Source: Magnetovibrionaceae bacterium (GTDB taxonomy: Bacteria > Pseudomonadota > Alphaproteobacteria > Rhodospirillales > JBMYSY01). Taken from it: a stretch of DNA of 64,000 bases. This document shows positions 1 to 64,000 of this stretch, one piece after another. The translations under genes were made by a program, and so were the position numbers. Within the stretch, counting starts at the first letter, position 1. Each line of letters opens with the position of its first letter. The notes beneath the pieces were generated by a model. The model was not told the origin of the DNA. It ran no database searches and saw nothing but the letters and a program-made list of their open reading frames with translations. Location: the NCBI GenBank assembly GCA_049603795.1, contig JBMYSY010000011.1, positions 920 through 64,919 of the forward strand, in the 5' to 3' direction.

Positions 1-1
1 C

Positions 2-205
2 TGGGGGGTCGAGCTGGCTCGTCAAGTGGGCTTGACCCTGATCGGGCGGGCCCGTGGCAGGCGTTTCATCGCGCTGTCCGGCGAGGACCGCATCGTCTTC
101 GACGGGGATCCCTCTGCTCAGGATGATGAGCCGGAACATCTCGGGCGGAAAGGTGCCCGGGGCCGGAAAGGTGGCGGGAAATCCGAAGCGGAGATCGACC
201 CATGA
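2..205 (+). CDS. fdhD: FdhD-like formate dehydrogenase accessory sulfurtransferase, C-terminal fragment (5' end outside window)
   Basis: The frame is open from the window edge to TGA 203-205. The translation ..VELARQVGLTLIGRARGRRFIALSGEDRIVFDG.. resembles the conserved FdhD C-terminus. Its stop overlaps the mobA start (ATGA). Confidence 0.6.
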   Translation, partial: WGVELARQVGLTLIGRARGRRFIALSGEDRIVFDGDPSAQDDEPEHLGRKGARGRKGGGKSEAEIDP

Positions 206-831
206 CGGGCGGGCCCCCGATCGCCGGGCTGATCCTGGCCGGAGGTCTCGCGCGCCGGATGGGGGGAGGTGACAAGGGCCTGAAACAGGTCGGCGGACGG
301 CCTGTTCTTGATTGGGTGGTTGAGCGCGCAAAGGCCCAGACGGCTCCCCTGATCCTCAATGCGGGCGGCGACCCCAATCGTTTCAAAGCCTATGGCCTGC
401 CGGTGGTCGAGGACGTGGTGCCGGGGGCGCAGGGACCTTTGGCAGGCATCCTGACCGGCCTCGACTGGCTGGCGCAGCATCACCCCGGAATTGAATGGAT
501 GGTCTCCTTCACGACCGATGCGCCCTTTATTCCCCGCGACCTGGCCCAACGGCTCTGGCAGTCTTGCGAAGAGCGCTCGGCGGAATTGGCCTGTGCGGTT
601 TCCAATGGACGAACCCATCCGGTGTTCGGTCTATGGCGGGTGGGTTTGCGCGCAGACCTCCGCGATGCCCTGGTCGGCGAGGAGATGCGGAAAATCGATC
701 GCTGGACCGCTCGCTACGCCCTTGCCGAGGTCGAATTCGACACCCACCCGGTCGATCCGTTTTTCAACATCAATCGCCCGGAAGACCTGGCCGAAGCGGA
801 AGAATTGTTGACGGCGAAAGCTATCAGTTGA
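202..831 (+). CDS. mobA: Molybdenum cofactor guanylyltransferase MobA
   Basis: The 209-aa ORF has the N-terminal LILAGGLARRMGGGDKGL nucleotide-binding signature and a MobA-like body. It is translationally coupled to fdhD. Confidence 0.9.
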   Translation: MTGGPPIAGLILAGGLARRMGGGDKGLKQVGGRPVLDWVVERAKAQTAPLILNAGGDPNRFKAYGLPVVEDVVPGAQGPLAGILTGLDWLAQHHPGIEWMVSFTTDAPFIPRDLAQRLWQSCEERSAELACAVSNGRTHPVFGLWRVGLRADLRDALVGEEMRKIDRWTARYALAEVEFDTHPVDPFFNINRPEDLAEAEELLTAKAIS

Positions 832-971
832 CTTTTGGTAGCACCTCTGTCACAGAGCGTTGTTAAGAATTGTTACAAGACGTCTGGACAACGATCCGGC
901 AGGCCCCATATGGGTGGGTACGACCACCCGGGACCACCAACAAAACAACCCCGGTAGGGGAGAGGTATCAC

Positions 972-1388
972 ATGATCGGTCTTTGCTGGCTCCGCGGCCT
1001 CGCGGTAGCCCTTTTCCTGCTTCCGTTCACCCTGACTGCGGTTTCCGCCGAAGAGGCGATGAATCAGGACGACGGTTCCTTTGCGACGGCGGCCATGGAG
1101 CCGGTGCCCTCTCTGCTTCAAACACCCATCCCGAGCGAAGGCCTGAAAGCCGCTTCGGTCGATGGCGTGATGGCGGACTGGTATGCCCGGGCCTATGTGG
1201 AAAACAGCGGCCACTTCTGCCCGTCGGATTTCCCCGACAGCCACTGGAGCCTGCCGGCACTTTGTTTCCAATCCTGTTCGGACGGCTATGAAGGCCACCT
1301 GTTCCCGGGCATTGCCGTCTGTGCGGCCTGCCCGAACGGCTTCCAAGAGGTCGACCTTGAAGGCGACGGGGTTATCTGTCGCCGGTAA
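972..1388 (+). CDS. Small exported Cys-rich hypothetical protein
   Basis: An ATG at 972 follows GGAGAGG. The N-terminus MIGLCWLRGLAVALFLLPFTLTAVSAEEA looks like a signal peptide. The C-terminal third holds 8 Cys. No family was recognised. The six-frame ORF extends to 870. Confidence 0.5.
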   Translation: MIGLCWLRGLAVALFLLPFTLTAVSAEEAMNQDDGSFATAAMEPVPSLLQTPIPSEGLKAASVDGVMADWYARAYVENSGHFCPSDFPDSHWSLPALCFQSCSDGYEGHLFPGIAVCAACPNGFQEVDLEGDGVICRR

Positions 1389-1579
1389 GCCCTGGCGTGC
1401 AGGGCCGGTTGGGATAACACGATAGGCACCCTGGCGGACCTTTCCGCCCGTAGCAGCCAGCGTTAAGATGATCGCGGTGATTCTGTTCGCAGAGCCACCG
1501 CGATTTTTTTTGATCCAAACCCGTGCACGCCGGGGGCCTGTCCGTTCCGTGCCGCATTTTTTTGGGGTGTGCTTCTCTC

Positions 1580-2227
1580 ATGGCCGTGAATCTCGACCTT
1601 CGTGTTGCCCAGCTGCTTTGTTCGCGTGTCTGCCACGACCTTGTCGGCCCCTCCGGTGCGATCAATGCGGGGTTGGAATTGATGATGGAGCAGTCGGGCC
1701 AATTGGACGGTCCTGATGGGCCCCTATCCCTGGTCGAACGTTCTGCACAGATGATGGGGCATCGCCTGGCTTTCTATCGGGTGGCCTTTGGCTCCGGTGG
1801 CGGCGGAGGGCCGAGGCCACTCGCAGAGGCGGCGAAACTGTCGCGGGACTTTTTGTCCGATAGTACGGTTTCACTGGAGTGGCAGCAGATTGAGGAACAA
1901 GCCCTGGCGGAAGGTGGTTCGAAGCTTCTGCTGAATATGGTGCTCCTGGGGCACGAATGCCTGCCGAGAGGGGGGCGACTCTCCGTCAGCTTTGCCGGAC
2001 TCGATGAAGGGATTGGTGCTGCCATGGTCGCCGAGGGGCCAGGCGCACGTCTGAAGGATGATGTCCGCGCGGCCCTTGACCCGGAAGCGCCGGCCGATCA
2101 TCTGACGGCCCGTAATGCCCACGCCCATTACGCCCAGAAACTCGCGGAAAGCCTGGGCGGCCTGATCGAGGTGGCCGATGGTGCGGGCGATGAAGTGCAG
2201 TTGGCGGTTCTGCTTCCTTTTGCCTAA
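1580..2227 (+). CDS. chpT: ChpT-type histidine phosphotransferase (CtrA phosphorelay)
   Basis: The N-terminal LLCSRVCHDLVGPSGAINAGLELM matches the ChpT H-box helix, followed by a degenerate HATPase-like C-terminal half. At about 215 aa from ATG 1580 it matches the size of Caulobacter ChpT. Confidence 0.7.
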   Translation: MAVNLDLRVAQLLCSRVCHDLVGPSGAINAGLELMMEQSGQLDGPDGPLSLVERSAQMMGHRLAFYRVAFGSGGGGGPRPLAEAAKLSRDFLSDSTVSLEWQQIEEQALAEGGSKLLLNMVLLGHECLPRGGRLSVSFAGLDEGIGAAMVAEGPGARLKDDVRAALDPEAPADHLTARNAHAHYAQKLAESLGGLIEVADGAGDEVQLAVLLPFA

Positions 2228-2511
2228 GGGTACGCCGTGGGGCGAACGAAGTTGACCCGGAACCCGGTGGCAGTCGCGATCAGTCTTCTCGTCTCTCCTG
2301 TCCCTGTGTGGTTGTCCTTGCAAACACGGGGGCACTGGCACTGGCCTGAATCTAGCCCGGATGGCTAGGTTTAAGCCTGGAAAATCAATTGATTGAAGAC
2401 AAGGTGCTGGAAATCGAGTAGAAAACGGTCAAGAGTGGTACAGGGGCAGGTCGCAGGGCCTGCGAAACGGCCCGCAAGACGGCCCGGGGATGAGCATTTG
2501 GGGACTGGCAG

Positions 2512-5500
2512 ATGGATGATCTTTTAAGCGAATTTTTGACCGAAACGTCGGAAAGCCTTGCGGTGATCGACGTTGAACTCGTGAAGTTCGAGCAGAACCC
2601 GAACGACGCGGACATACTTTCAAACATCTTCCGACTGGTTCACACCATCAAAGGCACCTGCGGGTTCTTGGGTCTCCCCCGGTTGGAATCTGTCGCCCAC
2701 GCGGGCGAGAATGTGCTCGGTAAATTCCGCGATGGGGCGCTGGAAGTGACACCCGATGCGGTGACGCTGATCTTGCGCTGCATCGATACCATTCGCGACC
2801 TGTTGGCCGAGTTGGAAGAGACCGGTCAGGAGCCCGATGGCGATGATAGCGAGATCATTGCCCAGTTGAATGACATGGCGGAAGGCAAGTATCACGCCGC
2901 GCCGGCGGCGGCTGCTCCTGCGGCAGATCCCGTCCCCGCGCCCGCCCCCGCTGTTGAAGACACGCCTTTCCCGGTTGCCAAGGAACTGCTGGACGAGGTG
3001 GCCGAAGCTGAAGCTGCCGGTGTCACTGCCGCTTCCGATGCCCAGATGGTTGCTGAAATGGAAGCCGAGGGTGCTTCCGATGCGGGGCCCGCCGAAGATA
3101 CGCCTTTCCCGGTCGCCAAGGAGTTGCTGGACGAAGTGGCCGAGGCCGAGGCTGCTGGTGTAACTGCGGCCTCTGATGCTCAGATGGTCGCAGAAATGGC
3201 TGAAGAGAGCGCTGCCGAACAGGCTCCCGCCACTCCGGCCCCGCCGGCTCCCGCCCCGACCCCGCCGGCTGTTGCCGCCAAGCCGCCCGCACCGGTGAAG
3301 AAAGATGCCGGACCGCCGGCTGAGAAGAAAGAACACAAGGAATCCTCCATCGCCGCATCTTCGATCCGCGTGAACGTGGATGTACTGGAAAACCTGATGA
3401 CGTTGGTCAGCGAAATGGTGCTGACCCGGAACCAGCTCTTGCAGATGATCCGCGGTAAGGACGATAGCGAGTTTGCCGCGCCGCTGCAGCGCCTCAGCCT
3501 GATCACGACCGACCTTCAGGAAGGCGTGATGAAAACCCGCATGCAGCCGATCGGCAATGCCTGGGCCAAGCTGCCTCGGATCGTGCGCGATCTGTCGGTT
3601 GAATCCGGCAAGAAGATCGAGCTGAAGATGCTGGGTGCCGAAACGGAACTGGACCGACAGGTGCTGGAGCTGATCAAGGATCCGCTGACGCACATGGTGC
3701 GGAACTCAGCCGATCACGGCCTGGAGGATCTGCAGGGCCGGCGTGCCGCGGGTAAGCCGGAAACCGGTACGATCACGCTCAACGCTTTCCACGAGGGCGG
3801 TCACATCATCATCGAGATCAAGGATGATGGCCGGGGCCTGAACCTGGATAAGATCAAGGAAAAAGCCATCGCCAACGGCGTCGCGACCGAGGCCGAGATG
3901 GAAAACATGGCGGATCAACAGATTTATCAGTTCATCTTTGCCGCCGGGTTCTCGACCGCCGAAAAAGTCACCAGCGTGTCGGGGCGTGGCGTCGGCATGG
4001 ATGTGGTGCGAACCAACATCGAAAAGATCGGCGGTACCATCCAGTTGAAGTCGGTGCCGGGCAAAGGCTCGACCTTTACCATCAAGATTCCGCTGACCCT
4101 CGCCATTGTGTCCGCTCTGATCGTCGAATGCGGTGGGGAGCGCTTTGCCGTTCCGCAGATCAGTGTGCTCGAACTGGTGCGCGCTTCCAACAACTCCGAG
4201 CATACAATCGAGATGATCAACAACTCGCCGGTTTTGCGTCTGCGCAATCGGTTGTTGCCGCTGGTTTCGCTGCGAGAGTTGCTGGCCCTTGATGCGCTCA
4301 AGGCAGAAAAAGAACGCGCCTCTGAGGTGCAGCTGATCAAGCAGCGCAAGGCGGATGCGCTTTCCCAGGCGACGGCAAACGGCTTCTCCGAGGAGGAGGC
4401 CGCACAGATCGCCGCTGCGGCGGCAGAGGGGGACGACACCGAAGGCCTGGATATGGACATGGGCCTGAAGCGGACCTCGGATGAGGTGTTCATCGTCGTG
4501 ACCCAGGTCGGCAACTATACCTTTGGGATCATTGTGGATCGGGTCTTCGACACCGAGGAAATCGTCGTCAAACCGACCGCGCCGATCCTGCGCGATATTC
4601 CCTTCTATTCCGGCAACACCATCCTGGGCGACGGCTCGGTGATCATGATCCTGGATCCGAATGGAATCGCGGCATCGACCGGCCAGGCCGGCATGCAGGG
4701 CGATGGCGAAGCCGAAGCTCAGATGTCTGCTCAGCAGGCCCTGCAGGACGAAACCACGAGCCTGCTCATTTTCCGGGCCGGAGGCCAGGAACTGAAGGCC
4801 GTGCCGCTGGCGCTCGTTGCCCGCCTGGAAGAAGTCGATATGGCAGAGACCGAATCGGCCCACGGCAATATGTTGGTTCAGTATCGCGGCCGCTTGATGC
4901 CTTTGGTCCCGTTCAACGACTACCACGAATGGAAATCCGAGGGTCGCCAACCGATCCTGGTGTTTACCGAAGGTGAGCATTCCATGGGGCTCGTCGTTGA
5001 TGAGATCGTCGATATTGTCGAAGACAAGCTGAAGGTCGAACTGTCGGCCGATGCACCTGGCCTGATTGGCAGCGCGATTATTGCGGGCAAGGCGACGGAC
5101 GTCATCGATGCGGGCCACTTCCTGACCCGGGCCTTCCCCGATTGGTTTGGTGCCAATCAGAACGAAGGTTTCGATACCATCGGCGGAAACAGTGATGGTC
5201 GCCGGGTTCTTCTCGTGGACGACAGTCCGTTTTTCCGCAACCTGCTCAGCCCGCTGCTCTCCGTTGCCGGTTATCAGGTGACCTCGGTCGAGAGCGCGGA
5301 GGGGGCCCTGGATATGCGCGAAAGGGGTTACGAATTCGATGTCATCATCTCGGACATCGAGATGCCGGGCATGAGCGGGTTCGAATTCTGTGCCGATGTG
5401 CGTTCCGATGAACGCTGGCGCGAAATTCCGATGGTAGCGCTGTCCAGTCATGCCACGGAACGGGATTTCGAACGCGGTCGGGAAGTCGGTTTCAATGATT

Positions 5501-5580
5501 ACGTCGCCAAATTTGATCGTGAAGCACTGGTGAGCACCATTGCCGATACGGTTGCCATGGCGAGTGTGACGCGGAATTGA
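2512..5580 (+). CDS. cheA: Hybrid chemotaxis histidine kinase CheA (Hpt, acidic repeat linker, dimerisation/HATPase, two CheW-like domains, C-terminal receiver)
   Basis: Domains read from the translation: Hpt motif RLVHTIKGTCGFLG; HATPase blocks (HMVRNSADHG, DDGRGL, GRGVGMDVV); two consecutive CheW-like segments (FAVPQISVLE.., LLIFRAGGQELKAVPL..); and a REC domain (RVLLVDDSPFFR..DVIISDIEMPGMSG..KF). Confidence 0.95.
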   Translation: MDDLLSEFLTETSESLAVIDVELVKFEQNPNDADILSNIFRLVHTIKGTCGFLGLPRLESVAHAGENVLGKFRDGALEVTPDAVTLILRCIDTIRDLLAELEETGQEPDGDDSEIIAQLNDMAEGKYHAAPAAAAPAADPVPAPAPAVEDTPFPVAKELLDEVAEAEAAGVTAASDAQMVAEMEAEGASDAGPAEDTPFPVAKELLDEVAEAEAAGVTAASDAQMVAEMAEESAAEQAPATPAPPAPAPTPPAVAAKPPAPVKKDAGPPAEKKEHKESSIAASSIRVNVDVLENLMTLVSEMVLTRNQLLQMIRGKDDSEFAAPLQRLSLITTDLQEGVMKTRMQPIGNAWAKLPRIVRDLSVESGKKIELKMLGAETELDRQVLELIKDPLTHMVRNSADHGLEDLQGRRAAGKPETGTITLNAFHEGGHIIIEIKDDGRGLNLDKIKEKAIANGVATEAEMENMADQQIYQFIFAAGFSTAEKVTSVSGRGVGMDVVRTNIEKIGGTIQLKSVPGKGSTFTIKIPLTLAIVSALIVECGGERFAVPQISVLELVRASNNSEHTIEMINNSPVLRLRNRLLPLVSLRELLALDALKAEKERASEVQLIKQRKADALSQATANGFSEEEAAQIAAAAAEGDDTEGLDMDMGLKRTSDEVFIVVTQVGNYTFGIIVDRVFDTEEIVVKPTAPILRDIPFYSGNTILGDGSVIMILDPNGIAASTGQAGMQGDGEAEAQMSAQQALQDETTSLLIFRAGGQELKAVPLALVARLEEVDMAETESAHGNMLVQYRGRLMPLVPFNDYHEWKSEGRQPILVFTEGEHSMGLVVDEIVDIVEDKLKVELSADAPGLIGSAIIAGKATDVIDAGHFLTRAFPDWFGANQNEGFDTIGGNSDGRRVLLVDDSPFFRNLLSPLLSVAGYQVTSVESAEGALDMRERGYEFDVIISDIEMPGMSGFEFCADVRSDERWREIPMVALSSHATERDFERGREVGFNDYVAKFDREALVSTIADTVAMASVTRN
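2956..3198 (+). repeat. Two copies of a 105-nt (35-aa) module inside cheA, separated by 33 nt
   Basis: Copies 2956-3060 and 3094-3198 both encode EDTPFPVAKELLDEVAEAEAAGVTAASDAQMVAEM. They differ at 16 nucleotide positions, all synonymous. Confidence 0.95.
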
Positions 5581-5891
5581 GGCGAAGCTGAACAGGCGGG
5601 CTGATTGGCCGTTCAAAAGGGTATTATCTGCGCTTGGCAACCGGGGGGCGGCATGAGTACTGTTGTCAGGACGCCCATTGGTTAAAAACAAGGGCCAGGG
5701 GTGATCCCGGGATATGGCCTTGGGTGTTCGGCACTTACGTGTCCGACGCGCGGGTGCGTACGATGCTCGGGGGTCGGCTAAGAGAACAGAGCGACCGAGG
5801 CAGGAGTCCTCTTCGGATCAGGCCTCGGGTGACCACCTGGGCGCGAGAGGCGCTCTGGTCAAGGGAAGCAGTTGGGGAAGCGAAGGTAGTC

Positions 5892-6257
5892 ATGAAATCT
5901 TGTTTGATCGTTGATGATTCCAAGGTCATCCGGATGGTCGCCCGGAAAATCCTTCAGGAATTGGAGTTTGGTACAGTCGAGGCAGCGGACGGCCAACAGG
6001 CGCTGGATGCCTGCAAGTCCAGTATGCCGGCAGCCATTCTGCTCGACTGGAACATGCCAGTCATGAGTGGGATCGAATTCCTGCGGGAGCTGCGCAAACT
6101 GCCGAGTGGCGGGGATCCTATTGTCGTATTCTGCACCACGGAAAACGACATTGAACACATCCAGGAAGCCATCGAAGCCGGTGCCAACGAGTACATCATG
6201 AAGCCCTTCGATAGCGAGATTATCCAGGCGAAGTTTTCCCAGGTTGGGCTTCTCTAG
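5892..6257 (+). CDS. cheY: Single-domain response regulator CheY
   Basis: The 121-aa protein from ATG 5892 (MKSCLIVDDSKVIRM..LLDWNMPVMSG..YIMKPF) is a complete receiver domain. The upstream part of ORF 5634..6257 is Arg/Trp-rich and not protein-like. Confidence 0.9.
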   Translation: MKSCLIVDDSKVIRMVARKILQELEFGTVEAADGQQALDACKSSMPAAILLDWNMPVMSGIEFLRELRKLPSGGDPIVVFCTTENDIEHIQEAIEAGANEYIMKPFDSEIIQAKFSQVGLL

Positions 6258-6275
6258 GCCATCGGGGACACGTTC

Positions 6276-7478
6276 GTGGGCATTGATACGCAAGGTAGAT
6301 CGACCGAAAGCAGCCCGTCTGGCGACGTCACCAGAGTGATGATCGTCGACGATTCGGCTGTTGTACGCGGTTTGATTTCGCGCATGGTCGATGGCGAAGC
6401 GAATTTTAAGGTCGTTGCCTCGGTTGGAAATGGCCAGATGGCGGTCAGCAACCTGCAGCGCAATCCCGTTGACGTGATTATCCTGGACATCGAAATGCCG
6501 GTGATGGACGGCCTGACCGCCATACCGAAGCTTTTGGAAGTTGATCCCGAGGTCAAGATCGTCATGGCCTCGACCCTGACCGTACACAACGCCGAGATTT
6601 CCATGAAGTGCCTGGCAGCGGGGGCCTGCGACACGATTGCAAAGCCTTCGTCGTCCCGCGAAATTTCCGGCGGTGTGGACTTCCGTGATCTGTTGCTCCA
6701 AAAAGTCCGCTCGTTGGGCGAGGCGCGAAAGAAGGCCGGGAATCGTCGCGGTGGCGGCACGGCACCGGCACGCCGCGTGCCATTTTCGCGACCGGGCACC
6801 ACACCCGCATCGGGTACGCCGGCATCGTCACCTTCGCCAAAACCCTCGTTGTTGTCGCCGACCGAGCCGGTCAAGGTCCGCCAGCCGGGCCGCCAGAAGC
6901 CAGAGATCCTAGCAATCGGATCCTCCACCGGCGGGCCACAGGCTCTGTTCGTTTTCCTGAAGGCCTTGGACAAGAATATTCGGGTTCCGATCGTCATCAC
7001 CCAGCATATGCCTAAGACCTTTACGACCATCCTGGCGGATCACATCAACCGCATGACGGGCTGGCCATGCGAAGAAGCGACAGACGGCATGTCTTTGCAG
7101 CCGGGCAGGATCGCGCTGGCGCCCGGTGACTACCACATGACCATCGAAGGCAGCGCAGCATCGAAGACCCTTCGACTCAATCAGGATCCGCCGGAGAATT
7201 TTTGCCGACCGGCTGTCGATCCGATGTTGCGCAGTGTTGTGAATGTCTACGGCGGTAAGGCTGCCGTTGTCATTCTGACCGGCATGGGTTCCGACGGGTG
7301 CAAGGGGGCCTCCAAGATCGTGGAGGCCGGGGGTACGGTGGTTGCTCAGGATGAGGAAACCAGCGTTGTTTGGGGTATGCCGGGTGCTGTGGCACAGGCA
7401 GGCCTGTGTTCAGCTGTTCTGGCGCTGGATGATCTGGCGCCCTATGTGAACAGGCTATTGGGTAGGGGCGTGGCATGA
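6276..7478 (+). CDS. cheB: Protein-glutamate methylesterase CheB (REC plus methylesterase, long Pro/Ser linker)
   Basis: It has a REC domain (MIVDDSAVVRG..ILDIEMPVMDG) and CheB catalytic blocks (IGSSTGGPQAL, ITQHMP, GMGSDG, AQDEETSVVWGMP). The start is GTG 6276 (GGGGA RBS) or ATG 6339. Confidence 0.92.
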   Translation: MGIDTQGRSTESSPSGDVTRVMIVDDSAVVRGLISRMVDGEANFKVVASVGNGQMAVSNLQRNPVDVIILDIEMPVMDGLTAIPKLLEVDPEVKIVMASTLTVHNAEISMKCLAAGACDTIAKPSSSREISGGVDFRDLLLQKVRSLGEARKKAGNRRGGGTAPARRVPFSRPGTTPASGTPASSPSPKPSLLSPTEPVKVRQPGRQKPEILAIGSSTGGPQALFVFLKALDKNIRVPIVITQHMPKTFTTILADHINRMTGWPCEEATDGMSLQPGRIALAPGDYHMTIEGSAASKTLRLNQDPPENFCRPAVDPMLRSVVNVYGGKAAVVILTGMGSDGCKGASKIVEAGGTVVAQDEETSVVWGMPGAVAQAGLCSAVLALDDLAPYVNRLLGRGVA

Positions 7479-8530
7479 AGCCAGAGGATTTCGACTTCAT
7501 CAGCACACTGGTGAAACAACGGTCCGGTTTGGTTTTGACAAAGGACAAGGCTTACCTGTTGGAAAGCCGCCTGATGCCGGTTGCCCGCAAGCGCGGCCTG
7601 AAAGGTTTGGAAGAGCTGATCGGTGTGGTCCGCACCCGCAAGGAAGAGGCGCTGATCAAGGAAATCACGGAAGCCATGACGACCAACGAGTCGTTCTTCT
7701 TCCGCGATCTGAAGCCCTTCGACCTTTTCCGAAATAACATTCTGCCTGAACTGATCAAATCCCGCGCGGCAAAGAAATCCTTCCGAATCTGGTGTGCCGC
7801 GGCTTCCAGTGGCCAAGAGCCCTATTCCCTGGCCATGATCCTGAAAGAGGAAGCCGCCAAGCTGGCAGGCTGGCGGATTGAGATTGTCGGCACGGATATC
7901 TCTTCGGACATCCTGAACAAGGCCAAGGCGGGCGTTTATACCCAGTTCGAGGTTCAGCGCGGTCTGCCGATCCAGCTTTTGGTGAAATACTTCAAGAAGC
8001 AGGACGAATATTGGGCGATTGACCCGCAGATCCGCTCGATGGTGCAATACCGCGAATACAATCTGCTGGATAACCTGAGGCCACTCGGTAATTTTGATGT
8101 GGTTTTCTGTCGTAACGTTTTGATTTACTTCGATCAGGAAACAAAGGGTCGGGTGCTGGAACAGGTTGCCAGCCTGATGCCGGATGATGGCGTCCTGTTC
8201 CTGGGTGGTGCCGAGACCGTGCTTGGCATTTCCGACAAATTCAAGCCGCTGGCTGGACAGCGCGGCGTCTACGGCCTGAGTGGCGGTGCCGCTGCCATCG
8301 GTGGTGCAGCAGCTCCCGCCCGGCCTGCCGCACCGGCTCCTGGGGCTCGTCCGGCACCGACGGCCGGTGCGCCACGTCCAGCGGCTCCGGCAACACCGAC
8401 GCGCCCTGCGGCTCCGGCAACTCCGCCACGCCCGACGACGCCACCCCGTCCCACGACACCGGGCTCAGCCGGTACGACCACGCGCCCGGGCTTTACGCCC
8501 AGGCCCAACAGCCCTTTTAAGAAGCCCTGA
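7475..8530 (+). CDS. cheR: Chemotaxis protein methyltransferase CheR with Pro/Ala/Thr-rich C-terminal tail
   Basis: It overlaps cheB by ATGA. It shows the CheR N-terminal helical domain, a SAM-MTase core (IWCAAASSGQEPYSLAM, VVFCRNVLIYFD), and an 80-aa low-complexity tail (RPAAPATP and PRPTTP repeats). Confidence 0.92.
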   Translation: MKPEDFDFISTLVKQRSGLVLTKDKAYLLESRLMPVARKRGLKGLEELIGVVRTRKEEALIKEITEAMTTNESFFFRDLKPFDLFRNNILPELIKSRAAKKSFRIWCAAASSGQEPYSLAMILKEEAAKLAGWRIEIVGTDISSDILNKAKAGVYTQFEVQRGLPIQLLVKYFKKQDEYWAIDPQIRSMVQYREYNLLDNLRPLGNFDVVFCRNVLIYFDQETKGRVLEQVASLMPDDGVLFLGGAETVLGISDKFKPLAGQRGVYGLSGGAAAIGGAAAPARPAAPAPGARPAPTAGAPRPAAPATPTRPAAPATPPRPTTPPRPTTPGSAGTTTRPGFTPRPNSPFKKP

Positions 8531-8551
8531 TACTTTTTCGTTTTTGAAAAC

Positions 8552-8588
8552 AAAAAAAGCGGCCCCGTTTCGGAAGCCGCTTTTTTTT
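8552..8588. terminator. Bidirectional rho-independent terminator between convergent cheR and ctrA
   Basis: The sequence is an A7 run, stem AGCGGC..GCCGCT with an inner CCG/CGG pairing, then a T8 run. This gives a U-tract on both strands. Confidence 0.8.
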
Positions 8589-8606
8589 CGCGTAATCGGT
8601 GAAAGG

Positions 8607-9314
8607 TCAGGCGGAGGCGGAGACCCGCGCTTCAGCCGCTTCCGGGTCGCGCAGGACGTAGCCCCGACCCCAGACGGTCTCAATGTAGTTCTCGCCTTCG
8701 GTGGCTTCGGTCAGCTTTTTGCGCAGCTTGCAGATGAAGACATCGATAATCTTCAATTCCGGCTCATCCATGCCGCCGTAGAGGTGGTTCAGGAACATTT
8801 CCTTGGTCAGCGTCGTACCTTTGCGCAGGCTCAACAGCTCCAGGATGCCGTATTCCTTGCCGGTCAGGTGGACCGAGCTTCCCTCGACCTCAACGGTGCG
8901 GGCGTCCAGGTTCACGGTCAGTTTGCCCGTTCGGATCACCGACTGGGCATGACCCTGGGACCGGCGAACAATCGCCTGAATACGGGCCAGCAGTTCCGCC
9001 TTGTTGAACGGCTTGGTGATGTAGTCGTCGGCACCGTGGCCGAGACCTTTCACCTTGTTGTCGGCCTCGGTCAGGCCCGACAGGATCAGAACCGGTGTCT
9101 GAATCCTTGAATCCCGAAGGCGGCGTAGAACCTCCATGCCGTCGATGTCCGGCAGCATCAAGTCCAGAATGATGATGTCATAGTCGTAAAGCTTGCCGAT
9201 CTCGAGCCCATCTTCCCCGAGATCGGTGGTATCAACCACCATGTTTTCCGACTTCAGCATCATCTCGACGCTTTGCCGGGTGGCGGGATCATCTTCGATG
9301 AGTAATACTCGCAC
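8607..9314 (-). CDS. ctrA: Cell-cycle/motility response regulator CtrA (OmpR family)
   Basis: It starts MRVLLIEDD (GTG start). Long stretches appear identical to Caulobacter CtrA as I remember it: [51 protein letters not shown] and [13 protein letters not shown]. Confidence 0.93.
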
Positions 9315-9330
9315 GGTCCTAACTCCAAAC

Positions 9331-9521
9331 GAATCGACTTGTCCAAAAACTTAGTCAAGTCTTAAGCATTTGTTAACCATAATTTACGTATTTTGGCACG
9401 GCGTTGTTTTCTAAGGATTATTTGAATCGCTCGATTCGTCTCAGATTCATGTAAGGACTCGCAAGTGGTTCATTTTTGCCCCCGATTCGCAAAAATAAGG
9501 CCCCGATTCGTTTGGCGATTC
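9331..9521. promoter_or_regulatory. Cluster of eight GANTC (CcrM-type methylation) sites, including four CGATTCG heptamers
   Basis: GANTC sites start at 9331, 9424, 9433, 9444, 9456, 9484, 9505 and 9517. CGATTCG starts at 9432, 9483, 9504 and 9516. The palindrome GAATCGCTCGATTC spans 9424-9437. Confidence 0.6.
9362..9380. promoter_or_regulatory. Canonical CtrA box TTAA-N7-TTAAC (TTAAGCATTTGTTAACCAT)
   Basis: TTAA lies at 9362-9365, a 7-nt spacer follows, and TTAA lies at 9373-9376. The second half extends to TTAACCAT, the extended CtrA half-site. The box sits 48-62 nt upstream of the ctrA GTG, in the ctrA-fliI divergent region. Confidence 0.6.
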
Positions 9522-9562
9522 GGTTTACCTTTAATTTGACCGCTTCAAAGAAGGATCCAGCC

Positions 9563-10963
9563 TTGGCTCTTCATGTCTCAAGCATCCTGAACGACATTGA
9601 ACGTATTGCGGATAAGCGAGTCGAAGGGCGCGTTTCCGCTGTCGTTGGGCTGATGGTCGAAGTGGCGGGCGTTGATGGGGTGCTGTCGATCGGTGATCAG
9701 TGTGTGATCCATGGACGCCATGGCGGACGGGTGGTTTGCGAATGCGTCGGGTTCCAGCGCGGCAAGGCGCTTTTGATGCCCTTTGGCTCCCTTGACGGCA
9801 TCGGGATCGGCTGCAAGGCGGAGGTTGGCCTGCAGGAACCCACGATTTCCCCCGACCACGGCTGGCTGGGCCGCGTCGTCAACGCCTTCGGTGATCCGAT
9901 TGACGGGCTGGGCCCTCTGCCGGCGGGTCGCCTCGCCTATCCCATCAAGGCGACGCCTCCATCCGCGCATGCTCGCCAGAGGGTTGGCGGCAAGGTCGAT
10001 CTGGGGGTTCGGGCGATGAACACTTTTCTGACCTGCTGCAAGGGCCAGCGGCTCGGCATCTTCGCCGGATCAGGCGTCGGCAAGTCGACGCTGCTGTCGA
10101 TGATGGCCCGTCACACGGATGCCGAAATCAACGTCATTGGCCTGATCGGTGAACGAGGGCGGGAAGCGCGGGAGTTCATCGAGGATAACCTGGGCCCGGA
10201 AGGGCTCGCGCGTTCCATCGTCATTGTGGCCACGGGGGATGAACCGCCGCTGATGCGCCGCCAGGCGGCCTATCTGACGCTCTCCGTCGCTGAATACTTC
10301 CGGGATCAGGGACACGACGTGCTCTGCATGATGGACAGCGTGACGCGCTTCGCCATGGCCCAGCGGGAAATCTCGCTCAGCGTGGGTGAGCCCCCGGCCT
10401 CGAAGGGCTATACGCCAAGCGTCTTCGCCGAACTACCGAGACTTCTTGAACGTGCCGGGCCGGGGCCGGAGGGGTCGGGCAACATCACGGGCCTGTTTAC
10501 CGTGCTCGTCGAGGGCGACGATCACAACGAGCCGATTTCGGATGCGGTACGTGGCATTCTGGACGGTCACGTCGTATTGGATCGCGACATCGCGGAGCGG
10601 GGGCGGTATCCGGCCATCAACGTTCTGCGCTCGATCAGCCGGACCATGCCGGGCTGCAATACGCCCGAACAGAACGAAGTGGTCAGCCGGGCCCGCCGCC
10701 TGATGGCGACCTATGACAACATGGCGGAATTGATCCGGCTGGGGGCCTATCGCGCGGGCTCCGATCCGGCGGTGGATGAATCGATCCAGTTCAATGCGGG
10801 CCTTGAGAGCTTCTTAACCCAATCGTCCGATGATCCTACAGGTCTCGATGCCGGATATGCCCTTCTCGCAGGTGTACTCGGCATGCCGGCCCCGCCGCCT
10901 CAACAGGTGGCGCAACAGGTGGCAGGGCCAGCTCAAGCGATGGATTTCGGCGAAGAAAGTTGA
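9563..10963 (+). CDS. fliI: Flagellum-specific ATPase FliI
   Basis: It has Walker A GSGVGKST, Walker B-like VLCMMDSVTRFA, and the F1/FliI-type body. The maximal ORF starts at TTG 9476. TTG 9563, preceded by AAGGA, gives a typical 466-aa FliI and leaves the GANTC array non-coding. The start remains uncertain. Confidence 0.9.
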   Translation: MALHVSSILNDIERIADKRVEGRVSAVVGLMVEVAGVDGVLSIGDQCVIHGRHGGRVVCECVGFQRGKALLMPFGSLDGIGIGCKAEVGLQEPTISPDHGWLGRVVNAFGDPIDGLGPLPAGRLAYPIKATPPSAHARQRVGGKVDLGVRAMNTFLTCCKGQRLGIFAGSGVGKSTLLSMMARHTDAEINVIGLIGERGREAREFIEDNLGPEGLARSIVIVATGDEPPLMRRQAAYLTLSVAEYFRDQGHDVLCMMDSVTRFAMAQREISLSVGEPPASKGYTPSVFAELPRLLERAGPGPEGSGNITGLFTVLVEGDDHNEPISDAVRGILDGHVVLDRDIAERGRYPAINVLRSISRTMPGCNTPEQNEVVSRARRLMATYDNMAELIRLGAYRAGSDPAVDESIQFNAGLESFLTQSSDDPTGLDAGYALLAGVLGMPAPPPQQVAQQVAGPAQAMDFGEES

Positions 10964-10980
10964 AGGGGAGGGACTAGGGC

Positions 10981-11409
10981 GTGGCGTCAGACTTGAAGAA
11001 CCTGATCAAACTCGCGGAATGGCGGGTGGACGAGAAGCGCCGCCGGTTGGGCGATTTTCTGCGCATGCTCGACGACCTCCATGATCGGGCACGCCGCCTG
11101 GAACAGGAAATGGTCCGCGAACAGGCGGAAGCGCTTCATGCCCCTACCGAGGCGGGTCTGTTTTACGGCACCTATGCCAACCAGGTGATCGCGCGGCGCG
11201 AGCGCATCCAGGAAACCATCCGCATGACCGAGGCCGAGGTCGATAAGGCCCGGGAAGAGCTGGCCGAAGAATTTCGGGACCTGAAGAAGTACGAACTCGC
11301 CCAGGCCGCCCGCGATGAGAAAGAAGCCCTCGAACAATCCCGCCGCGAACAGGCCTTCCTGGACGAACTCGGCATGCAGGCCCATCGGCGGAAGGCCGGT
11401 GGGTATTGA
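10981..11409 (+). CDS. fliJ: Flagellar export chaperone FliJ-like coiled-coil protein
   Basis: This 142-aa, charged, all-helical protein lies immediately downstream of fliI (GTG start). The position and composition are typical of alphaproteobacterial FliJ. Confidence 0.65.
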   Translation: MASDLKNLIKLAEWRVDEKRRRLGDFLRMLDDLHDRARRLEQEMVREQAEALHAPTEAGLFYGTYANQVIARRERIQETIRMTEAEVDKAREELAEEFRDLKKYELAQAARDEKEALEQSRREQAFLDELGMQAHRRKAGGY

Positions 11410-11497
11410 CGTCCGAGAAGAGTTTCACTACTTTTTGATGTGCAGAAAGGATTTTGCGATCAAAAGTGTTTGTTGACTTGATGAAGAGGTCCCGGAA

Positions 11498-12040
11498 ATG
11501 TCCACTACCTCAACTCGTTTCGAGCGGGCAACCAAATCGAACGGGCTTCTCGAGACCTTGTTGGACCGGTGGCGTGGGCAGTGCGAGACGTATAATGAGG
11601 ATTTTGATGACTATTCCCCAGAGCATATGAAGCATGCCCTGGAGATTGCAGCAGAGAATCCACCAGATCAGCGATACGGCATATATGTTTTGAACGATGG
11701 GGGAGAGTTTTTTGGTCTGTCTCACTTCAATCGCGCTCAGGTGAAGCGTACGACAGGCTGGACACTCAGGATTCACTGGACGTTGATGGCACCCCGCTTC
11801 GACTTCGAAGAGCAAAGTTTGGAAGATATTGCCGGAGTCACTGCGGATGTGCTCTACGCGGCTATCAAGGTTGCGGAAACCGAGTTGCCATGTGATCACA
11901 TCAAGTTTCATCTCAGCGGCATACCTGATCGACGGTACCTTTATGGCGTTGCTACTGGCCTTAAAATCGGAAGAATTTTTGGTGACGTCGAATACAGTGG
12001 TAACTGGCTGACACTCTCCGATTTGAATACAGGGCCTTGA
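11498..12040 (+). CDS. Hypothetical protein (orphan, lower-GC islet)
   Basis: The 180-aa ORF has a GAGG RBS. Its GC is visibly lower (about 49 percent by eye) than the flanks. No family was recognised. Confidence 0.55.
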   Translation: MSTTSTRFERATKSNGLLETLLDRWRGQCETYNEDFDDYSPEHMKHALEIAAENPPDQRYGIYVLNDGGEFFGLSHFNRAQVKRTTGWTLRIHWTLMAPRFDFEEQSLEDIAGVTADVLYAAIKVAETELPCDHIKFHLSGIPDRRYLYGVATGLKIGRIFGDVEYSGNWLTLSDLNTGP

Positions 12041-12185
12041 AACGACCGCATTTGCGAACTACAAAGTGTCAAGAGGAACGTTAATCTTTTGCATCTTATG
12101 ATCGAATAACGGACGATTGTGCCGCTAAAACTGCTAATAAACGGCCCCTATAGAAGGGCTGCAGCGACCGTGGGAGCCCGACACC

Positions 12186-12329
12186 ATGACTGACCAACAG
12201 CTATACTGCAAAGTCTTTGCGGCTTGCCTCAAGGCTGCCGTTGAAAACCCAGACAGCGCCCGTAACTTATCTTGGTTCCGTAAAAACATGATGGTCTGTG
12301 CGGGTGAGAAGGAAAAAAAGGCTGCCTAG
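12186..12329 (+). CDS. Possible 47-aa small ORF in the lower-GC islet
   Basis: The ATG..TAG ORF encodes MTDQQLYCKVFAACLKAAVENPDSARNLSWFRKNMMVCAGEKEKKAA. A 7-bp hairpin (AAAGGCT..AGCCTTT) follows. There is no homology evidence. Confidence 0.2.
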   Translation: MTDQQLYCKVFAACLKAAVENPDSARNLSWFRKNMMVCAGEKEKKAA

Positions 12330-12488
12330 CCGAGGAGCCTTTAGTCGAGTTCCGCCTGGAAGCTTAGGCGTATCCCGTCGGGTTAGCAGTTTCTGGCAGT
12401 TCAGGAGCCTGTCTATATAATTCGGCGTGCTGCGTAATACGCGAATGCACTACACAGATTCAACATTGCTTGAAACTTGCCGAGGACC

Positions 12489-13232
12489 ATGCCCACTGTC
12501 CTTATCACCGGCGGCAGCCGAGGCATTGGTGCCGCAACCGCCCGGCTGTTCGCCGAACGCGGGTTTGACCTCTGCTTCAGCTATGTGTCGGACGAAGCAT
12601 CGGCAGGGCGCGTTGTGGCCCAGTGTGAAGCCCTCGGACGACGTGCTCTGGCCCTAAAGGCGGACGTTGCCGACCCCGGCCAGATCAGGGCCCTGTTCGA
12701 GGCCTGCCGGGAGACCTTTGGTGGGCTCGATGTGCTGGTCAACAATGCCGGTATCGTCGGCGCGAGAGGCCGGTTCGAGGATCTCAACGGCGACGACATT
12801 CGCCGCACCTTCGACGTCAACGTTTATGGCCTGATTGCCGCCTGCCAAGCGGCCATTCCCCTGATGTCAACCCGCCAAGGGGGCCAAGGCGGGGCGATTG
12901 TGAACCTGTCGTCCATCGCCGCCACCTTGGGGAGCCCCGGTGAATATGTCCACTATGCGGCCTCCAAGGCGGCTGTGGATGCGATCACCATCGGGCTCGG
13001 CAAGGAACTGGGCCCGGAGGGCATCCGGGTGAACGCCGTCCAGGCCGGCACCACGGATACCGACATCCACGAGCGCGCAGGTAACCCCGAACGCCCGGCC
13101 ATGGTGGCCGCAACATCTCCGGTGGGCCGTTGTGCCGAGGCGGGAGAGATCGCCGAAGCCATCTATTGGCTCGCTTCGGATCAGGCGTCCTACGTCACCG
13201 CCAGCGTGATGCGCGTCGGCGGTGGGTTATAG
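12489..13232 (+). CDS. SDR-family oxidoreductase
   Basis: It shows TGGSRGIG, NNAG, and the YxxxK motif (YAASKAA). It is a classical 247-aa short-chain dehydrogenase starting at ATG 12489. Confidence 0.9.
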   Translation: MPTVLITGGSRGIGAATARLFAERGFDLCFSYVSDEASAGRVVAQCEALGRRALALKADVADPGQIRALFEACRETFGGLDVLVNNAGIVGARGRFEDLNGDDIRRTFDVNVYGLIAACQAAIPLMSTRQGGQGGAIVNLSSIAATLGSPGEYVHYAASKAAVDAITIGLGKELGPEGIRVNAVQAGTTDTDIHERAGNPERPAMVAATSPVGRCAEAGEIAEAIYWLASDQASYVTASVMRVGGGL

Positions 13233-13664
13233 GCCTTCCAGCTTCGCCGATAAAAACGCCCGCAGATCCACGACCTCTTTGTGGACCAATGAGACATAGA
13301 CCAGGTTCATGTTGGTCCGCTCCCGGACCATCTCACCGGTGAACGGCAGGTAGCTGAGCGCGCCCCGGCCGAATGAGGGTGAGGCGCTGCCAACCTGCCA
13401 TTCGGTCGAGAGTTGCACATCTACCAGCTTTAGCGATTCATCACCCTCGTTCTCGCCCGCGATCTCGAACGGAATGTTGGCGAGCCGCAGGTAGGCCATC
13501 TTGTCGGCGGCCTGGACGAAGCCGTCGATGAACTGGGCGGTCAGTACCTGCAACTCAGCCGCCCGGTCCGGCTCCTCCATGTGGCTGAGCAGATGGTCGC
13601 CGGTGTAGTGGTTGTGATGATGGTGGTGGTGAGTAGACCCGTGTTTCACGCCGTCATGTGGCAT
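13227..13664 (-). CDS. His-rich small protein (N-terminal HGSTHHHHHHNHYTGDH), function unknown; candidate metallochaperone
   Basis: The 145-aa ORF has a start that overlaps the stop of the upstream arginase-fold gene by 11 nt. Its N-terminus carries a His6 run plus 5 more His. The remainder matches no family I recognise. Confidence 0.65.
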   Translation of the reverse strand: MPHDGVKHGSTHHHHHHNHYTGDHLLSHMEEPDRAAELQVLTAQFIDGFVQAADKMAYLRLANIPFEIAGENEGDESLKLVDVQLSTEWQVGSASPSFGRGALSYLPFTGEMVRERTNMNLVYVSLVHKEVVDLRAFLSAKLEGL

Positions 13665-14901
13665 TGGACCAGCGCTCCCCTTCGAATTCGCCCGCCGGAA
13701 TGCGCACCGGCTTGTCGATCAGGCCCTTGTGGGCACCGAGCTTGCCGTTGGCGACCATGGAACCCAGCACGTCGACGACGATCCGCGTGCCCATCAGGGC
13801 GGTGATGTCGGACTGGTCATAGGGCGGGGAGATTTCCACCACTTCGATGCCGCAGATCCCTTCAGCGGCGACGGTGGATGCGATGGCCAGCGCCTCGCGC
13901 GGCAGGAAGCCGCCCGGTTCCGGCCAGCCTGTGCCGGGCACGAAGCCGCAGTCGATGCTGTCGATGTCAAAGGACATGTAGACCATATCGACGCCGTCCC
14001 AGGCCATCTCGAGGGCCATCTCGGCGACCTTGGCGGTGCCCAGCTGTTCCACGTCCGACATGGTGATGATGTTGGTCTCGCGTTCGCGCGCGACGGCCAC
14101 GGCTTCGCGGGGGACCTGCCAGCCGCCGATGCCGATCTGCACTAGGTTCTTGGCCGGTACGTTCGGCAGATTGGTGGCGTGGAACCAGGGTGTGGTGTGC
14201 ATGCGCTCGTCCAGGTCTTTTTCCTGGATGTCCGCATGGCGGTCAAAGTGGATGATGCCGATCTTCTTCGATGTACATTCGGCGAGACCCCGCACGGTGG
14301 GAAAGCCGATGGAGTGGTCACCACCGATGATGATTGGCAGCGAGCCTGTCGAGAAGACATGAGAGCAGGCGCGGCTGATCTGGTCGAAAGTCTTTTCGAT
14401 GTTGCCGGGGATGGTGAAGACATCGCCCGCATCGCAGAGCGTCATTTGCTCGCGCAGGTCCACCGACATTTCGTAGTTGTACGGCGTATAGAGCGCGGAG
14501 ATCCGCCGCACGGCCTGGGGACCGAAGCGGGTGCCGGGGCGGTAAGTGGTCCCACCGTCAAAGGGCACGCCCAGGACGGTGGCATCATACTTCGCCACTT
14601 CGGCCACATCTTCGGTGTAGGGTGCCTTCAGGAAGGTGTTGATGCCGGCATAGTGCGGCAGTTCGCCACGGGCGAAGGTCGGGATGGATTTGTCGTCCAG
14701 GCTGTCAGAGCCGGTAAGGCCCATCTTGAGCGCCCAGGCACGCTCTTTCTCCCATTCGCCACCGGGTAGGTTGGCTTCGTCCTGCATCGCCTTCCAGCCG
14801 CGCAACTTGCGCAGGTCCGGGTGGTGGTAGCGTCGCTCTCGTTCCCGGTTATCCGATTGATGGCGCGCGGTCGTGCGCTCAAACGGTTGGAAGAGTGTCA
14901 T
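13654..14901 (-). CDS. Arginase/agmatinase/ureohydrolase-family hydrolase (candidate guanidine hydrolase)
   Basis: It carries the metal-ligand blocks of the arginase fold: IIGGDHSIGF, HFDRHADI, SFDIDSIDCGF and EVVEISPPYD. It is 415 aa. Its start overlaps the ABC ATPase stop. Confidence 0.9.
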   Translation of the reverse strand: MTLFQPFERTTARHQSDNRERERRYHHPDLRKLRGWKAMQDEANLPGGEWEKERAWALKMGLTGSDSLDDKSIPTFARGELPHYAGINTFLKAPYTEDVAEVAKYDATVLGVPFDGGTTYRPGTRFGPQAVRRISALYTPYNYEMSVDLREQMTLCDAGDVFTIPGNIEKTFDQISRACSHVFSTGSLPIIIGGDHSIGFPTVRGLAECTSKKIGIIHFDRHADIQEKDLDERMHTTPWFHATNLPNVPAKNLVQIGIGGWQVPREAVAVARERETNIITMSDVEQLGTAKVAEMALEMAWDGVDMVYMSFDIDSIDCGFVPGTGWPEPGGFLPREALAIASTVAAEGICGIEVVEISPPYDQSDITALMGTRIVVDVLGSMVANGKLGAHKGLIDKPVRIPAGEFEGERWSNAT

Positions 14902-15649
14902 AGGTTTCCTCGCTTATTTGAAAGGGGATGCCGCCGTCGCGGGCATCGAAGTCATAGGTCACGGTAGCCCCGTAGGCGGCCGGGTCGTGTTCGTCCCAAC
15001 GCGGCTTGTCGAAAACCAGGACCCGGTCGCCGAGCTTGAAGCCCTCGGACAGGTCGTGCGTTACCATAAAGACGGTCATGGGTGATTCTGCGCGAAGTTC
15101 TGTGAGGAAATCGTGCATCTGAATCCTTGTGCCGGGGTCCAGCGCCCCGAAGGGCTCGTCGAGCAGCAGAATGCGCGGCTTCGCCATCAAGGCCTGACCG
15201 ATGGCGAGGCGCTGCTGCATGCCGCCGGATAAAGCCGACGGATAGGCCTTGGCCACATGCGACAGGCCGATGCGGTCCAAAACGACATCGGCCTCTTCGC
15301 TGGCCGCCCGTTTGGCCGGGCCGAACAAACGACCGAGGGGGCCAGTGGAAAACTCCTTCGCCGCGATCAGGTTGCCCTTGACGGTCAAGTGCGGAAACAC
15401 GGAATAGCGCTGGAAAACCACGCCCCGGTCCTGGCCGGGCTCCGTGGCGGGTTCGTTCCCGTCGATGCGGATTTCGCCCCTGGTCGGCGTTTCCTGGGCC
15501 AGCAGCATGCGGAGGAAAGTGGATTTGCCGCAGCCAGAGGCCCCGACGATGGAAACGAAGCTGCCCTCGTCCACATCCAGATTGACCCGTTCCAGGATCG
15601 GTCGGTTGTCGTAGTCCTTAAAGACGCCGCGTACGCTGACAAGGCTCAT
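14879..15649 (-). CDS. ABC transporter ATP-binding protein (NitT/TauT-type)
   Basis: It has Walker A GASGCGKST, the signature LSGGMQQRLAIG, and Walker B LLLDEPFGALD. It overlaps the permease stop by 4 nt. Confidence 0.92.
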   Translation of the reverse strand: MSLVSVRGVFKDYDNRPILERVNLDVDEGSFVSIVGASGCGKSTFLRMLLAQETPTRGEIRIDGNEPATEPGQDRGVVFQRYSVFPHLTVKGNLIAAKEFSTGPLGRLFGPAKRAASEEADVVLDRIGLSHVAKAYPSALSGGMQQRLAIGQALMAKPRILLLDEPFGALDPGTRIQMHDFLTELRAESPMTVFMVTHDLSEGFKLGDRVLVFDKPRWDEHDPAAYGATVTYDFDARDGGIPFQISEETYDTLPTV

Positions 15650-16458
15650 AGCGAGGCTCCTGCCCAGGGGAACAGTCGTTTGGACAACCGGTTCAGCAGC
15701 CAGTCGATGACGAAGGCCAGTGCGGTGATCCAGACGACGTAGTTCAGGATGATGTCCATGGCGAGATATCGCCGAACCAGGAAGATGCGATACCCGAGAC
15801 CGGAATCGGAGGCAATCGCCTCGGAGGCGATGAGGAACAGCCAGGCCGGCCCCAGCGACAGCCGTACGGCCTGTATAAGCCTCGGCAGGACCTGGGGAAG
15901 AGCGACGCGGAGCGCGATTACAAGGCTGGTTGCACCGAGCGTCTGGGCCTTCACGATCTGCTCGGTCGGTATTTCCCTCGTCCTTTGGGCCATGTCCCGG
16001 ATGAGAAACGGCGTTATGCCGATGGCAATCAGCGCGATCTTAGAGATCTCGCCCAAGCCGAATATGATGAAAAGAATGGGTAGAATGGCCAGCGGCGGCA
16101 CCATCGACAGGACCGCTATGAAACCGGCCAGGGTCGCACTGACGAAGGGCAGCAGGCCGATGGCGAGACCCAACCCTAGGCCAATGACCGCTGCCACACC
16201 AACGCCCACGGCCAGGCGTTGCAGGCTGATCACCGTGTCATTCCAGAACAGAATTTCGCCTGAGCGCCGGTCGGGCTGACTGATCAGCCGGGTGGCGGTG
16301 TCAACGATCTGGGCCGGGCTCGGCAGCAGTTTGTCGTTTGGATTGTCTGCACGGCGAATGTCGGATGCGACCGCATAAGCGATCAGCACCGCGAGGAAGG
16401 GCAACACTAAAAGTGCCAGCGCCACCCCTTTCTTCGGTGTTCGATTTATCAGTCGCAT
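15646..16458 (-). CDS. ABC transporter permease (NitT/TauT-type)
   Basis: It is a 270-aa polytopic membrane protein in the BPD_transp_1 style. It sits between the binding-protein and ATPase genes. Confidence 0.9.
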   Translation of the reverse strand: MRLINRTPKKGVALALLVLPFLAVLIAYAVASDIRRADNPNDKLLPSPAQIVDTATRLISQPDRRSGEILFWNDTVISLQRLAVGVGVAAVIGLGLGLAIGLLPFVSATLAGFIAVLSMVPPLAILPILFIIFGLGEISKIALIAIGITPFLIRDMAQRTREIPTEQIVKAQTLGATSLVIALRVALPQVLPRLIQAVRLSLGPAWLFLIASEAIASDSGLGYRIFLVRRYLAMDIILNYVVWITALAFVIDWLLNRLSKRLFPWAGASL

Positions 16459-16488
16459 CCGATTCTATCCCGCACTTGTGGTTGAACC

Positions 16489-17607
16489 TCAGAGTTCGCC
16501 TGCGACAGCCATTTCCATGTAGGAGGTATCAAACCGCAGCTTGACGTTGTTGGCGTCACCCGTGACAGAGCCATCCGGATAGGACACACCGACGAAGTCC
16601 GGGCTCGGCGCGCCTTCGCCCAGGATGCCCTTCTCGAACAGGAAGTTGGCAACGCTGACCATGGTCGCTGGCAGGGTCGGGTTCTTCACAAAGCCGACGG
16701 CGTGCTGGGGCGTGTAGAACATCTGAGTGGAGGCCAGTTGGGAGTCATAGCCTGCCAGATCGGTCCCCGAAGCTTCGGCCATCGCGGTACGGGCTGCAGC
16801 ACCTTCAGGGCTGTTGCTGGCCATGATGCCCATCAGTTCGTACCAGGCACCGACCAGGGCCTTGCCGAAGTTCGGGTTGGCGGCCAGGGTTTCGGTGTTG
16901 ACCACCATCATGTCGATGATCTCGCCCGGAATGTCGGAACTGTCAAAAAGCTTGGTCGTGCCCGGCGTTTCCAGAATCGTGGAAACCAGCGGGTTCCAGG
17001 TGACGACAGCTTCCACCTCGTCCGTACCGAAGACGGCGATCATGTCGGCGTCCGAGGTGTTGATGACCTTGGCGAGGTCGGCCTCGCTCAGGCCCACGGT
17101 ATCCAGGCCGCGCGCCAGCAGGTAGTGGGAAACAGAAAGCTCCACCAGATTGACCGGTTTGCCCTTCAGGCTGGCGAGGTCGCCTTCGCCCTTCAGGATA
17201 ATCGCGTCGTTGCCGTTGGAATAGTCGCCCACGATCAGTGCCGTCGTATCGATCCCACCGGCAGATGGGATGGAAAGGGTGTCCATGTTCGTGGCGCTGA
17301 CGCCGTCGAACTGGCCTGCCGTGTAAAGGTTGATGGATTCGACGTAGTCGTTGATCTGAACGATCTCGACGTCGATGCCGTATTTTTCGGCCCATTTGTC
17401 CATGATGCCGCTGGTCTCAAGATAGCCCCAGGGCATCCAGCCCACATAGATCGACCAGGCGACCTTGAAGGAGGTCTTCTCCTGGGCAACCACAGGGGCT
17501 GGCGCGGTGGCAAGTCCGAGGCAGAGGGCGGCGGCGGCCAAGGCCGACGTCAGATTTTTCTTCAGCGCCGAAAGAGGGGCGGCGAGCGTTTTAAGCGATT
17601 GAGTCAT
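16489..17607 (-). CDS. ABC transporter periplasmic substrate-binding protein (NMT1/NitT/TauT-like)
   Basis: ATG 17607 is preceded by GGGAGA. The signal peptide is MTQSLKTLAAPLSALKKNLTSALAAAALCLGLATAPAPVVAQ. The longer six-frame ORF (to 17793) runs through the riboswitch and is rejected. Confidence 0.88.
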   Translation of the reverse strand: MTQSLKTLAAPLSALKKNLTSALAAAALCLGLATAPAPVVAQEKTSFKVAWSIYVGWMPWGYLETSGIMDKWAEKYGIDVEIVQINDYVESINLYTAGQFDGVSATNMDTLSIPSAGGIDTTALIVGDYSNGNDAIILKGEGDLASLKGKPVNLVELSVSHYLLARGLDTVGLSEADLAKVINTSDADMIAVFGTDEVEAVVTWNPLVSTILETPGTTKLFDSSDIPGEIIDMMVVNTETLAANPNFGKALVGAWYELMGIMASNSPEGAAARTAMAEASGTDLAGYDSQLASTQMFYTPQHAVGFVKNPTLPATMVSVANFLFEKGILGEGAPSPDFVGVSYPDGSVTGDANNVKLRFDTSYMEMAVAGEL

Positions 17608-17699
17608 GAAGTCGGTCTCCCGCTTTGTCGTCCCGCCAAACAAGGGTGACGGACCGCCGGCGGAACAAAAGAGAAAAGGGGGGCGGAGGCGGCCCGACG

Positions 17700-17835
17700 C
17701 AGTTCTCTCCCGGGATTTTGTCCCGCCGTGTACCGCCCGGAATCTGCCGAAGCGGCGGCGTCTCTCGGACCAGTCTTTTCCCATTCCACCCATCAGGAGG
17801 AGGGCGGGAAAACGGAACCCTAGACGCCCTGCACC
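17700..17835 (-). promoter_or_regulatory. Guanidine-I riboswitch (ykkC-yxkD motif, subtype 1)
   Basis: The minus-strand RNA reads GGCGUCUAGGGUUCCG..CUGGUCCGAGAGACGCC..GGUACACGGCGGGACAAAAUCCCGGGAGAG. All three invariant ykkC blocks are present, with a closing P1 helix (GGCGUC/GACGCC). It lies about 95 nt upstream of the binding-protein ATG. Confidence 0.88.
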
Positions 17836-17981
17836 AACAACTCTGACGCAGCTGCAAAAACCGAGTCAAGCAGTCAATGATGCCTTTTTGAGCAAACTTG
17901 AATTTCGGGAAACAGTTGCATCAATGTTGGGCATGCTTTCCGGTGTTTGTTTGTTTTGGCGGCAGACTGTGGGCGTTATAT

Positions 17982-18018
17982 ATTGATAAGATCGATTATT
18001 TATATCGATTTCATCAAT
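17982..18018. promoter_or_regulatory. 37-nt AT-rich inverted repeat (candidate operator) in the divergent region between the riboswitch operon and the peroxiredoxin gene
   Basis: The sequence is ATTGATAAGATCGAT-TATTTAT-ATCGATTTCATCAAT. The 15-nt arms match at 13 of 15 positions around a 7-nt spacer. Confidence 0.35.
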
Positions 18019-18162
18019 TCACTTTGGTGTTGTGAGCGCCTGCAAAAAAGCTAACTCTGCAGGTGCGAACGGGGGAGCCGGCGCGCCGGGGAGCGGCGAG
18101 AGCAAGGTTGGCCCAATCCGCAGAAACACGATTGATCAACCCCAGCAGAGAGGAACATTCCC

Positions 18163-18699
18163 ATGATTGGACGTACCCTTCCCCAAGTCACCTTCCGGAC
18201 CCGCGTGCGCGATGAAAGCATCGAAGGCCCGAACCCCTTCCGGTGGGAAGACAAGACCACCGACGACTACTTCAAGGGCAAGCGCGTTGTCCTGTTCAGC
18301 CTGCCGGGTGCCTTCACGCCGACCTGTTCCACCTATCAGCTGCCGGACTTTGAGAAGCTCTTCCCGGATTTCCAAGCCAAAGGCATCGACGCCATCTACT
18401 GCCTGTCGGTGAACGACGCCTTCGTGATGAACGCCTGGGGCAAGGGCCAGGGCCTGGAAAACGTTGGTCTGATCCCGGACGGCTCCGGCGAGTTCACCCG
18501 CAAAATGGGCATGCTCGTTTGTAAGGATAACCTTGGCTTCGGTATGCGCTCCTGGCGCTATGCGGCTATCGTCAACGATGGCGTTGTCGAAGGCTGGTTC
18601 GAAGAGCCGGGCTACGAAGACAACTGCGAATCCGACCCTTATGGCGAATCCTCTCCGCAGAACCTGCTGGAGAAGCTGGACGCCTTGAAAGCGGCCTAA
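18163..18699 (+). CDS. Peroxiredoxin (Prx5/PrxD-type, AhpC/TSA family)
   Basis: It has the LFSLPGAFTPTCS peroxidatic Cys motif. The 178-aa body is typical of Prx5-like peroxiredoxins. Confidence 0.92.
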   Translation: MIGRTLPQVTFRTRVRDESIEGPNPFRWEDKTTDDYFKGKRVVLFSLPGAFTPTCSTYQLPDFEKLFPDFQAKGIDAIYCLSVNDAFVMNAWGKGQGLENVGLIPDGSGEFTRKMGMLVCKDNLGFGMRSWRYAAIVNDGVVEGWFEEPGYEDNCESDPYGESSPQNLLEKLDALKAA

Positions 18700-18738
18700 T
18701 TCGATTTCCCTGCTGGAGATCGGATCTGTCGGGTGTTT

Positions 18739-19143
18739 TTACACCCGGCGGATCCGGCCCAACAGATGCCGGTTGTCCCAGCGCGGCTGGCGGTCCTCAA
18801 GAATCACTTGGTAAGCAGGCCCGCTTTCGTCTGCCTGAGCCTCAGTCAAGATGATCTGAAGCCAGCGCGGCACGAGTTCATTATTCAAGTCGTCGCGGAT
18901 TAAAACAGCTATTTCTTCCAAATTGCTCTGTGGAGGTCTTAAGCTGCTCAGCATAGTATCGAAACTTTTAAGCCAGTATTTTACAGAATAAATATCGAGA
19001 ATGAGCTTGTCCGGTACGTACCATAAATCGACTGAGCGCTGGCCTATCTTGAGGTCTCTGAAGGTGACGATATAGTCTTTTTGTATTTCCGGATTGGGCT
19101 TAGTTTCGAGCCGTTCCCGTCTTTGCAACGCGTCCTCAATCAT
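18739..19143 (-). CDS. QueF-like T-fold protein lacking the catalytic Cys (function unknown), low GC
   Basis: WYVPDKLILDIYSVKYWLKSF and LEEIAVLIRDDL resemble the QueF signature (YIPD..[9 protein letters not shown].SF .. HE..). The position of the CPxTGQPD Cys reads DLKIGQRS. It overlaps the upstream gene by ATGA. GC is about 40 percent by eye. Confidence 0.45.
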   Translation of the reverse strand: MIEDALQRRERLETKPNPEIQKDYIVTFRDLKIGQRSVDLWYVPDKLILDIYSVKYWLKSFDTMLSSLRPPQSNLEEIAVLIRDDLNNELVPRWLQIILTEAQADESGPAYQVILEDRQPRWDNRHLLGRIRRV

Positions 19144-20858
19144 ACCGTCAGCCCCTCGCCTGGTCGCCGCAGTCGTTCTCCCTGCGACCGAACTTCGATA
19201 AAGCCCGGCGGTTGGGCCTGGAACAGTACGCCACCCTCGATCCCCGTGATCTCGCCCGCTTCGCGGAAGATCTCGCGGATGTGGTCGCGCATGCGCCCCG
19301 GCAGCGGTGCATCGGAGCGGATGATCAGGTCCAGCTGTTGGATTTCGCCTCGCTTCTTGACCATGCCATCGAGTTGCAGGTGACCGAGCTTGGTCATCTC
19401 CAGATCGACAACAAAGCGTGTTCCTTCGTCTCCCTTGTTGCCCTCTTCGTCTTCCTCGCCACCGAAGTTGCGGGTGTGGAAGCGGACCTGGCTCAGCTCC
19501 TCGCCGTTCATGACCGGAACGGCCACCGTCCGCCAGTCCCCCTCGCGGGACTCTTCCGAGCCCGTCTTCAGGCGCTGGAAGTCCCGATCCAGCCGTCCTG
19601 CGATTGTCGGGTTCAGCCGTGTCAGGCGGTCAAGGCCCTCGCCCAGAAGCGCCCGCATGTCGCCACCACGCAGGACGCTCATGAACAACAGCATTCCGGC
19701 CCCCAGTGCGGTGCCGTCGGCGCGCGGCAGGGCGCGGGCGACCTGTTGGAAGGCTTGGGGGTCCGCTGACTCCAGGGTCTTCAAGGCAGTGCGAAGGGCC
19801 GGCCATTCCCGTTGCAGATTGGCGAGCTCTGCCTCGGCGAAGGTGGCGGGCAGGGTCAAGGGGGCCGGGCCGGTCGGGCTTGTGCTGACCTTGAGTTGAA
19901 GGCTGCTGCCCACCTCCAACCCGGCGGCCTTGGCTGTTCCCAGAACCAGGCCCCGTGCTTCCAGGATGGCGCTGCCGTCCGGGGTGAGGCCGGTGACCCG
20001 GGCCGTGATCAGACCGCCCGGTGCAAGTTGGCCCGGTGCCGCCGTCGGTTGGGTGGCGAGGGCACCGCCGGCACCGCCGCCTGGGGCCTCTACCTTGATG
20101 ACCTGGGCGGAGAACTGACTTCCCGCTGGGACCGGCACACCGCGGCTGCCCGCCTGGGGGGCCTGGCCTTGCGCGTTCCCGGACTGCCCCTGCCGGAGGG
20201 AAGGGCCTGCGGATTGGGCTGTCGAGGGTTTGCCGGGAACTGGTGCCGTGCTTTGCTGGGTCTGTCCGTTGGAAGAGCTGGCCGTTGAAACTCCCGCCGG
20301 ACCGGACGAGGCGGCCAGAGGGGAGGCACCTTGGCCGGTTGCTGATGGGATCGTTCCCGTTTGCCCGGCCAAAGGAGCACCTTGTCCAGAAAATGGGCGC
20401 AGCACGGTAAGCCCAACGGTCTGGCCGGCGTTGAAGGTCGGTGATCCACCGGGTGCTGTCTGGGCGGCCCCTGCCTGCAGGCCGCCTTGGCTCAAGGCTC
20501 CGGTCAACTTGGGCCCGCCGGCCTGGAGACCGGCCAATTGTCCCGGCTCAGGTGGTTTACCATTGATTTTCAGGATGGCGAGCTGCAGCTGGTTGCCGGC
20601 GCGGGTGACCTGAAGCTGCAGGGCTGTCTGTTGGGGCAGGGTAAGTCCGGTAGCCAGTTGCGCAGGGCCGAGGGGGGTCTGGATTGAGGTTTGGCCATTG
20701 GCCGAATTGCCGAGGATTGTCGCCGTCAGTTGGGCCGCGAGGGGCAGTTTGGCCAGCGCCGGGGGCGGGTTCGCCACCAGGACCACCGGCTGTGTCGCTT
20801 TCGCGGTCGGCGGCGGCGCAGGTGATTGGACGATCGGCGGCGGGACCTGGGTGCTCAT
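19140..20858 (-). CDS. Pro/Gly/Gln/Ala-rich protein with C-terminal FliK-like (Flg_hook-type) domain
   Basis: It is a 572-aa protein with a low-complexity N-terminal two thirds. The C-terminal FVVDLEMTKLGHLQLDGMVKK..LDLIIRSD..IREIFREAGEITG follows the hook-length-control C-domain pattern. It is the last-but-one gene of the flhA-flhF-flhG operon. Confidence 0.5.
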   Translation of the reverse strand: MSTQVPPPIVQSPAPPPTAKATQPVVLVANPPPALAKLPLAAQLTATILGNSANGQTSIQTPLGPAQLATGLTLPQQTALQLQVTRAGNQLQLAILKINGKPPEPGQLAGLQAGGPKLTGALSQGGLQAGAAQTAPGGSPTFNAGQTVGLTVLRPFSGQGAPLAGQTGTIPSATGQGASPLAASSGPAGVSTASSSNGQTQQSTAPVPGKPSTAQSAGPSLRQGQSGNAQGQAPQAGSRGVPVPAGSQFSAQVIKVEAPGGGAGGALATQPTAAPGQLAPGGLITARVTGLTPDGSAILEARGLVLGTAKAAGLEVGSSLQLKVSTSPTGPAPLTLPATFAEAELANLQREWPALRTALKTLESADPQAFQQVARALPRADGTALGAGMLLFMSVLRGGDMRALLGEGLDRLTRLNPTIAGRLDRDFQRLKTGSEESREGDWRTVAVPVMNGEELSQVRFHTRNFGGEEDEEGNKGDEGTRFVVDLEMTKLGHLQLDGMVKKRGEIQQLDLIIRSDAPLPGRMRDHIREIFREAGEITGIEGGVLFQAQPPGFIEVRSQGERLRRPGEGLTV

Positions 20859-20908
20859 GGATTTAGCAGGCGCGGGGCCTTACGCGCGTCCTCCTCGCAG
20901 GGTTTGGC

Positions 20909-21703
20909 TCAATCGGGCTCCGACGTCAGCAGCTTGGCGATGGCTTCGACGTCGCTGGCGGCCTCGGCATTGGGGTAGCGGGTCAGGATCGGTGCCTGAT
21001 TGCGGATCGAATCCGGCACCTTGGTGTCACGGCGCACAATGCCCAAAAGCGTCGGTTTGAATTTCAGGAAACCCTCGCAGGCCTTCTTCAGCGTGTTGAA
21101 GGTCTTTTCGCCTTCCTTGACTGAATTGGCCATGTTGACCACGACCCGGATGTCCGTGCCGGGGCGCTCCATGCGCGTCAGCTTGATGAAGGCGTAGGCA
21201 TCGGTTAGCGATGTCGGCTCGTCGGTGACCAGCACGATGCAGGTATTGGCGAGGCCGGTCAGCTGCATGACGTTCTTTTCGACCCCGGCACCTGCGTCGA
21301 TGATCACATGATCATAGCCGGTCGCCAGCAGGCCCAATTCTTCGCCCAGGACGGTCAAACGGGAGGGGGCCACGTTCGCAAGGCCGCCGGACCCAGAGCG
21401 CCCGGCAACCACGTCAAAGCCCCCGTCTTCAAAGTGATCGACGGACTTGTCCAATTGGATGCGGCCCGCGATGACGCTGCCTAGGTCATGCTTCGGCATC
21501 AGGCCCAATTGGATGTCCAGGTTGGCCAAACCGAGGTCACCATCGAACAACAGCGTCTTGGCCCCCAGTTTTGTCAGGCATTGGGCGAGCGTGATCGAAA
21601 ACCAGGTCTTCCCCACGCCTCCCTTGCCGGAGGCTACGGCGAAGATGTTGCGGCCTTTGAGGCGGGCGGTGGGCGAGGGCGCAAAGGGTTTGGCGGTCGT
21701 CAT
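20909..21703 (-). CDS. flhG: MinD/ParA-family flagellar number/placement ATPase FlhG (FleN)
   Basis: It carries the deviant Walker A ASGKGGVGKT and has MinD-like architecture. It overlaps the flhF stop by 4 nt. Confidence 0.85.
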   Translation of the reverse strand: MTTAKPFAPSPTARLKGRNIFAVASGKGGVGKTWFSITLAQCLTKLGAKTLLFDGDLGLANLDIQLGLMPKHDLGSVIAGRIQLDKSVDHFEDGGFDVVAGRSGSGGLANVAPSRLTVLGEELGLLATGYDHVIIDAGAGVEKNVMQLTGLANTCIVLVTDEPTSLTDAYAFIKLTRMERPGTDIRVVVNMANSVKEGEKTFNTLKKACEGFLKFKPTLLGIVRRDTKVPDSIRNQAPILTRYPNAEAASDVEAIAKLLTSEPD

Positions 21704-22689
21704 GAGACGGCTTGGCTCCTGAAGAGGTATTCCGATGGTTTATCGGCTGCATGGGGCATAATCAATCGGGCAAGCGAGGCCGGGTTCACTTGGGCGAGGC
21801 CGTCTGCGATGTGCGGGCTTGTGCTGACATCCGAAAAGGCCAATCCGGCGGCATCTGCCGCTGCCAGCATGCCGCCGATCCGGCGCGCGAGGTCAAGCCT
21901 TGTCACGATCAGCCGCTCGGCCCCGAGCTGTCGGAAGGCCAGCGCCATATCGGCCATTTCGAAGGCGTCCGAACCCGCCGCGAGCACGAGAACCGGCTCG
22001 GCATGGCTCAACCGGATCAGATCGGCCAGGCTGTCCACTTCGGCTTCCGAATAGGGGTTTGTGCCGGGGCTGTCGATAAAACAAAAGTCCGCGCCATAGG
22101 CGTCGCGTACCGCATCTTCGAGCTCCTTGCCGGTTTCGGCAACGCCCAGGTCGGCTTTCAGGATACGGGTGAAGGCTTCCAACTGTTCGACGCCACCTGC
22201 GCGTTTGGTGTCCGTCGTGATGGCCTTGACGGTCTTGCCCTGCAACCCGGCCCGGGCGCAAAGCTTCGCGGTGACGATGGTCTTTCCGGCACACGGCGGT
22301 CCAACCAGGATCAGCGGTCGGCCACTGCCGGCCTGGTCGAGCGGCGAGAACCGGTAGTGCTCATCCAGTGCGGAGGCCAGAGCCAGCGTCGCATCCGTGG
22401 CCGTCCCCTTGCCGGCGGTGCGTGCCAGCGCATCGGCGAGCGGTCCGGGGGTTCCGTGAAAGGACAGGGTCTGGCGGATGGCCTCGGTAACGTCATCCGG
22501 CTCGGCCTCGTTGGTTGCGGCAAAGACCACTTCGTCCTGGAAGGTGTCTTCCAGGGCGGCCGTGACCCGGGCACCTTGCCCGTCGGAGGCCTTCTGGGTC
22601 GAGACGATAATGGCATCGTCGCCCAGTTCCTCCCGCACCAGGTCCATCGCCTGGTTCATGGTGGCTGCCGTGTAGGTCTTCAGGCGCAA
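21700..22689 (-). CDS. flhF: Flagellar biosynthesis SRP-type GTPase FlhF
   Basis: TTG 22689 gives MRLKTYTAATMNQAMDLVREELGDDAIIV, a typical FlhF N-terminus. G motifs read GPPCAGKT, DSPG and TRLD. The six-frame ORF extends to 22707. Confidence 0.85.
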   Translation of the reverse strand: MRLKTYTAATMNQAMDLVREELGDDAIIVSTQKASDGQGARVTAALEDTFQDEVVFAATNEAEPDDVTEAIRQTLSFHGTPGPLADALARTAGKGTATDATLALASALDEHYRFSPLDQAGSGRPLILVGPPCAGKTIVTAKLCARAGLQGKTVKAITTDTKRAGGVEQLEAFTRILKADLGVAETGKELEDAVRDAYGADFCFIDSPGTNPYSEAEVDSLADLIRLSHAEPVLVLAAGSDAFEMADMALAFRQLGAERLIVTRLDLARRIGGMLAAADAAGLAFSDVSTSPHIADGLAQVNPASLARLIMPHAADKPSEYLFRSQAVS

Positions 22690-22768
22690 GGGGCTCTCTC
22701 CCTCCAAGCGGGGTTCACATCTAACGTACCGTCAAAATGTGGTATCGCCCAACCTAAAGGACAAAACG

Positions 22769-24907
22769 TTAAACTTGCCCTACCGTCTTGATGCGGGCCT
22801 TGGGGTAAACCTCGTTCTGGGAAATCACCATGGTCATGGGCCGGAAACGTTCGACGATCGAGCGGACAAAGGGCCGGATGGCGGGGCTGGTCAGCAGGAC
22901 AGGGTTTTCGCCCATCATGGCCTGGCGTTCGAAGGTGGTGCGCAGCGCGCCGATGAATTCCTGCAACTTGGTCGGCGGCATGGACAACTGTCGGTCGTCG
23001 CCCTGGCCGACCAGACTTTCGGCAAAGGCCTGTTCCCATTCCGGCGAGAGGGTGACCAGCGGGATGACACCCTGGTCATTGGTGCAGGCGTTGCTGATCT
23101 GGCGCGACAGCCGGGCGCGGACGTGTTCGGTGATCAGGAGCACATTGCGGGTGTGGCCCGTGGCTTCCTGAATACCCTCCATGATGGTCGGCAGGTCGCG
23201 GATCGAGATCCGCTCTGACAGCAGGTTCTGCAGGGTGCGCTGGACGCCGCCCATGGAGATCTGGGCCGGGATCATATCGGCGATCAGTTTCTGCTGTTCC
23301 TTGTCCAGGTCGTCCAGCAGCTTCTGGGTTTCGGCATAGGACAACAGTTCCGACATGTTGTCCTTGATCACTTCCGTCAGGTGCGTGGTGATCACGGTGG
23401 CCGGGTCGACAACCGTATAGCCGCGGAACAGGGCTTCTTCCCGGTTGGCTTCGTCGATCCACATGGCGGGCAGGCCAAAGGTCGGTTCGATGGTCTTCTC
23501 GCCCGGCAGGGTGATGTCTTCGCCGCGTGGGTCCATCACCAGCAGCATGTTTGGCCGGAGGTCGCCCCGGCCGGAATCGATCTCTTTCACCCGGACAACG
23601 TAGGAATTGGCCGGCAGCTGCATGTTGTCCTGGATGCGCACGCTGGGCATCACGAAGCCGATATCGGCTGCGATCTGGCGGCGCAGGGCCTTGATCTGAT
23701 CGGTCAGGCGCTGGCCATCGCGCGGACTGTTGATCAGCGACAGCAGGCCATAGCCCAATTCCAGCCGGATGTAGTCAATGCGCAACGCGGTCGAGATCGG
23801 CTCTTCGGCCACCTTGGGCGGCTCGACCGCCTGTTCGGCCATCTGCACCTGTCGTTCTTTCTCGCGGCGCTTGTTTTCCCGGTCCAACAGAAAGGCCCCG
23901 CCGCCTGCGACAATGCCCAGCAACAGGAAGGGGACAGCCGGAATGCCCGGAATGACCGCGAGAGAGATCAACAGGAAACAGCTGACGCCGAGGGCCTTAG
24001 GTTCACGCGTGAACTGGGCGAACAGCGCCTTTTCCGTAGCACCTTCGGTACCCGATTTGGTCACCATCATGCCGGCGGCGGTGGATACGATCAGCGCCGG
24101 GATCTGACTGACCAGGCCATCCCCGACGGTAAGCCGGGTATAGGTATCGGCGGCATCGATGAAGGCCATGTTGTTCTGGGCCATACCGATGATCATCCCG
24201 CCTAGGACATTGATCACCGTGATCAGCAGGCCCGCGATGGCGTCACCGCGTACGAACTTCGAAGCACCGTCCATGGACCCGAAGAAAGTGCTTTCGTCTT
24301 CCAGTTCCTTGCGTCGGTTCTTGGCCGTGTCTTCGTCGATCAGGCCCGCCGAGAGGTCGGCATCAATGGCCATCTGCTTGCCCGGCATGGCATCCAAAGA
24401 GAACCGGGCCGAGACTTCCGCGATCCGGCTGGAACCCTTGGTGATCACGATGAAGTTCACGATCACCAGAATGGCGAAGACGATGATCCCGATGACGAAG
24501 TTGCCGCCCATGATGAAGCCGCCGAAGGCCTCGATCACCTGGCCCGCCGCATCGGTTCCCGTATGTCCTTCGGCCAGGATCAGCCTTGTGGAGGCGAGGT
24601 TCAGGCTGAGCCGGATCATGGTGGCCAGCAGCAGAACCGTCGGGAAGGCACTGAACTGGAGGGGTTTTTCCAGAAACAGCGAGGTCATCAGGATCATCAC
24701 CGAAAAGGTGATCGAGAATGCCAGAAGCAGGTCCAGCATCCAGGTCGGCAGTGGCAGAATCAGCACCACCAGGATGGCGACCACGCCAAGGGCCAGCATG
24801 ATGTCGCCGCGCCCGAGCGCCCCCATCAGGCGCCCGCGCAGGCGGCTCATATCAACGCCGCCACCGCCGCCTTCGCCGCCTTCCGCTCCTGATCCCGCGT
24901 CAGCCAT
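22769..24907 (-). CDS. flhA: Flagellar export gate protein FlhA
   Basis: This 712-aa protein has an N-terminal 8-TM region (FSAFPTVLLLATMIRLSLN, FVRGDAIAG) and a cytoplasmic FlhA_C domain. Confidence 0.95.
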   Translation of the reverse strand: MADAGSGAEGGEGGGGGVDMSRLRGRLMGALGRGDIMLALGVVAILVVLILPLPTWMLDLLLAFSITFSVMILMTSLFLEKPLQFSAFPTVLLLATMIRLSLNLASTRLILAEGHTGTDAAGQVIEAFGGFIMGGNFVIGIIVFAILVIVNFIVITKGSSRIAEVSARFSLDAMPGKQMAIDADLSAGLIDEDTAKNRRKELEDESTFFGSMDGASKFVRGDAIAGLLITVINVLGGMIIGMAQNNMAFIDAADTYTRLTVGDGLVSQIPALIVSTAAGMMVTKSGTEGATEKALFAQFTREPKALGVSCFLLISLAVIPGIPAVPFLLLGIVAGGGAFLLDRENKRREKERQVQMAEQAVEPPKVAEEPISTALRIDYIRLELGYGLLSLINSPRDGQRLTDQIKALRRQIAADIGFVMPSVRIQDNMQLPANSYVVRVKEIDSGRGDLRPNMLLVMDPRGEDITLPGEKTIEPTFGLPAMWIDEANREEALFRGYTVVDPATVITTHLTEVIKDNMSELLSYAETQKLLDDLDKEQQKLIADMIPAQISMGGVQRTLQNLLSERISIRDLPTIMEGIQEATGHTRNVLLITEHVRARLSRQISNACTNDQGVIPLVTLSPEWEQAFAESLVGQGDDRQLSMPPTKLQEFIGALRTTFERQAMMGENPVLLTSPAIRPFVRSIVERFRPMTMVISQNEVYPKARIKTVGQV

Positions 24908-24945
24908 GGTTATAGAAGGTTGCCTTGATTATGGGAGATGACCGT

Positions 24946-26310
24946 TCAAATGCCGCCGCCTTCACCGGGTTGCGGGACGGAAAAGCCTTCTTCGGAATAC
25001 TGCTTCAGCTTGTTGCGCAGGGTCCGGATCGAAATGCCAAGAATATTCGCGGCATGGGTCCGGTTGCCGAGGCAATGGCTCAGCGTGTCGATGATCAGCG
25101 CGCGCTCAACGTCCGAGACCGTCTGGCCGACCCATCCCACCGTGGGATCGCCGCTCGCCACCGCGGGCTGGGCTGCGGGACCTGCCGGTGTCGCCGGAGC
25201 CGGTGCGCCGGGCGCGCCGGAAAGCAGGATCGCCTCCGGCCCGATGGCTTCACCGGTGGCCAGCAGGACAGCGCGGTGCAGGGTGTTTTCCAACTCCCGC
25301 ACGTTACCGGGCCAGGGGTGGCTTTTCAGCAGCGCCAGCGCCTCGGGCGACAGGGGGCGAGGGGGCACCTTGTTCATTTCGGCGTACTTCTTGATGAAGT
25401 GGGCCGATAGCGGCGCGATGTCGTCGCGTCTTTCGCTCAAGGACGGCAGGTCCAGGTTGACCACGTTCAGCCGGAAATAGAGATCCCCCCGGAAGGTGCC
25501 TTTGGCGACTTCCTCTTCCAGGTTGCGGTTGGAGGTTGCGATCAGTCGCACATCCACCTTGACCGGCTTGTTGCTGCCGACGCGGTCGATTTCGCGTTCC
25601 TGGATGGCGCGCAGCAGCTTGGCCTGCAGGCGCACATCCATCTCGGAGATCTCGTCCAGCAGCAGCGTGCCGCCCGCGGCTTCCTCGAACTTGCCGATGC
25701 GGCGCGACACGGCTCCGGTGAAGGCACCTTTTTCATGGCCGAACAATTCGCTTTCCAGCAGGTTTTCGGGGATCGCCGCGCAGTTGACCGCGATAAAGGC
25801 CCTGCCCGCGCGCTTGGAATTGCGGTGGACGAAACGGGCCATGACCTCTTTACCCGTTCCGCTCGGACCCGTGATCAGAACGCTGGCCTCCGACGGTGCG
25901 ATCTGTTTGGCCAACGTCAGGGTTTGTTCCATGCGTCCGTCCTGGGCGACGAGCGCGTGGCTTTCTTCCGCGATGGCCGAGAGGACGGCGGCGATCAGGT
26001 CCGCATCGGGTGGCAGGGGCACGTATTCCTTGGCACCCGCCTTGATGGCGCGGACGGCGGCCTGGGCGTCGGTTCCGGTGCCGCAGGCGATGACGGGGAT
26101 GTGGATGTGCTCTTCTTCCAGGGCCTTGCAGAGCGTCGCCACGTCCTGGACCACGTCGATCATAACCAGATCGGCTCCGCGCCCGGCCCGGAGTTCCGCC
26201 AGCCCCTGGGCGATCTGATCGACCTGGGAAACCTTGGCCCCCCGGGACATGGCGATCTGGCTCGCCGCGCCCAGTTGTCCGCTTAAGATTCCGATGATCA
26301 ACAATCGCAT
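24946..26310 (-). CDS. Sigma54-dependent transcriptional activator with atypical receiver (FleQ/FlbD-type flagellar regulator)
   Basis: It has an AAA+ core (GPSGTGKE, GAFTGA, LLLDEI), a C-terminal Fis-type HTH, and a receiver-like N-terminus that lacks the acidic DD pair (MRLLIIGILSG). Confidence 0.88.
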   Translation of the reverse strand: MRLLIIGILSGQLGAASQIAMSRGAKVSQVDQIAQGLAELRAGRGADLVMIDVVQDVATLCKALEEEHIHIPVIACGTGTDAQAAVRAIKAGAKEYVPLPPDADLIAAVLSAIAEESHALVAQDGRMEQTLTLAKQIAPSEASVLITGPSGTGKEVMARFVHRNSKRAGRAFIAVNCAAIPENLLESELFGHEKGAFTGAVSRRIGKFEEAAGGTLLLDEISEMDVRLQAKLLRAIQEREIDRVGSNKPVKVDVRLIATSNRNLEEEVAKGTFRGDLYFRLNVVNLDLPSLSERRDDIAPLSAHFIKKYAEMNKVPPRPLSPEALALLKSHPWPGNVRELENTLHRAVLLATGEAIGPEAILLSGAPGAPAPATPAGPAAQPAVASGDPTVGWVGQTVSDVERALIIDTLSHCLGNRTHAANILGISIRTLRNKLKQYSEEGFSVPQPGEGGGI

Positions 26311-26350
26311 GGCTTGGTCTCGTTACACCTTTTGGGGGCCATTGCCCCCG

Positions 26351-27160
26351 TCAGTCAAAATACTGGACCCGTTTGGCCGGCGGTAAAATGCTGTTCAACA
26401 ACATTTCCAACCGGCGGGGGTTTTCCTGTCTGCCGATGGAGGAAGCCCCCATCATGTAAACGTTGTTCAGGAGCAGCTCCTCGGACGAGTTGCGCTCCAG
26501 CTTGGCGGCCAGCGGCGAGAACACCATGTTCGCAAGCACAGCGCCATAAAAAGTCGTCAACAGGGCCACCGCCATGCTGGGGCCGATGCTGGAGGGGTCA
26601 TCCAGGTTGCCCAACATCTGAACCAGGCCGATCAGCGTCCCGATCAGGCCCATGGCCGGTGCGAATTCGGCGGCCTTGCGCAACACACCGGTGCTGGCCT
26701 GGTGGCGCTGGACGGTGGCGTGCATGTCCCGACGCAAAATGTTTTCCACCTCTTCGCCCGAGGTGCCATCGACCACCATGGCCATGCCTTTGTACAAAAA
26801 GGGCTCACTTTCGAGAGAGCCCAACATGTTCTGCATGGCCAGCACACCCTGCTTGCGCGCCACTTCGGCAATCTGAAGAACCTGAACGGCAGCGTCACCG
26901 ACATCCCGGCGGGTGCGAAATACGGTCTTCATGATCACCCGGGTCGTCCGGATCATCTCCCCGAAGGTGAAGCACATCGTGGTGATCGACAGCGTGCCAC
27001 CGATCACGATCAGGATGGAGGGGATATTGATGAAGGATCCAGGAGATCCGCCCAGGACAATTGCCATGGCAACCAGGCCGAAGCCCGACAACAGGCCCAG
27101 CACGGTCGCAAAGTCCATTCCACTGGAGGAGCCGGCTATTTCGTCAGTGCCATTGGCCAT
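26351..27160 (-). CDS. motA: Flagellar stator protein MotA/PomA family
   Basis: It has the four-TM MotA/ExbB architecture and the C-terminal plug/channel motif GLIGTLIGLVQML..ALLTTFYGAVLAN. The start may be ATG 27118 (MDFATVLG). No motB is adjacent. Confidence 0.85.
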   Translation of the reverse strand: MANGTDEIAGSSSGMDFATVLGLLSGFGLVAMAIVLGGSPGSFINIPSILIVIGGTLSITTMCFTFGEMIRTTRVIMKTVFRTRRDVGDAAVQVLQIAEVARKQGVLAMQNMLGSLESEPFLYKGMAMVVDGTSGEEVENILRRDMHATVQRHQASTGVLRKAAEFAPAMGLIGTLIGLVQMLGNLDDPSSIGPSMAVALLTTFYGAVLANMVFSPLAAKLERNSSEELLLNNVYMMGASSIGRQENPRRLEMLLNSILPPAKRVQYFD

Positions 27161-27222
27161 GTGTGTCTGTTCGTCTGCCTGTTATCCGCATGATGGCTTA
27201 TGCTTCGGCTCGAAGAGCGCGA

Positions 27223-27594
27223 TCAGCCCCGATCCGTTTTAATGATTTCCGTCATGGTCACGCCGAGCTTGTCTTCGACCACCACCACCTCGCCACGGGC
27301 AACCAGTCGGTTGTTGACGTAGATGTCGATGGCTTCGCCCACTTTGCGGTCCAGTTCCACAACGGCACCACGTCCCAACTTCAACAACTGGCTGACCTGC
27401 ATATTCGTCTTTCCCAGCACGGCGGAGACCTTCACCGGGATGTCGTAGACCGGCTCCAGGTCGCGACTGGATCGCGGCAGATCGCCGATTTCCGGCATCT
27501 GCTCGTCATAGCCGTCATCCATATCCGCGTCGGGGCTGCCAGCCCTCTGGATGGGTCCCTCAAGGTCGGCCAGATCGAGTGTTTCTTCGGCCAT
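27223..27594 (-). CDS. fliN: Flagellar motor switch protein FliN
   Basis: It has the C-terminal SpoA domain IPVKVSAVLGKTNMQVSQLLKLGRGAVVELDRKVGEAIDIYVNNRLVARGEVVVVEDKLGV. Confidence 0.92.
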   Translation of the reverse strand: MAEETLDLADLEGPIQRAGSPDADMDDGYDEQMPEIGDLPRSSRDLEPVYDIPVKVSAVLGKTNMQVSQLLKLGRGAVVELDRKVGEAIDIYVNNRLVARGEVVVVEDKLGVTMTEIIKTDRG

Positions 27595-27611
27595 GGGCTG
27601 TGCGTCCTACC

Positions 27612-29063
27612 TCACGCCTGAAGACCGGGATCGGAAGGTGCCGATTCCGTTTCTTGCGATTCGCCATCCAGTCTATCACGGGCATCGTCCGCTTGCGCCT
27701 CTTGGACAAGGGCCCCATCGATCTGGTTCTTGTCTGTCTGGTCCTGTCCGTCCACGGGTTCAACTTCCGGGCCGCGCTCTGCAGGGGGGGACTCTCCTTC
27801 CGACGTTTGTTCTGCTTCCGCCTCGATTTCGGCCTCGACGGCGGCGCTCAGGCCTTCTACCAGATCGCGGGCGGCCTGGATGTCATCCATTTCCTGGTGG
27901 CTGAAGCTTTCTTCCAGGCTGCCGGCCTGCCCCTGCTTTGCGGCTTCTTCGATCTCAGCGAGTTCCTCGACTGAGAACATTTCATCGTAATCCACAGGTT
28001 CCAGTTCGGTCATGCCGTCTTCGGGAGAGGCTTCGCCGAATTCACCCTCTTCCAGAGGCGGGGCCTCAGCTTCTTCCGACGCCTCCTCAGACTCGGCCTC
28101 CACGGGGGCTTCCGGCTCGGGGTCCGTCTCGGTCTGCTCCTCTGCTTCGGGCGGTGTCTCTGGATCGTTGCCAGAGTCGTCACCAATATCCTCACCGTCA
28201 GAAGAAGGGTCGGCATCTTCCCCTTCCGCTGCTTCGCCTTCTTCGAGCCCCGCTTCCTCCGGATCGACTTCGTCGAGAGCCTCCTCTTCAGGCTCGGCCT
28301 CCGGTTCGGTCTCCGGCTCGGTCTCCGGCTCGGTCTCCGGCTGGGGCTCAGGGGGCTCGCCCAGGGTGCCCTCGCTGCCGGCCAGATGGCGTTCGATGAT
28401 CTCGTCGATCTGCTGCCAGATGGCCGCCGTGTCGCGATAGGCGGCTCCATCGGCCCATTCGACCTTGCAGTCGCCGGGTTCCAGATTTTCATCGACCACG
28501 ATGGCGACACCACCGGCCTGGACCGATTGAGAGGCCGCCTCCCGCAGGTAGGCCGCCATCTCCTGGGCGAGAGAGGGGTGCAGCCAGATGGTCAGCTTCG
28601 GCTCTTCAAAGGTGAGGTTGAGGGCTTCCTCGACAACGCGGGTCACTTCTCCCAGGGCATTTTTCGCGCTCAGGTCCGGCAATAGCTTGCGGGAAATGAC
28701 ACTGGCAACGGCAACGCCGTCATGCAGGGCCTGTTCCCGGTCCGCGAGGCGATCGGTAAAAAGCTGGCCCATGTTCTGGGCGATCTGGCTAAGGGTTGCG
28801 GCGATGACTTGCGAATGGGCTTCTGTCGCCTGGTTCATGCCCTCCTGGCGGCCCTGTTCAAACCCTTCGGCACGGGCAACACGCAAGTCGTCTTCGCTGA
28901 AGGTCGGCTGTTCCGGTTCCGGCTCCTGAGCCGCCGGATCGGGTGCTTCCGGCTCATCCGTTGCGCCCTCCGACTGCCCGTTCTGGTCCTGCTTTTTTTT
29001 CAGGCGGATGGTCGGATCGTCGTCGAAGCTGCGATCAAACAGGAACTTCTGTACTGTGGACAT
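27612..29063 (-). CDS. fliH: FliH-like flagellar export assembly protein with about 250-aa polyacidic C-terminal extension
   Basis: The first roughly 230 aa resemble FliH/FlbE (ARAEGFEQGRQEG, then a C-domain ending CKVEWADG). The rest is Glu/Asp/Pro-rich (ETEPETEPETEPEAEPEEE...). It sits between fliG and fliN. Confidence 0.75.
   Translation of the reverse strand: MSTVQKFLFDRSFDDDPTIRLKKKQDQNGQSEGATDEPEAPDPAAQEPEPEQPTFSEDDLRVARAEGFEQGRQEGMNQATEAHSQVIAATLSQIAQNMGQLFTDRLADREQALHDGVAVASVISRKLLPDLSAKNALGEVTRVVEEALNLTFEEPKLTIWLHPSLAQEMAAYLREAASQSVQAGGVAIVVDENLEPGDCKVEWADGAAYRDTAAIWQQIDEIIERHLAGSEGTLGEPPEPQPETEPETEPETEPEAEPEEEALDEVDPEEAGLEEGEAAEGEDADPSSDGEDIGDDSGNDPETPPEAEEQTETDPEPEAPVEAESEEASEEAEAPPLEEGEFGEASPEDGMTELEPVDYDEMFSVEELAEIEEAAKQGQAGSLEESFSHQEMDDIQAARDLVEGLSAAVEAEIEAEAEQTSEGESPPAERGPEVEPVDGQDQTDKNQIDGALVQEAQADDARDRLDGESQETESAPSDPGLQA
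28306..28341. repeat. Three perfect tandem copies of a 12-bp unit (TCGGTCTCCGGC) inside fliH
   Basis: The copies are at 28306-28317, 28318-28329 and 28330-28341. They encode the (ETEP)n stretch on the minus strand. The unit is in frame (4 codons). Confidence 0.9.
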
Positions 29064-29122
29064 GAGGCTGAGAGGTTCCTGTTAAAGGGCTTGCGTCCGG
29101 TAGGGCTTGCATCCTGGCCTGG

Positions 29123-30142
29123 TCAGTAGACCAACTCGTCTTCATCACCACCGGCAGCGATCACGATTTCACCGGCGTCCGCCATGGCCTTGGCTACGTT
29201 GACGATGGCCGACTGGGCCTCGTCCACGTCCTTCAGGCGCACAGCGCCCATGGCTTCCATGTCTTCGCGCATCATCTTGCCGGCACGCTCCGACATGTTG
29301 GAGAAGAACAATTCCTTCACGTCGTCGGAGGCACCTTTGAGGGCCATCGCCAACTGATCTTTTTCGATGCCACGCAGCAGGGTCTGGACGCTGCCCGGGT
29401 CCAGGTTGGACAGGTCGTCGAAGGTGAACATCAGTTGCTTGATGCGTTCGGCCGATTCCCGGTTGCGTTCTTCCAGTGCGGTGATGAAGCGGTTTTCGGT
29501 ATTGCGGTCCAGGTTGTTGAAGATGTCCGCCATCAATTCGTGGCTGTCGCGGCGGCTGGTCCGCGCCAGGTTGGTCATGAATTCGGACCGGAGTGTCTTT
29601 TCGACGTGATCCAGGATTTCCTTCTGCACGGTTTCCATGCGCAGCATCCGCATGATCACTTCCATGGCGAAGTTTTCCGGCAGCAGGGACAGCACGCGCG
29701 AGGCGTGGTCGGCCTTGATCTTGGACAGCACGACGGCAACGGTCTGGGGATATTCGTTCTTCAGGTAGTTGGCGAGGACGGCCTCGTTCACGTTGCCGAG
29801 CTTGTCCCACATGGTCCGGCCAGCCGGGCCGCGAATCTCTTCCATGATCTGCTGTACCCGGTCGGCGGGCAGAGACTTGATCAGGAGACGTTCCGTGGAG
29901 TCGTAAGAACCGACAAGGGAACCGGCAGAGGACAGTTGATCGGCAAATTCCACGAAGAGCCGTTCAACCACAGTGGAGCTGATGGAACCGAGCTGGGCCA
30001 TGGTCTGGGAAAGCTCACGGATTTCCTCGTCGTCCATCTTGGCGAAAAGGGCGGCTGACTGGTCTTCCCCGATGGCCAACATGAAGATGGCGGCCTTCTG
30101 GGGCCCTGACAGTGTGCGGTAGTCTTCCTTGACGCGCGCCAT
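29123..30142 (-). CDS. fliG: Flagellar motor switch protein FliG
   Basis: The 339-aa protein shows [17 protein letters not shown], an armadillo-like middle domain, and the C-terminal torque helix region (MFTFDDL..MSERA). Confidence 0.95.
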
Positions 30143-30212
30143 AACCTTCCCTCTCCAAACCCTGTCGGAAACCCAGGTCCCTCACCCGGGCCTCCGGCAA
30201 AACGATAAGGCT

Positions 30213-31868
30213 CTATTCCTGATACATCCAGTTGCGGACAATGGACAGAGCTTCGTCGGGGTGTTTGGTGACGATTTCACTCACTTTCTTGACAGAGGAC
30301 GCTTTCACGCGGCCTTCCACCCGGTCGATGTCGATCAGTTCTTCGTAGTCTTCGTCGTCCGGAGCCGCTTCCGTCGGCACCGGTGCCAGGCCACCCGGCC
30401 CGGTCAGTGCCGGTGCGCCGGACTGGTCGGTGATCATCTTGCCGTCAGGGCCGATGGCTGCGGGCGAGGGCATGGATTCGAAGGCCCGGCTGATCAGGGG
30501 GCGGACAACCAGCAGGATCACCAGGGAGGCCACGATGATCAACACCAGGTATTCGGCCAGCTTCAGAAGGTCCTGCTTGTCGAAGCCCAGGAAGAGGTCC
30601 AGCGGCTCATCCGGTTCCGCATCGATCTGGGCGAAGCGCATCTCGATCACCTGCAGAACGTCGCCCCGGCCTTCATCAAATCCGATGGCACCGGCGACCA
30701 GTTGGCGAATGTTTGCGATTTCCTCTGCCGAGCGGGGCTCATAGGACCAGGTTTCTTCTTCTTCGTCCCAGATGCCTTTCTGGTCGACCAGGACGGAGAC
30801 GGACAGCCGGTCCACCACACCGACTTCGCGGACATGGTTGGTGACCGTCTTGGAAATCCGGAAATTGACGGTTTCCTCGGTCCGGGACTCGGAGCTTTCG
30901 GCGGTCGCGCCGTCCCCGGTGTCCGAAGTGGGATCGGGCAGGTTCTCCCCGACGCTGACCGGCGGGGTGTCCTGTTCGCGGTTGGTGGCGAGTTCTTCGA
31001 TGGTCTGGGTTGATTCCACCACTTGGCCGTCCGGGTCGTAGACTTCTTCGTTGGTGGCGACTCGGGCGAAATCCATCTCGGCAGCCACCTGGGCGCGGAC
31101 CCGACCGACACCGACGGCGCGTTCGAGCATTTGTTCGATGGTCTGGCTGAGCCTGGCTTCGTAGCGACGGCGGCGGTCATCCGCCTTTTCCGCCTGCAAG
31201 GAAACATCGGCTTCGTCATCCACGCCGGCGGCGAGAAGCGTGCCACGATCATCGATGATGGTGATCTGTTGAGGATTCAGGCCCGGGACGGCATTGGCGA
31301 CCAGGTGCTGAACAGCCGCGACTTGGCCTTTCTCGAGCCGCTTTCCACCGCGCATCTTGAGCACGACCGAGGCGCTGGGCTCTTCGCGTTCGCGCGAGAA
31401 CAACTCCCGCTTCGGCAGGACAAGGTGCACGCGGGCCGACCGGACGCTGTCGATGGCCTTGATCGTGCGCTGCAACTCTCCTTCGAGGGCGCGCACCAGA
31501 TTGACGTTCTGGACAAAGTTGGTCGATCCCAGAGCATCCGAGTTGTCAAACAGCTCGTAGCCGATGGAACCGCCACTCGGCAGGCCCTGTTCCGACATGC
31601 GCATGCGCATCGGGCCAACCTGATCGCGCGGAACGAAGATGGCCGTGCCACCGCTTTTGATTTCGTAGGGAACCCCGGCAGCGTCCAACTCGGAGCTGAT
31701 CGAGGAGACGTCCTGTTCTTCCAGATCGGCGTAGAGCTGGCTCAGGCTGGCGTCACCGACGCGGGTCAAAAAGTAAATAAAGAAACCGATCAGACCGAGC
31801 AGAACTGCCCCCATGATGGCGATCCGCGTCGGGCCCAAATTGCGGAGCATCTGCGTAAAGGTATCCAT
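30213..31868 (-). CDS. fliF: Flagellar MS-ring protein FliF
   Basis: The 551-aa protein has an N-terminal TM segment (RIAIMGAVLLGLIGFFIYF), YscJ/FliF ring-building motifs, and a second TM segment near the C-terminus. Confidence 0.95.
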   Translation of the reverse strand: MDTFTQMLRNLGPTRIAIMGAVLLGLIGFFIYFLTRVGDASLSQLYADLEEQDVSSISSELDAAGVPYEIKSGGTAIFVPRDQVGPMRMRMSEQGLPSGGSIGYELFDNSDALGSTNFVQNVNLVRALEGELQRTIKAIDSVRSARVHLVLPKRELFSREREEPSASVVLKMRGGKRLEKGQVAAVQHLVANAVPGLNPQQITIIDDRGTLLAAGVDDEADVSLQAEKADDRRRRYEARLSQTIEQMLERAVGVGRVRAQVAAEMDFARVATNEEVYDPDGQVVESTQTIEELATNREQDTPPVSVGENLPDPTSDTGDGATAESSESRTEETVNFRISKTVTNHVREVGVVDRLSVSVLVDQKGIWDEEEETWSYEPRSAEEIANIRQLVAGAIGFDEGRGDVLQVIEMRFAQIDAEPDEPLDLFLGFDKQDLLKLAEYLVLIIVASLVILLVVRPLISRAFESMPSPAAIGPDGKMITDQSGAPALTGPGGLAPVPTEAAPDDEDYEELIDIDRVEGRVKASSVKKVSEIVTKHPDEALSIVRNWMYQE

Positions 31869-32051
31869 GCCCGTCGATCCTTTTCAAAAAATCCCAGAAT
31901 TCAGAAGACTTTAGCGTCTTTCAATTGACCGGTTCCCCCTTGGCCTCGCTGTAGGCCGCCTGGGAGTTGTCAACATTAAGGAAAGGATGGTGAAGAGAAG
32001 GTTAACGGTGGGTAATTTTTGCCGGGTGCCCGAAATCCGCCGTCCGCGCAC

Positions 32052-32079
32052 AAAAAAACGGCCCCCAGAGGGAGCCGTT
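32052..32079 (-). terminator. Rho-independent terminator after sciP
   Basis: The minus strand reads AACGGCUCCCUCUGGGGGCCGUUUUUUUG. The GC stem (ACGGC/GCCGU plus an inner CCC/GGG pairing) is followed by a U7 run. Confidence 0.7.
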
Positions 32080-32105
32080 CCAATCCGATGTCTTAACGAT
32101 TTGGC

Positions 32106-32393
32106 TCAGGTGCCGCGGCGGTATTCCTTAATGCGCGTGGTGCGCAAGCCCGGCAGGCCATGGTCGTCCAGCAGTCGTTGCCAGGACAAGAATTCATCCA
32201 CGGAAAGCTTGTAGCGATCACAGGCCTCTTCGAGAGTGATGACGCCTGTGCGGACACCGTTGACCACTTCGGCCTTGCGGCGAATAACCCAGCGTTTGGT
32301 GTCGGGCGGCGGCAGGTCCTTCAAGGACCGCGAGCGGCCACCGGATCCAGTCAATACACGAAGGTTTTCGCGGAGTGTTTTACGGTCGGTCAT
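32106..32393 (-). CDS. sciP: SciP-family small CtrA-modulating transcription factor (DUF1153)
   Basis: The 95-aa protein reads LPPPDTKRWVIRRKAEVVNGVRTGVITLEEACDRYKLSVDEFLSWQRLLDDHGLPGLRTTR. This closely parallels Caulobacter SciP as I remember it. Confidence 0.85.
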   Translation of the reverse strand: MTDRKTLRENLRVLTGSGGRSRSLKDLPPPDTKRWVIRRKAEVVNGVRTGVITLEEACDRYKLSVDEFLSWQRLLDDHGLPGLRTTRIKEYRRGT

Positions 32394-32462
32394 GTTCTGT
32401 CCGTTCCCCTGGCACGTCTAAGAGCGAAATCGGTCAACGCACACAAAGTAGGGCCGGAGCCT

Positions 32463-32477
32463 TTAAAGAAACGCTAA
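32463..32477. promoter_or_regulatory. Near-consensus CtrA box (TTAA-N7-CTAA) upstream of sciP
   Basis: The sequence TTAAAGAAACGCTAA matches 7 of 8 consensus positions. It lies 70-84 nt upstream of the sciP ATG. Confidence 0.3.
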
Positions 32478-32571
32478 GGGCCAAGGTAAATCTTGGGTAA
32501 ACGGGGAAACGGCATGACACGACGTATGGCGTTCGCTGGACGGTGTTTCAGAAAATCCGTAAGATGACGCT

Positions 32572-32799
32572 ATGAACAAGTTGCTCGAACAGGCTTTCGC
32601 GGCAGCCTCCCACCTGTCAGAGGACGGGCAGAAGGAAATCGCGCGCCGGATCATGGATGAGACGAAGCAACTCGCCATCCGAGAAGGCATAGCCGACCTG
32701 GATGCCGGGAGAACAATCGCTCATGAAGAAATGAAAGCCTGGCTGGAAAGCTGGGGCTCTAAAGCCGAGCTTGACCCACCTGCGGTGAAGTCTCGGTAG
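32572..32799 (+). CDS. Type II antitoxin (partner of a ParE/RelE-family toxin)
   Basis: The 75-aa protein has the C-terminal IREGIADLDAGRTIAHEEMKAWLESWG typical of ParD-like antidote proteins. It is immediately followed by a ParE-like reading frame. Confidence 0.7.
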   Translation: MNKLLEQAFAAASHLSEDGQKEIARRIMDETKQLAIREGIADLDAGRTIAHEEMKAWLESWGSKAELDPPAVKSR

Positions 32800-32823
32800 G
32801 CCCGACGGAATTTCGTGTCTGCT

Positions 32824-33117
32824 GTGATCGTGGTCTGGTCCAAAGCTGCTCGCGACAGCCTTCTGGATGTTCGAACTTTTATCGGGCGAGAAAATCCGAA
32901 GGCGGCCTTGCGGCTTGCATAGCGCTTGGTTCGAGCAAGTGAAAGCCTTGCTGATTTCCCGAAGCAAGGCCGTCCGATCGCAGAGTCCAATCTACGGGAA
33001 CTGTTTGTTCCCGGAACGCCCTACCTTTTGGTCTATCGCCTATCGTCAGATATGGTCGAAATCGCTCAAGTTTGGCATGTCGCTCAGCATCGGGGGCCTC
33101 TTGATCAGGCTCCCTGA
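32824..33117 (+). pseudogene. ParE/RelE-family toxin gene interrupted by an in-frame amber codon
   Basis: A single frame reads VIVVWSKAARDSLLDVRTFIGRENPKAALRLA*RLVRASESLADFPKQGRPIAESNLRELFVPGTPYLLVYRLSSDMVEIAQVWHVAQ. The TAG lies at 32920-32922. Both halves fit the ParE pattern. Confidence 0.65.
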
Positions 33118-33193
33118 TGTGGCTCGGGGGTGCCACGGCGGGCGGGTCCGGACTATGCTGTGCTTTCCTTTCTGATTCGAGCCCGTTTCCCCC

Positions 33194-34996
33194 ATGCCGC
33201 AGAGCAAATCCAAACGAAAGAAGCCCAAGAAGAAGGCCCCAGGCGGTGGCACGTCGCCCAAGACCCAGCCGATGATCACGGCCAGCGCGCGCGAGTTGGA
33301 CAGCGGCCAGGGCGGGGAGGCGAAGCTGGCAGAGGCTTTGGAGGCCTTCAACGCCCAAAACTGGCGCCGGGCCCTGACCCTGCTGGGCCATTATCTGAAG
33401 GATCATCCGACCCATCTTAAAGCCAACAAGATGGTCGTCGCCGCCTGGTTCGGGGAAGCGCAGCCGCTGAAGGCCGTCCCCGCCATGCGCATCGTGGCGG
33501 AACAGGAACCGGACAACCTGAACGGGCTGATCCGACTGGCCCATGTTCTGATCGAGGCCAACGAACTGCCGGAAGCCGAGAGCTGGCTGCGAAAGGCACT
33601 GAAACTGGCGCCGGAGAACGCCACCGTGCTGCGGTCTTTGGGGGCGGTCCTGCGCGATACCGGCCAGTTGAAGGAAGCGGTAGAGATCCTGAAGCGCGGC
33701 GTCGCTATCGACCCCCGGCCCTATGATATGGAATCCGGGCTGATCTTCTGTCTCGATTTTGTCCAGGATTCGACAACCGCCGAACAGCAGGCACAGCGAA
33801 GAGCCTGGGTTGATCGCTGGGTCGTGCCCCATGTGACGCCGATGCGCCATGACCCTTCGGGCCAGGTTCCGGATCGGAAGATCCGGGTCGGATATGTCTC
33901 GGGCGATTTCCGGAACCATTCGGCGGCGCGTTGTTTCGGACCGGTCGTCCTGAACCATGACCGGGAATCCTTTGAGGTTCACCTCTATTCGGCTTCCCCC
34001 GTCTACGACGACCTCTCGCAACGTTTTCGCGCCCATGCGGATGGCTGGCATCCGGTATGGCGGCTGAAGGAACAGGAGCTGTTCAGCAAGATCCAGGAAG
34101 ACCGGATCGATATCCTGGTCGATCTTTCCGGGTTCACCCTGGGCAACCGGCTGGGAGCCTTGTCGGGGAGGCCTGCCCCGATCCAGATCACCGCCTGGGG
34201 GCATGCCCATGGCGTCGGCATGCCTTCGATTGATTTCCTGTTTTCCGATCCTGTCTGTGTGCCGGAAGAGGAACGTTCCCTGTTCCCGGAAGAAATCGCC
34301 GACCTTCCCTGCCTGATCAGCTTTGATGCACCGGCGGATGCGCATCACCCGGGTCCTCTGCCGGCCCGGACGCGCGGCTTCGTCACCTTTGGCTGTTTCA
34401 ACCGGATCGTGAAGGTGACCGACGAGAGCCTGGCGCTTTTTGTTCGCGTGTTGGACGCCGTGCCGGACAGTCGGATCGTCTTCAAGGCGGGTGATTTCAG
34501 CAAACCCGGCGTCGTGTCACATTTCCGAACCTTCTTTGCGAAGGCAGGCATTGCGGAGGACCGCGTGACCCTGCTGGGCGACACCGACCGGGCGGAGCAC
34601 CTGGCGGCCATGTCGTCGGTGGATATCGCGCTTGACCCCATCCCGCACGGTGGAGGGGTCACGACCTTCGAGACCCTCTGGCAGGGCGTGCCGGTGGTGT
34701 CGCTCTATGGCAAGTCGGTGCCGGGCCGGGTCTCTGCGGCGATCCTGACCGCCTGCGGTCTGCCGGATTGGGTGGCCGGATCGGAAGACGACTATGTGGC
34801 GCTGGCTGCCGCCAAGGCCCGGGATCGAGAAACCCTCGGGAGTCTGCGCAGTGGCCTGCGCGATCAGGTCGCGTCCTCCGATGCTGTCCGCCCCGGCGCC
34901 TACGTCGCCGCCGTCGAGGCCTCTTACCGCGCCATGTGGCGGCGATACTGCGCGACCGGCAGCCCTCGAAGCCGCCCGCGAGAAGGCCAGGTTTGA
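33194..34996 (+). CDS. TPR-repeat protein with C-terminal GT41 (OGT/SPINDLY-like) glycosyltransferase domain, paralogue 1
   Basis: N-terminal TPRs are followed by the SPINDLY-family pattern: RVGYVSGDFRNHSAA, IDILVDLSGFTLGNRL, RPAPIQITAWGH, FGCFNR, IALDPIPHGGGVTTFETLWQGVPVV. Confidence 0.85.
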   Translation: MPQSKSKRKKPKKKAPGGGTSPKTQPMITASARELDSGQGGEAKLAEALEAFNAQNWRRALTLLGHYLKDHPTHLKANKMVVAAWFGEAQPLKAVPAMRIVAEQEPDNLNGLIRLAHVLIEANELPEAESWLRKALKLAPENATVLRSLGAVLRDTGQLKEAVEILKRGVAIDPRPYDMESGLIFCLDFVQDSTTAEQQAQRRAWVDRWVVPHVTPMRHDPSGQVPDRKIRVGYVSGDFRNHSAARCFGPVVLNHDRESFEVHLYSASPVYDDLSQRFRAHADGWHPVWRLKEQELFSKIQEDRIDILVDLSGFTLGNRLGALSGRPAPIQITAWGHAHGVGMPSIDFLFSDPVCVPEEERSLFPEEIADLPCLISFDAPADAHHPGPLPARTRGFVTFGCFNRIVKVTDESLALFVRVLDAVPDSRIVFKAGDFSKPGVVSHFRTFFAKAGIAEDRVTLLGDTDRAEHLAAMSSVDIALDPIPHGGGVTTFETLWQGVPVVSLYGKSVPGRVSAAILTACGLPDWVAGSEDDYVALAAAKARDRETLGSLRSGLRDQVASSDAVRPGAYVAAVEASYRAMWRRYCATGSPRSRPREGQV

Positions 34997-36657
34997 TGAG
35001 CGATCCGGTACGAGACGCCGCCGTCGAAATCTCTCAATTGATGCAGAAGGGCGACAGCGCCGAGGCCTGTGACCGGGCCGAGTTGCTGGTCGAGGCCCAT
35101 CCCGAGAGCCGGATCGCCCGCCAGGTGGCCGCCGCTGCCGCCCTGCAGGACGAAGATCCGGAAACCGGACTGATTCATCTGCTCTGGCTGCTGAAGCGCG
35201 ATCCCGAAGACGTCGAACGGCTGCGCCAGGTGGCGACCGTGCTTCTGGATATGAAACGCATGGCAAAGGCCGAACCTTACCTGCGCCTAGCAATGGGCAA
35301 GGAGCCGAAGCGCCCGGACCTGCATATCGATCTCGCCCGTTCGCTCGCGTCACAGAAAAAACATGCCGAGGCCGCGCATCACTATCGGGTGGCGATGGAA
35401 CTGGATCCCGACAACGAGATCACGCCGGAGAACCTGATCTTTATCCTGGACTTCATCCCGGAAGAAGACACCGCCCGTCAGCAGTTGGAGCGTCGGCGTT
35501 GGTACGAACGCTTCGTCGAACCCAATGTGGAGGCAAAGACCTATGATCCGGCCGAGGCCGACCCGGACAAGCCGGTGCTTCGCATCGGTTACGTCAGTGG
35601 TGATTTCAAACTGCACTCGGCCGCCCGGATTTTCGGGCCCATGATCCGGGACTACGACCGTGAGCGGTTCGAGGTCTATTGCTATCACACCGAACCGGAC
35701 GAGGACGAAGAGACCGAACGCTACCAGGCGGCGGCAACAGAATTCCGTATGGTCAGCCAGTACGACTATGGCGGCCTGACCAATCTGATCCGCAGGGATG
35801 CCCCTGATATCCTGGTGGACCTGTCCACCTTCACCCGCGGCGGTCGGCTCGAGACCTTCGCCCGCCGAGCGGCCCCGGTGCAGATTTCCGCCTGGGGCCA
35901 TTGCCATGGGACCGGCCTGCCGACCATGGACTATCTGTTTTCGGATAAAAACTGCATTCCGGCGGAAGAGCGATCGCTGTTTTCCGAGACCATCGTCGAT
36001 CTGCCTTGCGTGATTACCTTCGCGCCCGAAGACGGCCTGCCCGATGTGTCGGATGCCCCCTTCCGGCGAAACGGATACATCACTTTCGGTAGCTTCAACC
36101 GTATGGAAAAGCTGACAGCCGAATCCCTGGCGCTCTGGTGCCGGGTGCTGGCGGCGGTGCCGGGGTCGAGGCTGCTGTTGAAGGCGGGTGGGTTCGAGAC
36201 GGCTGTCGAGCGGGACCGGGTCTGGCAGGCTCTCCAGTCCGCCGGACTGGATCCCAATCGGGTGACCATGGCCGGCAGCACGGAACGCGACATCCATCTG
36301 ACCGCCATGAGCGACTGCGACATCGGTCTGGACACCTATCCCCATGGCGGCGGCATGACCACCTGCGAGATGCTCTGGATGGGCGTACCCGTGATCGCTT
36401 TGCGCGGCCGGGCGGTCGCGGGGCGGGTCTCGTCTTCGGTTTTGAGCACCCTCGGACTGGATGACCTTGTCGCGGATCATCCCGACACTTACGTTTCCGC
36501 TGCACAGGCCCTGGCGGCAGATCCTGATCGCCTTTTGGACTTGCGCCGTGAAATGCGGTCACGGATGACCACTTCGCCGCTTCTGGGTATCGAGCGCTAT
36601 GTGCGCGCGGTGGAAGACATCTACTTCAGGCTCTGGCGCGACTGGGCCGCGGGTTGA
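34996..36657 (+). CDS. TPR-repeat protein with GT41-like glycosyltransferase domain, paralogue 2
   Basis: ATG 34996 overlaps the upstream stop (TGATG). It shows the same motif series: RIGYVSGDFKLHSAA, PDILVDLSTFTRGGRL, RAAPVQISAWGH, FGSFNR, IGLDTYPHGGGMTTCEMLWMGVPV. Confidence 0.85.
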   Translation: MSDPVRDAAVEISQLMQKGDSAEACDRAELLVEAHPESRIARQVAAAAALQDEDPETGLIHLLWLLKRDPEDVERLRQVATVLLDMKRMAKAEPYLRLAMGKEPKRPDLHIDLARSLASQKKHAEAAHHYRVAMELDPDNEITPENLIFILDFIPEEDTARQQLERRRWYERFVEPNVEAKTYDPAEADPDKPVLRIGYVSGDFKLHSAARIFGPMIRDYDRERFEVYCYHTEPDEDEETERYQAAATEFRMVSQYDYGGLTNLIRRDAPDILVDLSTFTRGGRLETFARRAAPVQISAWGHCHGTGLPTMDYLFSDKNCIPAEERSLFSETIVDLPCVITFAPEDGLPDVSDAPFRRNGYITFGSFNRMEKLTAESLALWCRVLAAVPGSRLLLKAGGFETAVERDRVWQALQSAGLDPNRVTMAGSTERDIHLTAMSDCDIGLDTYPHGGGMTTCEMLWMGVPVIALRGRAVAGRVSSSVLSTLGLDDLVADHPDTYVSAAQALAADPDRLLDLRREMRSRMTTSPLLGIERYVRAVEDIYFRLWRDWAAG

Positions 36658-36685
36658 CGACAAAAACAAGGAAAAGAGACCGATC

Positions 36686-37453
36686 ATGAGCGACCAGGCA
36701 CCCCTGAACCGGGCGGAACGACGCAGGCGCGAACGCGAGGCCCGCAGGCTGGCGAAGCGCGACCAGGTGCCGCTCAAGGTGCTCTATCAGGATGCCATGC
36801 GCTTTCTCCAGGGCGGCGAGTTGGACCAGGCCGAAGCCCTGTTCCGGGATTTGTTGGACAAACAGCCGGGAGACCCGGGCCTGAACCAGATGCTCGGCAT
36901 TACCATGCTGCAAGCGGGCCGCTATGAAGAGGCACTGGAATGCTTTGACGAGGTCTTGGCCGTCGATCCGGGCTCTTTCGCCGTGATCGAAAACAAGGGC
37001 ATCACGCTGAAGGAACTAGGACGCCTGGAAGAGGCCAAGGTCTTGTTCGAGAAGGGCTTGGAAATTCGCCCTGATTCGACCGAAGCCCAGAACAATCTCG
37101 GCACCGCCCTGCACGATCTGGGTGATTTGGAAGGGGCGGGAGAAGCCTACCGACGCGCGTTGAAAGGGGCCTGGGGCTATGCCGACGCGCACTACAATCT
37201 CGGCCGCCTCTGTCGTGAACAAGGAGAGCCGGAAAAGGCCCTGGCCAGTCTCCACGAGGCTCTTCGCACCAAGCCCGATTGGATCGACGCCGGTATGGAG
37301 GTCGCGCGATCCCTGGCCGATCTCGGCCGTTTCGAGGTGGCCTTGGGCGAAATCGAAAAATGGTGTGAACGAGCCCCGGAGCACCAGCCCGTTCTGGATT
37401 TGCGCGATGAGATCAAACAGCGGGCAGAGGCACCGTCTACCGTTTTGAATTAG
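36686..37453 (+). CDS. TPR-repeat protein (no catalytic domain)
   Basis: The 255-aa protein from ATG 36686 has a basic N-terminus (RAERRRREREARRLAKR) followed by about six TPR units. Confidence 0.75.
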   Translation: MSDQAPLNRAERRRREREARRLAKRDQVPLKVLYQDAMRFLQGGELDQAEALFRDLLDKQPGDPGLNQMLGITMLQAGRYEEALECFDEVLAVDPGSFAVIENKGITLKELGRLEEAKVLFEKGLEIRPDSTEAQNNLGTALHDLGDLEGAGEAYRRALKGAWGYADAHYNLGRLCREQGEPEKALASLHEALRTKPDWIDAGMEVARSLADLGRFEVALGEIEKWCERAPEHQPVLDLRDEIKQRAEAPSTVLN

Positions 37454-37470
37454 AGCCCGGAGGAGGATCC

Positions 37471-38400
37471 TTGTCGGAAACCATCGATACGGAACTGTTG
37501 CGGGCTTTCGTGACCGTGGTGGATGCGGGTGGTTTCTCCCAGGCTGCCGAGCGGCTGATGCGGGGGCAGTCTGCGGTCTCCCTCCAGATCAAGCGTTTGG
37601 AAACCCACTTGGGTGTGAAAGTGCTCGACCGCGGGCCGCGTCATGTCGTGTTGACGACCGAAGGCGAGATGATCCTTGATCGGGCGAGACGTATTCTGCA
37701 GCTCTCCGAAGAACTGGTGGCACGGGCGCGCGAACCGGAGCTGGCCGGACTGGTTCGCCTTGGTGCGCCGGAGGATTTCGCTTCCAGCCATTTGGCCGAG
37801 GTTTTGGCCCGCTTCTCCCGCGCCCATCCGAAGGTGGCGCTCGAGGTGACCTGCGAGTTGACCCTGGATCTGCTGAAGCGGTTCAGCGATGGCGGCCTCG
37901 ACCTCGCCTTGATCAAGCGCGAACCCGCTGGTCCGGCGAGACCTCGGAAGGCGGCAAAACCTGGGGGCGACAAAGAGAGCGACGGCGTCCGTGTCTGGCG
38001 CGAACCCCTGGTGTGGGTGGCGGACAAACGTCCCGAACCCTCTGGCGCAGATGAAAACCAGTTGGAAGCGCTTCCCCTGGTGGTCTCGCCCCGGCCCTGT
38101 GTCTACCGAAAGCGCGCGACGGATGCCCTGGACGCTGCTGGGCGACCCTGGCGGATCGCCTATACTTGCGCTTCGCTTGCGGGAACCCAGGCGGCAGTGC
38201 GCGCGGGCCTGGGGCTGAGCGTCTTGCCGAAAGACATGGTCCCGTCTGATCTGGCCATTCTCAGTGAAGAAAGCCTTGGCCTGCCCCAACTGGAAGACAC
38301 TGAAATCGCCCTGATCGAGGCGGCGGGCCTGACCGCACCGGCTGTCCGGATGCGGGACTATATCGTTCGGCAACTCGAGTTGGGGCCAGCCAGAGATTGA
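37471..38400 (+). CDS. LysR-family transcriptional regulator
   Basis: It has the N-terminal wHTH LRAFVTVVDAGGFSQAAERLMRGQSAVSLQIKRLE and a LysR substrate-binding domain. It starts at TTG. Confidence 0.88.
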   Translation: MSETIDTELLRAFVTVVDAGGFSQAAERLMRGQSAVSLQIKRLETHLGVKVLDRGPRHVVLTTEGEMILDRARRILQLSEELVARAREPELAGLVRLGAPEDFASSHLAEVLARFSRAHPKVALEVTCELTLDLLKRFSDGGLDLALIKREPAGPARPRKAAKPGGDKESDGVRVWREPLVWVADKRPEPSGADENQLEALPLVVSPRPCVYRKRATDALDAAGRPWRIAYTCASLAGTQAAVRAGLGLSVLPKDMVPSDLAILSEESLGLPQLEDTEIALIEAAGLTAPAVRMRDYIVRQLELGPARD

Positions 38401-38413
38401 AACCTCGGCAAAG

Positions 38414-38440
38414 AAAAACGCCCCGGCGTCGGCCGGGGCG
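38414..38440 (-). terminator. Rho-independent terminator after flgE (shared hairpin with convergent lysR-type gene)
   Basis: It has a perfect 9-bp GC stem CGCCCCGGC-GTCG-GCCGGGGCG. An A5 run on the plus strand gives a U5 tail on the minus strand. Confidence 0.75.
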
Positions 38441-38477
38441 TAAGGGGTGAGAAAAGGTCTGCTGAAAGGGGTCAGGC

Positions 38478-40217
38478 TTATCGCTTGATCCGGACCAGCT
38501 CTTCCAGCATTTCGTCTGTGGTCGAAATCACCTTGGCCGCTGCGGAATAGGCCCGCTGCACCACGATCATGTTGGTGAATTCTTCCCCGATGTCCACGGT
38601 GGAGGCCTCCAAGGCACCTTGGATGGTCTGACCGGCGGAGCCGTTATCGGCCACCCGCAGGGTATAGTCGCCAGAGGCCTCGGTTGAGTTCCAGACGTTA
38701 CCCGTCCGGCTTTCCAGCCCGTTCGGGTTCACGAAGGTCGCAACCGGGATCTGGAATACCGTTCGGGTTTCCCCGTTGTCGAACAGCGCGGTCACCAGCC
38801 CCGAGGTATCCACCGTCACACCGGCGAAGGTCCCGAACTGCGATCCGTTCTGCTGAATGAAGATCGGGGTGAAGTCCCCACCGAACTGGGTCAAGCCGTT
38901 GGCTTCCGAGGTGTCCCCGAAGTCCAGCGCGATCTTGGCGACATCCGTTACACCGTCCGCGTTGAGGTCGGTGTTGTTGAAGTCCGCCGCACCATTGGTG
39001 AAGTTGTGCAGGGAGAGCACGGTCGGTTCGATTGCGCCCGGCAATCCATCGGCCTGGAACACGAACGAACTGGTGGTCGTAGCCGTGATTTGGGGCACCG
39101 TGAAGTTGTTGGTCGCCTGGCCCTGCTTCGTGGCAATCCCGGTGGAACCCGAAATCGTCAGGCCGGTCAGGCCGCTGAAGGCCATGCTGCCGGTGCCGTT
39201 TTCTTCAAAGATGATGGTCGTTGCCGTCCCATCCTTTGCCGCAAATCGCGAACCGGCAAAGTCGGTGTTGAGTTCCGTGATCAGGTCACTGACCACTTGG
39301 GCCAGGGTGGCACCGTTGGTCGAGATGATGTTATCCGACGTTGTGGTATTGGCACCGGTCGTGAAGGTGTAAACCGAACCGCCGATGGTGACCGTTGCAC
39401 CCGTCCCCGGGATCCCTGTGAACTCCAACTGACCGATCGCCATGACCACCTGACTGGAGGCATTTTCCAGCGTCGCATAGGCCACGCCCAGCGGCGGCTC
39501 GGCGGTCAGGTTCCATTCGTTCGCCGTCGACGTCTTGGTGTATTCGAACGACATCGTATTCGCCGTGCCAAGGGTGTCGAAGAACTGAACGTCCGTCTTC
39601 TGGTAGCCGGCCTGTGTGGTCGGGTTCGGCAGCGAAGAGTCATAGGGGTCCGCCGTCGCCGGCAGGTTCGCGCCTACGCCGATCGAGGTCGTCTCTGCCG
39701 CCGTACCGCCAACCCGGTTCAGGTTGATCGATTCCAGATAATCGGTCGAGATGATGTTCTGGTTGGCAATCGAGAGGCTTTCGTTCGCCGGGGTGACGTT
39801 GCCGCTGGCGTCCGTCGGCCAACCCTGCAGGAAGAACCCCTGGGAGTTCTGCAGGAAGCCTTCGTCGTTCAGCCGGAACGAACCGGATCGGGTGAACAGG
39901 AACTCGTTCGAAATCCCCGGCTGGGAGGCTTCGTTGACAACGAAGAAACCCTGGCCGGAAACCGCGAAGTCCGTCGATGACGACGAGGCCTGAAGCAAGC
40001 CTTGGATGTCCGCGTTCTGCCGGGGCCTGGATTGCACACCACCAGCGGAATAGAAGGTCGCCGAGGTCTGGGTGGTTACCAGGGTCTGAAAGTTGACCGT
40101 GGTTCCCTTGAACCCCACCGTGGAGACGTTCGTGATGTTATCTGAGATGGCGCCCATGGCGCTGGATTGCGCCTGCAGGCCGGACACCCCCGAAAACAAT
40201 GCACCATAGAGTGACAT
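38478..40217 (-). CDS. flgE: Flagellar hook protein FlgE
   Basis: The N-terminus MSLYGALFSGVSGLQAQSSAMGAISDNITNVSTVGFK and the C-terminus EEFTNMIVVQRAYSAAAKVISTTDEMLEELV are the conserved rod/hook terminal helices. It is 579 aa. Confidence 0.93.
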   Translation of the reverse strand: MSLYGALFSGVSGLQAQSSAMGAISDNITNVSTVGFKGTTVNFQTLVTTQTSATFYSAGGVQSRPRQNADIQGLLQASSSSTDFAVSGQGFFVVNEASQPGISNEFLFTRSGSFRLNDEGFLQNSQGFFLQGWPTDASGNVTPANESLSIANQNIISTDYLESINLNRVGGTAAETTSIGVGANLPATADPYDSSLPNPTTQAGYQKTDVQFFDTLGTANTMSFEYTKTSTANEWNLTAEPPLGVAYATLENASSQVVMAIGQLEFTGIPGTGATVTIGGSVYTFTTGANTTTSDNIISTNGATLAQVVSDLITELNTDFAGSRFAAKDGTATTIIFEENGTGSMAFSGLTGLTISGSTGIATKQGQATNNFTVPQITATTTSSFVFQADGLPGAIEPTVLSLHNFTNGAADFNNTDLNADGVTDVAKIALDFGDTSEANGLTQFGGDFTPIFIQQNGSQFGTFAGVTVDTSGLVTALFDNGETRTVFQIPVATFVNPNGLESRTGNVWNSTEASGDYTLRVADNGSAGQTIQGALEASTVDIGEEFTNMIVVQRAYSAAAKVISTTDEMLEELVRIKR

Positions 40218-40434
40218 AACCTTTTCTCCTTCACCGGGCCGGGCCGCGCTTGCTCAACGCGCCGTCCCTGAATTCCGTGTTGGCGGGCTGACCTTCTTGT
40301 CGGGTTCCGCCGCCGACGCATACCCATTCAATCCTTCTGTTTGATTTGCCCGAGTGGCTGTTTTCGCTCTCCCGGGCGGCGGCCTTCTGGCCACCTTTAA
40401 GCTGCACGTCTCTTCTGACTGACTGTCTGTCTGT

Positions 40435-41133
40435 CTATTCTTCGGCGTCGAGTTGCGGCACGTTGTATTCCTGCACCGCCAGGACATCCGCCTGGTCGAC
40501 CACGATGGAGCCCATCGACAGGGTGACGTTTCCGTTCTCGGATCCCGCCCCGGTCACCTTGCCGGTCACGGTGGTCGTCACGTCCATTGGCTCCCGGTCG
40601 GCATTGATCGGGCTGACGATCAATTGATAGGCCCCGTCGTCCAGTTGCTGACCGCCATTGGTCTTGCCGTCCCAAACCACGGCATGAGTGCCGGCAGAGG
40701 TATTGCCGTCGACCGAGTAGTAGATCGTCCCATCCGGCCCGGCGATGGAGACGGTGGTCGCCTCCGCGTTGGTATCCAGCGTGTAGGTGAACTGGGCGAC
40801 ACCATCTTCGAGGGGCAACTCGTCGCCGACGGCGGTGATGGCATTGCCGATGTAGTTCACCATGTCGGCGATCTGGGTGTTCTGGTTCAGGCCGATCAGC
40901 GTTTCCAGGTTCGAGTTGGTGTGGATCGCCTGTTCAACGCCCGCGAAGGCGACCAACTGGGCCGTGAACTCGTTGGCGTCCATCGGGTCCAGCGGGTCCT
41001 GGTTCTGCAGCTGGGTGACCAGCAGGGTGAGGAACTGGTTCAGGTCCTCTTCCAGCTGTTGCTGATCCTGCGTCGCCTGGGTGCCGGTCGCATTCGATTG
41101 GGTCGCCGACAGACTGTTTCCGATGATAGGCAT
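40435..41133 (-). CDS. flgD: Flagellar hook capping/assembly protein FlgD
   Basis: It has the FLTLLVTQLQNQDPLDPMDANEFTAQLVAFAGVEQ signature and a C-terminal FlgD Ig-like region. Confidence 0.92.
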   Translation of the reverse strand: MPIIGNSLSATQSNATGTQATQDQQQLEEDLNQFLTLLVTQLQNQDPLDPMDANEFTAQLVAFAGVEQAIHTNSNLETLIGLNQNTQIADMVNYIGNAITAVGDELPLEDGVAQFTYTLDTNAEATTVSIAGPDGTIYYSVDGNTSAGTHAVVWDGKTNGGQQLDDGAYQLIVSPINADREPMDVTTTVTGKVTGAGSENGNVTLSMGSIVVDQADVLAVQEYNVPQLDAEE

Positions 41134-41183
41134 GATCCTGCACTCACATGGTTAAGGGTTGATCCGATGGGGGAACCTGGCCG

Positions 41184-42986
41184 TTAAGCCAGGAAATCCA
41201 CCCGACCGTCGGGTCGGATCCCGACAAAGTTCTCGGTTACCTCTTCCAGCGCGGCCTGGACGGGGTCTTCGGAGACGGCAGATTGATCGCCGAAGCCGCC
41301 TTTTCCGTTTCCGTTCTGGGCAAAGGCGCTGCCGTCACCCTGTTCGCGAAGGTTGAAGGACAGCGAGCTTGAATCGGCCTGCAGACCGGCATCCTGAAGC
41401 GCTTTCTCCAGCTGCTTCGCATCGGCCTTCAACTGGTCGAGGGTTTCCTGCTTCTCGACGGTCACAACGGCGGAGACCTTGCCGTCCTTGGCCAGTTCGA
41501 GTTGGACTTCCACCCGACCCAGTTCCGCCGGCTTCAACTGGATCGAAATCCGGTCTTCGCCGTCGGCCAGCGCCTTGGTGATCGAAACATTCACCTGGTC
41601 GGCGACGTTCTGGGCCTGGCTTTGCGGCTTGGTCTGTTGGGCTATGGCCTTCGGATCGTTCGCCGCGTTGGTGTGGGTGTTGCCTGCCGTGTTGGTATTG
41701 GCGGCGGCTGCGGCATCGGCCTGGACCATGCCTTGCGGGCCGGAATTCAGATTGGCCTGAGCCACCTGGGCTTGCGGGGCGGCGGCCTTGGCATCAAGCC
41801 CACTTGCCGCTTGGACGGCCTGCTTTGCCCCGGCATTCTGCGCCTGCTGGGCCTGGTTCTGATTTTGTTGCTGCGTCTGTTGGGCAGCCATGCCGATCTG
41901 CCCGGCATTGGGGTTCTGTTGGCTCCGCAGCGTCGGCTGTTGTTCGTTCGCGCCCGCCTGAGCCTGCTGGCCGGCCTTGTCCGTGACCACTTCGCGGTTC
42001 ACCTGAACCTGGACGTCCAGCTTCTGGCCCTCTCCCAGCTTCTGAGACAGGTCGGCTGCCTGCTGGGCGGCGTTGGTTTGTGTCTTCGGCTGGCTCGCGG
42101 CCTTATCCGCATTCTTGCTGGCATCCGCCTGAGCCTGGGCTGCCGCCTGGGCATCGGCCTTTCCTTGGCCTGTGTTCTGGGCCTGGCCATTCTGCGGGCC
42201 GGCCTGCTGTTTCTGCGCACCCTGCTGGGTGGCGGCAGCGGCGACGACCGTCTGTGCCTGGTTCTGGCTTGTCGCGTTCTGGGCCTGGGCATTCGGGTCA
42301 ACAACCTGCGCCTGCTGCCCTTGCGTGTTCTGCGCCTGTTGAGCCGCACCGGCAACGGCACCTGCGAGCATCTGTTCAGGTGTCAGTCCGGGGTTCTGAA
42401 CAGCCGCCTGGGCTGCCTCGGCACCACCCTGGTTCTGCTGCGGGCCCTGCTTGTTCTGGCCGGCCATCTGCTGATTGCTGTCCGACATATTCTGTTCGCC
42501 GCTGTCAGCACTGGCCTTGTCGGATGCGCCCTTGTCGGAGGAGGAGGTGTCAGAGGCGGACTTGTTGTCGCGCACATCACCGCTGTCGCGATCCCGGGCC
42601 ACGACGTCATCGTTGCTGTTCGAATTGGCATCGCGCGGCTCGTCGCGGGGCCCCTGGTCGCCCCGGTCCTGGCGGTTCGTGTCGGGTCGGTCGTCGACGC
42701 GGTCATCCTGTGCGCGGGCTGTATCGTCGCGCTGCGGTTCCCGTTCGGACCGATTGGTTTCCGGTTCGGGACGGGTGTCCGGGCGGTCATTGCCGTGTTC
42801 AACGGTCGCGATGCCGCCCCGGTCGGTAATGGTCTGCAAGGTGCTGTCCACGCGCCCGGTGGCCAACTGCATCATATCGGCGAAGTTTACCGGCAGGCCG
42901 CCCAGGCCCTCCAGCGTCTGCTGCGCCTGACCAGCCTGGCTGACGTTTCCGCCGAAGATGCGGGATTTGACCTCTGAAACATCCAT
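41184..42986 (-). CDS. fliK: Flagellar hook-length control protein FliK
   Basis: ATG 42986 is preceded by GGAGA. It has a Gln/Ala-rich central ruler and the C-terminal Flg_hook domain ISIQLKPAELGRVEVQLELAKDGKVSAVVTVEKQETLDQLK. The six-frame ORF extends to 43076, over the predicted promoter. Confidence 0.85.
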   Translation of the reverse strand: MDVSEVKSRIFGGNVSQAGQAQQTLEGLGGLPVNFADMMQLATGRVDSTLQTITDRGGIATVEHGNDRPDTRPEPETNRSEREPQRDDTARAQDDRVDDRPDTNRQDRGDQGPRDEPRDANSNSNDDVVARDRDSGDVRDNKSASDTSSSDKGASDKASADSGEQNMSDSNQQMAGQNKQGPQQNQGGAEAAQAAVQNPGLTPEQMLAGAVAGAAQQAQNTQGQQAQVVDPNAQAQNATSQNQAQTVVAAAATQQGAQKQQAGPQNGQAQNTGQGKADAQAAAQAQADASKNADKAASQPKTQTNAAQQAADLSQKLGEGQKLDVQVQVNREVVTDKAGQQAQAGANEQQPTLRSQQNPNAGQIGMAAQQTQQQNQNQAQQAQNAGAKQAVQAASGLDAKAAAPQAQVAQANLNSGPQGMVQADAAAAANTNTAGNTHTNAANDPKAIAQQTKPQSQAQNVADQVNVSITKALADGEDRISIQLKPAELGRVEVQLELAKDGKVSAVVTVEKQETLDQLKADAKQLEKALQDAGLQADSSSLSFNLREQGDGSAFAQNGNGKGGFGDQSAVSEDPVQAALEEVTENFVGIRPDGRVDFLA

Positions 42987-43071
42987 TTTTCTTTCTCCGT
43001 CCCTTAGAGGAGTCTGTTGTCGCCGGACCTTCTCTCTGGACCTGCGACGGGAATTCGCTCGAGCCCTATTC

Positions 43072-43088
43072 AGCAAGGGGCGGGCCAG
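43072..43088 (-). promoter_or_regulatory. Sigma54-type promoter (-24 TGGCCC / -12 TTGCT) upstream of fliK-flgD-flgE
   Basis: The minus strand reads CTGGCCCGCCCCTTGCTG, which has exact GG-N10-GC spacing and matches 10 of 11 consensus positions. It lies about 90 nt upstream of the fliK ATG. A sigma54 activator is encoded in the window. Confidence 0.5.
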
Positions 43089-43299
43089 TTTGTTTTGGTG
43101 AGGTTAAGGTGCTGTTTTTATGTATTTATTTTGGATTCCCGCCAGCGGCTATTGGGTTTTTTCCCTTGCCGCCCGGCAATAATTGCAGGGTCTGCCGGTC
43201 ACGATTTTCCGGGTTGTGCCGGAAATCGGCCGTCTGGCGTATACTCCTGGCAACGGATTCGGTGCCGGGTCCTCCGGCAAACAGGCCAGAAGAAAACCG

Positions 43300-44265
43300 A
43301 TGAGATTTCTGATTTGCGGGCTCGGCTCCATCGGACGGCGGCACTTGCAGCTGGTCCGTTCCCGCTTTCCCGGCGATGTCCCTCTGGTTCTGCGCCGGGC
43401 CGAGACCTTTGGGGATGACACATCAGAAGCCGAAGTGGTCTTTTCTCTCGATCAGGCCATTGCCGGAAAACCCCAAGCGGCGATCATCGCGACCCCGGCA
43501 CCTTTCCATGTGGAAGCCGCCCGCCGCCTGCTTGAAGCCCAGATCACCTGCCTGATCGAGAAGCCCTTGAGCCATCAACTGAGCGTACTTTCTCCCGCCT
43601 TGCCAGAGACCGCGCCCGCCCGTGTCGCCTATTGTCTGAGGTTTCATCCGGTGGTGCGCTGCGTAATGGATAACCTGGCAAAGGTGGGCAGGCCGCAATC
43701 CTTGCGCCTTCGGGTTGGTCAGCATTTGTCCCAATGGCGCCCGGGCAGTGATTGGCGCTCCGGCGTATCCGCCCGGAAGGATCTGGGCGGTGGGGTGTTG
43801 CGCGAACTCAGCCACGAAATCGATCTTGCCCTCTTGATTGCCCGCCAGTTCGGTCTGGGAGACCGGCCCGGCGTCCAGGCGGAGCTGACAAAGGGGGGGC
43901 CGCTCGGCCTTGAGGTCGAGGAGGCGGCCAGCCTTCTGCTCGACTTCGACGGGATGCGCGCCGGGGTAGACCTGGATTTTCACGCCGACCCACCGGTGCG
44001 CCTCGGCGCGGTCGAAGGAACGTACGGCAGCCTGCACTGGGATATGATCAGCTGCCGGGTCGCCTTTACCGATCCAAGCGGCGTCACGAAGGCCCTCAGC
44101 CTGCCCGAGGGCGACATGTACGCTGACCAACTGGAAGACTTCCTGGGCCTGATCGGCGGCGGCACTTCTGGCGCAGCGGACTTGTCAGAAGCGACGGCCG
44201 TGCTCAGGATCATCGAAGCCGCCGAGGCCTCAGGGGTGAAAGGCCCGATCAAGGAAACACCATGA
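43300..44265 (+). CDS. Gfo/Idh/MocA-family NAD(P)-dependent oxidoreductase (sugar pathway)
   Basis: ATG 43300 gives MRFLICGLGSIGRRH, a Rossmann N-terminus. The protein is 321 aa. Its stop overlaps the start of the downstream cytidylyltransferase gene. Confidence 0.75.
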   Translation: MRFLICGLGSIGRRHLQLVRSRFPGDVPLVLRRAETFGDDTSEAEVVFSLDQAIAGKPQAAIIATPAPFHVEAARRLLEAQITCLIEKPLSHQLSVLSPALPETAPARVAYCLRFHPVVRCVMDNLAKVGRPQSLRLRVGQHLSQWRPGSDWRSGVSARKDLGGGVLRELSHEIDLALLIARQFGLGDRPGVQAELTKGGPLGLEVEEAASLLLDFDGMRAGVDLDFHADPPVRLGAVEGTYGSLHWDMISCRVAFTDPSGVTKALSLPEGDMYADQLEDFLGLIGGGTSGAADLSEATAVLRIIEAAEASGVKGPIKETP

Positions 44266-44948
44266 CCGTTACCGCCTTCATCTTTGCCCGTGGTGGCTCG
44301 AAAGGAGTTCCGGGAAAAAACATCCGCCCCCTGGCCGGGCGATCCCTGATCGCGCGGGCGGTGGATTGCGCCAAGGGTGTACCGGCGATCAAGCGGGTTG
44401 TCCTGTCGACCGATGATCCGGCCCTGGCCGAAGAGGGCGAGCGGGCCGGGGCGGAGGTGCCGTTTCTGCGCCCCGCCGAACTGGCGGCGGACGACGCGCC
44501 GGAATGGCTCGCCTGGCGTCATGCGTTGCAGGCCTGCCCGGACACCAGCCTGTTCGTCTCCGTTCCGCCCACGGCACCGCTCCGGGCACCGCAGGATGTC
44601 TCGGCCTGCCTGGATCGCTATGCCGAAGGCGATGTGGACGTCGTCATCACGGCCATGCCCGCCAAGCGTCATCCGGCTTTCAACATGGTGCGCCTGGATG
44701 ATGCCGGTCTCGCTGGCCTGGCTCAGCCGATGGAAAAGATCATCCGCCGCCAGGATGCCCCCGCGCTCTTTGACATGACCACGGTCTGCTATGTTGCTGA
44801 TCCGGGCTTCGTGAAGCTTAAAATGGGCCTCTTCGAAGGGCGGGTCGGCATGGTCGAGGTGCCGGAGGAACGTGCCCTGGATATCGATACACCGCTCGAC
44901 TGGCAAATCGCCGAGGCTCTGATCGTTGCGAAAGAGGATGCTGCATGA
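44262..44948 (+). CDS. Acylneuraminate (nonulosonic acid) cytidylyltransferase, NeuA/LegF/PseF/PtmB-like
   Basis: The N-terminus AFIFARGGSKGVPGKNIRPLAGRSLI is the CTP_transf_3 signature. The protein is 228 aa. Confidence 0.85.
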   Translation: MTVTAFIFARGGSKGVPGKNIRPLAGRSLIARAVDCAKGVPAIKRVVLSTDDPALAEEGERAGAEVPFLRPAELAADDAPEWLAWRHALQACPDTSLFVSVPPTAPLRAPQDVSACLDRYAEGDVDVVITAMPAKRHPAFNMVRLDDAGLAGLAQPMEKIIRRQDAPALFDMTTVCYVADPGFVKLKMGLFEGRVGMVEVPEERALDIDTPLDWQIAEALIVAKEDAA

Positions 44949-45718
44949 TGCCGCCTAAACTACCCAAGGGCTTCGATCTGTCCGGGCGCGTCGTCCTGGT
45001 CACCGGCGGGGCGGGACACCTGGGCCGATCAACCGTTGGCTTTTTCGAAGACCTGGGTGCCACGGTCTGTGTGGCTGATCGGACGTCGGCCGAAGGCCTG
45101 GGGTCTTTCGGCTTCACGGTGGATCTCGAGGACGAAGCCGCAACACGAGCCCTGCCCACCCAGGTGGTCGAGGCCTGCGCACGGCTCGACATCATTGTCG
45201 CCAATGCGGCCTTTGTGGGCACGAGCGATCTTGACGGCTGGGCGGTGCCTTTCGAACAGCAAAGCCTGGAGACCTGGCGGCGCGCGGTCGAAGTCAACCT
45301 GACGTCCGTCTTCAACCTGGTCCAGGCTGCAACCCCGCACCTGAAGGCTTCAGGGCAGGGAGCGGTTGTCCTGGTCTCGTCGATCTATGGTGCCCACGGG
45401 CCGGATTGGGGTCTCTACGAGGGCACGACCCTTGGAAATCCGGCAGCCTATGGTGCCTCCAAGGGGGGACTGGAACAGCTTTGCCGCTGGCTGGCGACAA
45501 CACTGGCCCCCGACATCCGCGTCAATGCCGTTCGTCCGGGCGGCATTGAACGTGGACAGGACCCCGCCTTTCAGGGGCGCTACTGCGAAAAAGTGCCCAT
45601 GGGCCGCATGGCGGTCGAGGCCGATGTGGCCGCGGCCATCGGTTTTCTGGCGAGTGATCTGGCTGGCTATATCACGGGCCAGGTGCTGGCGGTGGACGGA
45701 GGATGGAGCGCCTGGTAA
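44945..45718 (+). CDS. SDR-family oxidoreductase (PtmA-like position next to the cytidylyltransferase)
   Basis: It shows VTGGAGHLG, the YGASKGG catalytic motif, and RVNAVRPG. It overlaps the upstream gene by 4 nt. Confidence 0.85.
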   Translation: MMPPKLPKGFDLSGRVVLVTGGAGHLGRSTVGFFEDLGATVCVADRTSAEGLGSFGFTVDLEDEAATRALPTQVVEACARLDIIVANAAFVGTSDLDGWAVPFEQQSLETWRRAVEVNLTSVFNLVQAATPHLKASGQGAVVLVSSIYGAHGPDWGLYEGTTLGNPAAYGASKGGLEQLCRWLATTLAPDIRVNAVRPGGIERGQDPAFQGRYCEKVPMGRMAVEADVAAAIGFLASDLAGYITGQVLAVDGGWSAW

Positions 45719-45739
45719 CGGGCCGGACAGCCGCATCTT

Positions 45740-46897
45740 ATGACCATCGAACGGATCATCCTTGTCACCCACAATGTGCCGAACCACTTTCACCCCCGTC
45801 TGGTGCGGGACCTGGGCGCGGCTTTTGAAGGCTTGGGATTTGAGACCCAGGTTTTCCTGCCGGCCATCGACGGGTCCGATGCCGCACCTTTTCTCCAGGC
45901 CTTGGCGGAAGGGGCCAAAGCCGGACCGGAGAAGACCCTGTTGGTCGACGTCAATGCGCGGGTCCGATTGCCCGATGCCGAACCGTTCAGGCGGTTTTCC
46001 ATCATTATCGATCACGCCTATCAGCATGTAGAGCGTCTGCGCGCGTTGCCGGACCAAGCCGTTGTCGGCTTCATGGACAGCGACAGTCCGGCTTTTCTCA
46101 GCAAGCTTGGAATCAACAGAAGCCATATTCGCCTGCACCATGCGGCATCGGTCACGCCCGAGCCGCCGATGCCGATCCCCGAACGCGAAATCGATATTCT
46201 GTTTCCGGGAAGGCTGGAACGTCAGCACGCTCGCGATGCTTTCCAGGCCCATCTGGCGGAAGCGCCCCCTCCCGTCGCCCGGGCGACCTTGGAATTTGCT
46301 GATCGCCTGGTGGCCGGGCAGGAGACCTCGGAGGCCTTTCCTGCGGCCTTTTCGGCGCAAGGGATCGGGCTGGAGCAGTTGGACGATGAAAGCCTCTTTC
46401 AGGTGGGGCAGATGGCCTATGGCTACGCGGAGGCTCACCTGCGTTACCGGGTGTTGACGGCGCTGGAGGGGCTTCCTGTTACTGTCATCGGGCAGGTTTC
46501 GCGGGACTTCTTTTCCAGGCCTCCCGGCGGCTTCCGGTTTCTCGGGCCGCAATCCTTCGATCAGGTGGTCGAGGCCATGGGGCGGTCGAAAATCTGTTTG
46601 AACCTGCTGGGCGTGAACCCTTTGTCCAGCCATGAGCGGATGTTCTACGCCAGTGCCGCCGGGGCCGTGCTGGCGACCGATGGCAATCTCTTTGTCCAAG
46701 AGACCTACCGGGACGGCCATTCCTGTGCCGTGATCTCGCCAGAGTCCGCCCGCTCGAAAGTGGAAGCTCTCTTGGCGGAGCCGGAAAAGGCCGGGGCCAT
46801 CGCCGCGACCGGGCGAGCCCTGGTGGCTTCCGCTCACAGTTGGACCCACCGGGCCAGAGATATTCTTGCCGCTTGCGGCGTCGCGGTTTCAGCCTGA
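45740..46897 (+). CDS. Hypothetical protein with CgeB/GT1-like C-terminal region
   Basis: In this 385-aa protein the C-terminal third (ICLNLLGVNPLSSHERMFYASAAGAVLATD..AEPEKAGAIAATGRALV..HSWTHRA) resembles CgeB-type glycosyltransferase tails. The assignment is weak. Confidence 0.45.
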   Translation: MTIERIILVTHNVPNHFHPRLVRDLGAAFEGLGFETQVFLPAIDGSDAAPFLQALAEGAKAGPEKTLLVDVNARVRLPDAEPFRRFSIIIDHAYQHVERLRALPDQAVVGFMDSDSPAFLSKLGINRSHIRLHHAASVTPEPPMPIPEREIDILFPGRLERQHARDAFQAHLAEAPPPVARATLEFADRLVAGQETSEAFPAAFSAQGIGLEQLDDESLFQVGQMAYGYAEAHLRYRVLTALEGLPVTVIGQVSRDFFSRPPGGFRFLGPQSFDQVVEAMGRSKICLNLLGVNPLSSHERMFYASAAGAVLATDGNLFVQETYRDGHSCAVISPESARSKVEALLAEPEKAGAIAATGRALVASAHSWTHRARDILAACGVAVSA

Positions 46898-49075
46898 GCC
46901 TGAGGCGGATATCTGACGGTAGAGCGCGCGCAATTTGGTATCGAAATCCCTCGCGAATCCTGCGCTGTCGCATACGGGCGAAGCCACGAAGCGTTCCCTC
47001 AATCCCTTCCGGGCTTCGGCCAGAGTATCCTTGTCCCGCCCGAGAGCGACGGCCTTGGCCACGAAGTCGGCCTTGTCTTCCGCGATCCATTCGGCCAGCC
47101 CGGCATGGTACAGGTGGCTGGCGGCATGGCGGCTGACGAAGCGCCTGCCCTTCCAGGCAATCACCGGGACCCCCATCCAAAGCGCCTCGCAGGCCGTCAC
47201 ACCGGCGGAATAGGGGGTCGAATCGAGCGCGACGTCAATCTGGTCATATGCCCCGATGAAGGCATGATGGCCGGCCCCCGGGATCAAGGTGATGCGGTCT
47301 TCTGAAAGGCCCAGGGCAGCGAGCCGGTCGAGAAAGGCCCGCGCGATGTCGCGCTGATCGAAACCGGGGGAGTTCAGCACCAATCGGCTGTCCGGCAGAG
47401 TGTTCAGAATCTCGGCAAAGGCTTCGAGGCAGCGGGGCGACAGCTTGAAGCTGGCACTGAAACAACCGAAGGTCAGCGGCCCGCCCGACAGAAGACTTCC
47501 CCTGGAGGGCAGAAGCGGCGTGTGGTCCGGTCCATAGGCCGGGGGGCGGAAGCAGGTATGGTCACCGCCCAGCCGGATCACCCGTTCCGAATAGAGCCCG
47601 TCATCGGCTTCCGGCGATTGGATGGCATCCCCGATGAAAGCGTCCACGGCGTCCAGGCACGTTGTCGAGACGGCATCCATCCAGACGGCCTGAACCGGCG
47701 CGGGGCGGCGCGCCAGGAGATCCAGGCTATTGCCGCGCACATGGCCGTCCATCTCGACCAGCACGTCGATCCCCGCGGCCCTGACAGTTTCGGCGCGGGC
47801 CTCCAGGCTCATCCCCGCCAGGTCGAAAAACCGCGTCGCGTGCCGCTCGAAGACGGGGGTCCAGCCATCGGGTTTGGGCGTGGTCGAAAAGAGAACGATG
47901 TCGGTCCTGGTCTGGTCCCAGGCCTGGAGCGGGCCCAAAAACAGTGACATGTGGGCATATTCGCGAAAACCACTGGAAAGAAAGCCGATGGTGAACCGGT
48001 TGCCCTCTTCCAGTTCCCGCATCGGTGGCCGGTCGGGGGTTGCCGCGTTCAGGGGTTCTGCCCGCCTTGTCCTTGGTCGAAGGCGCTCCTCCGGGCCGCA
48101 GTCCTGGGCATAGAGCTGGCAGGAAATGAAGGTGTCGAGAAGCGCCGTCTGTTCAGGCTTCAAAGCCGCCGCCCGCTCCAGATCGCTCAAAGCCTCATCG
48201 GCAAGTCCCAGGGCAAAGCGGCCCATGCCCCGGTTGTAGAGAGCGTCGGCGTTATCGGGTTCGATCCGGAGCACGTCTTCCCAGAGCCGCATCGCCTCGC
48301 CCAGCCGTCCCGCGGCTTGCAGGCATTCGCCCAACCGGACGCGGGGGGCCGTGAGCCAGGGCTGCAACTCGACGGCCTGAACTTGGTGGTGCAGGGCACG
48401 TTCGGGGTCGTTCAGGGCCATGTGGGCTTCGGCGGCGAGGCCTTGTATTTCGCCGCTTTCGGGCTTTTGGGCGACCAGGGTTTCGGCTTCCGTCAGGGCT
48501 TCCCGGCCCCGGCCCAACTGGATCAAGGCCAGGGCCAGATTGCGCCGCGCCTCCTGGAACCCGGGGTCCTGGTCGAGCGCCCGGTTCAAAACCGAAAGCG
48601 CCTCATCTGCGCGCTGCTGGGCGACCAGCAATCCGCCCAACCCGGACATCAGGGCCGGATCGCCGGGCGCGGCCTGGAGAGCCTGCCGGTAGAGGCCTTC
48701 TGCCGCTGTCCGGTCGCCCGCCTGCCAGCACCAGAAGGCCAGGGGGCCCAGAACCCGGGGATCCTCTGGCCGGAGCAGGCGCGCGCGTTTCAGGGCTTCG
48801 CCTGAAACAGCCATGTCCCCGGCGGCCAGGGCGATTGTTCCAAGGTTGGTCAGGATGTCCGGATCACGGGGTTTGAGCTGCGCCGCCCGTCCCAGCAGCA
48901 GGCGGGCGGTTTTGGCATCCCCCGCAGCATGGCGGACAAGGCCGCGAAGATGATGCGCCTCGGCGAGGTCAGGGGTCTCGCGCAGCAGGTCGTCCAGCAG
49001 CGAGTCGGCCTCCGTCAGTTCGCCCTGCTGAAAAGCCTGTGCCGCTCGGGCAAGGACGGTCCCTGCTTCCGTCAC
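46889..49075 (-). CDS. TPR-repeat protein with GT41-like glycosyltransferase domain, paralogue 3
   Basis: The 728-aa protein has about ten TPRs followed by FTIGFLSSGFREYAHM, IDVLVEMDGHVRGNSL, RPAPVQAVWM, FGCFSA and VALDSTPYSAGVTACEALWMGVPV. Confidence 0.8.
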   Translation of the reverse strand: MTEAGTVLARAAQAFQQGELTEADSLLDDLLRETPDLAEAHHLRGLVRHAAGDAKTARLLLGRAAQLKPRDPDILTNLGTIALAAGDMAVSGEALKRARLLRPEDPRVLGPLAFWCWQAGDRTAAEGLYRQALQAAPGDPALMSGLGGLLVAQQRADEALSVLNRALDQDPGFQEARRNLALALIQLGRGREALTEAETLVAQKPESGEIQGLAAEAHMALNDPERALHHQVQAVELQPWLTAPRVRLGECLQAAGRLGEAMRLWEDVLRIEPDNADALYNRGMGRFALGLADEALSDLERAAALKPEQTALLDTFISCQLYAQDCGPEERLRPRTRRAEPLNAATPDRPPMRELEEGNRFTIGFLSSGFREYAHMSLFLGPLQAWDQTRTDIVLFSTTPKPDGWTPVFERHATRFFDLAGMSLEARAETVRAAGIDVLVEMDGHVRGNSLDLLARRPAPVQAVWMDAVSTTCLDAVDAFIGDAIQSPEADDGLYSERVIRLGGDHTCFRPPAYGPDHTPLLPSRGSLLSGGPLTFGCFSASFKLSPRCLEAFAEILNTLPDSRLVLNSPGFDQRDIARAFLDRLAALGLSEDRITLIPGAGHHAFIGAYDQIDVALDSTPYSAGVTACEALWMGVPVIAWKGRRFVSRHAASHLYHAGLAEWIAEDKADFVAKAVALGRDKDTLAEARKGLRERFVASPVCDSAGFARDFDTKLRALYRQISASGSG

Positions 49076-49905
49076 GGGGTAGCTCCGCCGAACGCCAGGT
49101 CTGCCCGGTAGCGTGCCAAGATGGCCTGGTTGATGTCTTCGTATCCCGGATAGTCATATTGGTGAATGACAGCGCTGATCGATCCGTCCCGGTTCACGAT
49201 GAAGCCATCGTTGCGCAGGCTGAGGTCCGCCCGTGGAACCAGGCCCAGGGTGTTGACCAGTTTCTGATTCGGCACCAGGACCGCCCCTGGGACGATCCCC
49301 TGGTGGACGATCATCAAATGCGTCGCCTGATCAATGCCCGGCATGAACAGGCTGTCGGGGTTCAGGTGCTCGGCGAGTTTCAGGGTCGCCGAGACATGGG
49401 CGCGCATCCCCAGCGCTGATCCCAGGATCGTGCCGCCACAGAAGATCGCCTTGGCCTCCAGACGCCGCAGAGCCGCTTCGCCAAACCCGGCCCGTACCCA
49501 GTCGCGGTTCGATTCCGATTGGCCGATCAGGCGTCGACCCTCTTCGGCGAAGTGATAGAGCGGAACAGACAGATCGACGGCGAAGGGATCGGACTGGAAA
49601 ACCACATCTCGGGTGTCGCAGTGTAGAAAGTAGTCGTAGGACCGTCCCCGGTCGCTGTCCAAAAATGCCGCAAGCTTGTAGTGTCGCGCCATATGGGGGC
49701 AGCAGGGTGCAGGTTCCGGCATCTGGAACGGTTCCCAGTCGATCCGCCAGGTCTCAAGAAGCTTCTGCGTGCGCGCGTCGGGCGCGGGGTAGTCGCAAAA
49801 AAGCAGGCAGTCGCCCAGATAGCCTGCCCGGCGCAGCGAGATCACGAAGGGGGCGAGCTTGTCCGCATTGTAGCCAAGCGCAGCACCGACAATCAGCGTC
49901 TTCAT
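49072..49905 (-). CDS. Hypothetical protein (278 aa) co-transcribed with TPR-GT41 paralogue 3
   Basis: ATG 49905 gives MKTLIVGAALGYNADKLAPFVISL. Its stop overlaps the downstream start by 4 nt. No family was recognised. Confidence 0.55.
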   Translation of the reverse strand: MKTLIVGAALGYNADKLAPFVISLRRAGYLGDCLLFCDYPAPDARTQKLLETWRIDWEPFQMPEPAPCCPHMARHYKLAAFLDSDRGRSYDYFLHCDTRDVVFQSDPFAVDLSVPLYHFAEEGRRLIGQSESNRDWVRAGFGEAALRRLEAKAIFCGGTILGSALGMRAHVSATLKLAEHLNPDSLFMPGIDQATHLMIVHQGIVPGAVLVPNQKLVNTLGLVPRADLSLRNDGFIVNRDGSISAVIHQYDYPGYEDINQAILARYRADLAFGGATP

Positions 49906-50063
49906 AGCCGAACCACAGTCTGTCTCACCAGGCACACCTGTCTTTATAAACGCTGGACAAGGGGAATCCCGCTCTCTAACACTCTCAACCCTAGACTTAG
50001 ACCGCTGGTCAGTGTTCCCAAAGCCTATCCTGCCCACCTTCCACAAAAACAGGCAAGCCAACC

Positions 50064-50930
50064 GTGACCGTCCGCATCATTCCTCGTTTGGAGATTAAAG
50101 GTCCGAACCTGGTTAAGGGGATACGGTTTGAAGGCCTGCGTGTGATGGGCAAACCCGAAGCCTTCGCCAAGGCCTACTACGAAGCCGGTGCGGACGAGAT
50201 CATCTACGTCGATGCGGTGGCCAGTCTCTATGAACGTAACAGCCTGCTCGACCTCGTGCAGCGCACAGCGCGGGAGACCTTCGTGCCGCTGACTGTCGCG
50301 GGGGGGCTGCGGACGATTGACGATATCCGCACGGTGCTGCGCGCCGGGGCCGACAAGGTTGCCCTGAATACCGCCGCCGTGCGCAATCCGGATCTGATCA
50401 ACGAGGCGGCGCGGACTTTTGGTTCCTCCACCATCGTGGTTTCCATCGAGGCGATCCGTCACGGCGATGATCGATATGAGGCCTATACCGATTTCGGTCG
50501 CGAGGAGTCGGGCAAGGATGCCTTCGCCTGGGCGGAAGAGGCCGTCTCGCGCGGGGCGGGCGAGCTGCTGGTTCAGTCCATCGACCGGGATGGCACGGGG
50601 CAGGGTTTCGATCTGGAACTCACCAAGCGGATATCCAGCACGGTGACCGTCCCGGTGATCGCGGCGGGCGGAGCGGGCTCTGTCGACCATGTGGCCGAGG
50701 TGGTGACGGGCGGGGCAGCCGATGCCGTCAGCCTGTCGTCACTGCTGCATTACCACCTCATCCAGACCCTGCCCGTGGACAGCGATGCTTTCAGTGACGA
50801 AGGAAACATCAACTTCCTGAAGACGGGTCGCCAGATCAATCGCCTGGCACCTGCGGGCCTGGTCGCAACCAAGCAGACGCTGCTGGATGCGGGCATTCCT
50901 GTCCGTCCCACCCAGGAGGTGGCAGCCTGA
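50064..50930 (+). CDS. HisF-like imidazole glycerol phosphate synthase cyclase subunit homologue (WbuZ-type, sugar amidotransfer)
   Basis: IIPRLEIKG, PLTVAGGLRT, GADKVALNTAA, SIDRDGTGQGFD and PVIAAGGAG are the HisF barrel motifs. It starts at GTG and lies in a glycan gene context. Confidence 0.85.
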   Translation: MTVRIIPRLEIKGPNLVKGIRFEGLRVMGKPEAFAKAYYEAGADEIIYVDAVASLYERNSLLDLVQRTARETFVPLTVAGGLRTIDDIRTVLRAGADKVALNTAAVRNPDLINEAARTFGSSTIVVSIEAIRHGDDRYEAYTDFGREESGKDAFAWAEEAVSRGAGELLVQSIDRDGTGQGFDLELTKRISSTVTVPVIAAGGAGSVDHVAEVVTGGAADAVSLSSLLHYHLIQTLPVDSDAFSDEGNINFLKTGRQINRLAPAGLVATKQTLLDAGIPVRPTQEVAA

Positions 50931-51559
50931 TGACCTCCCTCGCGATCATCGACTACGGAATGGGAAATCTGTTCAGCATCGCCCGTGCGGTCGAACGGGC
51001 CGGTTTTTCACCGACGATTACCGGCGATGCCGACGAAGTCCGAAAGGCCGATGCCGTTCTTTTGCCGGGTGTCGGTGCCTTTGGCGATGCCATCGCAGAC
51101 CTTGCGCGCGCCAGCTTGGACGAAGCCCTGCGTGAGCGGGTCGCGGCGGGCAGGCCGCTGATCGGTGTCTGTCTCGGTCTTCAGTTGCTTTTTGAGACAA
51201 GCGAGGAATTCGGCAGCCACAAAGGTTTGGGCCTGATCAAGGGGCGTGTGAAGCGGCTGCCCAGAGGTCTCCTGAAGGTTCCGAGTGTCGGCTGGTGTCA
51301 GGTGAATAAGCGTGCGGCGGCGCAAGGGACCCCCCTTGACCAGTTGCCCGATGGTGCCTGGCAATACTTCGTCCATTCCTACGTTGTGGAGCCCGAGGAC
51401 GAGACCGTCATCGCTTCCGATACGGCCTTCGGCGATCTGGCTTTTTGTTCAGCCGTGGCCCAGGGTGCGATTTTCGCCTGTCAGTTTCACCCGGAACGGA
51501 GCGGCGATCAGGGGCTTGCGGTCTATGAGGCCCTGCCGGGTTGGATGGGCAGCCTGTAG
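50930..51559 (+). CDS. HisH-like glutamine amidotransferase subunit homologue (WbuY-type)
   Basis: It has LPGVGAFG, the GVCLGLQLL nucleophile elbow, and the C-terminal QFHPERSG. It is coupled to the HisF-like gene (ATGA-type junction). Confidence 0.88.
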   Translation: MTSLAIIDYGMGNLFSIARAVERAGFSPTITGDADEVRKADAVLLPGVGAFGDAIADLARASLDEALRERVAAGRPLIGVCLGLQLLFETSEEFGSHKGLGLIKGRVKRLPRGLLKVPSVGWCQVNKRAAAQGTPLDQLPDGAWQYFVHSYVVEPEDETVIASDTAFGDLAFCSAVAQGAIFACQFHPERSGDQGLAVYEALPGWMGSL

Positions 51560-51580
51560 GCCCGAGGAGAGGATCGGAAC

Positions 51581-52576
51581 ATGACCGAACAGATCACAGA
51601 TCGTCCTCTCGGACGCGTACTCGTCACCGGTGCCGGCGGCTTCATCGGCAGCCATTTGGTGGAAGCCCTGGTCGGCGAAGGTGCCGATGTGAAAGCGATG
51701 GTTCACTACAACGCGCTCGGATCCAAGGGCTGGTTGGACTCCAGTGAAGCCGTCCGCGACGTCGAGGTGCTGGCTGGTGATATCCAGGATGGCGATTTCG
51801 TGCGCCGGGCGGTCGCGGGCTGCGATACCATCCTGCACCTCGCCGCGCTGATCGGGATTCCTTATTCCTATGTCGCCCCTCGATCTTATGTGCGGACCAA
51901 TGTGGAAGGTACGCTGAACATACTGGAGGCTGCACGGGATTGCGGTGTCTCCCGCATCATTCAGACCTCGACCAGCGAAACCTACGGTACGGCCCTGCGC
52001 GTGCCCATCGACGAAGACCACCCCATGCAAGGCCAGTCGCCCTATTCGGCCAGCAAGATCGCAGCCGACAAGATGTGCGAGGCCTACATCAAATCGTTTG
52101 AGCTGCCGGTGGTTATCCTGCGGCCCTTCAACACCTTCGGCCCGCGTCAGTCGCTGCGGGCCGTCATTCCGACGATCATTTCCCAGGCGGTCTCTGGTGC
52201 GGAAGTGCGCATCGGCAACCTGACGCCGACCCGCGACCTTACCTTTGTCTCGGATACGGTTGCGGGCTTCTTGAGGGCGGCCAAAACCTCCGGCGTTGAC
52301 GGGGAAACCATCAATCTCGGCACAGGACGGGAAATCTCCATCGGCGATCTGGCCGTCCTGATCGGCAAACGGGTCGGTCGGGAGTTGGACCTGATCTCGG
52401 AGCAGAACCGTCTCCGCCCGGAGGCCAGTGAGGTGGAGCGTCTGTTGTCAGATAACACCAAGGCCAAGAATTTGTTGCACTGGGCACCCCAGGTGTCGTT
52501 GGAAGAGGGGCTCGACCGGACGATTGCCTGGGTCAAGGACCAGGGCGGCTTGAATGGCAGCGGCTATGTTGTCTGA
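51581..52576 (+). CDS. NAD-dependent nucleotide-sugar 4,6-dehydratase/epimerase (extended SDR; LegB/PseB-like role possible)
   Basis: It shows VTGAGGFIGSH, STSETYG and YSASKIAADKM. The protein is 331 aa. Confidence 0.85.
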   Translation: MTEQITDRPLGRVLVTGAGGFIGSHLVEALVGEGADVKAMVHYNALGSKGWLDSSEAVRDVEVLAGDIQDGDFVRRAVAGCDTILHLAALIGIPYSYVAPRSYVRTNVEGTLNILEAARDCGVSRIIQTSTSETYGTALRVPIDEDHPMQGQSPYSASKIAADKMCEAYIKSFELPVVILRPFNTFGPRQSLRAVIPTIISQAVSGAEVRIGNLTPTRDLTFVSDTVAGFLRAAKTSGVDGETINLGTGREISIGDLAVLIGKRVGRELDLISEQNRLRPEASEVERLLSDNTKAKNLLHWAPQVSLEEGLDRTIAWVKDQGGLNGSGYVV

Positions 52577-53744
52577 TCCGCCAATCCGCATTCCCTTGTC
52601 CGTGCCGGTGCTGGACGGCAACGAGGCGGCCTATCTGCGCGATTGTGTCGAGACCGGCTGGGTGTCCACCGCAGGGCCTTTCGTTAATGGCTTCGAAGCC
52701 GCCTTCGCGAAGCGTCTCGGCGTCGAGAAAGCCGTGCCCGTGCAAAGCGGCACGGCAGCGCTGCACCTGGCTTTGTTGGTCGCAGGTGTGAAGCCGGGTG
52801 ATCTGGTCCTGACCTCTACGCTGACCTTTGTCGCCACGGCGAACGCCATACGCTATTGCGGGGCGGAGCCCGTCTTTGTCGATAGTTTCGAAGCCGACTG
52901 GCAATTCGATGTTGCCTTGGCCGAGGCCTTTTTGGCGGATGACTGCCGGCATTCGGACGGCTATCTGAGGGAGAAGGCCTCGGGAAAGCGGATCGCAGCA
53001 CTTCTGCCCGTGCATTTGATGGGCGGCATGGTCGATATGACGGCGCTCTTGGCCCTGGCCGAACGCTATGGATTGCCCGTCATCGAAGATGCGACCGAGG
53101 CTTTGGGGGCGACGTTTGATGGGCACCCGGCGGGGACGCTGGGGGATTTCGGTTGTTTCAGCTTCAATGGCAACAAGCTGGTCACCGCCGGTGGGGGCGG
53201 TATGGTGATCGGACGGGACGACGCACAGGTGGAACGTTGCCGTCATCTGAGCACCCAGGCCAAGTTGGATCCGATTGAGGGAACCTTCGAGGAGATGGGT
53301 TTCAACTATCGCCTGACCAACCTGCAGGCCGCCGTTGGCCTGGCTCAACTGGAACGCCTGGAGGCAAAGCTATCGCGCCGTCGGGAGATCTTTGCGGTCT
53401 ATGCGGATGCCTTCGCCGACCGCCCGGGCCTGCAGATGATGCCTTCGGGACAGGCTGTGAAGGCCGCCTGTTGGCTTTCGACCCTGCGACTCTGGCCTGA
53501 TCAATGCGGGTTTACGTCCCGCCAGGCGATGGCAGCCCTGCGGGCAGAGGGAATCGACAGCAGACCCTTCTGGGAGCCACTGCACCTTAGTGCGTCGCAG
53601 CAGGGGGGCGACGGCCGTCCTCCCCGTGTTCTGGGTGGTGAAATGGCGGCGTCCCTGCAACGGGACTGTCTCTGTCTTCCCTCCAGCCCTGATCTCACGG
53701 CTGACGATCAGCAAATCGTGGTATCAACGATCCTGGCGCTTTAA
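52554..53744 (+). CDS. DegT/DnrJ/EryC1/StrS-family PLP-dependent sugar aminotransferase (LegC/PseC-like)
   Basis: It has the fold-type I aminotransferase pattern (SGTAALHLAL, DATEALG, FSFNGNKLVT with the PLP Lys). The start is 52554 or 52566 and overlaps the dehydratase stop. Confidence 0.88.
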   Translation: MAAAMLSDPPIRIPLSVPVLDGNEAAYLRDCVETGWVSTAGPFVNGFEAAFAKRLGVEKAVPVQSGTAALHLALLVAGVKPGDLVLTSTLTFVATANAIRYCGAEPVFVDSFEADWQFDVALAEAFLADDCRHSDGYLREKASGKRIAALLPVHLMGGMVDMTALLALAERYGLPVIEDATEALGATFDGHPAGTLGDFGCFSFNGNKLVTAGGGGMVIGRDDAQVERCRHLSTQAKLDPIEGTFEEMGFNYRLTNLQAAVGLAQLERLEAKLSRRREIFAVYADAFADRPGLQMMPSGQAVKAACWLSTLRLWPDQCGFTSRQAMAALRAEGIDSRPFWEPLHLSASQQGGDGRPPRVLGGEMAASLQRDCLCLPSSPDLTADDQQIVVSTILAL

Positions 53745-53839
53745 GCTTTGTTAACCTTAGTGGGTTCTATTGCCTGGAAGGACGCTCTTATCCCATGGGG
53801 TAGGTGCTTGCGACACTTGATGCCAGGAAGGCCGAGGCC

Positions 53840-54754
53840 ATGACCGATATTACGCTTTCGACTGCTGTTCGCTCCAACCTGCTGTCCCTGCAGAACACCG
53901 CAGGCTTCATTGACCGGACGCAGAGTCGATTGTCGACCGGGTTGAAGGTCGCGAGCCCCACGGATGACGCCGTGAAATTCTTCCAGGCGAAGTCGCTCTC
54001 TGACCGGGCGATCGATTTGGGAAACCGAAAATCGGCGGTCGATCAGGGAATTTCTTCGTTGGACACGGCGCTGAAGGCGACCGAGGCCATTGAACAGTTG
54101 GTCAGCCAGTTGAAAGGGATCGTGGACAGCGCGAGGTCCGGCGACGAGACGCAGCGCAAGGACTTCGGTGCCCAACTCCGCGAGATCGCCGACCAGATTG
54201 AGAAGCTGGTGGAAGACGCGAGCTACCAAGGTTTGAACCTGCTGAACTCCTCAGCCTCCAAGCTTTCCGTTCGCTTCTCCGATAAGACAGATTCAAAGCT
54301 GGATGTGGATGGGATCGATTTCCAATCGTCCGCGTTCTTCCTGACCTCCGCCGGTGTCGCCATCGGCGCGGCGGGTGTCAGCACGGATGGGGTGATCTCC
54401 GGCGTTCTTGGCTTTTCGGAGTTGCTGTCCAGCTTCAACTTCGACGACTCCTCAGACCTGGCCTCCTTCAACGCCCAGGCTGACTTGGCCATCACCCGTC
54501 TCGATCAGGTGATCTCCAACGTGCAATCGCAGTCGGCAACGCTCGCGACCAACGTGGCCATCTTGCAGGTGCGGTCCGACTTCACCAAGGAATACATCAA
54601 CACGCTTGAGACCGGTGCCGGCAAGCTGACGGTGGCCGACCTGAACGAGGAAGGGGCGAACCTTTTGGCGCTCCAGACCCGTCAACAGTTGGGTATTCAG
54701 GCGCTGTCCTTCGCCGGACAATCGGAACAGTCGATCCTGGGCCTCTTCGGCTAG
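53840..54754 (+). CDS. Flagellin (paralogue 1, 304 aa)
   Basis: It has the flagellin N-domain (LSTAVRSNLLSLQNT..RLSTGLKVASPTDDAV) and C-domain (LATNVAILQVRSDFT..LLALQTRQQLGIQALSFA). The centre is Ser/Thr-rich. It starts at ATG 53840. Confidence 0.9.
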   Translation: MTDITLSTAVRSNLLSLQNTAGFIDRTQSRLSTGLKVASPTDDAVKFFQAKSLSDRAIDLGNRKSAVDQGISSLDTALKATEAIEQLVSQLKGIVDSARSGDETQRKDFGAQLREIADQIEKLVEDASYQGLNLLNSSASKLSVRFSDKTDSKLDVDGIDFQSSAFFLTSAGVAIGAAGVSTDGVISGVLGFSELLSSFNFDDSSDLASFNAQADLAITRLDQVISNVQSQSATLATNVAILQVRSDFTKEYINTLETGAGKLTVADLNEEGANLLALQTRQQLGIQALSFAGQSEQSILGLFG

Positions 54755-54810
54755 AGCCTGACCTTTCGCTCTCTGATTAACGCTCTCTGGTTGATGCTTT
54801 TTGGGCCTTT

Positions 54811-54843
54811 GGGGTCGATACTGTGATGTGTCGGCCCCTTTTT
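54811..54843 (+). terminator. Rho-independent terminator after flagellin 1
   Basis: The hairpin is GGGGTCGA-12 nt-TCGGCCCC, with one G-U pair, followed by a T5 run. Confidence 0.65.
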
Positions 54844-55017
54844 GTGCCAGAGCGAACGTGACCGGCGTCACAAAGGATGCGTTAGGGCCGCCAAGTGCTC
54901 TCACGAGGCCGAAAAAAGAAGATGATTTTTGTGGCGAAACGAAATTTAGCCTGCTAATATCTTGGCCGCGTGAGAAGCACGCATGAATGGTGACCATCCT
55001 AGAAAGGGATTCGTGTT

Positions 55018-55932
55018 ATGTCCGACCTTACACTTTCGACAGCCGTTCGCTCGAACCTGCTGTCTCTTCAAAACACCTCCGGCTTGATCGACCGTACACA
55101 AAGCCGTCTGTCCACGGGCTTGAAAGTTGCCAGCCCGACCGATGACGCTGTGAAGTTCTTCCAAGCCAAATCGCTCTCCGACCGTGCAACCGACCTCGGC
55201 AACCGTAAATCTGCGGTGGACCAGGGGATTTCGGCTCTCGATACCGCGCTGAAAGCAACGGAAGCGATCGAAAGCCTCGTCAGCCAGCTCAAGGGTATTG
55301 TTGACAGTGCCCGGTCCGGTGACGAAACCCAACGTAAAGATTTTGGTGCCCAGCTGAAGGAAATCGCCAGCCAGATCGAAAAACTGGTCGACGATGCGAG
55401 CTACCAAGGTTTGAACCTGTTGAACTCCTCGGCTTCCAAGCTTTCCGTCCGGTTCTCCGATAAAACGGACTCCAAGCTGGATGTGGATGGGATCGACTTC
55501 CAGTCGTCCGCTTTCTTCCTGACGTCCGCCGGTGCCGCTATCGGTGCTGCCGGTGTTAGTACGGATGCGGTGATCTCCGGTATCCTTGGCTTCTCGGAGT
55601 TGCTGTCCAGCTTCAACTTCGATGACTCCTCCGACCTGGCTTCCTTCAACGCTCAGGCCGACTTGGCCATCACCCGGCTTGACCAGGTGATCTCCAACGT
55701 GCAGTCGCAGTCCGCAACGCTCGCGACCAACGTCGCCATCTTGCAGGTGCGTTCCGACTTCACGCAGGAATACATCAACACACTTGAAACCGGTGCCGGT
55801 AAATTGACCGTGGCCGACCTCAACGAAGAGGGTGCAAACCTTCTGGCCCTGCAGACCCGGCAGCAGCTGGGTATTCAGGCCCTGTCGTTCGCTGGTCAGT
55901 CCGAACAGTCGATCCTGGGTCTCTTCCGGTAA
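55018..55932 (+). CDS. Flagellin (paralogue 2, 304 aa)
   Basis: It differs from paralogue 1 at about 15 of 304 residues, by my alignment. It has its own upstream region and terminator. Confidence 0.9.
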   Translation: MSDLTLSTAVRSNLLSLQNTSGLIDRTQSRLSTGLKVASPTDDAVKFFQAKSLSDRATDLGNRKSAVDQGISALDTALKATEAIESLVSQLKGIVDSARSGDETQRKDFGAQLKEIASQIEKLVDDASYQGLNLLNSSASKLSVRFSDKTDSKLDVDGIDFQSSAFFLTSAGAAIGAAGVSTDAVISGILGFSELLSSFNFDDSSDLASFNAQADLAITRLDQVISNVQSQSATLATNVAILQVRSDFTQEYINTLETGAGKLTVADLNEEGANLLALQTRQQLGIQALSFAGQSEQSILGLFR

Positions 55933-55954
55933 GTCTAGGGTTCGCCTGATATGG

Positions 55955-55994
55955 GGCCGGGGAAGGGTGGCTATCCTTCTCCGGCCTCTTTATT
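55955..55994 (+). terminator. Rho-independent terminator after flagellin 2
   Basis: It has the 12-bp stem GGCCGGGGAAGG-8 nt-CCTTCTCCGGCC, with one G-U pair, followed by TCTTTATT. Confidence 0.7.
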
Positions 55995-56032
55995 ATCAAT
56001 TCCCTTTCTTCTTCGCTTTCCGGGAATGGCTC

Positions 56033-56482
56033 ATGCCCCTTAATATCCACCTCCGCAAAAGCCAGCGCATCATCATCAACGGTGCCGTGATCGAAAACGT
56101 CGGCGCGCAGAACGCGTCGCTTCGCGTCATGAACAATGCACTTGTCCTGCGGGATTCGGATGTGCTGACACCTGAAGATGCCGTCACGCCCGCCAGCCGG
56201 GCGTATTATGCTTTACAATGTCTTTACCTCTTTCCTGAAGACTGGGCCGAGAACCTTGCCCGGTTCCGGCAGTTTCTGGACCCTTACGTTCAGGCCGCTC
56301 CCAGCGCCAAACCGATTTCAGAAGCCGTGTTGGATTTAATCGACAAGGGCAAGATGTATCAGGCACTCAAGAAGGGCCAAGAGCTGATCAATCACGAGCA
56401 CGAGGTTTTTGCTCATGTACAAGAACGACTTAGTGAAAAACTACAATCAGGCTCCGGCTCCGGGGAACTCGAGACAAACTGA
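56033..56482 (+). CDS. flbT: Flagellin translation repressor FlbT
   Basis: ATG 56033 gives MPLNIHLRKSQRIIINGAVIENVG..LRVMNNALVLRDSDVLTPEDAVTPASRAYY. This parallels Caulobacter/Brucella FlbT. Confidence 0.85.
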   Translation: MPLNIHLRKSQRIIINGAVIENVGAQNASLRVMNNALVLRDSDVLTPEDAVTPASRAYYALQCLYLFPEDWAENLARFRQFLDPYVQAAPSAKPISEAVLDLIDKGKMYQALKKGQELINHEHEVFAHVQERLSEKLQSGSGSGELETN

Positions 56483-56852
56483 AGCCTGGGGGATGATGCA
56501 GGCGGCGATTCGTCTGCGCGAAGCCAAAGAATCCGGGGACCCGGACATGATCCAGGCCGCCGTCCGGATCAACTGGCAGCTCTGGACCATCATTCAGGCC
56601 GATCTTCTGGAACCCGATTGCCCCCTGCCGACCGACCTGCGCAGCAATGCGCTGTCCTTGGCGACATTTATTGATAAGCATTCTATGCAGACCCTGACCA
56701 ACCCGGTGCCAGAGCGCCTGGAGGTGTTGATCAACATCAACCGGGAATTGGCGAGCGGCCTCTATCAAAACCCCACCGAGGAAGGCACCCAGCAGACAGA
56801 GGCGGCACCACCCGCGCCTGCGGTTCCCGGCATGACCGACACGTCCGTTTGA
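56415..56852 (+). CDS. flaF: Flagellar biosynthesis regulator FlaF
   Basis: ATG 56415 is preceded by GAGG. The FlaF-like pattern is present (YNQA..SRQTEAWGMMQAAIRL, NWQLWTI). It overlaps the flbT 3' end by 68 nt in another frame. Confidence 0.8.
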   Translation: MYKNDLVKNYNQAPAPGNSRQTEAWGMMQAAIRLREAKESGDPDMIQAAVRINWQLWTIIQADLLEPDCPLPTDLRSNALSLATFIDKHSMQTLTNPVPERLEVLININRELASGLYQNPTEEGTQQTEAAPPAPAVPGMTDTSV

Positions 56853-56864
56853 TCAGAGGCTTCC

Positions 56865-58787
56865 ATGGATATCCAGAACGAAAAACCGGCGGCCTTGGAA
56901 CAGGCCGTTGTTGATCGCCTGACCGAGTTGGCCAAGGCGGGCCAATGGGACGAGATCGAAAAAATTTGCCGCCCTCTCGCCGAAGCAGAACATGTGTCGG
57001 CAGAGATCTATTACCTCTTGGGACTGGCCGCATTCCAACGCTCTAACTATGCGGATATGTTGACCTTTGCCCGTGCGGCTGTCGATTCCAACGCCATGGT
57101 ATCCGAATGCGCGGATCTGACCGCCGTTGCCTTCGGCCTGGTTGGCGACATGAACAACGCGCTTTTCTATGCCAAGCTTGGCGGTGCTGTCCCCTCGGCG
57201 GAGCCGTTCAAGACGTGGAAACCGGTCGAGTTCCCCACCGTCCAAGCCACCTTTGCCGATGTCCAGGAAGCACCCTTGTTGGCCAGGGGCATGTTGGAAC
57301 TGTCGGTGGGCAATCTGGACAAGGCCGCGCACTGGTTCCACCAGGCGATTGCCGTGGACAATGCTGATCTTCAGGCCTACCTCGGTCTCGTTCAGTGCCT
57401 GAACCTTCAGGAATCCTTCTTCGAAAGTTGCGACGTCCTGCGGGCCGCCCGCCACAGCCTGCCTGACAATGTTCAGATTGCAGCCGAACTGGGCTCGGCC
57501 CTGGCGGCCCTTGGTGAATACGACCGCTCGTTGGCGGTTCACCAGGCTGTTCGGGAAATGGGCGCACCGGATCCTCAGCTCGAACGCGATGCGCTGTTCG
57601 ATCTGATGAGTACCCCGGGGACCACTCAGGCCCAGATCGCAGAGGCCATGAAGAGTTGGGGCGAACGGCACGGGGTTCCCGGAGCCGCTTTGTCGTCCCC
57701 TACCAAGCCGGTCGAGAAGCCGCGTCTGACCGTGGGCTATGTGCTGGGCCGTCGCCGCGCACGCCAGGTTGGCCAGCTGCTCAGTGGCATTATGGCGCAT
57801 CATAACTTCAGTGAATGGCGCGTGGTCGGTTTTGGCGACGGAACGCTTACAGATGACGTCAACACACCGTTCCAGAAAGCCTGCGAGGTCTGGCACGATA
57901 CCCGGGACATGGACCCCTATACCTTCGGGGCCATCGTTACGTCAGAAGGGGTCGACATTCTGATTGATGCGTCAGGCCTGACCACACCGGGCATCTATGG
58001 CGCATTCGCCAGCCGTCTTGCACCTGTTCAGATCGCCTGGGCCGGCGCTGAAGATGCCTCGATCTTCGATGCTACCGATGTGGTGCTCGGCGATGCGGGT
58101 ATGGATCCGGATGGCGCCAAGGTCGGGCCCCTTACACCCTCTCTTCTGAAGACGGGCTTTGTTCTGTGCGAAAAACCCGCCCCGGCACCCGATTCTGCGC
58201 CGACGGAGGACGCGGCTCCTCTAACCTTTGGCGTTGATGCCACGCTGGCGGAGTTGGTCCCGGCTACGGTTTCCCTGTTTGCCGAGGTGCTCGGGAAAGT
58301 GCCGGATGCGAGCCTTGTTTTGCGAGATCATGGATTTCATGCTCCGGCCCAGGTGGATCGGCTGATTTCCTTGTTTGGCGACCATGGCGTCTCTCACCGG
58401 ATCGACGTGATTTCCGCCGAAACGGACGATCAGTTCCTGGCCGAAACGGATGTCTGCCTGGTCCCGCTCGGCTCCCGCCGGCTTGAAATCCCGCTGGTGG
58501 CGATGGCGCAAGGCAAGCCCGTTGTGGCGTTGCAAGGCCCGGTTCGATCCGCCCGCGTCGTTGATTCCCTGCTCATGGCTATCGCGCCCGAAACCTGCCC
58601 GCCGGTGGCGGACAGGGCGGCCTACGTGTCATCTGCCGTGCAATGGGCATCCGATGCCGATCGCCGTGCCGCCGTGAAGGCGCCCCTGTCTCAGGCGGTC
58701 CAAGATTCTAGCCTGTTTGCTGCGGACAAAAGGGCGACCGAGTTGGAGGCCCTCTACAAGGATCTCTGGCAAAAAGCCATCAGCTGA
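56865..58787 (+). CDS. TPR-repeat protein with divergent GT41-like glycosyltransferase domain, paralogue 4
   Basis: The 640-aa protein has TPRs followed by LTVGYVLGRRRARQV, VDILIDASGLTTPG, RLAPVQIAWAG and FGVDATL. It is more divergent than paralogues 1-3. It starts 12 nt after the flaF stop. Confidence 0.7.
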   Translation: MDIQNEKPAALEQAVVDRLTELAKAGQWDEIEKICRPLAEAEHVSAEIYYLLGLAAFQRSNYADMLTFARAAVDSNAMVSECADLTAVAFGLVGDMNNALFYAKLGGAVPSAEPFKTWKPVEFPTVQATFADVQEAPLLARGMLELSVGNLDKAAHWFHQAIAVDNADLQAYLGLVQCLNLQESFFESCDVLRAARHSLPDNVQIAAELGSALAALGEYDRSLAVHQAVREMGAPDPQLERDALFDLMSTPGTTQAQIAEAMKSWGERHGVPGAALSSPTKPVEKPRLTVGYVLGRRRARQVGQLLSGIMAHHNFSEWRVVGFGDGTLTDDVNTPFQKACEVWHDTRDMDPYTFGAIVTSEGVDILIDASGLTTPGIYGAFASRLAPVQIAWAGAEDASIFDATDVVLGDAGMDPDGAKVGPLTPSLLKTGFVLCEKPAPAPDSAPTEDAAPLTFGVDATLAELVPATVSLFAEVLGKVPDASLVLRDHGFHAPAQVDRLISLFGDHGVSHRIDVISAETDDQFLAETDVCLVPLGSRRLEIPLVAMAQGKPVVALQGPVRSARVVDSLLMAIAPETCPPVADRAAYVSSAVQWASDADRRAAVKAPLSQAVQDSSLFAADKRATELEALYKDLWQKAIS

Positions 58788-58788
58788 T

Positions 58789-60885
58789 GTGAGCGGGGTG
58801 ATCGTGGCGGGGGAGACGGAGCTGTTCCAGCGAAACCTCGACGCTTGGGTCGATTTTCTGAAAGACCACAAGGCGCGCGGTGTCGCCCCGCTAATTGATG
58901 CAGCCCGTTCATCACCGCCGGATTTGACGGGCGATGCCTTCGAGAGAGATGACGCAGGGCGCATCATCAATCTTAAAAAGGGCGACCAGCCGCTGTACCC
59001 GAAGGCCGGTGACGTCTTTGCGGCAGAGCAGATCGATCACTATTTTGCCGATCCAGATCGGATTCACACGGATGCGGTAAAATATGGCTCTCTCGCGCTT
59101 CGGGGAAAGCAGTTCTGGGTCGATCTGACCCGGGTCCGTTCCGAGCTTTGTTCGAAGCCGCCCCTTGCCCTGCCCAAGAAGGACGTCGGGTACAGCTTCG
59201 TCTTCGGATTGGGGCTTGGATATCACATTCGGGACGTGATCAAGCGGACCCATAGCCAGCACGTTCTTGTCTACGAGCCGAGCGAGGCCTTTTTCCTGGC
59301 TTCCCTGGAAGCGATGGACTGGGAGGCTGTGTTCGCTGCCGTGGAAGCCGAGGGCTCTGAACTTTACATCTGTGTTGGAGACACGCCCCAGGAATTCGCT
59401 CTCGCGGCAGAACTGATGGTCGAAAAATATGGTCCGACGCTGCTGGATGGGTCCTACGCCTATGTCCACGACACCCGTTGGGCCGTGACGGAAGCCCGGG
59501 CTCTGCTCAATACCGCCCTGCCGTCATATTTTCACACCAAAGGCTTCTTTGATGATGAGCTTTTGATGATGAAGAACAGCTACCGCAATTTCTCGAAGCG
59601 GGATTTTTTCTTTATCGATCGCTCTGTTCCCAAACAGCAGACCGTGCCCGTTTTCATCGTCGGTTCCGGACCGTCTCTGGATCGCGATCTTGCGGCCATC
59701 AAGCGCTACAAGGACCAGGCATTGGTCTATTCCTGCGGCAGCTCGCTGGGCGTCTTGCTGAAAAATGGCATTCGCCCTGACCTGCACGTGGAAAATGAAA
59801 ACACTCCGCAATTGGTCTCCAACTTAAGGGATTTCGAAGCGGAATATGGGCTTCAAGGCATCACGCTCACCGCTTCCAGCACGGTCAACACAGAAGCCTT
59901 GGAGCTGTTTGACGAAACCTGGCTCTATTTCCGGGACTATCTGAGCCCATCTTTCCTTCTGAACCCCGGAATCACGCCCGTGCTTGGGGCGGCTCCGTTG
60001 GTTTCCAACGCTGCCTTTTCGGTCGCCGTTACCCTTGGCTTTCGGGAGATTTATCTGTTCGGTTGCGATTGTGGTCGTCGCGAGGCGGCGGGCCATCACG
60101 CGGAAGGTGCCGTCTACTACGAGGACGGCTACGACAATTTCCTACCTGGCGAAGGGCTCGATTTGTTGGATCGGGAATTCGACCGGCGCGTGCCGGCCAA
60201 TTTCGGCGGGGAGGCGCTCACGACCTGGTACCTCGACATGTCCAGAACCGCCATGGCCATGTTGCAGCGGGTGGCGAAGACCCAACTGGTGAACTGTTCC
60301 GATGGTGCGCGCATTGAAGGAGCGCGGCCCATGGCCTCCTCCGCGTTGCGCTTAACGGGGCCTCGGTTTGACCGACTGCGTCTGAAAGCGGGGCTGAAAA
60401 ACGATCGACTGAAGGCCTATTCCCGGGGCCAGGTGCTGGAAGAGGTCGATTTGGCAGGCACAATTGGGGATGTCCGGCAGCTGGCGGATCGCTTTCGCGA
60501 TGCCATGGCCCAGGCCCGGAGCCAAGATGGTTGCTACAAGTCCTTTCTTGCGCGTATCCAGCGGTTGCGAGAAGAAACACCGAAAGACCAGGCCGGGCCG
60601 TTTTATCTGCTGTCCGCATCGCTCTATTCCTTCATTCGGGCCGGCGCCTATCTTGGCTCCCGGATTGACGAGGCGGAGGCCTATGACATTTTCCGGGAGA
60701 TTTTTTTCGACGCTTATGAAGAAGCGGTCCTGGCCATGCTGTCTGATGCCGAAGACCATTTGAAGGTCATGGAAGCAGGGGGGGGGCCGCTGCCGGAGTT
60801 CTGGACCCCGGACGGAGCGGACCTGGGCGAACAGCTGGTCCCGCGCGATCTCTTGGGCCGACGGGCGGCGGAGCAATCCTCTTGA
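58789..60885 (+). CDS. maf: Motility accessory factor (Maf/DUF115) flagellin glycosyltransferase, copy 1
   Basis: It has the DUF115 core VFIVGSGPSLDRDLAAIKRYKDQALVYSCGSSLGVLLKNGIRPDLHVENEN and GCDCGRR. The likely start is GTG 58789. The six-frame ORF starts at 58717, inside the upstream gene. Confidence 0.8.
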   Translation: MSGVIVAGETELFQRNLDAWVDFLKDHKARGVAPLIDAARSSPPDLTGDAFERDDAGRIINLKKGDQPLYPKAGDVFAAEQIDHYFADPDRIHTDAVKYGSLALRGKQFWVDLTRVRSELCSKPPLALPKKDVGYSFVFGLGLGYHIRDVIKRTHSQHVLVYEPSEAFFLASLEAMDWEAVFAAVEAEGSELYICVGDTPQEFALAAELMVEKYGPTLLDGSYAYVHDTRWAVTEARALLNTALPSYFHTKGFFDDELLMMKNSYRNFSKRDFFFIDRSVPKQQTVPVFIVGSGPSLDRDLAAIKRYKDQALVYSCGSSLGVLLKNGIRPDLHVENENTPQLVSNLRDFEAEYGLQGITLTASSTVNTEALELFDETWLYFRDYLSPSFLLNPGITPVLGAAPLVSNAAFSVAVTLGFREIYLFGCDCGRREAAGHHAEGAVYYEDGYDNFLPGEGLDLLDREFDRRVPANFGGEALTTWYLDMSRTAMAMLQRVAKTQLVNCSDGARIEGARPMASSALRLTGPRFDRLRLKAGLKNDRLKAYSRGQVLEEVDLAGTIGDVRQLADRFRDAMAQARSQDGCYKSFLARIQRLREETPKDQAGPFYLLSASLYSFIRAGAYLGSRIDEAEAYDIFREIFFDAYEEAVLAMLSDAEDHLKVMEAGGGPLPEFWTPDGADLGEQLVPRDLLGRRAAEQSS

Positions 60886-62807
60886 CCCGGGCAGCCGAGA
60901 GGGCAGCGGCCGGACTGGTCACCCTTCGCCAGGCGATGCCGGAGGTCGCGGAGGCGTTGGTGGGATTCCCTCCGAACCGTCCCGCCCTGGAAGGGAGATG
61001 GTCGGAAGACAGGCTGGTCAACATAAAGGTCGGACCCAGCGACTGGCTCTATGAGCACAGCGCTGCTGCCACGACCGAAGCGCAAGTGTCGGAGTTGAAG
61101 AGCAACCCGGATCTGATTTGCTTCCCCGACCCTGCGGACGAGCCGCCAGCGGCGTTTTTGTCGACCTTCGCAGCCGAAGTCCCGTCAAGTGGATCGGAAC
61201 GCCCCTGTTCCGGCGGCTATGGCTTTCTGTTCGGTGTCGGACTTGGGGACCATCTTGAACCACTGATCGAAGCGACTGAATGCCGCCAACTCGTGTTGAT
61301 CGAACCCAACCCGGTTTTGCTGCATGCCAGCTTGTTTGCGGTCGACTGGACGGCGATCTTTCGCCGGGCCGGGGAGTGTGGGATCGGATTGCGGTTCATT
61401 CTCGGTTCCGACCCCGAAGCCCTGGTGCGCCAAATAGAAGAGCTCTTGATCCGCGATGGCCTGCCAGCCGTCCTCGATGGTTCCTTTGCCCACCTGCATT
61501 ATCCGGCCTGGGCCCTGGTGGAAGCCCGGAAACTTTTCAATCAGCGTATTCGGAATTTTCTGATCAGACCGAATACGCACGAAGACGAAGCCATCATGTT
61601 GCGCCACAGTGCCGCCAACCTGGACCTCGCCTCCGAACGCGATGTCCGCCTGCTTTGTCCCGGACCAGTTATCGAAGAGGCACCGCCGGTGCTGATCGTC
61701 GGCTCCGGCCCCTCTCTGGACAGGGACCTGGAAAACCTGAGAAGGCTGAAGGACCACCTGGTGATCGTCAGTTGCGGGACGGCACTGGGGGTTTTGTTGA
61801 AGAATGGCATACGCCCGCATCTGCATATCGAAAACGAAAACACCGCCCCCCTGGTGCAGAACCTGAGGAATTTTCGCGCCAATTATGGCTTCGACGGGAT
61901 CAGGCTCTGCTGCTCGACAACCGTTTCAAGCGCCGTTCTGCCACTTTTCGATCAGGCATGGATGTACTTTCGCGCTGCCCTGTCGCCAGCCGAAGCCTTT
62001 GGATTCGGCGACCAGGCGATCCCTTTTGCAGGGCCTCTGGTCGCCAATGCTGCTCTGGCGGCGCTTTCGGCCCTGGGGTTCCGGCGGTTCATCCTGGCCG
62101 GCGTCGATTGCGGGCGTCGCGAACACCTCGATCACCATGCGGCGGATAGCGTCTACCTGGATGAAGCCTACGATAACTACGAAGACGGCGTCGACGAAGC
62201 CTTTATCAAAGGCGAGTTCGTTCGGGAGGTGCCGGGCAACTTCGGCGGGTCCGTGTTGACGTCCTCCTTTTATGACCTTTCCCGTAGGACCTTGGCCGAG
62301 ACCATTCTTCACAATGGCCTGGATGTTTTGAATCTGGCCGACGGGGCGCGGATCGACGGGGCGAGACCGAAGGTTTCATCGGCCCTCGATCTGCCGCCTT
62401 GCCCGATTCTACCGGCAGAAGTTTTGGATCGCCTGTGGCGTGGTGCGGTCCGTTCCGATGCGGGCGTACAGGCCCGCAAGGCCCGCCTGAGATCTGCCAG
62501 GGCTGAACTCGCAAGTTGGCGCGAAACGTACCGGCAACGTGTGGCGGAAACAGATCCCGGGCTCGATCCCTGGGACTTGGCTCGGTCGTTGAAGAGCCTG
62601 AGAGGGCCGGATGCCGGCATGCCGACCAGGCTCGAAAAGACCCTGTCCGGTTCGCTTTCATGGCTGGAAAGGATCGGGTTGTATCGGGCCATCCGTACAC
62701 CGGCATCCGACAGGGAAGCCTTCAACGAGCGCTTTCTGGCCGCGCTGATCCCCGCCGTGGATCAGGTGATCGCAGATGTCGAGGAGATTTTGAACCGTCA
62801 GGCGTAG
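60882..62807 (+). CDS. maf: Motility accessory factor (Maf/DUF115) flagellin glycosyltransferase, copy 2
   Basis: It has the same core: VLIVGSGPSLDRDLENLRRLKDHLVIVSCGTALGVLLKNGIRPHLHIENEN and GVDCGRR. Its start overlaps the copy 1 stop. Confidence 0.8.
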   Translation: MTRAAERAAAGLVTLRQAMPEVAEALVGFPPNRPALEGRWSEDRLVNIKVGPSDWLYEHSAAATTEAQVSELKSNPDLICFPDPADEPPAAFLSTFAAEVPSSGSERPCSGGYGFLFGVGLGDHLEPLIEATECRQLVLIEPNPVLLHASLFAVDWTAIFRRAGECGIGLRFILGSDPEALVRQIEELLIRDGLPAVLDGSFAHLHYPAWALVEARKLFNQRIRNFLIRPNTHEDEAIMLRHSAANLDLASERDVRLLCPGPVIEEAPPVLIVGSGPSLDRDLENLRRLKDHLVIVSCGTALGVLLKNGIRPHLHIENENTAPLVQNLRNFRANYGFDGIRLCCSTTVSSAVLPLFDQAWMYFRAALSPAEAFGFGDQAIPFAGPLVANAALAALSALGFRRFILAGVDCGRREHLDHHAADSVYLDEAYDNYEDGVDEAFIKGEFVREVPGNFGGSVLTSSFYDLSRRTLAETILHNGLDVLNLADGARIDGARPKVSSALDLPPCPILPAEVLDRLWRGAVRSDAGVQARKARLRSARAELASWRETYRQRVAETDPGLDPWDLARSLKSLRGPDAGMPTRLEKTLSGSLSWLERIGLYRAIRTPASDREAFNERFLAALIPAVDQVIADVEEILNRQA

Positions 62808-63868
62808 ACGTTGATCAGCGCGTTGACGAAGCCGCTGTTGAACGAACTGAACAGGGCCTGGTACTGGTTCTTGGCGGCGAAGCCCAGAGCCACCGAGTTG
62901 CTGGTGGCCTGAAATTCGCGCGAAAGCTTCGCCTGGAGTTCCTGGATTTCCGCCACGCGAGCCAACTGGGTATCGTTGATGGTTTCCTGGCGGCCCTGGA
63001 TTTCCTCGTTCGCCCGGGTCTCATAGAAGCTGGATATGGTTTTCGCCGCCTCATACCGGGAGAGTTCCAGTTCAAGTCCAACCTTGGCGCTGCGCAGGTC
63101 TTCCAAGGCGCTGGTCCGGTTGGCATCGCTCGCCAGGTTCCCGTAGAACCAGGAATCTTTCAGTCCGGCACCGCTGGACTTGATCGTACCGGAAAACTGC
63201 TTCGGATCCGCCGAGTCAGGATTGATCGTGAAGGTGATATCGGTACCGCTGAGCGAGTCCAATTGGATGCCGCCCCGAAGATAGGCCACATCGCTGGTCC
63301 CGCCATCCGGATAGTCTGTGTAGCGCTTCAGGTTGCCGGCCTGCCGGTCCAACTGCCAGCGGTCACCATTGCTATCCAGGATGTAATAGTCACTGGTGAC
63401 GGAAACACCCTGCACCTCGGCCGTCTGGCCGTTGATATTGATCTCGTATTCGAGTTTGGCATTGTCGTCAGACAGCAGCTTCGGGTTGCCACTGTTGCGG
63501 GCAACAGAATCCATACCCCGAATGGCAGCATCGAACCCGTTCGCGTAAATATCCGTATTGACGGTTTTTCCCGCGGCCACATCCAGGTTGATACGGTTGA
63601 TGGCGCTGATTTGACTTTCGATGCGGTTCAGCAGGGTTTTGAGCTTGCCGACAGTCCCCGAGAGCGCCGTTGTCGCCTTGCCGGTATCCGCTTTGACATC
63701 GCGCCACTGGTCCTGCAGCCGCAGCTCGTTATTCAGCCTTGCCTGGTATTTGCTGGAGACGGCTGCCGTCTCGGCTTCCGCTTTCTTGTTCTGCTGAGCC
63801 TCCAACTGCCCCATCAATTGGTTGGACGCGATCTGGGTCCTGGAGGTCGGGTTCAGGATGGTGGTCAT
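62798..63868 (-). CDS. Hypothetical protein with coiled-coil termini and a beta-rich centre (possible flagellar accessory/structural protein)
   Basis: The 356-aa protein starts at ATG 63868 (AGGA RBS). Helical, Gln/Ala-rich N- and C-terminal segments flank a central region. A sigma54-like promoter lies upstream. It is convergent with maf copy 2 and overlaps it by 10 nt. Confidence 0.6.
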   Translation of the reverse strand: MTTILNPTSRTQIASNQLMGQLEAQQNKKAEAETAAVSSKYQARLNNELRLQDQWRDVKADTGKATTALSGTVGKLKTLLNRIESQISAINRINLDVAAGKTVNTDIYANGFDAAIRGMDSVARNSGNPKLLSDDNAKLEYEININGQTAEVQGVSVTSDYYILDSNGDRWQLDRQAGNLKRYTDYPDGGTSDVAYLRGGIQLDSLSGTDITFTINPDSADPKQFSGTIKSSGAGLKDSWFYGNLASDANRTSALEDLRSAKVGLELELSRYEAAKTISSFYETRANEEIQGRQETINDTQLARVAEIQELQAKLSREFQATSNSVALGFAAKNQYQALFSSFNSGFVNALINVYA

Positions 63869-63890
63869 GTTCTCATTCCTCACCGCCGAT

Positions 63891-63906
63891 TTGCAGAAAA
63901 CCGGCC
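63891..63906 (-). promoter_or_regulatory. Sigma54-like promoter (TGGCCG-N5-CTGCA) upstream of the 356-aa gene
   Basis: The minus strand reads TGGCCGGTTTTCTGCA with correct GG-N10-GC spacing. It lies about 24 nt upstream of ATG 63868. Confidence 0.35.
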
Positions 63907-64000
63907 AAAAAACGGATGAATGTCTTCATCGACATGGTGCAGCTGGGCCTTTCTAGCCCACAACATCTCAATATACCCTAAAATGCCTGGAGGAACAAAG

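Follow-up and report, generated by a model that had tools for sequence, protein, structure and literature searches.

Two protein-identical copies of a conserved tether module, diverged at silent sites, in a P2-less CheA kinase of the Rhodospirillales

The CheA chemotaxis kinase encoded in the 64,000-nucleotide stretch of Magnetovibrionaceae bacterium DNA analyzed here (the window) carries, in the tether between its P1 and P3 domains, two tandem copies of a 35-residue module that share exactly the same peptide, EDTPFPVAKELLDEVAEAEAAGVTAASDAQMVAEM, and differ at 16 of 105 nucleotides, all 16 differences being synonymous. The reading that we favor, with a probability of roughly 0.55, is that of an old duplication or homogenization followed by purifying selection on a P2-like docking module. 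Within this reading, duplication or homogenization with subsequent removal of amino acid changes is strongly supported, as is the view that the module (type A) is conserved and specific to CheA, with its place in the P1-P3 tether of a family of P2-less CheA-CheW-REC kinases from Rhodospirillales. With respect to function, docking of CheY/CheB in place of P2 is most likely and is the leading candidate, with a LID-like scaffold site as the main rival.

The host protein is a CheA histidine kinase with P1, P3, P4 and P5 in order, since Pfam places Hpt/P1 at residues 3 to 99, H-kinase_dim/P3 at 283 to 342 and HATPase_c/P4 at 390 to 529, followed by the CheW-like P5, a second CheW-like domain and a C-terminal receiver (Table 1). 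Both module copies are in frame with the 1022-residue open reading frame. The second CheW-like domain is a candidate partner of the module, in cis or between CheA molecules, the receiver domain is a candidate partner in cis, and CheY and CheB, encoded downstream, are candidate docking partners. CheY is 79 to 90% identical among genomes with a module-bearing CheA (tblastn in related loci), and the CheY residues that mark these genomes, a pattern confounded by phylogeny, are scattered and not concentrated on the alpha4-beta5-alpha5 face. The ChpT-like protein is a further candidate partner. Of 88 related loci, about 70 have its gene upstream of cheA irrespective of the type of linker, and since its presence does not follow the module, we rejected it as a partner co-varying with the module. 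Genes for ParC or ParP were seen neither in the 64-kb window nor in the gene neighborhoods.

Table 1. Features of the module-bearing cheA gene and its neighbors (positions are those of the window, residues those of CheA)
Feature	Position	Strand	Description	Basis
ChpT-like histidine phosphotransferase gene	1523..2227	+	directly upstream of cheA	Pfam PF10090
CheA-CheW-REC hybrid kinase gene	2512..5580	+	1022 aa	ORF list, Pfam, 120 homologues of like architecture
Pro/Ala-rich linker	2884..2955	+	P1 to module copy 1	sequence, AlphaFold2
Module copy 1	2956..3060	+	aa 149-183	translation, AlphaFold2, family profile
Predicted helices of copy 1	2974..3015, 3037..3066		aa 155-168, aa 176-185	AlphaFold2
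Spacer 1	3061..3093	+	EAEGASDAGPA	diverged portion of the 138-nt unit
Module copy 2	3094..3198	+	aa 195-229, same peptide as copy 1	
Predicted helices of copy 2	3112..3153, 3175..3216		aa 201-214, aa 222-235	AlphaFold2
Spacer 2	3199..3231	+	AEESAAEQAPA	Tandem Repeats Finder, tail comparison with homologue P0002
Pro/Ala/Lys-rich linker	3232..3357	+	module copy 2 to dimerization domain	sequence, AlphaFold2
Second CheW-like domain of CheA	4759..5151	+	about aa 750-880	Pfam CheW in several stretches, beta-rich AlphaFold2 fold
Receiver (REC) domain of CheA	5206..5541	+	aa 899-1010	Pfam Response_reg
CheY	5892..6257	+	single-domain response regulator	Pfam, tblastn in related loci
CheB	6276..7478	+	REC + methylesterase	Pfam

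A preliminary description of this DNA had claimed an identical 35-residue peptide with 16 synonymous and no non-synonymous differences between its two copies, and had attributed it to an old duplication. Translation and nucleotide comparison confirm the first point, with 15 of the differences falling on third codon positions and the remaining one on a first position (CTG/TTG, Leu in both), 13 being transitions and 3 transversions. The Nei-Gojobori comparison of the copies, with 25.3 synonymous sites (16 differences) and 79.7 non-synonymous sites (0 differences), gives pS = 0.63 (Jukes-Cantor dS of about 1.4) and pN = 0, and the probability that 16 of 16 random substitutions would be synonymous is 1.6e-10 to 6.7e-9. 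Independent back-translation of pairs with the codon usage of the window yields 20.0 +/- 3.0 nucleotide differences (P(<=16) = 0.12); since the observed count fits this null, the synonymous sites are at or near saturation, and the duplication, or the last homogenization of the copies, is indeed old. The longest identical run between the copies is 14 nt (P = 0.71 against random back-translation), and a codon-run permutation (P = 0.86) finds no codon-identity tract between them, so any conversion in this pair must be old. We also sought over-dispersed spacing of the silent differences, a sign of anti-recombination selection, and it is absent from the window pair; the pattern can be explained without selection for codon divergence, which may nonetheless have acted.

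The 11-codon spacers provide an internal comparison, as Tandem Repeats Finder delimits the repeat at 2956-3231 with 2.0 copies and a period of 138 nt, a unit that comprises module and spacer. The two spacers are identical at 21 of 33 nucleotides, against a mean of 12.5 and a maximum of 19 for 45 in-frame control windows of the linker, and they differ in 7 of 11 residues through 3 synonymous and 9 non-synonymous changes (pS 0.36, pN 0.365). The spacer pair is therefore homologous, with neutral-like divergence, and the contrast between 0 of 35 changed residues in the module and 7 of 11 in the adjoining spacer is real. In addition, spacer 2 matches the tail that follows copy 2 in the nearest two-copy homologue (AAESAAEQAAA in P0002), which makes the two-copy state look inherited.

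Copy pairs in other genomes, supplemented by pairs from a metagenome scan that yielded at least 13 module-bearing loci, form a continuum of 4 to 20 synonymous versus 2 to 7 non-synonymous differences (synonymous/non-synonymous: L081, 4/2; L091, 5/3; L088, 8/2; L083, 9/4; L082, 10/3; L101, 11/2; L085, 16.5/5.5; L086, 16.8/7.2; L084, 20/3) and span the entire pS range with no gap. The window pair is the extreme of this family-wide continuum. When the family pairs are pooled, 27% of changes are non-synonymous, against which 0 of 16 has a P of about 0.006, while against the most constrained pair (L084, 3 of 23 non-synonymous) P is about 0.1; the window pair thus needs constraint somewhat above the usual, or some luck. 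We compared 572 module pairs that have 14 or more synonymous differences. Those with the most similar peptides are each drawn from a single genome, with 0 protein differences in the window, 3 in L084, 4 in L085 and 5 in L086, against a median of 15. Identity is 72% within a genome versus 63 to 64% for same-position copies across genomes. Patches of codon identity in L082 and L084 to L086 (permutation P from 0.05 to 0.006) suggest gene conversion, and the copy pairs of L081, L087 and L091 hold long identical runs, showing that near-identical repeats persist in nature.

The module lies between P1 and P3 in all of the 120 best CheA-CheW-REC homologues (61 to 70% identical, Rhodospirillales), in one copy (n = 25), two (n = 87) or three (n = 8), with copy number shifting often along the tree; Magnetospirillum and Terasakiella are among the relatives with one copy, and no public relative lies closer than 70% in CheA identity. 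Its core follows the consensus aromatic-x-P-[VI]-A-x-E-L-L-x-E-V-x-x-A, which includes [K/A/Q]ELL[D/A]EV. In a full-length alignment of 74 homologues P154 is invariant and A156, E158, L159, L160, E162, V163 and A166 are nearly so, and in 96% of 223 module instances an aromatic residue precedes the invariant Pro by no more than 3 positions. When 1.84 billion representative proteins were searched with a profile, the module turned up in CheA alone, and homologue P0129 keeps it despite a globin domain inserted alongside. Distant orthologues (Azospirillum, Thalassospira, Sneathiella and others) do not have the module, and their slot holds another short motif or a globin domain or is empty. The short motif (type B) and the type-A module showed no relationship in a profile-profile comparison (probability 2.5%). 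Searching the PDB with the module profile returned chance matches only (a helix of a plant telomere-binding protein at E = 0.007, and carnitine acyltransferase). Motif-only protein searches gave 0 matches, both with the Pseudomonas putida repeat discussed below and with the 91-residue repeat region, the latter missing even the window's own protein.

Structure prediction agrees with a small element in an otherwise flexible tether. AlphaFold2 gives each module a helix-loop-helix in the isolated segment (pLDDT 79 to 85; segment pTM 0.30), with lower confidence in full-length CheA (pLDDT 58 to 66), and pLDDT below 50 for the surrounding linkers (low-confidence segments at residues 137 to 157 and 236 to 289). 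Between P1 and P3 it predicts a pair of short helices for each module and nothing globular, and in the full-length model the modules are not docked on CheA's own receiver, the second CheW-like domain or any other domain. The Pfam P2 and CheY-binding models have no match in the whole CheA at E <= 0.01, and none when the linker or the repeat is searched by itself at E <= 10. The preliminary description had placed the modules where P2 normally sits, with no globular P2 apparent, and the domain boundaries and these searches bear out both statements. It had proposed to check in orthologues whether the motif and its copy number are conserved, and named loss of the motif as a refutation. The check does not refute the proposal, as the 120 closest homologues all have the motif, with a near-invariant core; copy number, however, varies (1 to 3), and the motif is absent from the distant orthologues. 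Its claim of strong purifying selection at the protein level stands on the null pN and the near-invariant core; it applies in full to helix 1 only, because in comparisons across species the 35 residues as a whole change at roughly double the rate of the kinase core (pN 0.31 vs 0.14).

These results strongly support a model in which the 138-nt unit was duplicated in tandem, or its copies were last homogenized by gene conversion, long ago, after which each amino acid change arising in either copy was purged, since each copy is a working binding element. The module would consist of an acidic amphipathic helix with an aromatic-Pro turn as its cap and an optional second helix, and would dock a receiver-domain substrate, CheY and perhaps CheB, beside the P1 phospho-histidine, concentrating the substrate there in the manner of P2 in Escherichia coli. 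Two or three copies might then give avidity or hold two substrates simultaneously. More than half of all CheAs are without P2, a domain that speeds phosphotransfer to CheY and is itself duplicated in several lineages, e.g., Borreliales (PMC10542144). A more specific form of the proposal, which we hold tentatively, is that the module represents an undescribed CheY and/or CheB docking element that replaces P2, one of several interchangeable P1-P3 cassettes in alphaproteobacteria (the type-A module, the type-B motif PGEVSLxELEAAF and globin), its copies kept identical to fit one partner surface and their codon divergence perhaps stabilizing the repeat.

The strongest competitor, which we regard as rather unlikely, shares the same evolutionary account and differs in the partner: the modules would be LID-like scaffold sites whose target is not a receiver domain but a CheW-like domain, or else a protein that positions arrays at the pole or scaffolds them (a ParP-type protein, free CheW or the second CheW-like domain of a neighboring CheA), with a role in array assembly or localization. 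P. putida CheA has repeats in the corresponding region that are assigned to ParP (bioRxiv 10.1101/2025.10.27.684771), the window CheA has an extra CheW-like domain, and the window module and the P. putida motif are both acidic amphipathic helices with an LLD core. However, the P. putida repeat scores -0.2 against the module profile, a value reached by 10% of shuffles, the core EFExLLD is missing from the module, and the 64-kb window has no visible ParC or ParP gene. The second CheW-like domain, moreover, is retained in orthologues that do not have the module, and AlphaFold2 leaves the modules undocked on it. The assignment of the nearest repeated-peptide precedent to ParP counts against CheY docking.

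The modules could also act inside CheA, which we consider unlikely. They might be helical hairpins that adjust the P1 tether in its length, stiffness or dynamics, or they might gate autophosphorylation or a phosphate-sink reaction through contacts with P1, with P4 or with the fused receiver. The structured helices predicted within an otherwise low-confidence tether are consistent with such a role, as are the variable copy number and spacer length, which would suit a tunable spacer, and the fused receiver is a plausible internal target, its phosphate-sink role having been discussed before (PMC10542144). A spacer role nevertheless leaves the near-invariant P, A, E, L, L, E, V and A and the aromatic cap unexplained, and AlphaFold2 gives no confident contact within CheA, with module confidence dropping from the isolated segment to the full-length protein.

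Less probable again is a recent duplication in which selection against recombination or slippage drove the 16 synonymous and the spacer changes, so that codon divergence would overstate the age and a short time would explain the pN of 0. The count of zero non-synonymous differences is low relative to family pairs of equal synonymous count, as the pooled comparison indicates, changes have reached all classes of site where they leave the module intact, and the longest identical run is short; in very large bacterial populations, selection could conceivably act on an advantage no greater than the rate of deletion. This mechanism is nonetheless unnecessary, as the number of differences, the longest run and the codon runs all fit random expectation, and it is opposed by the relatives that hold copy pairs with long identical runs and by the gap-free coverage of the pS range. 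Chance, or an assembly artefact such as two strain variants of a single-copy module joined in tandem, is extremely unlikely: the DNA probably comes from a metagenome or a draft contig, and the protein occurs on one contig only, but 16 of 16 synonymous differences has a P of about 1e-9, and we rejected an artefact given the reading frame unbroken over 1022 residues, the distinct spacers beside the copies and the two-copy layout in 87 of 120 homologues from independent assemblies.

The P1-P3 region of P2-less CheAs is usually dismissed as unstructured linker (PMC10542144), and here it carries a conserved, repeatable and selected module. If docking of CheY/CheB is true, it would explain fast phosphotransfer in P2-less kinases and offer a peptide-sized handle for tests; if scaffold docking is true, the LID concept from Vibrio and Pseudomonas would apply to alphaproteobacteria as well. 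The silent differences cleanly mark, in a natural setting, the important residues in a "disordered" tether.

Among known systems, the CheA P2 domain, an accessory element, resembles the module in its location between P1 and the dimerization domain, with flexible linkers on either side, and differs in being globular, whereas the window module is a 35-residue predicted helix-loop-helix that matches neither Pfam model and whose CheY binding is putative. The FliM N-terminus and the CheZ C-terminus bind receiver domains through short acidic helices that carry a hydrophobic stripe, and the module resembles them in general chemistry only: their HMM scores against the module profile are 1.0 and 0.2 bits, values reached by 5% and 4% of shuffles, respectively, so that sequence statistics do not bear out an initial suspicion of a FliM-like pattern. 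Scored against the type-B profile, these two peptides and the P. putida repeat likewise gave no significant match.

Repeated peptides in a CheA linker have their closest published precedent in P. putida, whose CheA has three 19-residue repeats at residues 196 to 295, two of them identical (DEITDAEFESLLDQLHGKG); AlphaFold3 places these repeats on the CheW-like domain of the scaffold protein ParP, and they overlap the LID of Vibrio CheA, which binds ParP (bioRxiv 10.1101/2025.10.27.684771). The window CheA likewise has a repeated short peptide in its post-P1 linker, at residues 149 to 183 and 195 to 229, and shares an acidic amphipathic character with the P. putida/Vibrio LID repeats and the presence of identical copies with those of P. 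putida. The motifs differ (EFExLLD in the LID repeats vs PVAxELLxEV in the window module), with no detectable profile similarity, and the window unit is longer, includes a second helix and belongs to a CheA class with fused CheW and REC domains. A further short docking element is the CheZ-binding site of E. coli CheA-short, formed by Leu123 and Leu126 at the end of P1 (PMC7750401). It is a hydrophobic N-terminal element that docks another chemotaxis protein, as proposed for the module, although it belongs to the P1 domain, whereas the window module is a separate, repeated tether element in a different organism group.

With respect to the evolutionary signature, polyubiquitin-type repeats combine identical protein units with diverged silent sites, through strong purifying selection and occasional homogenization. 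The window pair has the signature of a tandem coding repeat under purifying selection, with a pN of 0 against a pS of 0.63, a near-invariant core and a unit present in 120 of 120 homologues. The protein is unrelated to polyubiquitin-type repeats, the number of units in the window is just two, and conservation of the entire module between species is not extreme.

Both copies of the 35-residue module (type-A) lie in frame in the CheA P1-P3 linker and translate into one shared peptide, EDTPFPVAKELLDEVAEAEAAGVTAASDAQMVAEM, with 16 of 105 nucleotides differing between them and none of these differences changing the protein. Third codon positions account for fifteen, the remaining one being a CTG/TTG leucine difference; 13 of the 16 are transitions. 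Nei-Gojobori counting (25.3 synonymous and 79.7 non-synonymous sites) gives pS = 0.63 and pN = 0, and 16 silent changes out of 16 under random substitution has a P of 1.6e-10 to 6.7e-9, so that the preliminary description of a duplicated module with 16 synonymous and 0 non-synonymous differences holds far beyond chance. Silent sites are at or near saturation, since pairs of independent back-translations of the peptide (window codon usage) show 20.0 +/- 3.0 differences, the 16 counted here being not significantly lower (P = 0.12), and since the longest run shared by the copies, 14 nt, also matches random back-translation. Tandem Repeats Finder reports a period of 138 nt over 2956-3231, a unit made up of one module and an 11-codon spacer. 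Between them, the spacers match at 21 of 33 nucleotides, a value reached by none of 45 in-frame control windows of this linker, which average 12.5 matches and reach at most 19. At the protein level, 7 of the 11 spacer residues differ (pS 0.36, pN 0.365, the neutral proportion). Within the same unit, 0 of 35 module residues have changed, in contrast to free change in the adjoining spacers; the observation is thus confirmed.

With its complete set of defining domains, the gene encodes a CheA. Pfam finds no P2 or CheY-binding domain in the whole protein, nor in the isolated linker or repeat even at E <= 10. In the full-length AlphaFold2 model (74 homologues), P1, P3-P5, the CheW-like domain and REC are confident; the tether is predicted to hold two helices per module copy (pLDDT ~58-66) between Pro/Ala linkers below 50. 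The two-module segment folded alone gives the same helices with pLDDT 79-85, a weak spacer and a pTM of 0.30; the modules are therefore predicted to share no common globular fold. The P5 insert varies in length among 117 homologues, with a median of 36 residues and extremes of 16 and 187. A ChpT-like gene lies upstream of cheA in ~70 of 88 related loci (L001-L088), and its product could form a phosphorelay with the fused CheA receiver. Downstream follow cheY, cheB and cheR and then a large flagellar gene set. CheY itself probably begins with the ATG at 5892, which would give ~121 residues, as in homologues from related loci. CheR homologues in two of these (L081, L082) have 270-278 residues, and the longer ORF in the window either carries an extended C-terminus or results from an overlooked stop or a frame problem. 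The TPR + GT41 proteins may have a role in flagellin glycosylation.

Features of the window, with residue ranges for parts of CheA
Feature	Position (nt)	CheA residues	Strand	Remarks
ChpT-like histidine phosphotransferase gene	1523-2227		+	PF10090; directly 5' of the CheA-CheW-REC gene
CheA-CheW-REC gene	2512..5580		+	1022 residues
Hpt (P1)		3-99		Pfam
Module copy 1	2956-3060	predicted helices 155-168, 176-185
Module copy 2	3094-3198	predicted helices 201-214, 222-235
Dimerisation domain (P3)		283-342		Pfam
HATPase_c (P4)		390-529		Pfam
CheW-like stretches				Pfam; P5 and second CheW-like domain
P5 insert	4267-4488	586-659		74 residues; acidic, partly helical
Receiver, C-terminal		899-1010		Pfam
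CheY mechanical ORF	5634-6257			TTG start at 5634; 207 aa; receiver domain from residue 91
CheR ORF	7475-8530			351 residues; CheR domains stop at residue 263
Flagellar supercluster	8607-63883			rest of window; OmpR-type regulator, FliI, FliJ, FlhA, sigma-54 activator, MotA, FliN, FliH, FliG, FliF, hook protein, FliK, two flagellins, FlaF, two Maf glycosyltransferases, pseudaminic-acid-type nucleotide-sugar genes
572-aa ORF without family name	19140-20858			adjoins MinD/ParA-like ATPase
Large TPR + GT41 protein	34768-36657		+	O-GlcNAc-transferase-like; inside flagellar cluster
Large TPR + GT41 protein	46889-49075		-	O-GlcNAc-transferase-like; inside flagellar cluster

Alignment of orthologues supports the module as a kept element: all 120 best homologues (61-70% identical, mostly metagenome bins; Rhodospirillales such as Magnetovibrio, Terasakiella and Magnetospirillum) carry it in the P1-P3 linker with a nearly invariant core. 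Its copy number is not fixed, with two copies being commonest (n = 87) next to one (n = 25) or three (n = 8). The consensus is N-E-F-G-A-P-V-A-[AQ]-E-L-L-[AD]-E-V-x-x-A-x-A-x-G-[VI]-x-A-A-[ST]-[DE]-x-Q-[MLI]-x-A-E-M; in the 74 aligned full-length sequences P154 is invariant, A156, E158, L159, L160, E162, V163 and A166 are nearly so, and core conservation is comparable to that of catalytic residues. An aromatic residue precedes the invariant proline by at most three positions in 96% of the 223 module instances, and the second helix is kept in 87%; some extra copies are helix 1 alone, so the minimal unit is helix 1 plus its cap. Searching 1.84 billion representative proteins with the module profile returned 18 matches, all CheA or N-terminal CheA fragments, and comparison with solved structures found no related one.

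More distant orthologues (48-67% identical, including Azospirillum, Thalassospira and Sneathiella) mostly lack the module, and the slot holds another short motif, a globin domain or only Pro/Ala. The other motif, PGEVSL[DE]ELEAAFxAAPGPD or LQAAFD, occurs in L010, L012, L019, L021, L039-L042, L044, L048, L050, L056, L062 and L076, and also in L022, L023, L029 and L013; it is doubled in L010 and L019 and has no detectable relationship to the module (hhalign probability 2.5%). The globin domain, which looks like a sensor domain built into the CheA tether, lies between P1 and P3 in seven loci (L009, L026, L052, L060, L065, L066, L075) and in the homologous proteins P0129, P0122 and P0099; P0129 combines PF00042 at 186-286 with a single type-A module at 311-350. 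The upstream ChpT-like gene occurs irrespective of linker type and is thus no specific correlate of it.

From sequence and model we argue that the module would bind a partner and fold upon it rather than act as an inert spacer. The reasons are the near-invariance of particular side chains, conservation of the aromatic-proline cap, restriction of the module to CheA, its retention beside an inserted globin domain, and its predicted helices within an otherwise floppy tether. By analogy, we rank docking of CheY, perhaps of CheB, first among candidate roles, because the module holds the P2 position in the window CheA, and P2, which over half of CheAs lack and some lineages have duplicated, raises the CheY phosphotransfer rate (PMC10542144). 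The CheY residues that set module-bearing genomes apart show no clustering on a single surface, and the full-length AlphaFold2 model shows no intramolecular docking of the modules. [quoted passage not shown] Scored against the module profile, neither the Pseudomonas repeat nor the N-terminus of FliM nor the C-terminus of CheZ shows similarity.

With respect to the origin of the silent-site pattern, the preliminary description invoked an old duplication under strong purifying selection, and ordinary terms suffice. Between species the module evolves at about twice the rate of P1 or of the P3-P4 core (mean pN 0.31-0.32 vs 0.14), mainly in its second half. When family copy pairs with few replacements are pooled, 27% of changes are non-synonymous, and 0 of 16 then has P ~0.006; against the most constrained pair (L084, 3/23 non-synonymous) it has P ~0.1. 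The window pair is the tail of a real distribution, reflecting stronger-than-usual second-helix constraint or luck and no new process. Copy pairs from 20 further genomes comprise six old, diverged ones (pS 0.59-0.85, 10-17 residue differences) and others that form a continuum of synonymous/non-synonymous changes (4/2, 4/7, 5/3, 8/2, 8/3, 9/4, 10/3, 11/2, 16.5/5.5, 16.8/7.2 and 20/3). Codon changes driven by selection against repeat recombination, as also suggested at first, are possible in principle as a minor alternative, but the number and spacing of differences already fit random back-translation, near-identical pairs exist in relatives (L081, L087, L091) and family pairs span the entire pS range.

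Copy number shifts often along the distance tree, the window's nearest neighbours having 1, 1, 2 and 3 copies. Module identity is 72% within a genome, 63-64% at the same position in other genomes and 61% at different positions, and among the 572 module pairs that have 14 or more silent differences, those closest in protein sequence are same-genome pairs (0 residue differences in the window, 3 in L084, 4 in L085, 5 in L086; median 15). The two-copy state of the window CheA was probably inherited, because the tail after copy 2 (AEESAAEQAPA) matches that of the nearest two-copy homologue (AAESAAEQAAA). About a third of positions separate the window modules, identical as they are to each other, from the modules of that homologue; judging from these comparisons, homogenisation or re-duplication must therefore have taken place later in the lineage of the window. 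In four relatives, otherwise silent-diverged copy pairs contain stretches in which 6-10 consecutive codons are identical, more than expected from permutation (L082, P 0.05; L084, 0.045; L085, 0.021; L086, 0.006), which suggest short, partial gene-conversion tracts between CheA linker repeats; the window copies show no excess run (permutation P 0.86).

We found no description of the module in the searched literature, and the main survey of CheA architecture treats such regions as unstructured (PMC10542144). Its lasting interest is as a conserved, peptide-sized and experimentally tractable element of P2-less CheA kinases. The module is not a P2 domain, failing by both sequence and fold, nor a member of the EFExLLD/LID repeats, whose motif is absent. 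It shares its architecture, and probably its kind of job, with one of these two systems.

Follow-up and report, generated by a model that had tools for sequence, protein, structure and literature searches.

How widely among the Alphaproteobacteria is ctrA placed under the control of GANTC methylation and GcrA? In Caulobacter, this control is a textbook feature. Its extent in early-branching Alphaproteobacteria is unsettled; one prediction confines GcrA control of ctrA to the Caulobacterales and Sphingomonadales (Adhikari 2021). We address this question with a 64-kb stretch of DNA (64,000 nucleotides; hereafter, the window) from an uncultured member of the Rhodospirillales, in which eight GANTC sites are packed between ctrA and the divergently transcribed flagellar gene fliI. 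Is such a cluster unusual, is it conserved, and does it mark a methylation-sensitive control region for one or both genes?

Genes Flanking the Cluster

The genes on either side of the cluster, with the intergenic region that separates them, are as follows.

8607–9314, minus strand: ctrA, response regulator CtrA (235 aa, GTG start; NCBIfam NF045991, 417.5 bits against a cut-off of 350)
9315–9562: ctrA–fliI divergent intergenic region (248 bp; 42% G+C, against 61% for the window)
9563–10963, plus strand: fliI (466 aa, TTG start; FliI clade 3 TIGR03498, 644.8 bits against a cut-off of 587)
10981–11409, plus strand: fliJ (142 aa; TIGR02473, 47.8 bits, just below the cut-off of 50.45)

These profile matches, together with the position and size of fliJ, which match those of the PF02050 FliJ genes of relatives, confirm the identities of ctrA, fliI, and fliJ. 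Exact-protein look-ups with the window CtrA returned no match. Its closest database relatives—named CtrA proteins from Rhodospirillales metagenome-assembled genomes—are only 87% identical, which makes a strain-level comparison impossible.

Where does fliI begin? The sequence-only reading had placed the start downstream of the TTG at 9476, citing the density of GANTC sites. The position stands, with the start at TTG 9563; the reason does not, and the evidence is instead homology. TTG 9563 is homologous to the fliI starts of five relatives (L082, L204, L208, L210, and L214), in all of which in-frame stops occur within ~10 codons upstream, and it has an AAGGA Shine-Dalgarno sequence. We rejected an N-terminal extension of FliI from TTG 9476 as noncoding, although the frame is open: its 29 codons are not conserved as an ORF and lack coding-like codon bias (GC3 of 0.55, versus 0.73 in fliI). 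The repeated "PIR" tripeptides of this extension are merely CCGATTCG read in frame.

A Dense Cluster of GANTC Sites

All eight GANTC sites that the sequence-only reading had counted in the ctrA–fliI gap are present, at these coordinates.

9331–9335: site 1, read as CGATTCG in the ctrA sense; precedes the ctrA start by 21 nt and lies just before its GGAG
9424–9428: site 2, directly upstream of a conserved AATAAT (−10-like in the ctrA sense)
9433–9437: site 3, CGATTCG on the plus strand, forming an inverted repeat with site 2
9444–9448: site 4 (AGATTCA), abutting or overlapping the −35-like CTGAGA of a candidate promoter in the ctrA sense
9456–9460: site 5 (GGACTCG)
9484–9488: site 6, in the first copy of CCCCGATTCG, flanked by the 8-nt inverted repeat ATTTTTGC/GCAAAAAT
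9505–9509: site 7, in the second copy of CCCCGATTCG, within CGATTCGTTTGG, which repeats the ctrA-proximal 12-mer in inverted orientation
9517–9521: site 8 (CGATTCGGT), 42 nt before the fliI start
9325–9336 and 9504–9515: perfect 12-nt inverted repeat, left arm CCAAACGAATCG and right arm CGATTCGTTTGG, the only two copies in the window

The four CGATTCG heptamers noted earlier (9432, 9483, 9504, and 9516) were also recovered, and there is a fifth on the minus strand (CGAATCG at 9330). Their start-to-start spacings—102, 51, 21, and 12 bp—are irregular and their orientation is mixed; four of the five share CGATTCG-K-Y-T, giving the extended consensus CGATTCGKYT. Given five CGATTCG copies, the chance of a 12-nt inverted repeat such as the one listed is ~0.01. 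The 9-mer CCCGATTCG does recur 21 bp apart (9481 and 9502), within a full exact repeat that is a 10-mer, CCCCGATTCG, at 9480 and 9501. The segment GAATCGCTCGATTC (9424–9437), previously described as a palindrome, is an inverted repeat with 6-nt arms but not a perfect palindrome: 12 of 14 positions match, and its CT centre is nonpalindromic.

How unusual is this density? Local base composition predicts 0.67 GANTC per 191 bp, in line with the earlier rough figure of ~0.7, and 0.89 across all 248 bp of the gap, where eight are observed. No other 191-bp stretch of the window holds more than three. Set against other intergenic DNA, the gap is an outlier, at 32 GANTC per kb versus 2.29 per kb in the rest of the window's intergenic DNA (coding DNA has 1.72 per kb). 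It is the sole GANTC outlier among ~37 intergenic regions, and the cluster has no counterpart in the 5.7 kb of other intergenic DNA in the window. The Poisson probability of at least eight sites is 1.6e-7 at the rate of other intergenic DNA and 4.4e-6 from local composition. Control palindromes of the same base composition occur zero to three times each in the same gap. Over the window as a whole, no other of the 16 xxNyy palindrome classes is as depleted as GANTC, whose observed/expected ratio is 0.38.

The sequence context of the sites is also distinctive. CGATTCG surrounds five of the eight GANTC sites here and 5 of the 113 in the rest of the window (p = 6e-5, Fisher), and none of those other five CGATTCG/CGAATCG copies is intergenic. 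Local duplication, seen in the two copies of the 10-mer, accounts for part of the GANTC excess.

CtrA Boxes and Candidate Promoters

What else does the gap contain? Besides the GANTC sites, it holds CtrA-box-like sequences and a small number of candidate promoters.

9351–9387: overlapping series of three CtrA-box-like sites, phased at 11 bp, TTAG-N7-TTAA-N7-TTAA-N7-TTAC
9348–9376, minus strand: candidate proximal (P2-like) ctrA promoter, TTAACA, 17 nt, TAAGTT (consensus scan 8/12)
9417–9444, minus strand: candidate distal (P1-like) ctrA promoter, CTGAGA, 16 nt, AATAAT (consensus scan 9/12)
9393–9421, plus strand: sole sigma-70-like candidate toward fliI, TTGGCA, 17 nt, GATTAT (weak)

The segment at 9362–9376 is the only perfect TTAA-N7-TTAA in the 64 kb, and it is flanked by one-mismatch boxes at 9351 and 9373; of the seven CtrA boxes that the window has when up to one mismatch is allowed, three fall in this gap. 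They overlap none of the eight GANTC sites and are the only recognizable protein sites in the gap.

The consensus-scan promoter calls are weak matches (8 to 9 of 12 positions), and the start points given here are predictions from them. The proximal ctrA candidate, whose −35 sits inside the CtrA boxes, would start at ~9341, so that GANTC site 1 would span about +7 to +11. The nearest relative, L082, reads like the same architecture (TTAACA, 17 nt, TAGTGT). The distal ctrA candidate would start at ~9410, with sites 2 to 4 at about −38 to −14, and its −10 block is kept in L082. The −10 hexamers of this candidate and of the one directed toward fliI overlap, sharing 9417–9421; L082 does not conserve the −35 of the latter. 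A fliI start is predicted between 9428 and ~9545. The window also contains a gene for a sigma-54 activator, which led us to consider a sigma-54 promoter at TGGCAC 9394. We rejected this promoter: its −12 element is unfit, with no match within two mismatches, and the element is not conserved in L082. A search of 9200–9700 against Rfam gave no match.

Conservation in Relatives and across the Alphaproteobacteria

Is the array shared with related genomes? The sequence-only reading had looked to orthologous ctrA upstream regions for its conservation, and these give a divided answer. L082, whose FliI is 82% identical, has six GANTC sites in 217 bp. Four of the eight window sites align with L082 sites, where ~0.8 would be expected at 56% identity (p ~0.005). 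Sites 7 and 8 are among those that align; there, the central N differs between the genomes (A versus T) within an unchanged flanking C and G, a pattern to be expected were GANTC itself under selection. The block tcGATTCgtttggag at site 1, the 16-nt block CGATTCAAATAATCCT at site 2, and the CtrA-box block GTAAATTATGGTTAACAA are all identical in L082, which has the ctrA-proximal copy of the 12-mer and lacks the fliI-side copy. An independent gain of the fliI-proximal pair in opposite orientation was considered and set aside; the simpler account is that the sites are homologous in L082 and differ in their central N.

Beyond L082, conservation falls away. The eight relative lineages at 85 to 87% CtrA identity have 6, 3, 3, 3, 2, 1, 1, and 0 GANTC sites, so that all but L082 have 0 to 3. 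A GANTC 10 to 32 nt before the ctrA start recurs in seven lineages (L082, L204, L208, L210, L213, L217, and L219). Among these relatives, the dense array is not broadly conserved and appears lineage-specific. One further candidate for a close relative (P0001/L081), with a seemingly near-identical CtrA and an upstream extension, was discarded on account of mismatched DNA. A metagenome scan with the conserved 16-mer GTAAATTATGGTTAAC returned 120 loci, none encoding CtrA or FliI; these are chance matches.

Does enrichment of GANTC hold over a wider taxonomic breadth? We compared the 300 bp upstream of ctrA with its flanks at 60 other alphaproteobacterial ctrA loci. GANTC occurs at 6.1 per kb upstream of ctrA and 1.66 per kb in the flanks, and the upstream/flank ratio, 3.68, exceeds that of every other class among the 16 xxNyy palindromes. 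Enrichment upstream of ctrA recurs across the Alphaproteobacteria and is specific to GANTC. Individual upstream regions hold zero to seven sites, making the eight in the window the highest number sampled. The extended motif YGAKTCK is modestly enriched among the ctrA-upstream GANTC sites (45/110 versus 169/588, p = 0.013).

A Putative Methylation-Sensitive Promoter Region

What might the cluster do? The best reading, and in our judgment a probable one, is a CcrM/GcrA-type, methylation-sensitive, CtrA-autoregulated divergent promoter region serving both ctrA and fliI–fliJ. It would have two inputs. CtrA would regulate its own gene through the phased boxes at 9351–9387 over the −35 of the candidate proximal ctrA promoter. 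A CcrM-type N6-adenine methyltransferase would methylate the GANTC cluster, and a GcrA-type sigma-70 cofactor would read it; for this cofactor, the five CGATTCG sites, as instances of YGAKTCK, would offer a high-affinity context. Methylation of the sites surrounding the candidate distal ctrA promoter (9424–9448), of the one in the proximal leader (9331), and of the three near fliI (9484–9517) would increase GcrA occupancy and open-complex formation; promoter output may depend on full versus hemi-methylation once the replication fork passes, and CtrA would then take over via its boxes, as at Caulobacter ctrA P1/P2. We infer the presence of CcrM and GcrA in the genome, the methylation of the sites, the promoter positions, and the direction of regulation.

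Published work bears on this reading from both sides. YGAKTCK is the context preferred by GcrA, and GANTC sites in GcrA targets lie near −20 and at +2 to +30 (Haakonsen 2015, PMC4647560). The CGATTCG of five of the eight sites fits this motif, a preference that may not transfer to a Rhodospirillales GcrA, since none was found in Brevundimonas (Adhikari 2021). GANTC depletion has been reported for CcrM-bearing Alphaproteobacteria (Gonzalez 2014), and we therefore counted the depletion in the window in favor of the CcrM/GcrA reading. Among Rhodospirillales, ctrA, gcrA, and ccrM are reported in 72 to 82% of genomes and GANTC in 65% of ctrA promoters (Tomasch 2021). Within the 64-kb window, ccrM is absent by a DPPY-motif scan and a Pfam scan of most predicted ORFs, and the same Pfam scan found no GcrA-family match. 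The epigenetic control of ctrA and/or fliI suggested earlier is favored indirectly by the site excess, the enrichment upstream of ctrA, the L082 alignment, the fit to YGAKTCK, and the GANTC depletion, and is weakened by the partial conservation of the array, the weak promoter matches, and the duplication behind part of the excess. In Caulobacter, moreover, an unmethylatable ctrA promoter brings no abnormal phenotype, so the physiological weight of such sites may be small. A bolder version—that the lineage of the window and L082 independently rewired ctrA and fliI–fliJ under dense CcrM/GcrA-type methylation control, with overlapping divergent core promoters and with methylation of sites 2 to 4 setting the direction of RNA polymerase—seems to us quite improbable.

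Could the sites instead form a protected, hypomethylated patch, on which an AT-preferring protein (MucR/Ros-like or another nucleoid-associated repressor) competes with the methyltransferase, so that the pattern of methylation, and not simple activation by GcrA, would act as the switch? MucR-dependent GANTC hypomethylation reportedly occurs in Caulobacter and Sinorhizobium; the AT-richness of the gap fits such a patch, as do A/T tracts beside sites (e.g., ATTTTTGC/GCAAAAAT around 9484), and competition switches typically have clustered methylation sites. However, the window yielded neither a MucR-like gene nor a motif for MucR binding, the CtrA boxes stand clear of every GANTC, and a patch of this kind does not require that the sites have the best GcrA context; we consider it unlikely. 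A cluster without function, arising by local duplication and drift in an AT-rich spacer that tolerates GANTC, would agree with the duplicated 10-mer and with the variation of relatives' site counts from 0 to 6. It would also agree with the dispensability of the ctrA methylation site in Caulobacter. Yet chance accounts poorly for the cluster (P ~1e-7 to 4e-6, and nothing similar in 5.7 kb of other intergenic DNA), for the alignment of half its sites amid DNA otherwise 56% identical to L082, and for a GANTC-specific enrichment at 60 ctrA loci. We give this explanation little credence.

The remaining alternatives concern the heptamer and the 12-mer rather than GANTC as such. An unknown factor recognizing CGATTCG had been offered as the other possible explanation of the array, and CGATTCG (or CGATTCGKYT) could serve as operator for a sequence-specific regulator that coordinates ctrA and fliI and has nothing to do with methylation. 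Five identical heptamers, four of them with the longer consensus, would suit an operator, as would the inverted repeat that sets CGATTCGTTTGG in the sense orientation upstream of both genes at a chance of ~0.01. The irregular spacings, however, yield neither a dyad nor a fixed direct-repeat geometry; in L082, where the fliI-side 12-mer is missing, A and T are exchanged at the centre of the two aligned sites near fliI; three of the eight sites carry other flanks; the other five copies in the window are never intergenic; and the published GcrA preference already explains CGATTCG. With a known reader available, this factor is not needed and we regard it as a poor prospect. Action at the RNA level is less probable still, indeed very unlikely. 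Both mRNA leaders would carry CGAUUCGUUUGG, which might be a shared target of a small RNA or RNA-binding protein; the 12-mer is sense-oriented for both genes, and its ctrA copy abuts the Shine-Dalgarno sequence and is conserved in L082. Against this, Rfam gave no match, L082 does not conserve the fliI-side copy, and the proposal accounts for only two of the eight sites.

Under the CcrM/GcrA reading, what does the locus add? It is an extreme example of a known way in which Alphaproteobacteria control ctrA—an incremental addition that introduces no new principle. It does single out a Rhodospirillales lineage in which the densest ctrA-upstream GANTC cluster sampled sits beside a divergent flagellar operon and CtrA boxes that are conserved. 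The locus is therefore well suited as a natural test of whether the link from CcrM/GcrA to ctrA is ancestral or repeatedly acquired, whether the number of GANTC sites matters, and whether a flagellar gene can share ctrA-type methylation control.

Comparison with Known Systems

How does the locus compare with characterized systems? In the enterobacterial epigenetic switches pap and agn43, GATC sites are overlapped by Lrp or OxyR, and switching needs such a competing protein. The ctrA–fliI gap resembles them in packing several methyltransferase target sites into a short regulatory region. It differs in its putative methyltransferase and motif and in that its CtrA boxes overlap no GANTC.

The closer model is ctrA P1/P2 of Caulobacter crescentus. 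As there, GANTC lies near a ctrA promoter (here a candidate) in a high-ranked GcrA context, CtrA boxes (TTAA-N7-TTAA) occupy the same region, and the predicted layout has two promoters, with the boxes downstream of the distal one and over the proximal −35. Published descriptions of Caulobacter P1 give one central GANTC, whereas we find eight in 248 bp, five of them in CGATTCG, and here the region is common to a divergent fliI–fliJ operon. The host also differs: it is an uncultured member of the Rhodospirillales, known here from sequence alone, in an order for which GcrA control of ctrA was not predicted (Adhikari 2021).

The locus also shares features with GcrA-dependent sigma-70 promoters such as mipZ and cckA (Haakonsen et al. 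2015), namely, the YGAKTCK context and multiple sites per promoter. Relative to its predicted starts, sites would also fall near −20 and within +2 to +30. The number of sites is larger here. Finally, multiple CcrM motifs within 300 bp upstream are a feature of surveyed alphaproteobacterial ctrA regions (Tomasch et al. 2021; Brilli et al. 2010). In the survey of Tomasch et al. [quoted passage not shown]

Limits of the ctrA–fliI intergenic region

How much of the sequence between the divergent ctrA and fliI genes is noncoding? The following genes frame it:

8607-9314, minus strand: ctrA (NCBIfam equivalog CtrA, 417.5 bits against a cut-off of 350)
Start TTG 9563, plus strand: fliI (FliI clade 3, 644.8 bits against a cut-off of 587)
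Directly after fliI, plus strand: fliJ (FliJ profile, 47.8 bits, slightly below the cut-off of 50.45)

The FliI frame stays open upstream as far as TTG 9476, and a sequence-only reading of this DNA had placed the real start downstream of that codon. We agree and place it at TTG 9563, based on homologous starts in five relatives, which have in-frame stops a little upstream, on GC3 (0.55 in the extension versus 0.73 in the gene), and on an AAGGA 7 nt ahead of TTG 9563. A coding N-terminal extension (9476-9562) was rejected because of the relatives' in-frame stops and the low GC3. The intergenic region thus spans 9315-9562 (248 bp); its G+C content is 42%, versus 61% for the window. The false extension translates as PPIRKNKAPIRLAIR, its repeated PIR being CCGATTCG in frame, and gene prediction may place the fliI start too far upstream here. 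The opposite end of ctrA faces the convergent cheR, and the DNA between them (8540-8590) has what resembles an intrinsic terminator acting in both directions: a G+C-rich hairpin with an A-run on one flank and a T-run on the other (aaaaaaagcggccccgtttcggaagccgctttttttt).

A dense GANTC cluster

Motif search recovered all eight GANTC positions and all four CGATTCG heptamers of the sequence-only reading:

GANTC, sites 1 to 8: 9331, 9424, 9433, 9444, 9456, 9484, 9505, 9517
CGATTCG, plus strand: 9432, 9483, 9504, 9516

The site at 9331 lies in a fifth, minus-strand copy of the heptamer (CGAATCG at 9330); thus, one context is common to five of the eight sites, compared with 5 of 113 elsewhere in the window (p = 6e-5). 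Three of the CGATTCG sites are fliI-proximal, 42-79 nt ahead of the fliI start.

The cluster is genuine, with strong statistical backing. From local composition, 0.89 sites would be expected in the intergenic region (the earlier rough estimate, about 0.7, was for the 191 bp from the first site to the last), and the Poisson probability of eight or more is 4.4e-6 from composition or 1.6e-7 at the intergenic rate. Density reaches 32/kb, a level without parallel in the window's other intergenic DNA (2.29/kb over 5.7 kb) or coding sequence (1.72/kb); no other 191-bp stretch of the 64 kb holds more than three sites, and none of the same-composition palindromes (TCNGA, GTNAC, CTNAG, CANTG, and others) has more than three copies in the region (range 0-3). 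Window-wide, GANTC is the most depleted of 16 xxNyy classes (O/E 0.38: a first-order Markov model predicts 321 occurrences, and the window has 121). CcrM-carrying Alphaproteobacteria are depleted in GANTC overall but tolerate it in intergenic DNA (Gonzalez 2014), and the depletion here points indirectly to a GANTC-specific methyltransferase encoded by the genome. Two further GANTC sites lie 8 bp apart inside ctrA (9101-9113), in receiver-domain Asp-Ser and Arg-Ile-Gln codons.

Several sites lie in repeats. The reported recurrence of CCCGATTCG at 21-bp spacing is part of a longer exact 10-mer, CCCCGATTCG, with copies at 9480 and 9501, while the reported palindrome at 9424-9437 does have two 6-nt arms around a CT center that is not palindromic. 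A perfect 12-nt inverted repeat (arms 9325-9336, CCAAACGAATCG, and 9504-9515, CGATTCGTTTGG) gives ctrA and fliI each an upstream copy of the latter 12-mer in sense orientation; the 64 kb contains only these two copies.

CtrA boxes and candidate promoters

TTAA-N7-TTAA occurs without mismatch once in the 64 kb, at 9362-9376; boxes at 9351 and 9373, each with one mismatch, extend it to four half-sites in 11-bp phase. Consensus scans yielded weak matches to promoters, which we treat as candidates:

9376 to 9348, minus strand: proximal ctrA candidate (TTAACA, 17 nt, TAAGTT), -35 within the CtrA boxes
9444 to 9417, minus strand: distal ctrA candidate (CTGAGA, 16 nt, AATAAT), GANTC sites 2-4 between -35 and -10
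9393-9421, plus strand: fliI-direction candidate (TTGGCA, 17 nt, GATTAT), sigma-70-like

Two of these sigma-70-like candidates, for opposite directions, overlap within 9393-9444: the -10 hexamers GATTAT (plus strand) and AATAAT (distal ctrA) have 9417-9421 in common, and RNA polymerase bound for one direction would exclude binding for the other. The -35 of the fliI-direction candidate (TTGGCA) is not conserved in L082, the nearest relative's ctrA–fliI locus.

Conservation among relatives

How general is the array? The window comes from an uncultured member of the Rhodospirillales, and the closest CtrA matches are MAG proteins (87% identical). The best-matching relatives share the ctrA-fliI-fliJ order, most also with cheR-cheB and a CheY-like gene flanking ctrA opposite fliI, and the divergent pair recurs in scattered other Alphaproteobacteria. 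L082, nearest by FliI (82%), has six GANTC in a 217-bp gap. Global alignment of the two gaps gives 56% identity with three fully conserved blocks: CGATTCAAATAATCCT (GANTC and a -10-like hexamer), GTAAATTATGGTTAACAA (the CtrA-box region), and TCGATTCGTTTGGAG (GANTC and Shine-Dalgarno). Four of the eight sites have aligned counterparts in L082 (~0.8 expected; p ~0.005), and the two fliI-proximal sites among them differ in the central base (GAATC versus GATTC) with flanking C and G kept. L082 has only the ctrA-side copy of the 12-mer. Seven further lineages (85-87% CtrA identity) carry 3, 3, 3, 2, 1, 1, and 0 sites; averaged over these and L082 (eight relatives), the density is 11/kb, well above the 1.3-3.1/kb of their flanks, and the most persistent site lies 10-32 nt before the ctrA start. 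Conservation is therefore partial: modest enrichment is general, while the dense array is specific to the lineage of the window and L082. Upstream of the conserved -10 block the window (9438-9500) has four extra GANTC where L082 (2840-2870) has a CtrA-box-like TTAAC-N6-TAAA instead; at the distal promoter, CtrA input may have been exchanged for methylation input between the two.

Across 60 nonredundant ctrA loci of Alphaproteobacteria, GANTC density is 6.1/kb in the 300 bp upstream of ctrA and 1.66/kb in the flanks. This ratio, 3.68, is the largest among 16 palindrome classes (the pure A/T motif TANTA, 2.77; same-composition controls, 0.83-1.45). Per-locus counts run from 0 to 7, and the window's eight is the maximum. 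In a published survey the counts reached five or six sites, and 65% of the ctrA promoters of Rhodospirillales had GANTC (Tomasch 2021); such sites were also catalogued by Brilli (2010).

Other readings of the array seem less convincing. A protected, hypomethylated patch occupied by an AT-preferring protein is unlikely. We give slightly less credence to a methylation-independent factor recognizing CGATTCG, against which stand the irregular spacing of the heptamers and the flipped central base at sites aligned with L082, and just as little to nonfunctional duplication followed by drift. An RNA-leader motif shared by ctrA and fliI appears very improbable; an Rfam search of the ctrA–fliI region returned no match.

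The surrounding flagellar island

The wider window forms an island of chemotaxis and flagellar genes, with cheA, a CheY-like receiver, cheB, cheR, flhA, a sigma-54 activator, motA, fliN, fliG, fliF, a DUF1153 gene, two flagellins, flaF, Maf/glycosylation genes, and hook-related genes (FlgE/F/G-type, FlgD, FliK). The DUF1153 protein (95 aa; 32106-32393, minus strand) adjoins fliF and is a member of the family that includes the CtrA inhibitor SciP; the gaps on either side of its gene contain one-mismatch CtrA-box-like sites (31991-32005 and 32463-32477) and no GANTC. Downstream of fliJ (region 11410-12476), a 180-aa ORF (11498-12040, plus strand) with GANTC at 11656, 11770, and 11835 has no Pfam or NCBIfam match and failed the GC3 filter of our rough gene map; in relatives, other genes occupy this place. 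Genes of a large flagellin-modification block (34768-37453 and 43183-62807), which encodes several GT41/TPR proteins, a Maf-family protein, and nucleotide-sugar biosynthesis enzymes (dehydratase, DegT aminotransferase, cytidylyltransferase), surround flaF and the flagellin genes (53804-54754 and 55018-55932).

Comparison with known ctrA control

GcrA binds GANTC best in the extended context YGAKTCK; in its direct targets, Caulobacter ctrA among them, sites of this kind are positioned near -20 or between +2 and +30 (Haakonsen 2015). CGATTCG conforms to YGAKTCK. We favor, with moderate confidence, a CcrM/GcrA-type, CtrA-autoregulated control region that probably serves fliI-fliJ too: the GANTC cluster would provide CcrM/GcrA-type input on ctrA, the CtrA boxes autoregulation, and fliI-fliJ, with three CGATTCG sites ahead of it, would probably come under the same control. 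Our confidence goes no further because neither ccrM nor gcrA was found in the 64 kb by a motif scan or a Pfam scan of most predicted ORFs, because the YGAKTCK preference was not observed in Brevundimonas and GcrA regulation of ctrA is predicted for Caulobacterales and Sphingomonadales only (Adhikari 2021), and because removing the Caulobacter ctrA methylation site produced no phenotype (Gonzalez 2014).

The favored reading follows from an anatomy parallel to Caulobacter ctrA, where P1 is methylation-sensitive and GcrA-dependent, P2 is activated by CtrA, and CtrA represses P1 (Tomasch 2021). Here the candidate distal promoter is studded with GANTC; downstream of it come the CtrA boxes, which also cover the -35 of the proximal candidate, and one further GANTC falls in the candidate proximal leader. 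The CcrM/GcrA interpretation, supported indirectly, is the ordinary one for the ctrA gene family and would make this locus an extreme example of known ctrA control rather than a new system.

Follow-up and report, generated by a model that had tools for sequence, protein, structure and literature searches.

In a 64,000-nucleotide stretch of DNA from a Magnetovibrionaceae bacterium (hereafter the window), an operon under a guanidine-I riboswitch comprises an ABC importer, an orthologue of the guanidine hydrolase GdmH and, as its last gene, one for a small histidine-rich protein (the partner), which, judged from its sequence, belongs to an undescribed, GdmH-linked protein family with no existing name. 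Because members of this family co-occur with GdmH, because the neighbouring enzyme is a GdmH orthologue and because the His-rich tail is found at either terminus, the best reading of the partner is that of a new family, probably a metallochaperone. A first-pass annotation of the same DNA had suggested a new metallochaperone family and had called the ORF an orphan. The former suggestion has gained from the linkage to GdmH, the Ni dependence of the orthologous enzyme and the occurrence of the tail at either terminus; the latter did not survive, since 507 clusters of homologues (90% identity) were recovered at E ≤ 1e-3 and a relative is encoded by 390 of 185,579 species-representative genomes. 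These homologues are all annotated as hypothetical, and no description of the partner was found in the literature on guanidinase, on GhaA/GhaB and on riboswitch-linked Roseobacter genes, a scope to which Funck et al. 2022 does not belong.

The five genes of the operon run from 17607 to 13227 on the minus strand, overlapping or separated by short gaps, with no opposite-strand gene between the aptamer and the last of them. As the first-pass annotation had supposed, there is a ykkC link: Rfam places a full-length guanidine-I (ykkC) aptamer (RF00442) in the 5' leader at 17705..17834 (-), scoring 82 bits (E 4.5e-13) against a gathering score of 63 bits. The importer consists of a periplasmic substrate-binding protein (16489..17607, -; NCBIfam TIGR03427 ABC_peri_uca, E 3.6e-158; Pfam NMT1 and NMT1_2), a permease (15646..16458, -; Pfam BPD_transp_1, E 1.2e-18) and an ATPase (14879..15649, -; Pfam ABC_tran, E 3e-34), all of which are kept in related loci, the substrate-binding protein at 68–82% identity. 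The latter likely starts with MTQSLKTL at 17607; a longer ORF extending to 17793 enters the riboswitch. Among related loci, nhmmer detected the guanidine-I riboswitch upstream in 71 of 80, and Rfam also finds it in L003, L075, L086 and L090–L092; the partner subfamilies share this regulon. Scanning 12900..18100 for promoters and terminators was uninformative.

The gene preceding that of the partner (13654..14901, -) encodes a 415-residue protein of the arginase fold (Pfam Arginase, E 6.5e-77), which sequence comparison identifies as a close orthologue of GdmH, a guanidine hydrolase dependent on Ni. When compared with the PDB by phmmer, it matched Synechocystis GdmH (Sll1077; 7esr/7oi1) at E 1.9e-160, with 537 bits to 7esr, and the guanidinase of N. 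inopinata (9fek) at E 1.5e-157 with 528 bits; all other PDB ureohydrolases scored at most 170 bits, and the protein fell below all NCBIfam cut-offs for agmatinase, hutG and arginase. GdmH requires Ni2+ and is activated by co-encoded chaperones of the HypA/HypB type (PMC12186494; PMC12704784; PMC11399263). Two orthologues close to the window enzyme are reported Ni enzymes (PMC11410670; PMC12623156), and a Ni-loading protein was not found in the comammox study (PMC11410670). The window GdmH further carries clade-specific extensions, ERRYHHPD at the N terminus and GAHKGLIDKPV...RWSNAT at the C terminus, which partner-linked GdmHs share but none of the 120 GdmH homologues nearest N. inopinata has; they could simply reflect shared clade ancestry.

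The partner gene itself (13227..13664, -; an ORF of 145 aa plus stop, with homologue clusters, downstream of GdmH) is packed tightly between its neighbours, and the junctions described in the first-pass annotation were all confirmed. Its ATG at 13664 lies inside the end of gdmH (13654..14901), giving an 11-nt overlap (junction AATGCCACATGA), and a Shine-Dalgarno-like AAGGGGAG (13675..13682, -) can be read 10 nt 5' of that ATG, within the gdmH end. At the other side, the 3' end shares 6 nt with a convergent SDR gene (12477..13232, +). The N terminus reads MPHDGVKHGSTHHHHHHNHYTGDHLLSH, and residues 1–28 hold 11 His, the number counted earlier; the binomial probability of at least 11 His in 28 residues is ∼8e-15 at the 1.1% His background of 13 neighbouring proteins. 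Cys is absent from the window protein.

Co-occurrence with arginase-fold genes elsewhere, which the first-pass annotation had named as a check, was found throughout. In 79 of 79 testable genome loci, the gene upstream encodes a GdmH 77–87% identical over full-length matches, with ABC genes alongside, and all 11 metagenome loci of distant subfamilies tested for GdmH have it directly upstream on the same strand. Taken together, 90 of 91 related loci have a GdmH orthologue immediately 5' of the partner gene; the remaining one is cut 16 bases before it. The 11-nt overlap of gdmH and the partner gene recurs in 44 loci and a 1-nt overlap is found in 5. Distant members, only 28–47% identical to the window protein, still lie downstream of an adjoining GdmH (72–77% identical), and the distant GdmH-linked subfamilies include C-terminal-His, GHN..QWQTPH and low-His types. 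One C-terminal-His variant was also seen in 181 blocks of a public assembly collection, with Tara among the sources. A profile of the core domain retrieved 141 representatives (50% identity clusters) at E ≤ 1e-3, and the species genomes with a partner are mostly those of the Roseobacter group and other marine Alphaproteobacteria; the roseobacter Maritimibacter alkaliphilus HTCC2654 (L041), for instance, has the operon. Urease genes adjoin the family in L075 and L089, and in L089 the partner is kept beside a full urease operon with its own ureE and ureG. When GdmH loci of the lineages nearest the N. inopinata guanidinase (L093–L096; Nitrospira-like, Dehalococcoidia and Actinobacteria) were searched by HMM in six frames, no family member was recovered; GdmH therefore does not generally require the partner.

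The proposed Ni-binding part is the N-terminal tail (residues 1–28; 13581..13664, -; alignment A1), which is predicted to be disordered (pLDDT 54–59 in the AF2 model). In the window protein, it opens with a near-invariant MPHD and further contains a His/Asp/Gly/Pro linker, which is variable, and a conserved (G)HNH...DHLxSH motif. MPHD opens 114 of 120 close homologues, whose tails span 20–70 aa, hold 5–26 His and are 45% His overall. That MPHD merely results from the overlap with the end of gdmH around its stop was ruled out, because it is kept where the two genes are 16–917 nt apart. Among 79 full-length representatives of the wider family, 31 carry the tail at the N terminus, 14 at the C terminus and 35 at neither (that is, no tail with at least 4 His), with P0189 carrying both; M-H or M-P-H begins 21 of the 31 N-type proteins. 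Many of the tail-less representatives look like frameshifted or mis-started metagenome calls. The short forms P0143, P0171, P0177 and P0203 appear to be truly tail-less, and the His tail is thus not universal. The alignments indicate that the His-rich property is kept across the family while the terminus that bears it changes.

The remainder of the protein forms a folded core (residues 32–145; 13230..13571, -), the proposed GdmH-docking domain, which was modelled with core pLDDT of 94–98 (AF2 model m4b3ca8fa0ca1) as two helices, a five-stranded sheet with two long strands and a C-terminal helix. Across the family (alignments A1 to A3), the core of ∼110 aa is marked by the motifs FxxGF..DK..FLRLAGIP, LKLVxV, VGxASPxFGxRELxYxPxP and FVYVS. 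The kept residues are structural (F45, L59, P65, L80, D54, P96, P107, P109 and Y123), and no conserved His or Cys was found in the core in the family alignment. The first-pass annotation could name no family for the protein, correctly so for Pfam and NCBIfam: searches of both with the window protein, and of Pfam with 38 diverse members at E ≤ 1, returned scattered chance matches only. The same Pfam searches gave no P-loop GTPase domain of the HypB/GhaB/UreG type. Sequence searches of the PDB with profiles A1 and A3 matched only the His-tags of unrelated entries. Foldseek, also proposed at the outset as a check, found no significant fold match in the PDB with either of two models (the second with core pLDDT >94): E values were at best 0.54 and 0.26, the query-normalised TM-score did not exceed 0.25, and the target-normalised score peaked at 0.43, to a 70-residue COMM-domain chain. 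The COMM, cystatin and HU matches are insignificant and were not taken as evidence of homology.

Other genes for Ni maturation were also sought. Across 80 loci, neither hypA, hypB or ureG-like genes nor any other conserved gene was found near the operon (4.5 kb upstream and 5 kb downstream), the commonest neighbour (23 of 80 loci) being an opposite-strand gene for an unrelated ABC ATPase of two domains, and none of the 39 window ORFs scanned belonged to a Ni-related family. The lack of such neighbours speaks for the accessory role proposed below. Against it stands that a GTPase takes part in the known cases of Ni insertion (urease, hydrogenase and cyanobacterial GdmH), and none is linked to the partner.

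On balance, we consider it somewhat likely that the partner is a dedicated accessory protein of the Ni-dependent GdmH, replacing GhaA/GhaB without being homologous to them, docking on the enzyme and supplying its Ni. Guanidine would bind the riboswitch and turn the operon on, the ABC system would import guanidine, and GdmH and the partner would be translated from their overlapping, coupled frames, presumably in matched amounts. The flexible His-rich tail, with a mature NH2-X-His terminus as in HypA, RcnR and NmtR, may then capture Ni2+, while the core of ∼110 residues would dock on GdmH, the clade-specific extensions (e.g. GxHKxxIDKPV) being a candidate site, and the metal would be passed to the dinuclear active site. 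In this way, the partner would fill the operon slot and do the job of the HypA/HypB-like GhaA and GhaB in cyanobacteria. What we infer is that the partner binds Ni, docks physically on GdmH, passes the metal on and does so independently of an NTPase.

The partner can be compared with known Ni-handling systems. Like the partner, GhaA and GhaB of Synechocystis (Sll1078/Sll1079; HypA-/HypB-like) share a guanidine-I-controlled operon with GdmH, and the presumed job, Ni loading of GdmH, is alike. However, the two systems are unrelated in sequence and fold, and one small protein stands against two. The partner has no HypA domain and, having no Cys, is without the Zn-binding CXXC pairs of HypA/GhaA; unlike GhaB, it contains no GTPase. 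Its MPHD or MH[DE] start resembles the X-His-acidic Ni site of HypA (MHE), a likeness of pattern only. So far the partner has been found in Alphaproteobacteria and on metagenome contigs without assignment; the pairing with GhaA/GhaB, in contrast, has been reported from cyanobacteria (PMC12704784).

UreE, the Ni metallochaperone of urease, is likewise small and cytoplasmic. It combines a folded domain with a tail of variable length (C-terminal and His-rich in Klebsiella aerogenes) that, like the partner's, looks dispensable, and it is encoded with its Ni-enzyme client. In contrast, UreE_N (PF02814) and UreE_C (PF05194) were absent from the window protein and 38 members at Pfam E ≤ 1, no structural match to PDB entries of UreE was obtained, and the partner core holds no conserved metal-ligand His. 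Further, UreE works with the GTPase UreG, whereas the partner has no linked NTPase, and in L089 the partner family coexists with a true UreE. CooJ, Hpn and the tails of HypB and SlyD handle Ni through a terminal, low-complexity His-rich segment, as proposed for the partner, but the partner core is unrelated to them (no Pfam, PDB-sequence or fold match), and its client would be an arginase-fold hydrolase rather than CODH, hydrogenase or urease. That the N-terminal amine ligates Ni together with either His2 or His3 has been described in HypA, RcnR and NmtR (PMC7055735). In RcnR and NmtR, an N terminus of Met, a small residue and His yields amine and His3 ligands after Met removal (PMC7055735), and MPHD would give Pro-His-Asp. 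These two are DNA-binding regulators, and their inferred likeness to the partner is limited to the first three residues.

A bolder version, which we regard as possible but tentative, is that the partner, with a fold unseen in the PDB, is a self-sufficient, NTPase-independent Ni insertase that displaced GhaA/GhaB in a large, mainly marine alphaproteobacterial clade of GdmH, whose docking extensions co-evolved with it. If so, the maturation of Ni enzymes would have a fourth architecture alongside the Ure, Hyp and Coo systems. Guanidine hydrolase, only recently recognised to be a Ni enzyme, makes guanidine available to bacteria as a nitrogen source. The way in which GdmH obtains its Ni outside cyanobacteria is acknowledged to be a gap, for which the partner family is a candidate in a large group of organisms. 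Confirmation that the partner is an accessory protein of GdmH would add a non-homologous fold to the known set of Ni chaperones, improve the annotation of several hundred "hypothetical proteins" and provide a one-gene helper for making active recombinant guanidinase.

Of the rival explanations, the one that survives best, although we think it unlikely, is that the partner serves this GdmH clade as a non-catalytic subunit, a stabiliser or a regulator. Its core would bind GdmH and be needed for folding, oligomer assembly or activity control, and its tail would be secondary, e.g. a local metal buffer and no delivery device. Strictly linked and coupled in translation, GdmH and the partner seem to be made in matched amounts, the core is universally conserved while some members seem to be without a His tail, and there are heteromeric Ni-ureohydrolases that depend on a second, inactive subunit (e.g. 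MefH; PMC11399263). As far as the models go, the insignificant top Foldseek matches (cystatin, HU and COMM) are obligate or domain-swapped dimers, and the long strands may hint at a protein-protein interface. However, this reading does not sit well with the retention of the tail at one terminus or the other over deep divergence, nor with an X-His N terminus that is kept even where the genes do not overlap, and GdmH of other phyla works without such a subunit, the orthologues 9fek and 7esr having been characterised without one.

Considerably less probable is a general storage or detoxification protein for Ni (or Zn/Co) of the Hpn type, which would be co-induced with the Ni enzyme and buffer metal without transfer to GdmH. 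A tail of up to 45% His that varies this widely in length (20–70 aa with 5–26 His) is typical of storage, and the lack of a linked NTPase in 80 loci is consistent with this role. A generic buffer, however, needs no strongly conserved folded core and would not be expected solely beside GdmH (90 of 90 testable loci), nor to persist beside a urease operon with its own UreE. We give still less weight to a metallochaperone for Zn, Co or Mn, one of which this GdmH clade would use instead of Ni. Arginase-fold enzymes are usually Mn enzymes, and His-rich tracts have affinity for Zn, Co and Cu too, but Mn is ill-suited to imidazole-rich tails, the family adjoins urease genes in L075 and L089, and the window GdmH is very close to two reported Ni orthologues (E 1e-157 to 1e-160; PMC11410670, PMC12623156). 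Finally, the reading of the ORF as spurious, or as no more than a translated leader or spacer without protein function, has a low-complexity N terminus and nothing else in its favour and is already refuted, in agreement with the first-pass annotation, by the conservation data (507 homologue clusters, 390 species genomes, many invariant core residues, and conserved position and overlap), to which the confident AF2 fold (core pLDDT 94–98) can be added.

The minus-strand ORF 13227..13664 codes for a protein of 145 residues (N-terminus MPHDGVKHGSTHHHHHHNHYTGDHLLSH) with 11 His among residues 1–28. With His at 1.1% in 13 neighbouring proteins, such a tract would arise by chance with a probability of ∼8e-15. 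Starting at its ATG, the ORF shares 11 nt with the end of the upstream arginase-fold gene (junction, AATGCCACATGA); a Shine-Dalgarno-like AAGGGGAG is found 10 nt upstream of the ATG, and 6 nt at the 3′ end are shared with the convergent SDR gene. The His count and both overlaps reported in the first-pass annotation were all correct on re-reading, and the reading of the ORF as spurious was refuted.

The His-rich ORF is the last of five closely packed genes that follow, on the same (minus) strand, a guanidine-I (ykkC) riboswitch (17705..17834; Rfam, 82 bits); the others encode a TIGR03427-type substrate-binding protein (16489..17607), a permease (15646..16458), an ATPase (14879..15649), and the arginase-fold protein (13654..14901). 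The latter scored 537 bits (E 1.9e-160) against the Ni-dependent guanidine hydrolase GdmH of Synechocystis (Sll1077; PDB 7esr/7oi1) and 528 bits against the Nitrospira inopinata guanidinase (9fek), compared with ≤170 bits against all other ureohydrolases of known structure, and fell under the NCBIfam cut-offs for agmatinase, formimidoylglutamase, and arginase. These scores therefore identify it, at the sequence level, as a GdmH orthologue, and rule out a generic agmatinase. GdmH depends on Ni2+, and the Synechocystis enzyme is activated by the co-encoded HypA/HypB-like chaperones GhaA and GhaB (PMC12186494; PMC12704784; PMC11399263). No Ni-related Pfam family was detected among 39 scanned window ORFs (the six operon and SDR proteins plus those scanned between 11.5 and 58.8 kb); the operon is surrounded by flagellar, chemotaxis, and flagellin-glycosylation genes.

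The association of the His-rich protein (hereafter, the partner) with arginase-fold genes held in other genomes. Among 80 fetched genome loci, a GdmH orthologue was located directly upstream of the partner in 79/79 loci with upstream sequence, and these enzymes were 77–87% identical to the window enzyme over full-length matches. The ABC genes seen in the window precede gdmH wherever the contig extends far enough, a guanidine-I riboswitch was detected in 71 of the 80 loci (nhmmer; Rfam agreed for sampled loci), and no other gene was conserved on either flank of the operon in these loci. The two genes overlap by the same 11 nt in 44 loci and by 1 nt in 5 more. In the others they are separated by 1–917 nt with the MPHD start of the partner still present, so gene overlap does not account for the motif. 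The larger gaps contain an AhpD/CMD-like gene (loci L014, L048, and L062) or an MBL-fold gene (L054). The former, recognized by eye in roseobacter loci as ∼130-residue AhpD/carboxymuconolactone-decarboxylase-like genes (L014, 4388..4792; L048, 7592..8011; L062, 7622..8011), overlap the partner ATG by the identical 11 nt; the L054 insert was likewise named by eye. We also examined eleven metagenome loci spanning partners with a C-terminal His tract, a QWQTPH motif, or little His (28–47% identical to the window protein). A GdmH 72–77% identical to the window enzyme was immediately upstream in 11/11, and the linkage thus persists despite deep divergence of the partner. The riboswitch and ABC importer were present in the C-terminal-His loci too. 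Locus L086 has two guanidine-I riboswitches in one operon, before the binding-protein gene (1321..1424) and before the permease gene (4961..5065), with BBP2 porin-like and Lactamase_B (MBL-fold) genes between them.

The first-pass annotation had called the protein an orphan whose part beyond the His-rich N terminus (∼115 residues) matches no nameable family. The former does not stand: we recovered 507 homologue clusters (90% identity; E≤1e-3), mainly from Rhodobacteraceae/Paracoccaceae and marine metagenomes, and relatives in 390 genomes (one genome per species), while the core-domain profile matched 141 clusters (50% identity) among 1.84 billion representative proteins. The latter was borne out: the window protein has no NCBIfam or Pfam match, every homologue is named "hypothetical protein," none of those listed carries a precomputed Pfam domain, and none of the 38 diverse members scanned fits a Pfam model, those of UreE, HypA, and HypB/CobW included.

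Close relatives start with MPHD (114/120), followed by a His/Asp/Gly/Pro linker of 20–70 residues with 5–26 His (45% His overall), a conserved (G)HNH...DHLHSH motif, and a well conserved core of ∼110 residues. Distant members retain the core and vary in the tail: a first group combines an N-terminal His tract with GPGHN and QWQTPH motifs, and a second (P0158, P0161, P0164, P0168, P0170, P0174, and P0186) lacks the N-terminal tail and is His-rich at the C terminus. Among 79 near-full-length representatives, a tail of at least 4 His was N-terminal in 31, C-terminal in 14, and absent in 35 (sum 80, as P0189 has both). Several of the last evidently reflect frameshifts or wrong starts in metagenome gene calling; a few short forms appear to be truly without a tail. 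Thus, His-richness is the retained property, and its position shifts. The core positions that are invariant, or nearly so, throughout the subfamilies hold hydrophobic residues, Pro, Tyr, and one Asp. No His or Cys is conserved there, and the core has the look of a scaffold or docking domain, not of a metal site.

An AlphaFold2 model from the diverse alignment (mean pLDDT 87; 94–98 for all ten-residue blocks between 41 and 140) has a disordered tail, helices at 32–51 (long), 55–61 (short), and 134–144 (C-terminal), and sheet strands at 78–90, 92–96, 103–107, 114–124, and 129–133. Foldseek gave no significant PDB match with this model (best E 0.26; best query-normalised TM-score 0.25) or with the first model, and PDB sequence profile searches matched His-tags only. 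The top non-significant Foldseek entries were domain-swapped or obligate dimers, e.g. cystatin, HU, and COMM.

The most economical reading is that the partner is a putative GdmH-specific accessory protein supplying Ni, which would make it a non-homologous substitute for GhaA/GhaB, occupying their place in the operon. When residue 2 is Pro, Ser, or Ala, cells normally remove the initiator Met; the mature partner would then begin X-His, whereas M-H starters carry His2 directly. M-H and M-P-H starts together account for 21/31 N-type representatives and for nearly all close members. The resemblance to HypA (MHE motif), RcnR, and NmtR, in which the N-terminal amine and His2 or His3 ligate Ni (PMC7055735), hints at the partner N terminus as a candidate Ni ligand. 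A less likely alternative, which the tail-less members and dimer-like model support, is a structural or regulatory subunit with a secondary tail. The conserved core and the linkage exclusively to GdmH make a general Ni buffer unlikely, and so does the closeness of the window GdmH to two Ni-dependent GdmHs for a chaperone of another metal.

For a Ni-supplying partner, we infer a candidate interface formed by VGxASPxFGxRELxYxPxP, among the best-conserved core segments (P96, P107, and P109 nearly invariant; pLDDT only 54–57 in a model from a shallow alignment), and extensions of GdmH. Partner-linked GdmHs (loci L001–L092) carry an N-terminal ERRxHHPD(F/Y)xK and a C-terminal GxH(K/R)xxIDKPV, continued by ...RWSNAT in the N-type clade; the window GdmH ends carrying them lie at 13654..13740 and 14800..14901. 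GxH(K/R)xxIDKP was found in 48/50 tails retrieved, compared with 0/120 for IDKP and HHPD in the GdmH homologues nearest to N. inopinata. The extensions could be a partner docking site or merely a clade marker.

Conversely, GdmH also occurs without the partner: on Nitrospira-like, Dehalococcoidia, and Actinobacteria contigs, a six-frame HMM search of the GdmH loci turned up no family member. In the latter two, GdmH lies inside a ureABC-ureF(GD) operon (L095, 6001..11953; L096, 6001..13110) with both ureE and the partner absent, and could be drawing on the Ni machinery of urease. Neither a urease operon nor the partner is present in the Nitrospira-like contigs (L093 and L094). On a metagenome contig, a QWQTPH-type pair adjoins a complete ureABC-ureEFGD cluster with the partner kept (L089, 718..6336; Pfam). 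In an Inquilinaceae genome (L075), urease beside the pair was seen only as a 5′ ureB sRNA Rfam match (10468..10755). Both arrangements are consistent with a guanidine-to-urea-to-ammonia route.

A literature search, with the original GdmH paper outside its reach, found the family described nowhere. His-rich Ni helpers encoded beside their clients are a well known type of function; what is new is the protein family, its apparent fold, its client, and the lack of a linked NTPase. The family bears on the stated open question of GdmH Ni loading, as in comammox Nitrospira the authors could identify no Ni-loading protein (PMC11410670).

In the window, a block of unrelated genes at 11420..19100, which may be an inserted island, breaks a flagellar gene cluster. 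It is flanked on one side by FliI-like ATPase (9476..10963) and coiled-coil FliJ-like (10981..11409) ORFs, assigned by eye from sequence and position, and on the other by a 572-residue ORF without Pfam match (19140..20858). There follow, at 20909..31868, ParA/MinD-type ATPase, SRP54-GTPase (FlhF-like), FHIPEP (FlhA), sigma-54 activator, MotA, FliG, and FliF genes (domains by Pfam, gene names inferred). Further long ORFs in the flagellar/glycosylation region without a Pfam match (E≤1e-5) are 27612..29063, 32879..34348, 35350..36480, 49072..50061, and 50025..50690. Besides the guanidine operon and the SDR gene (12477..13232), the block contains a Prx5-like peroxiredoxin gene named by eye from sequence (18163..18699) and a 180-residue ORF without Pfam match (11498..12040); around this ORF, GC falls to 0.50 over 1 kb, compared with ∼0.60–0.65 in the flanking DNA.
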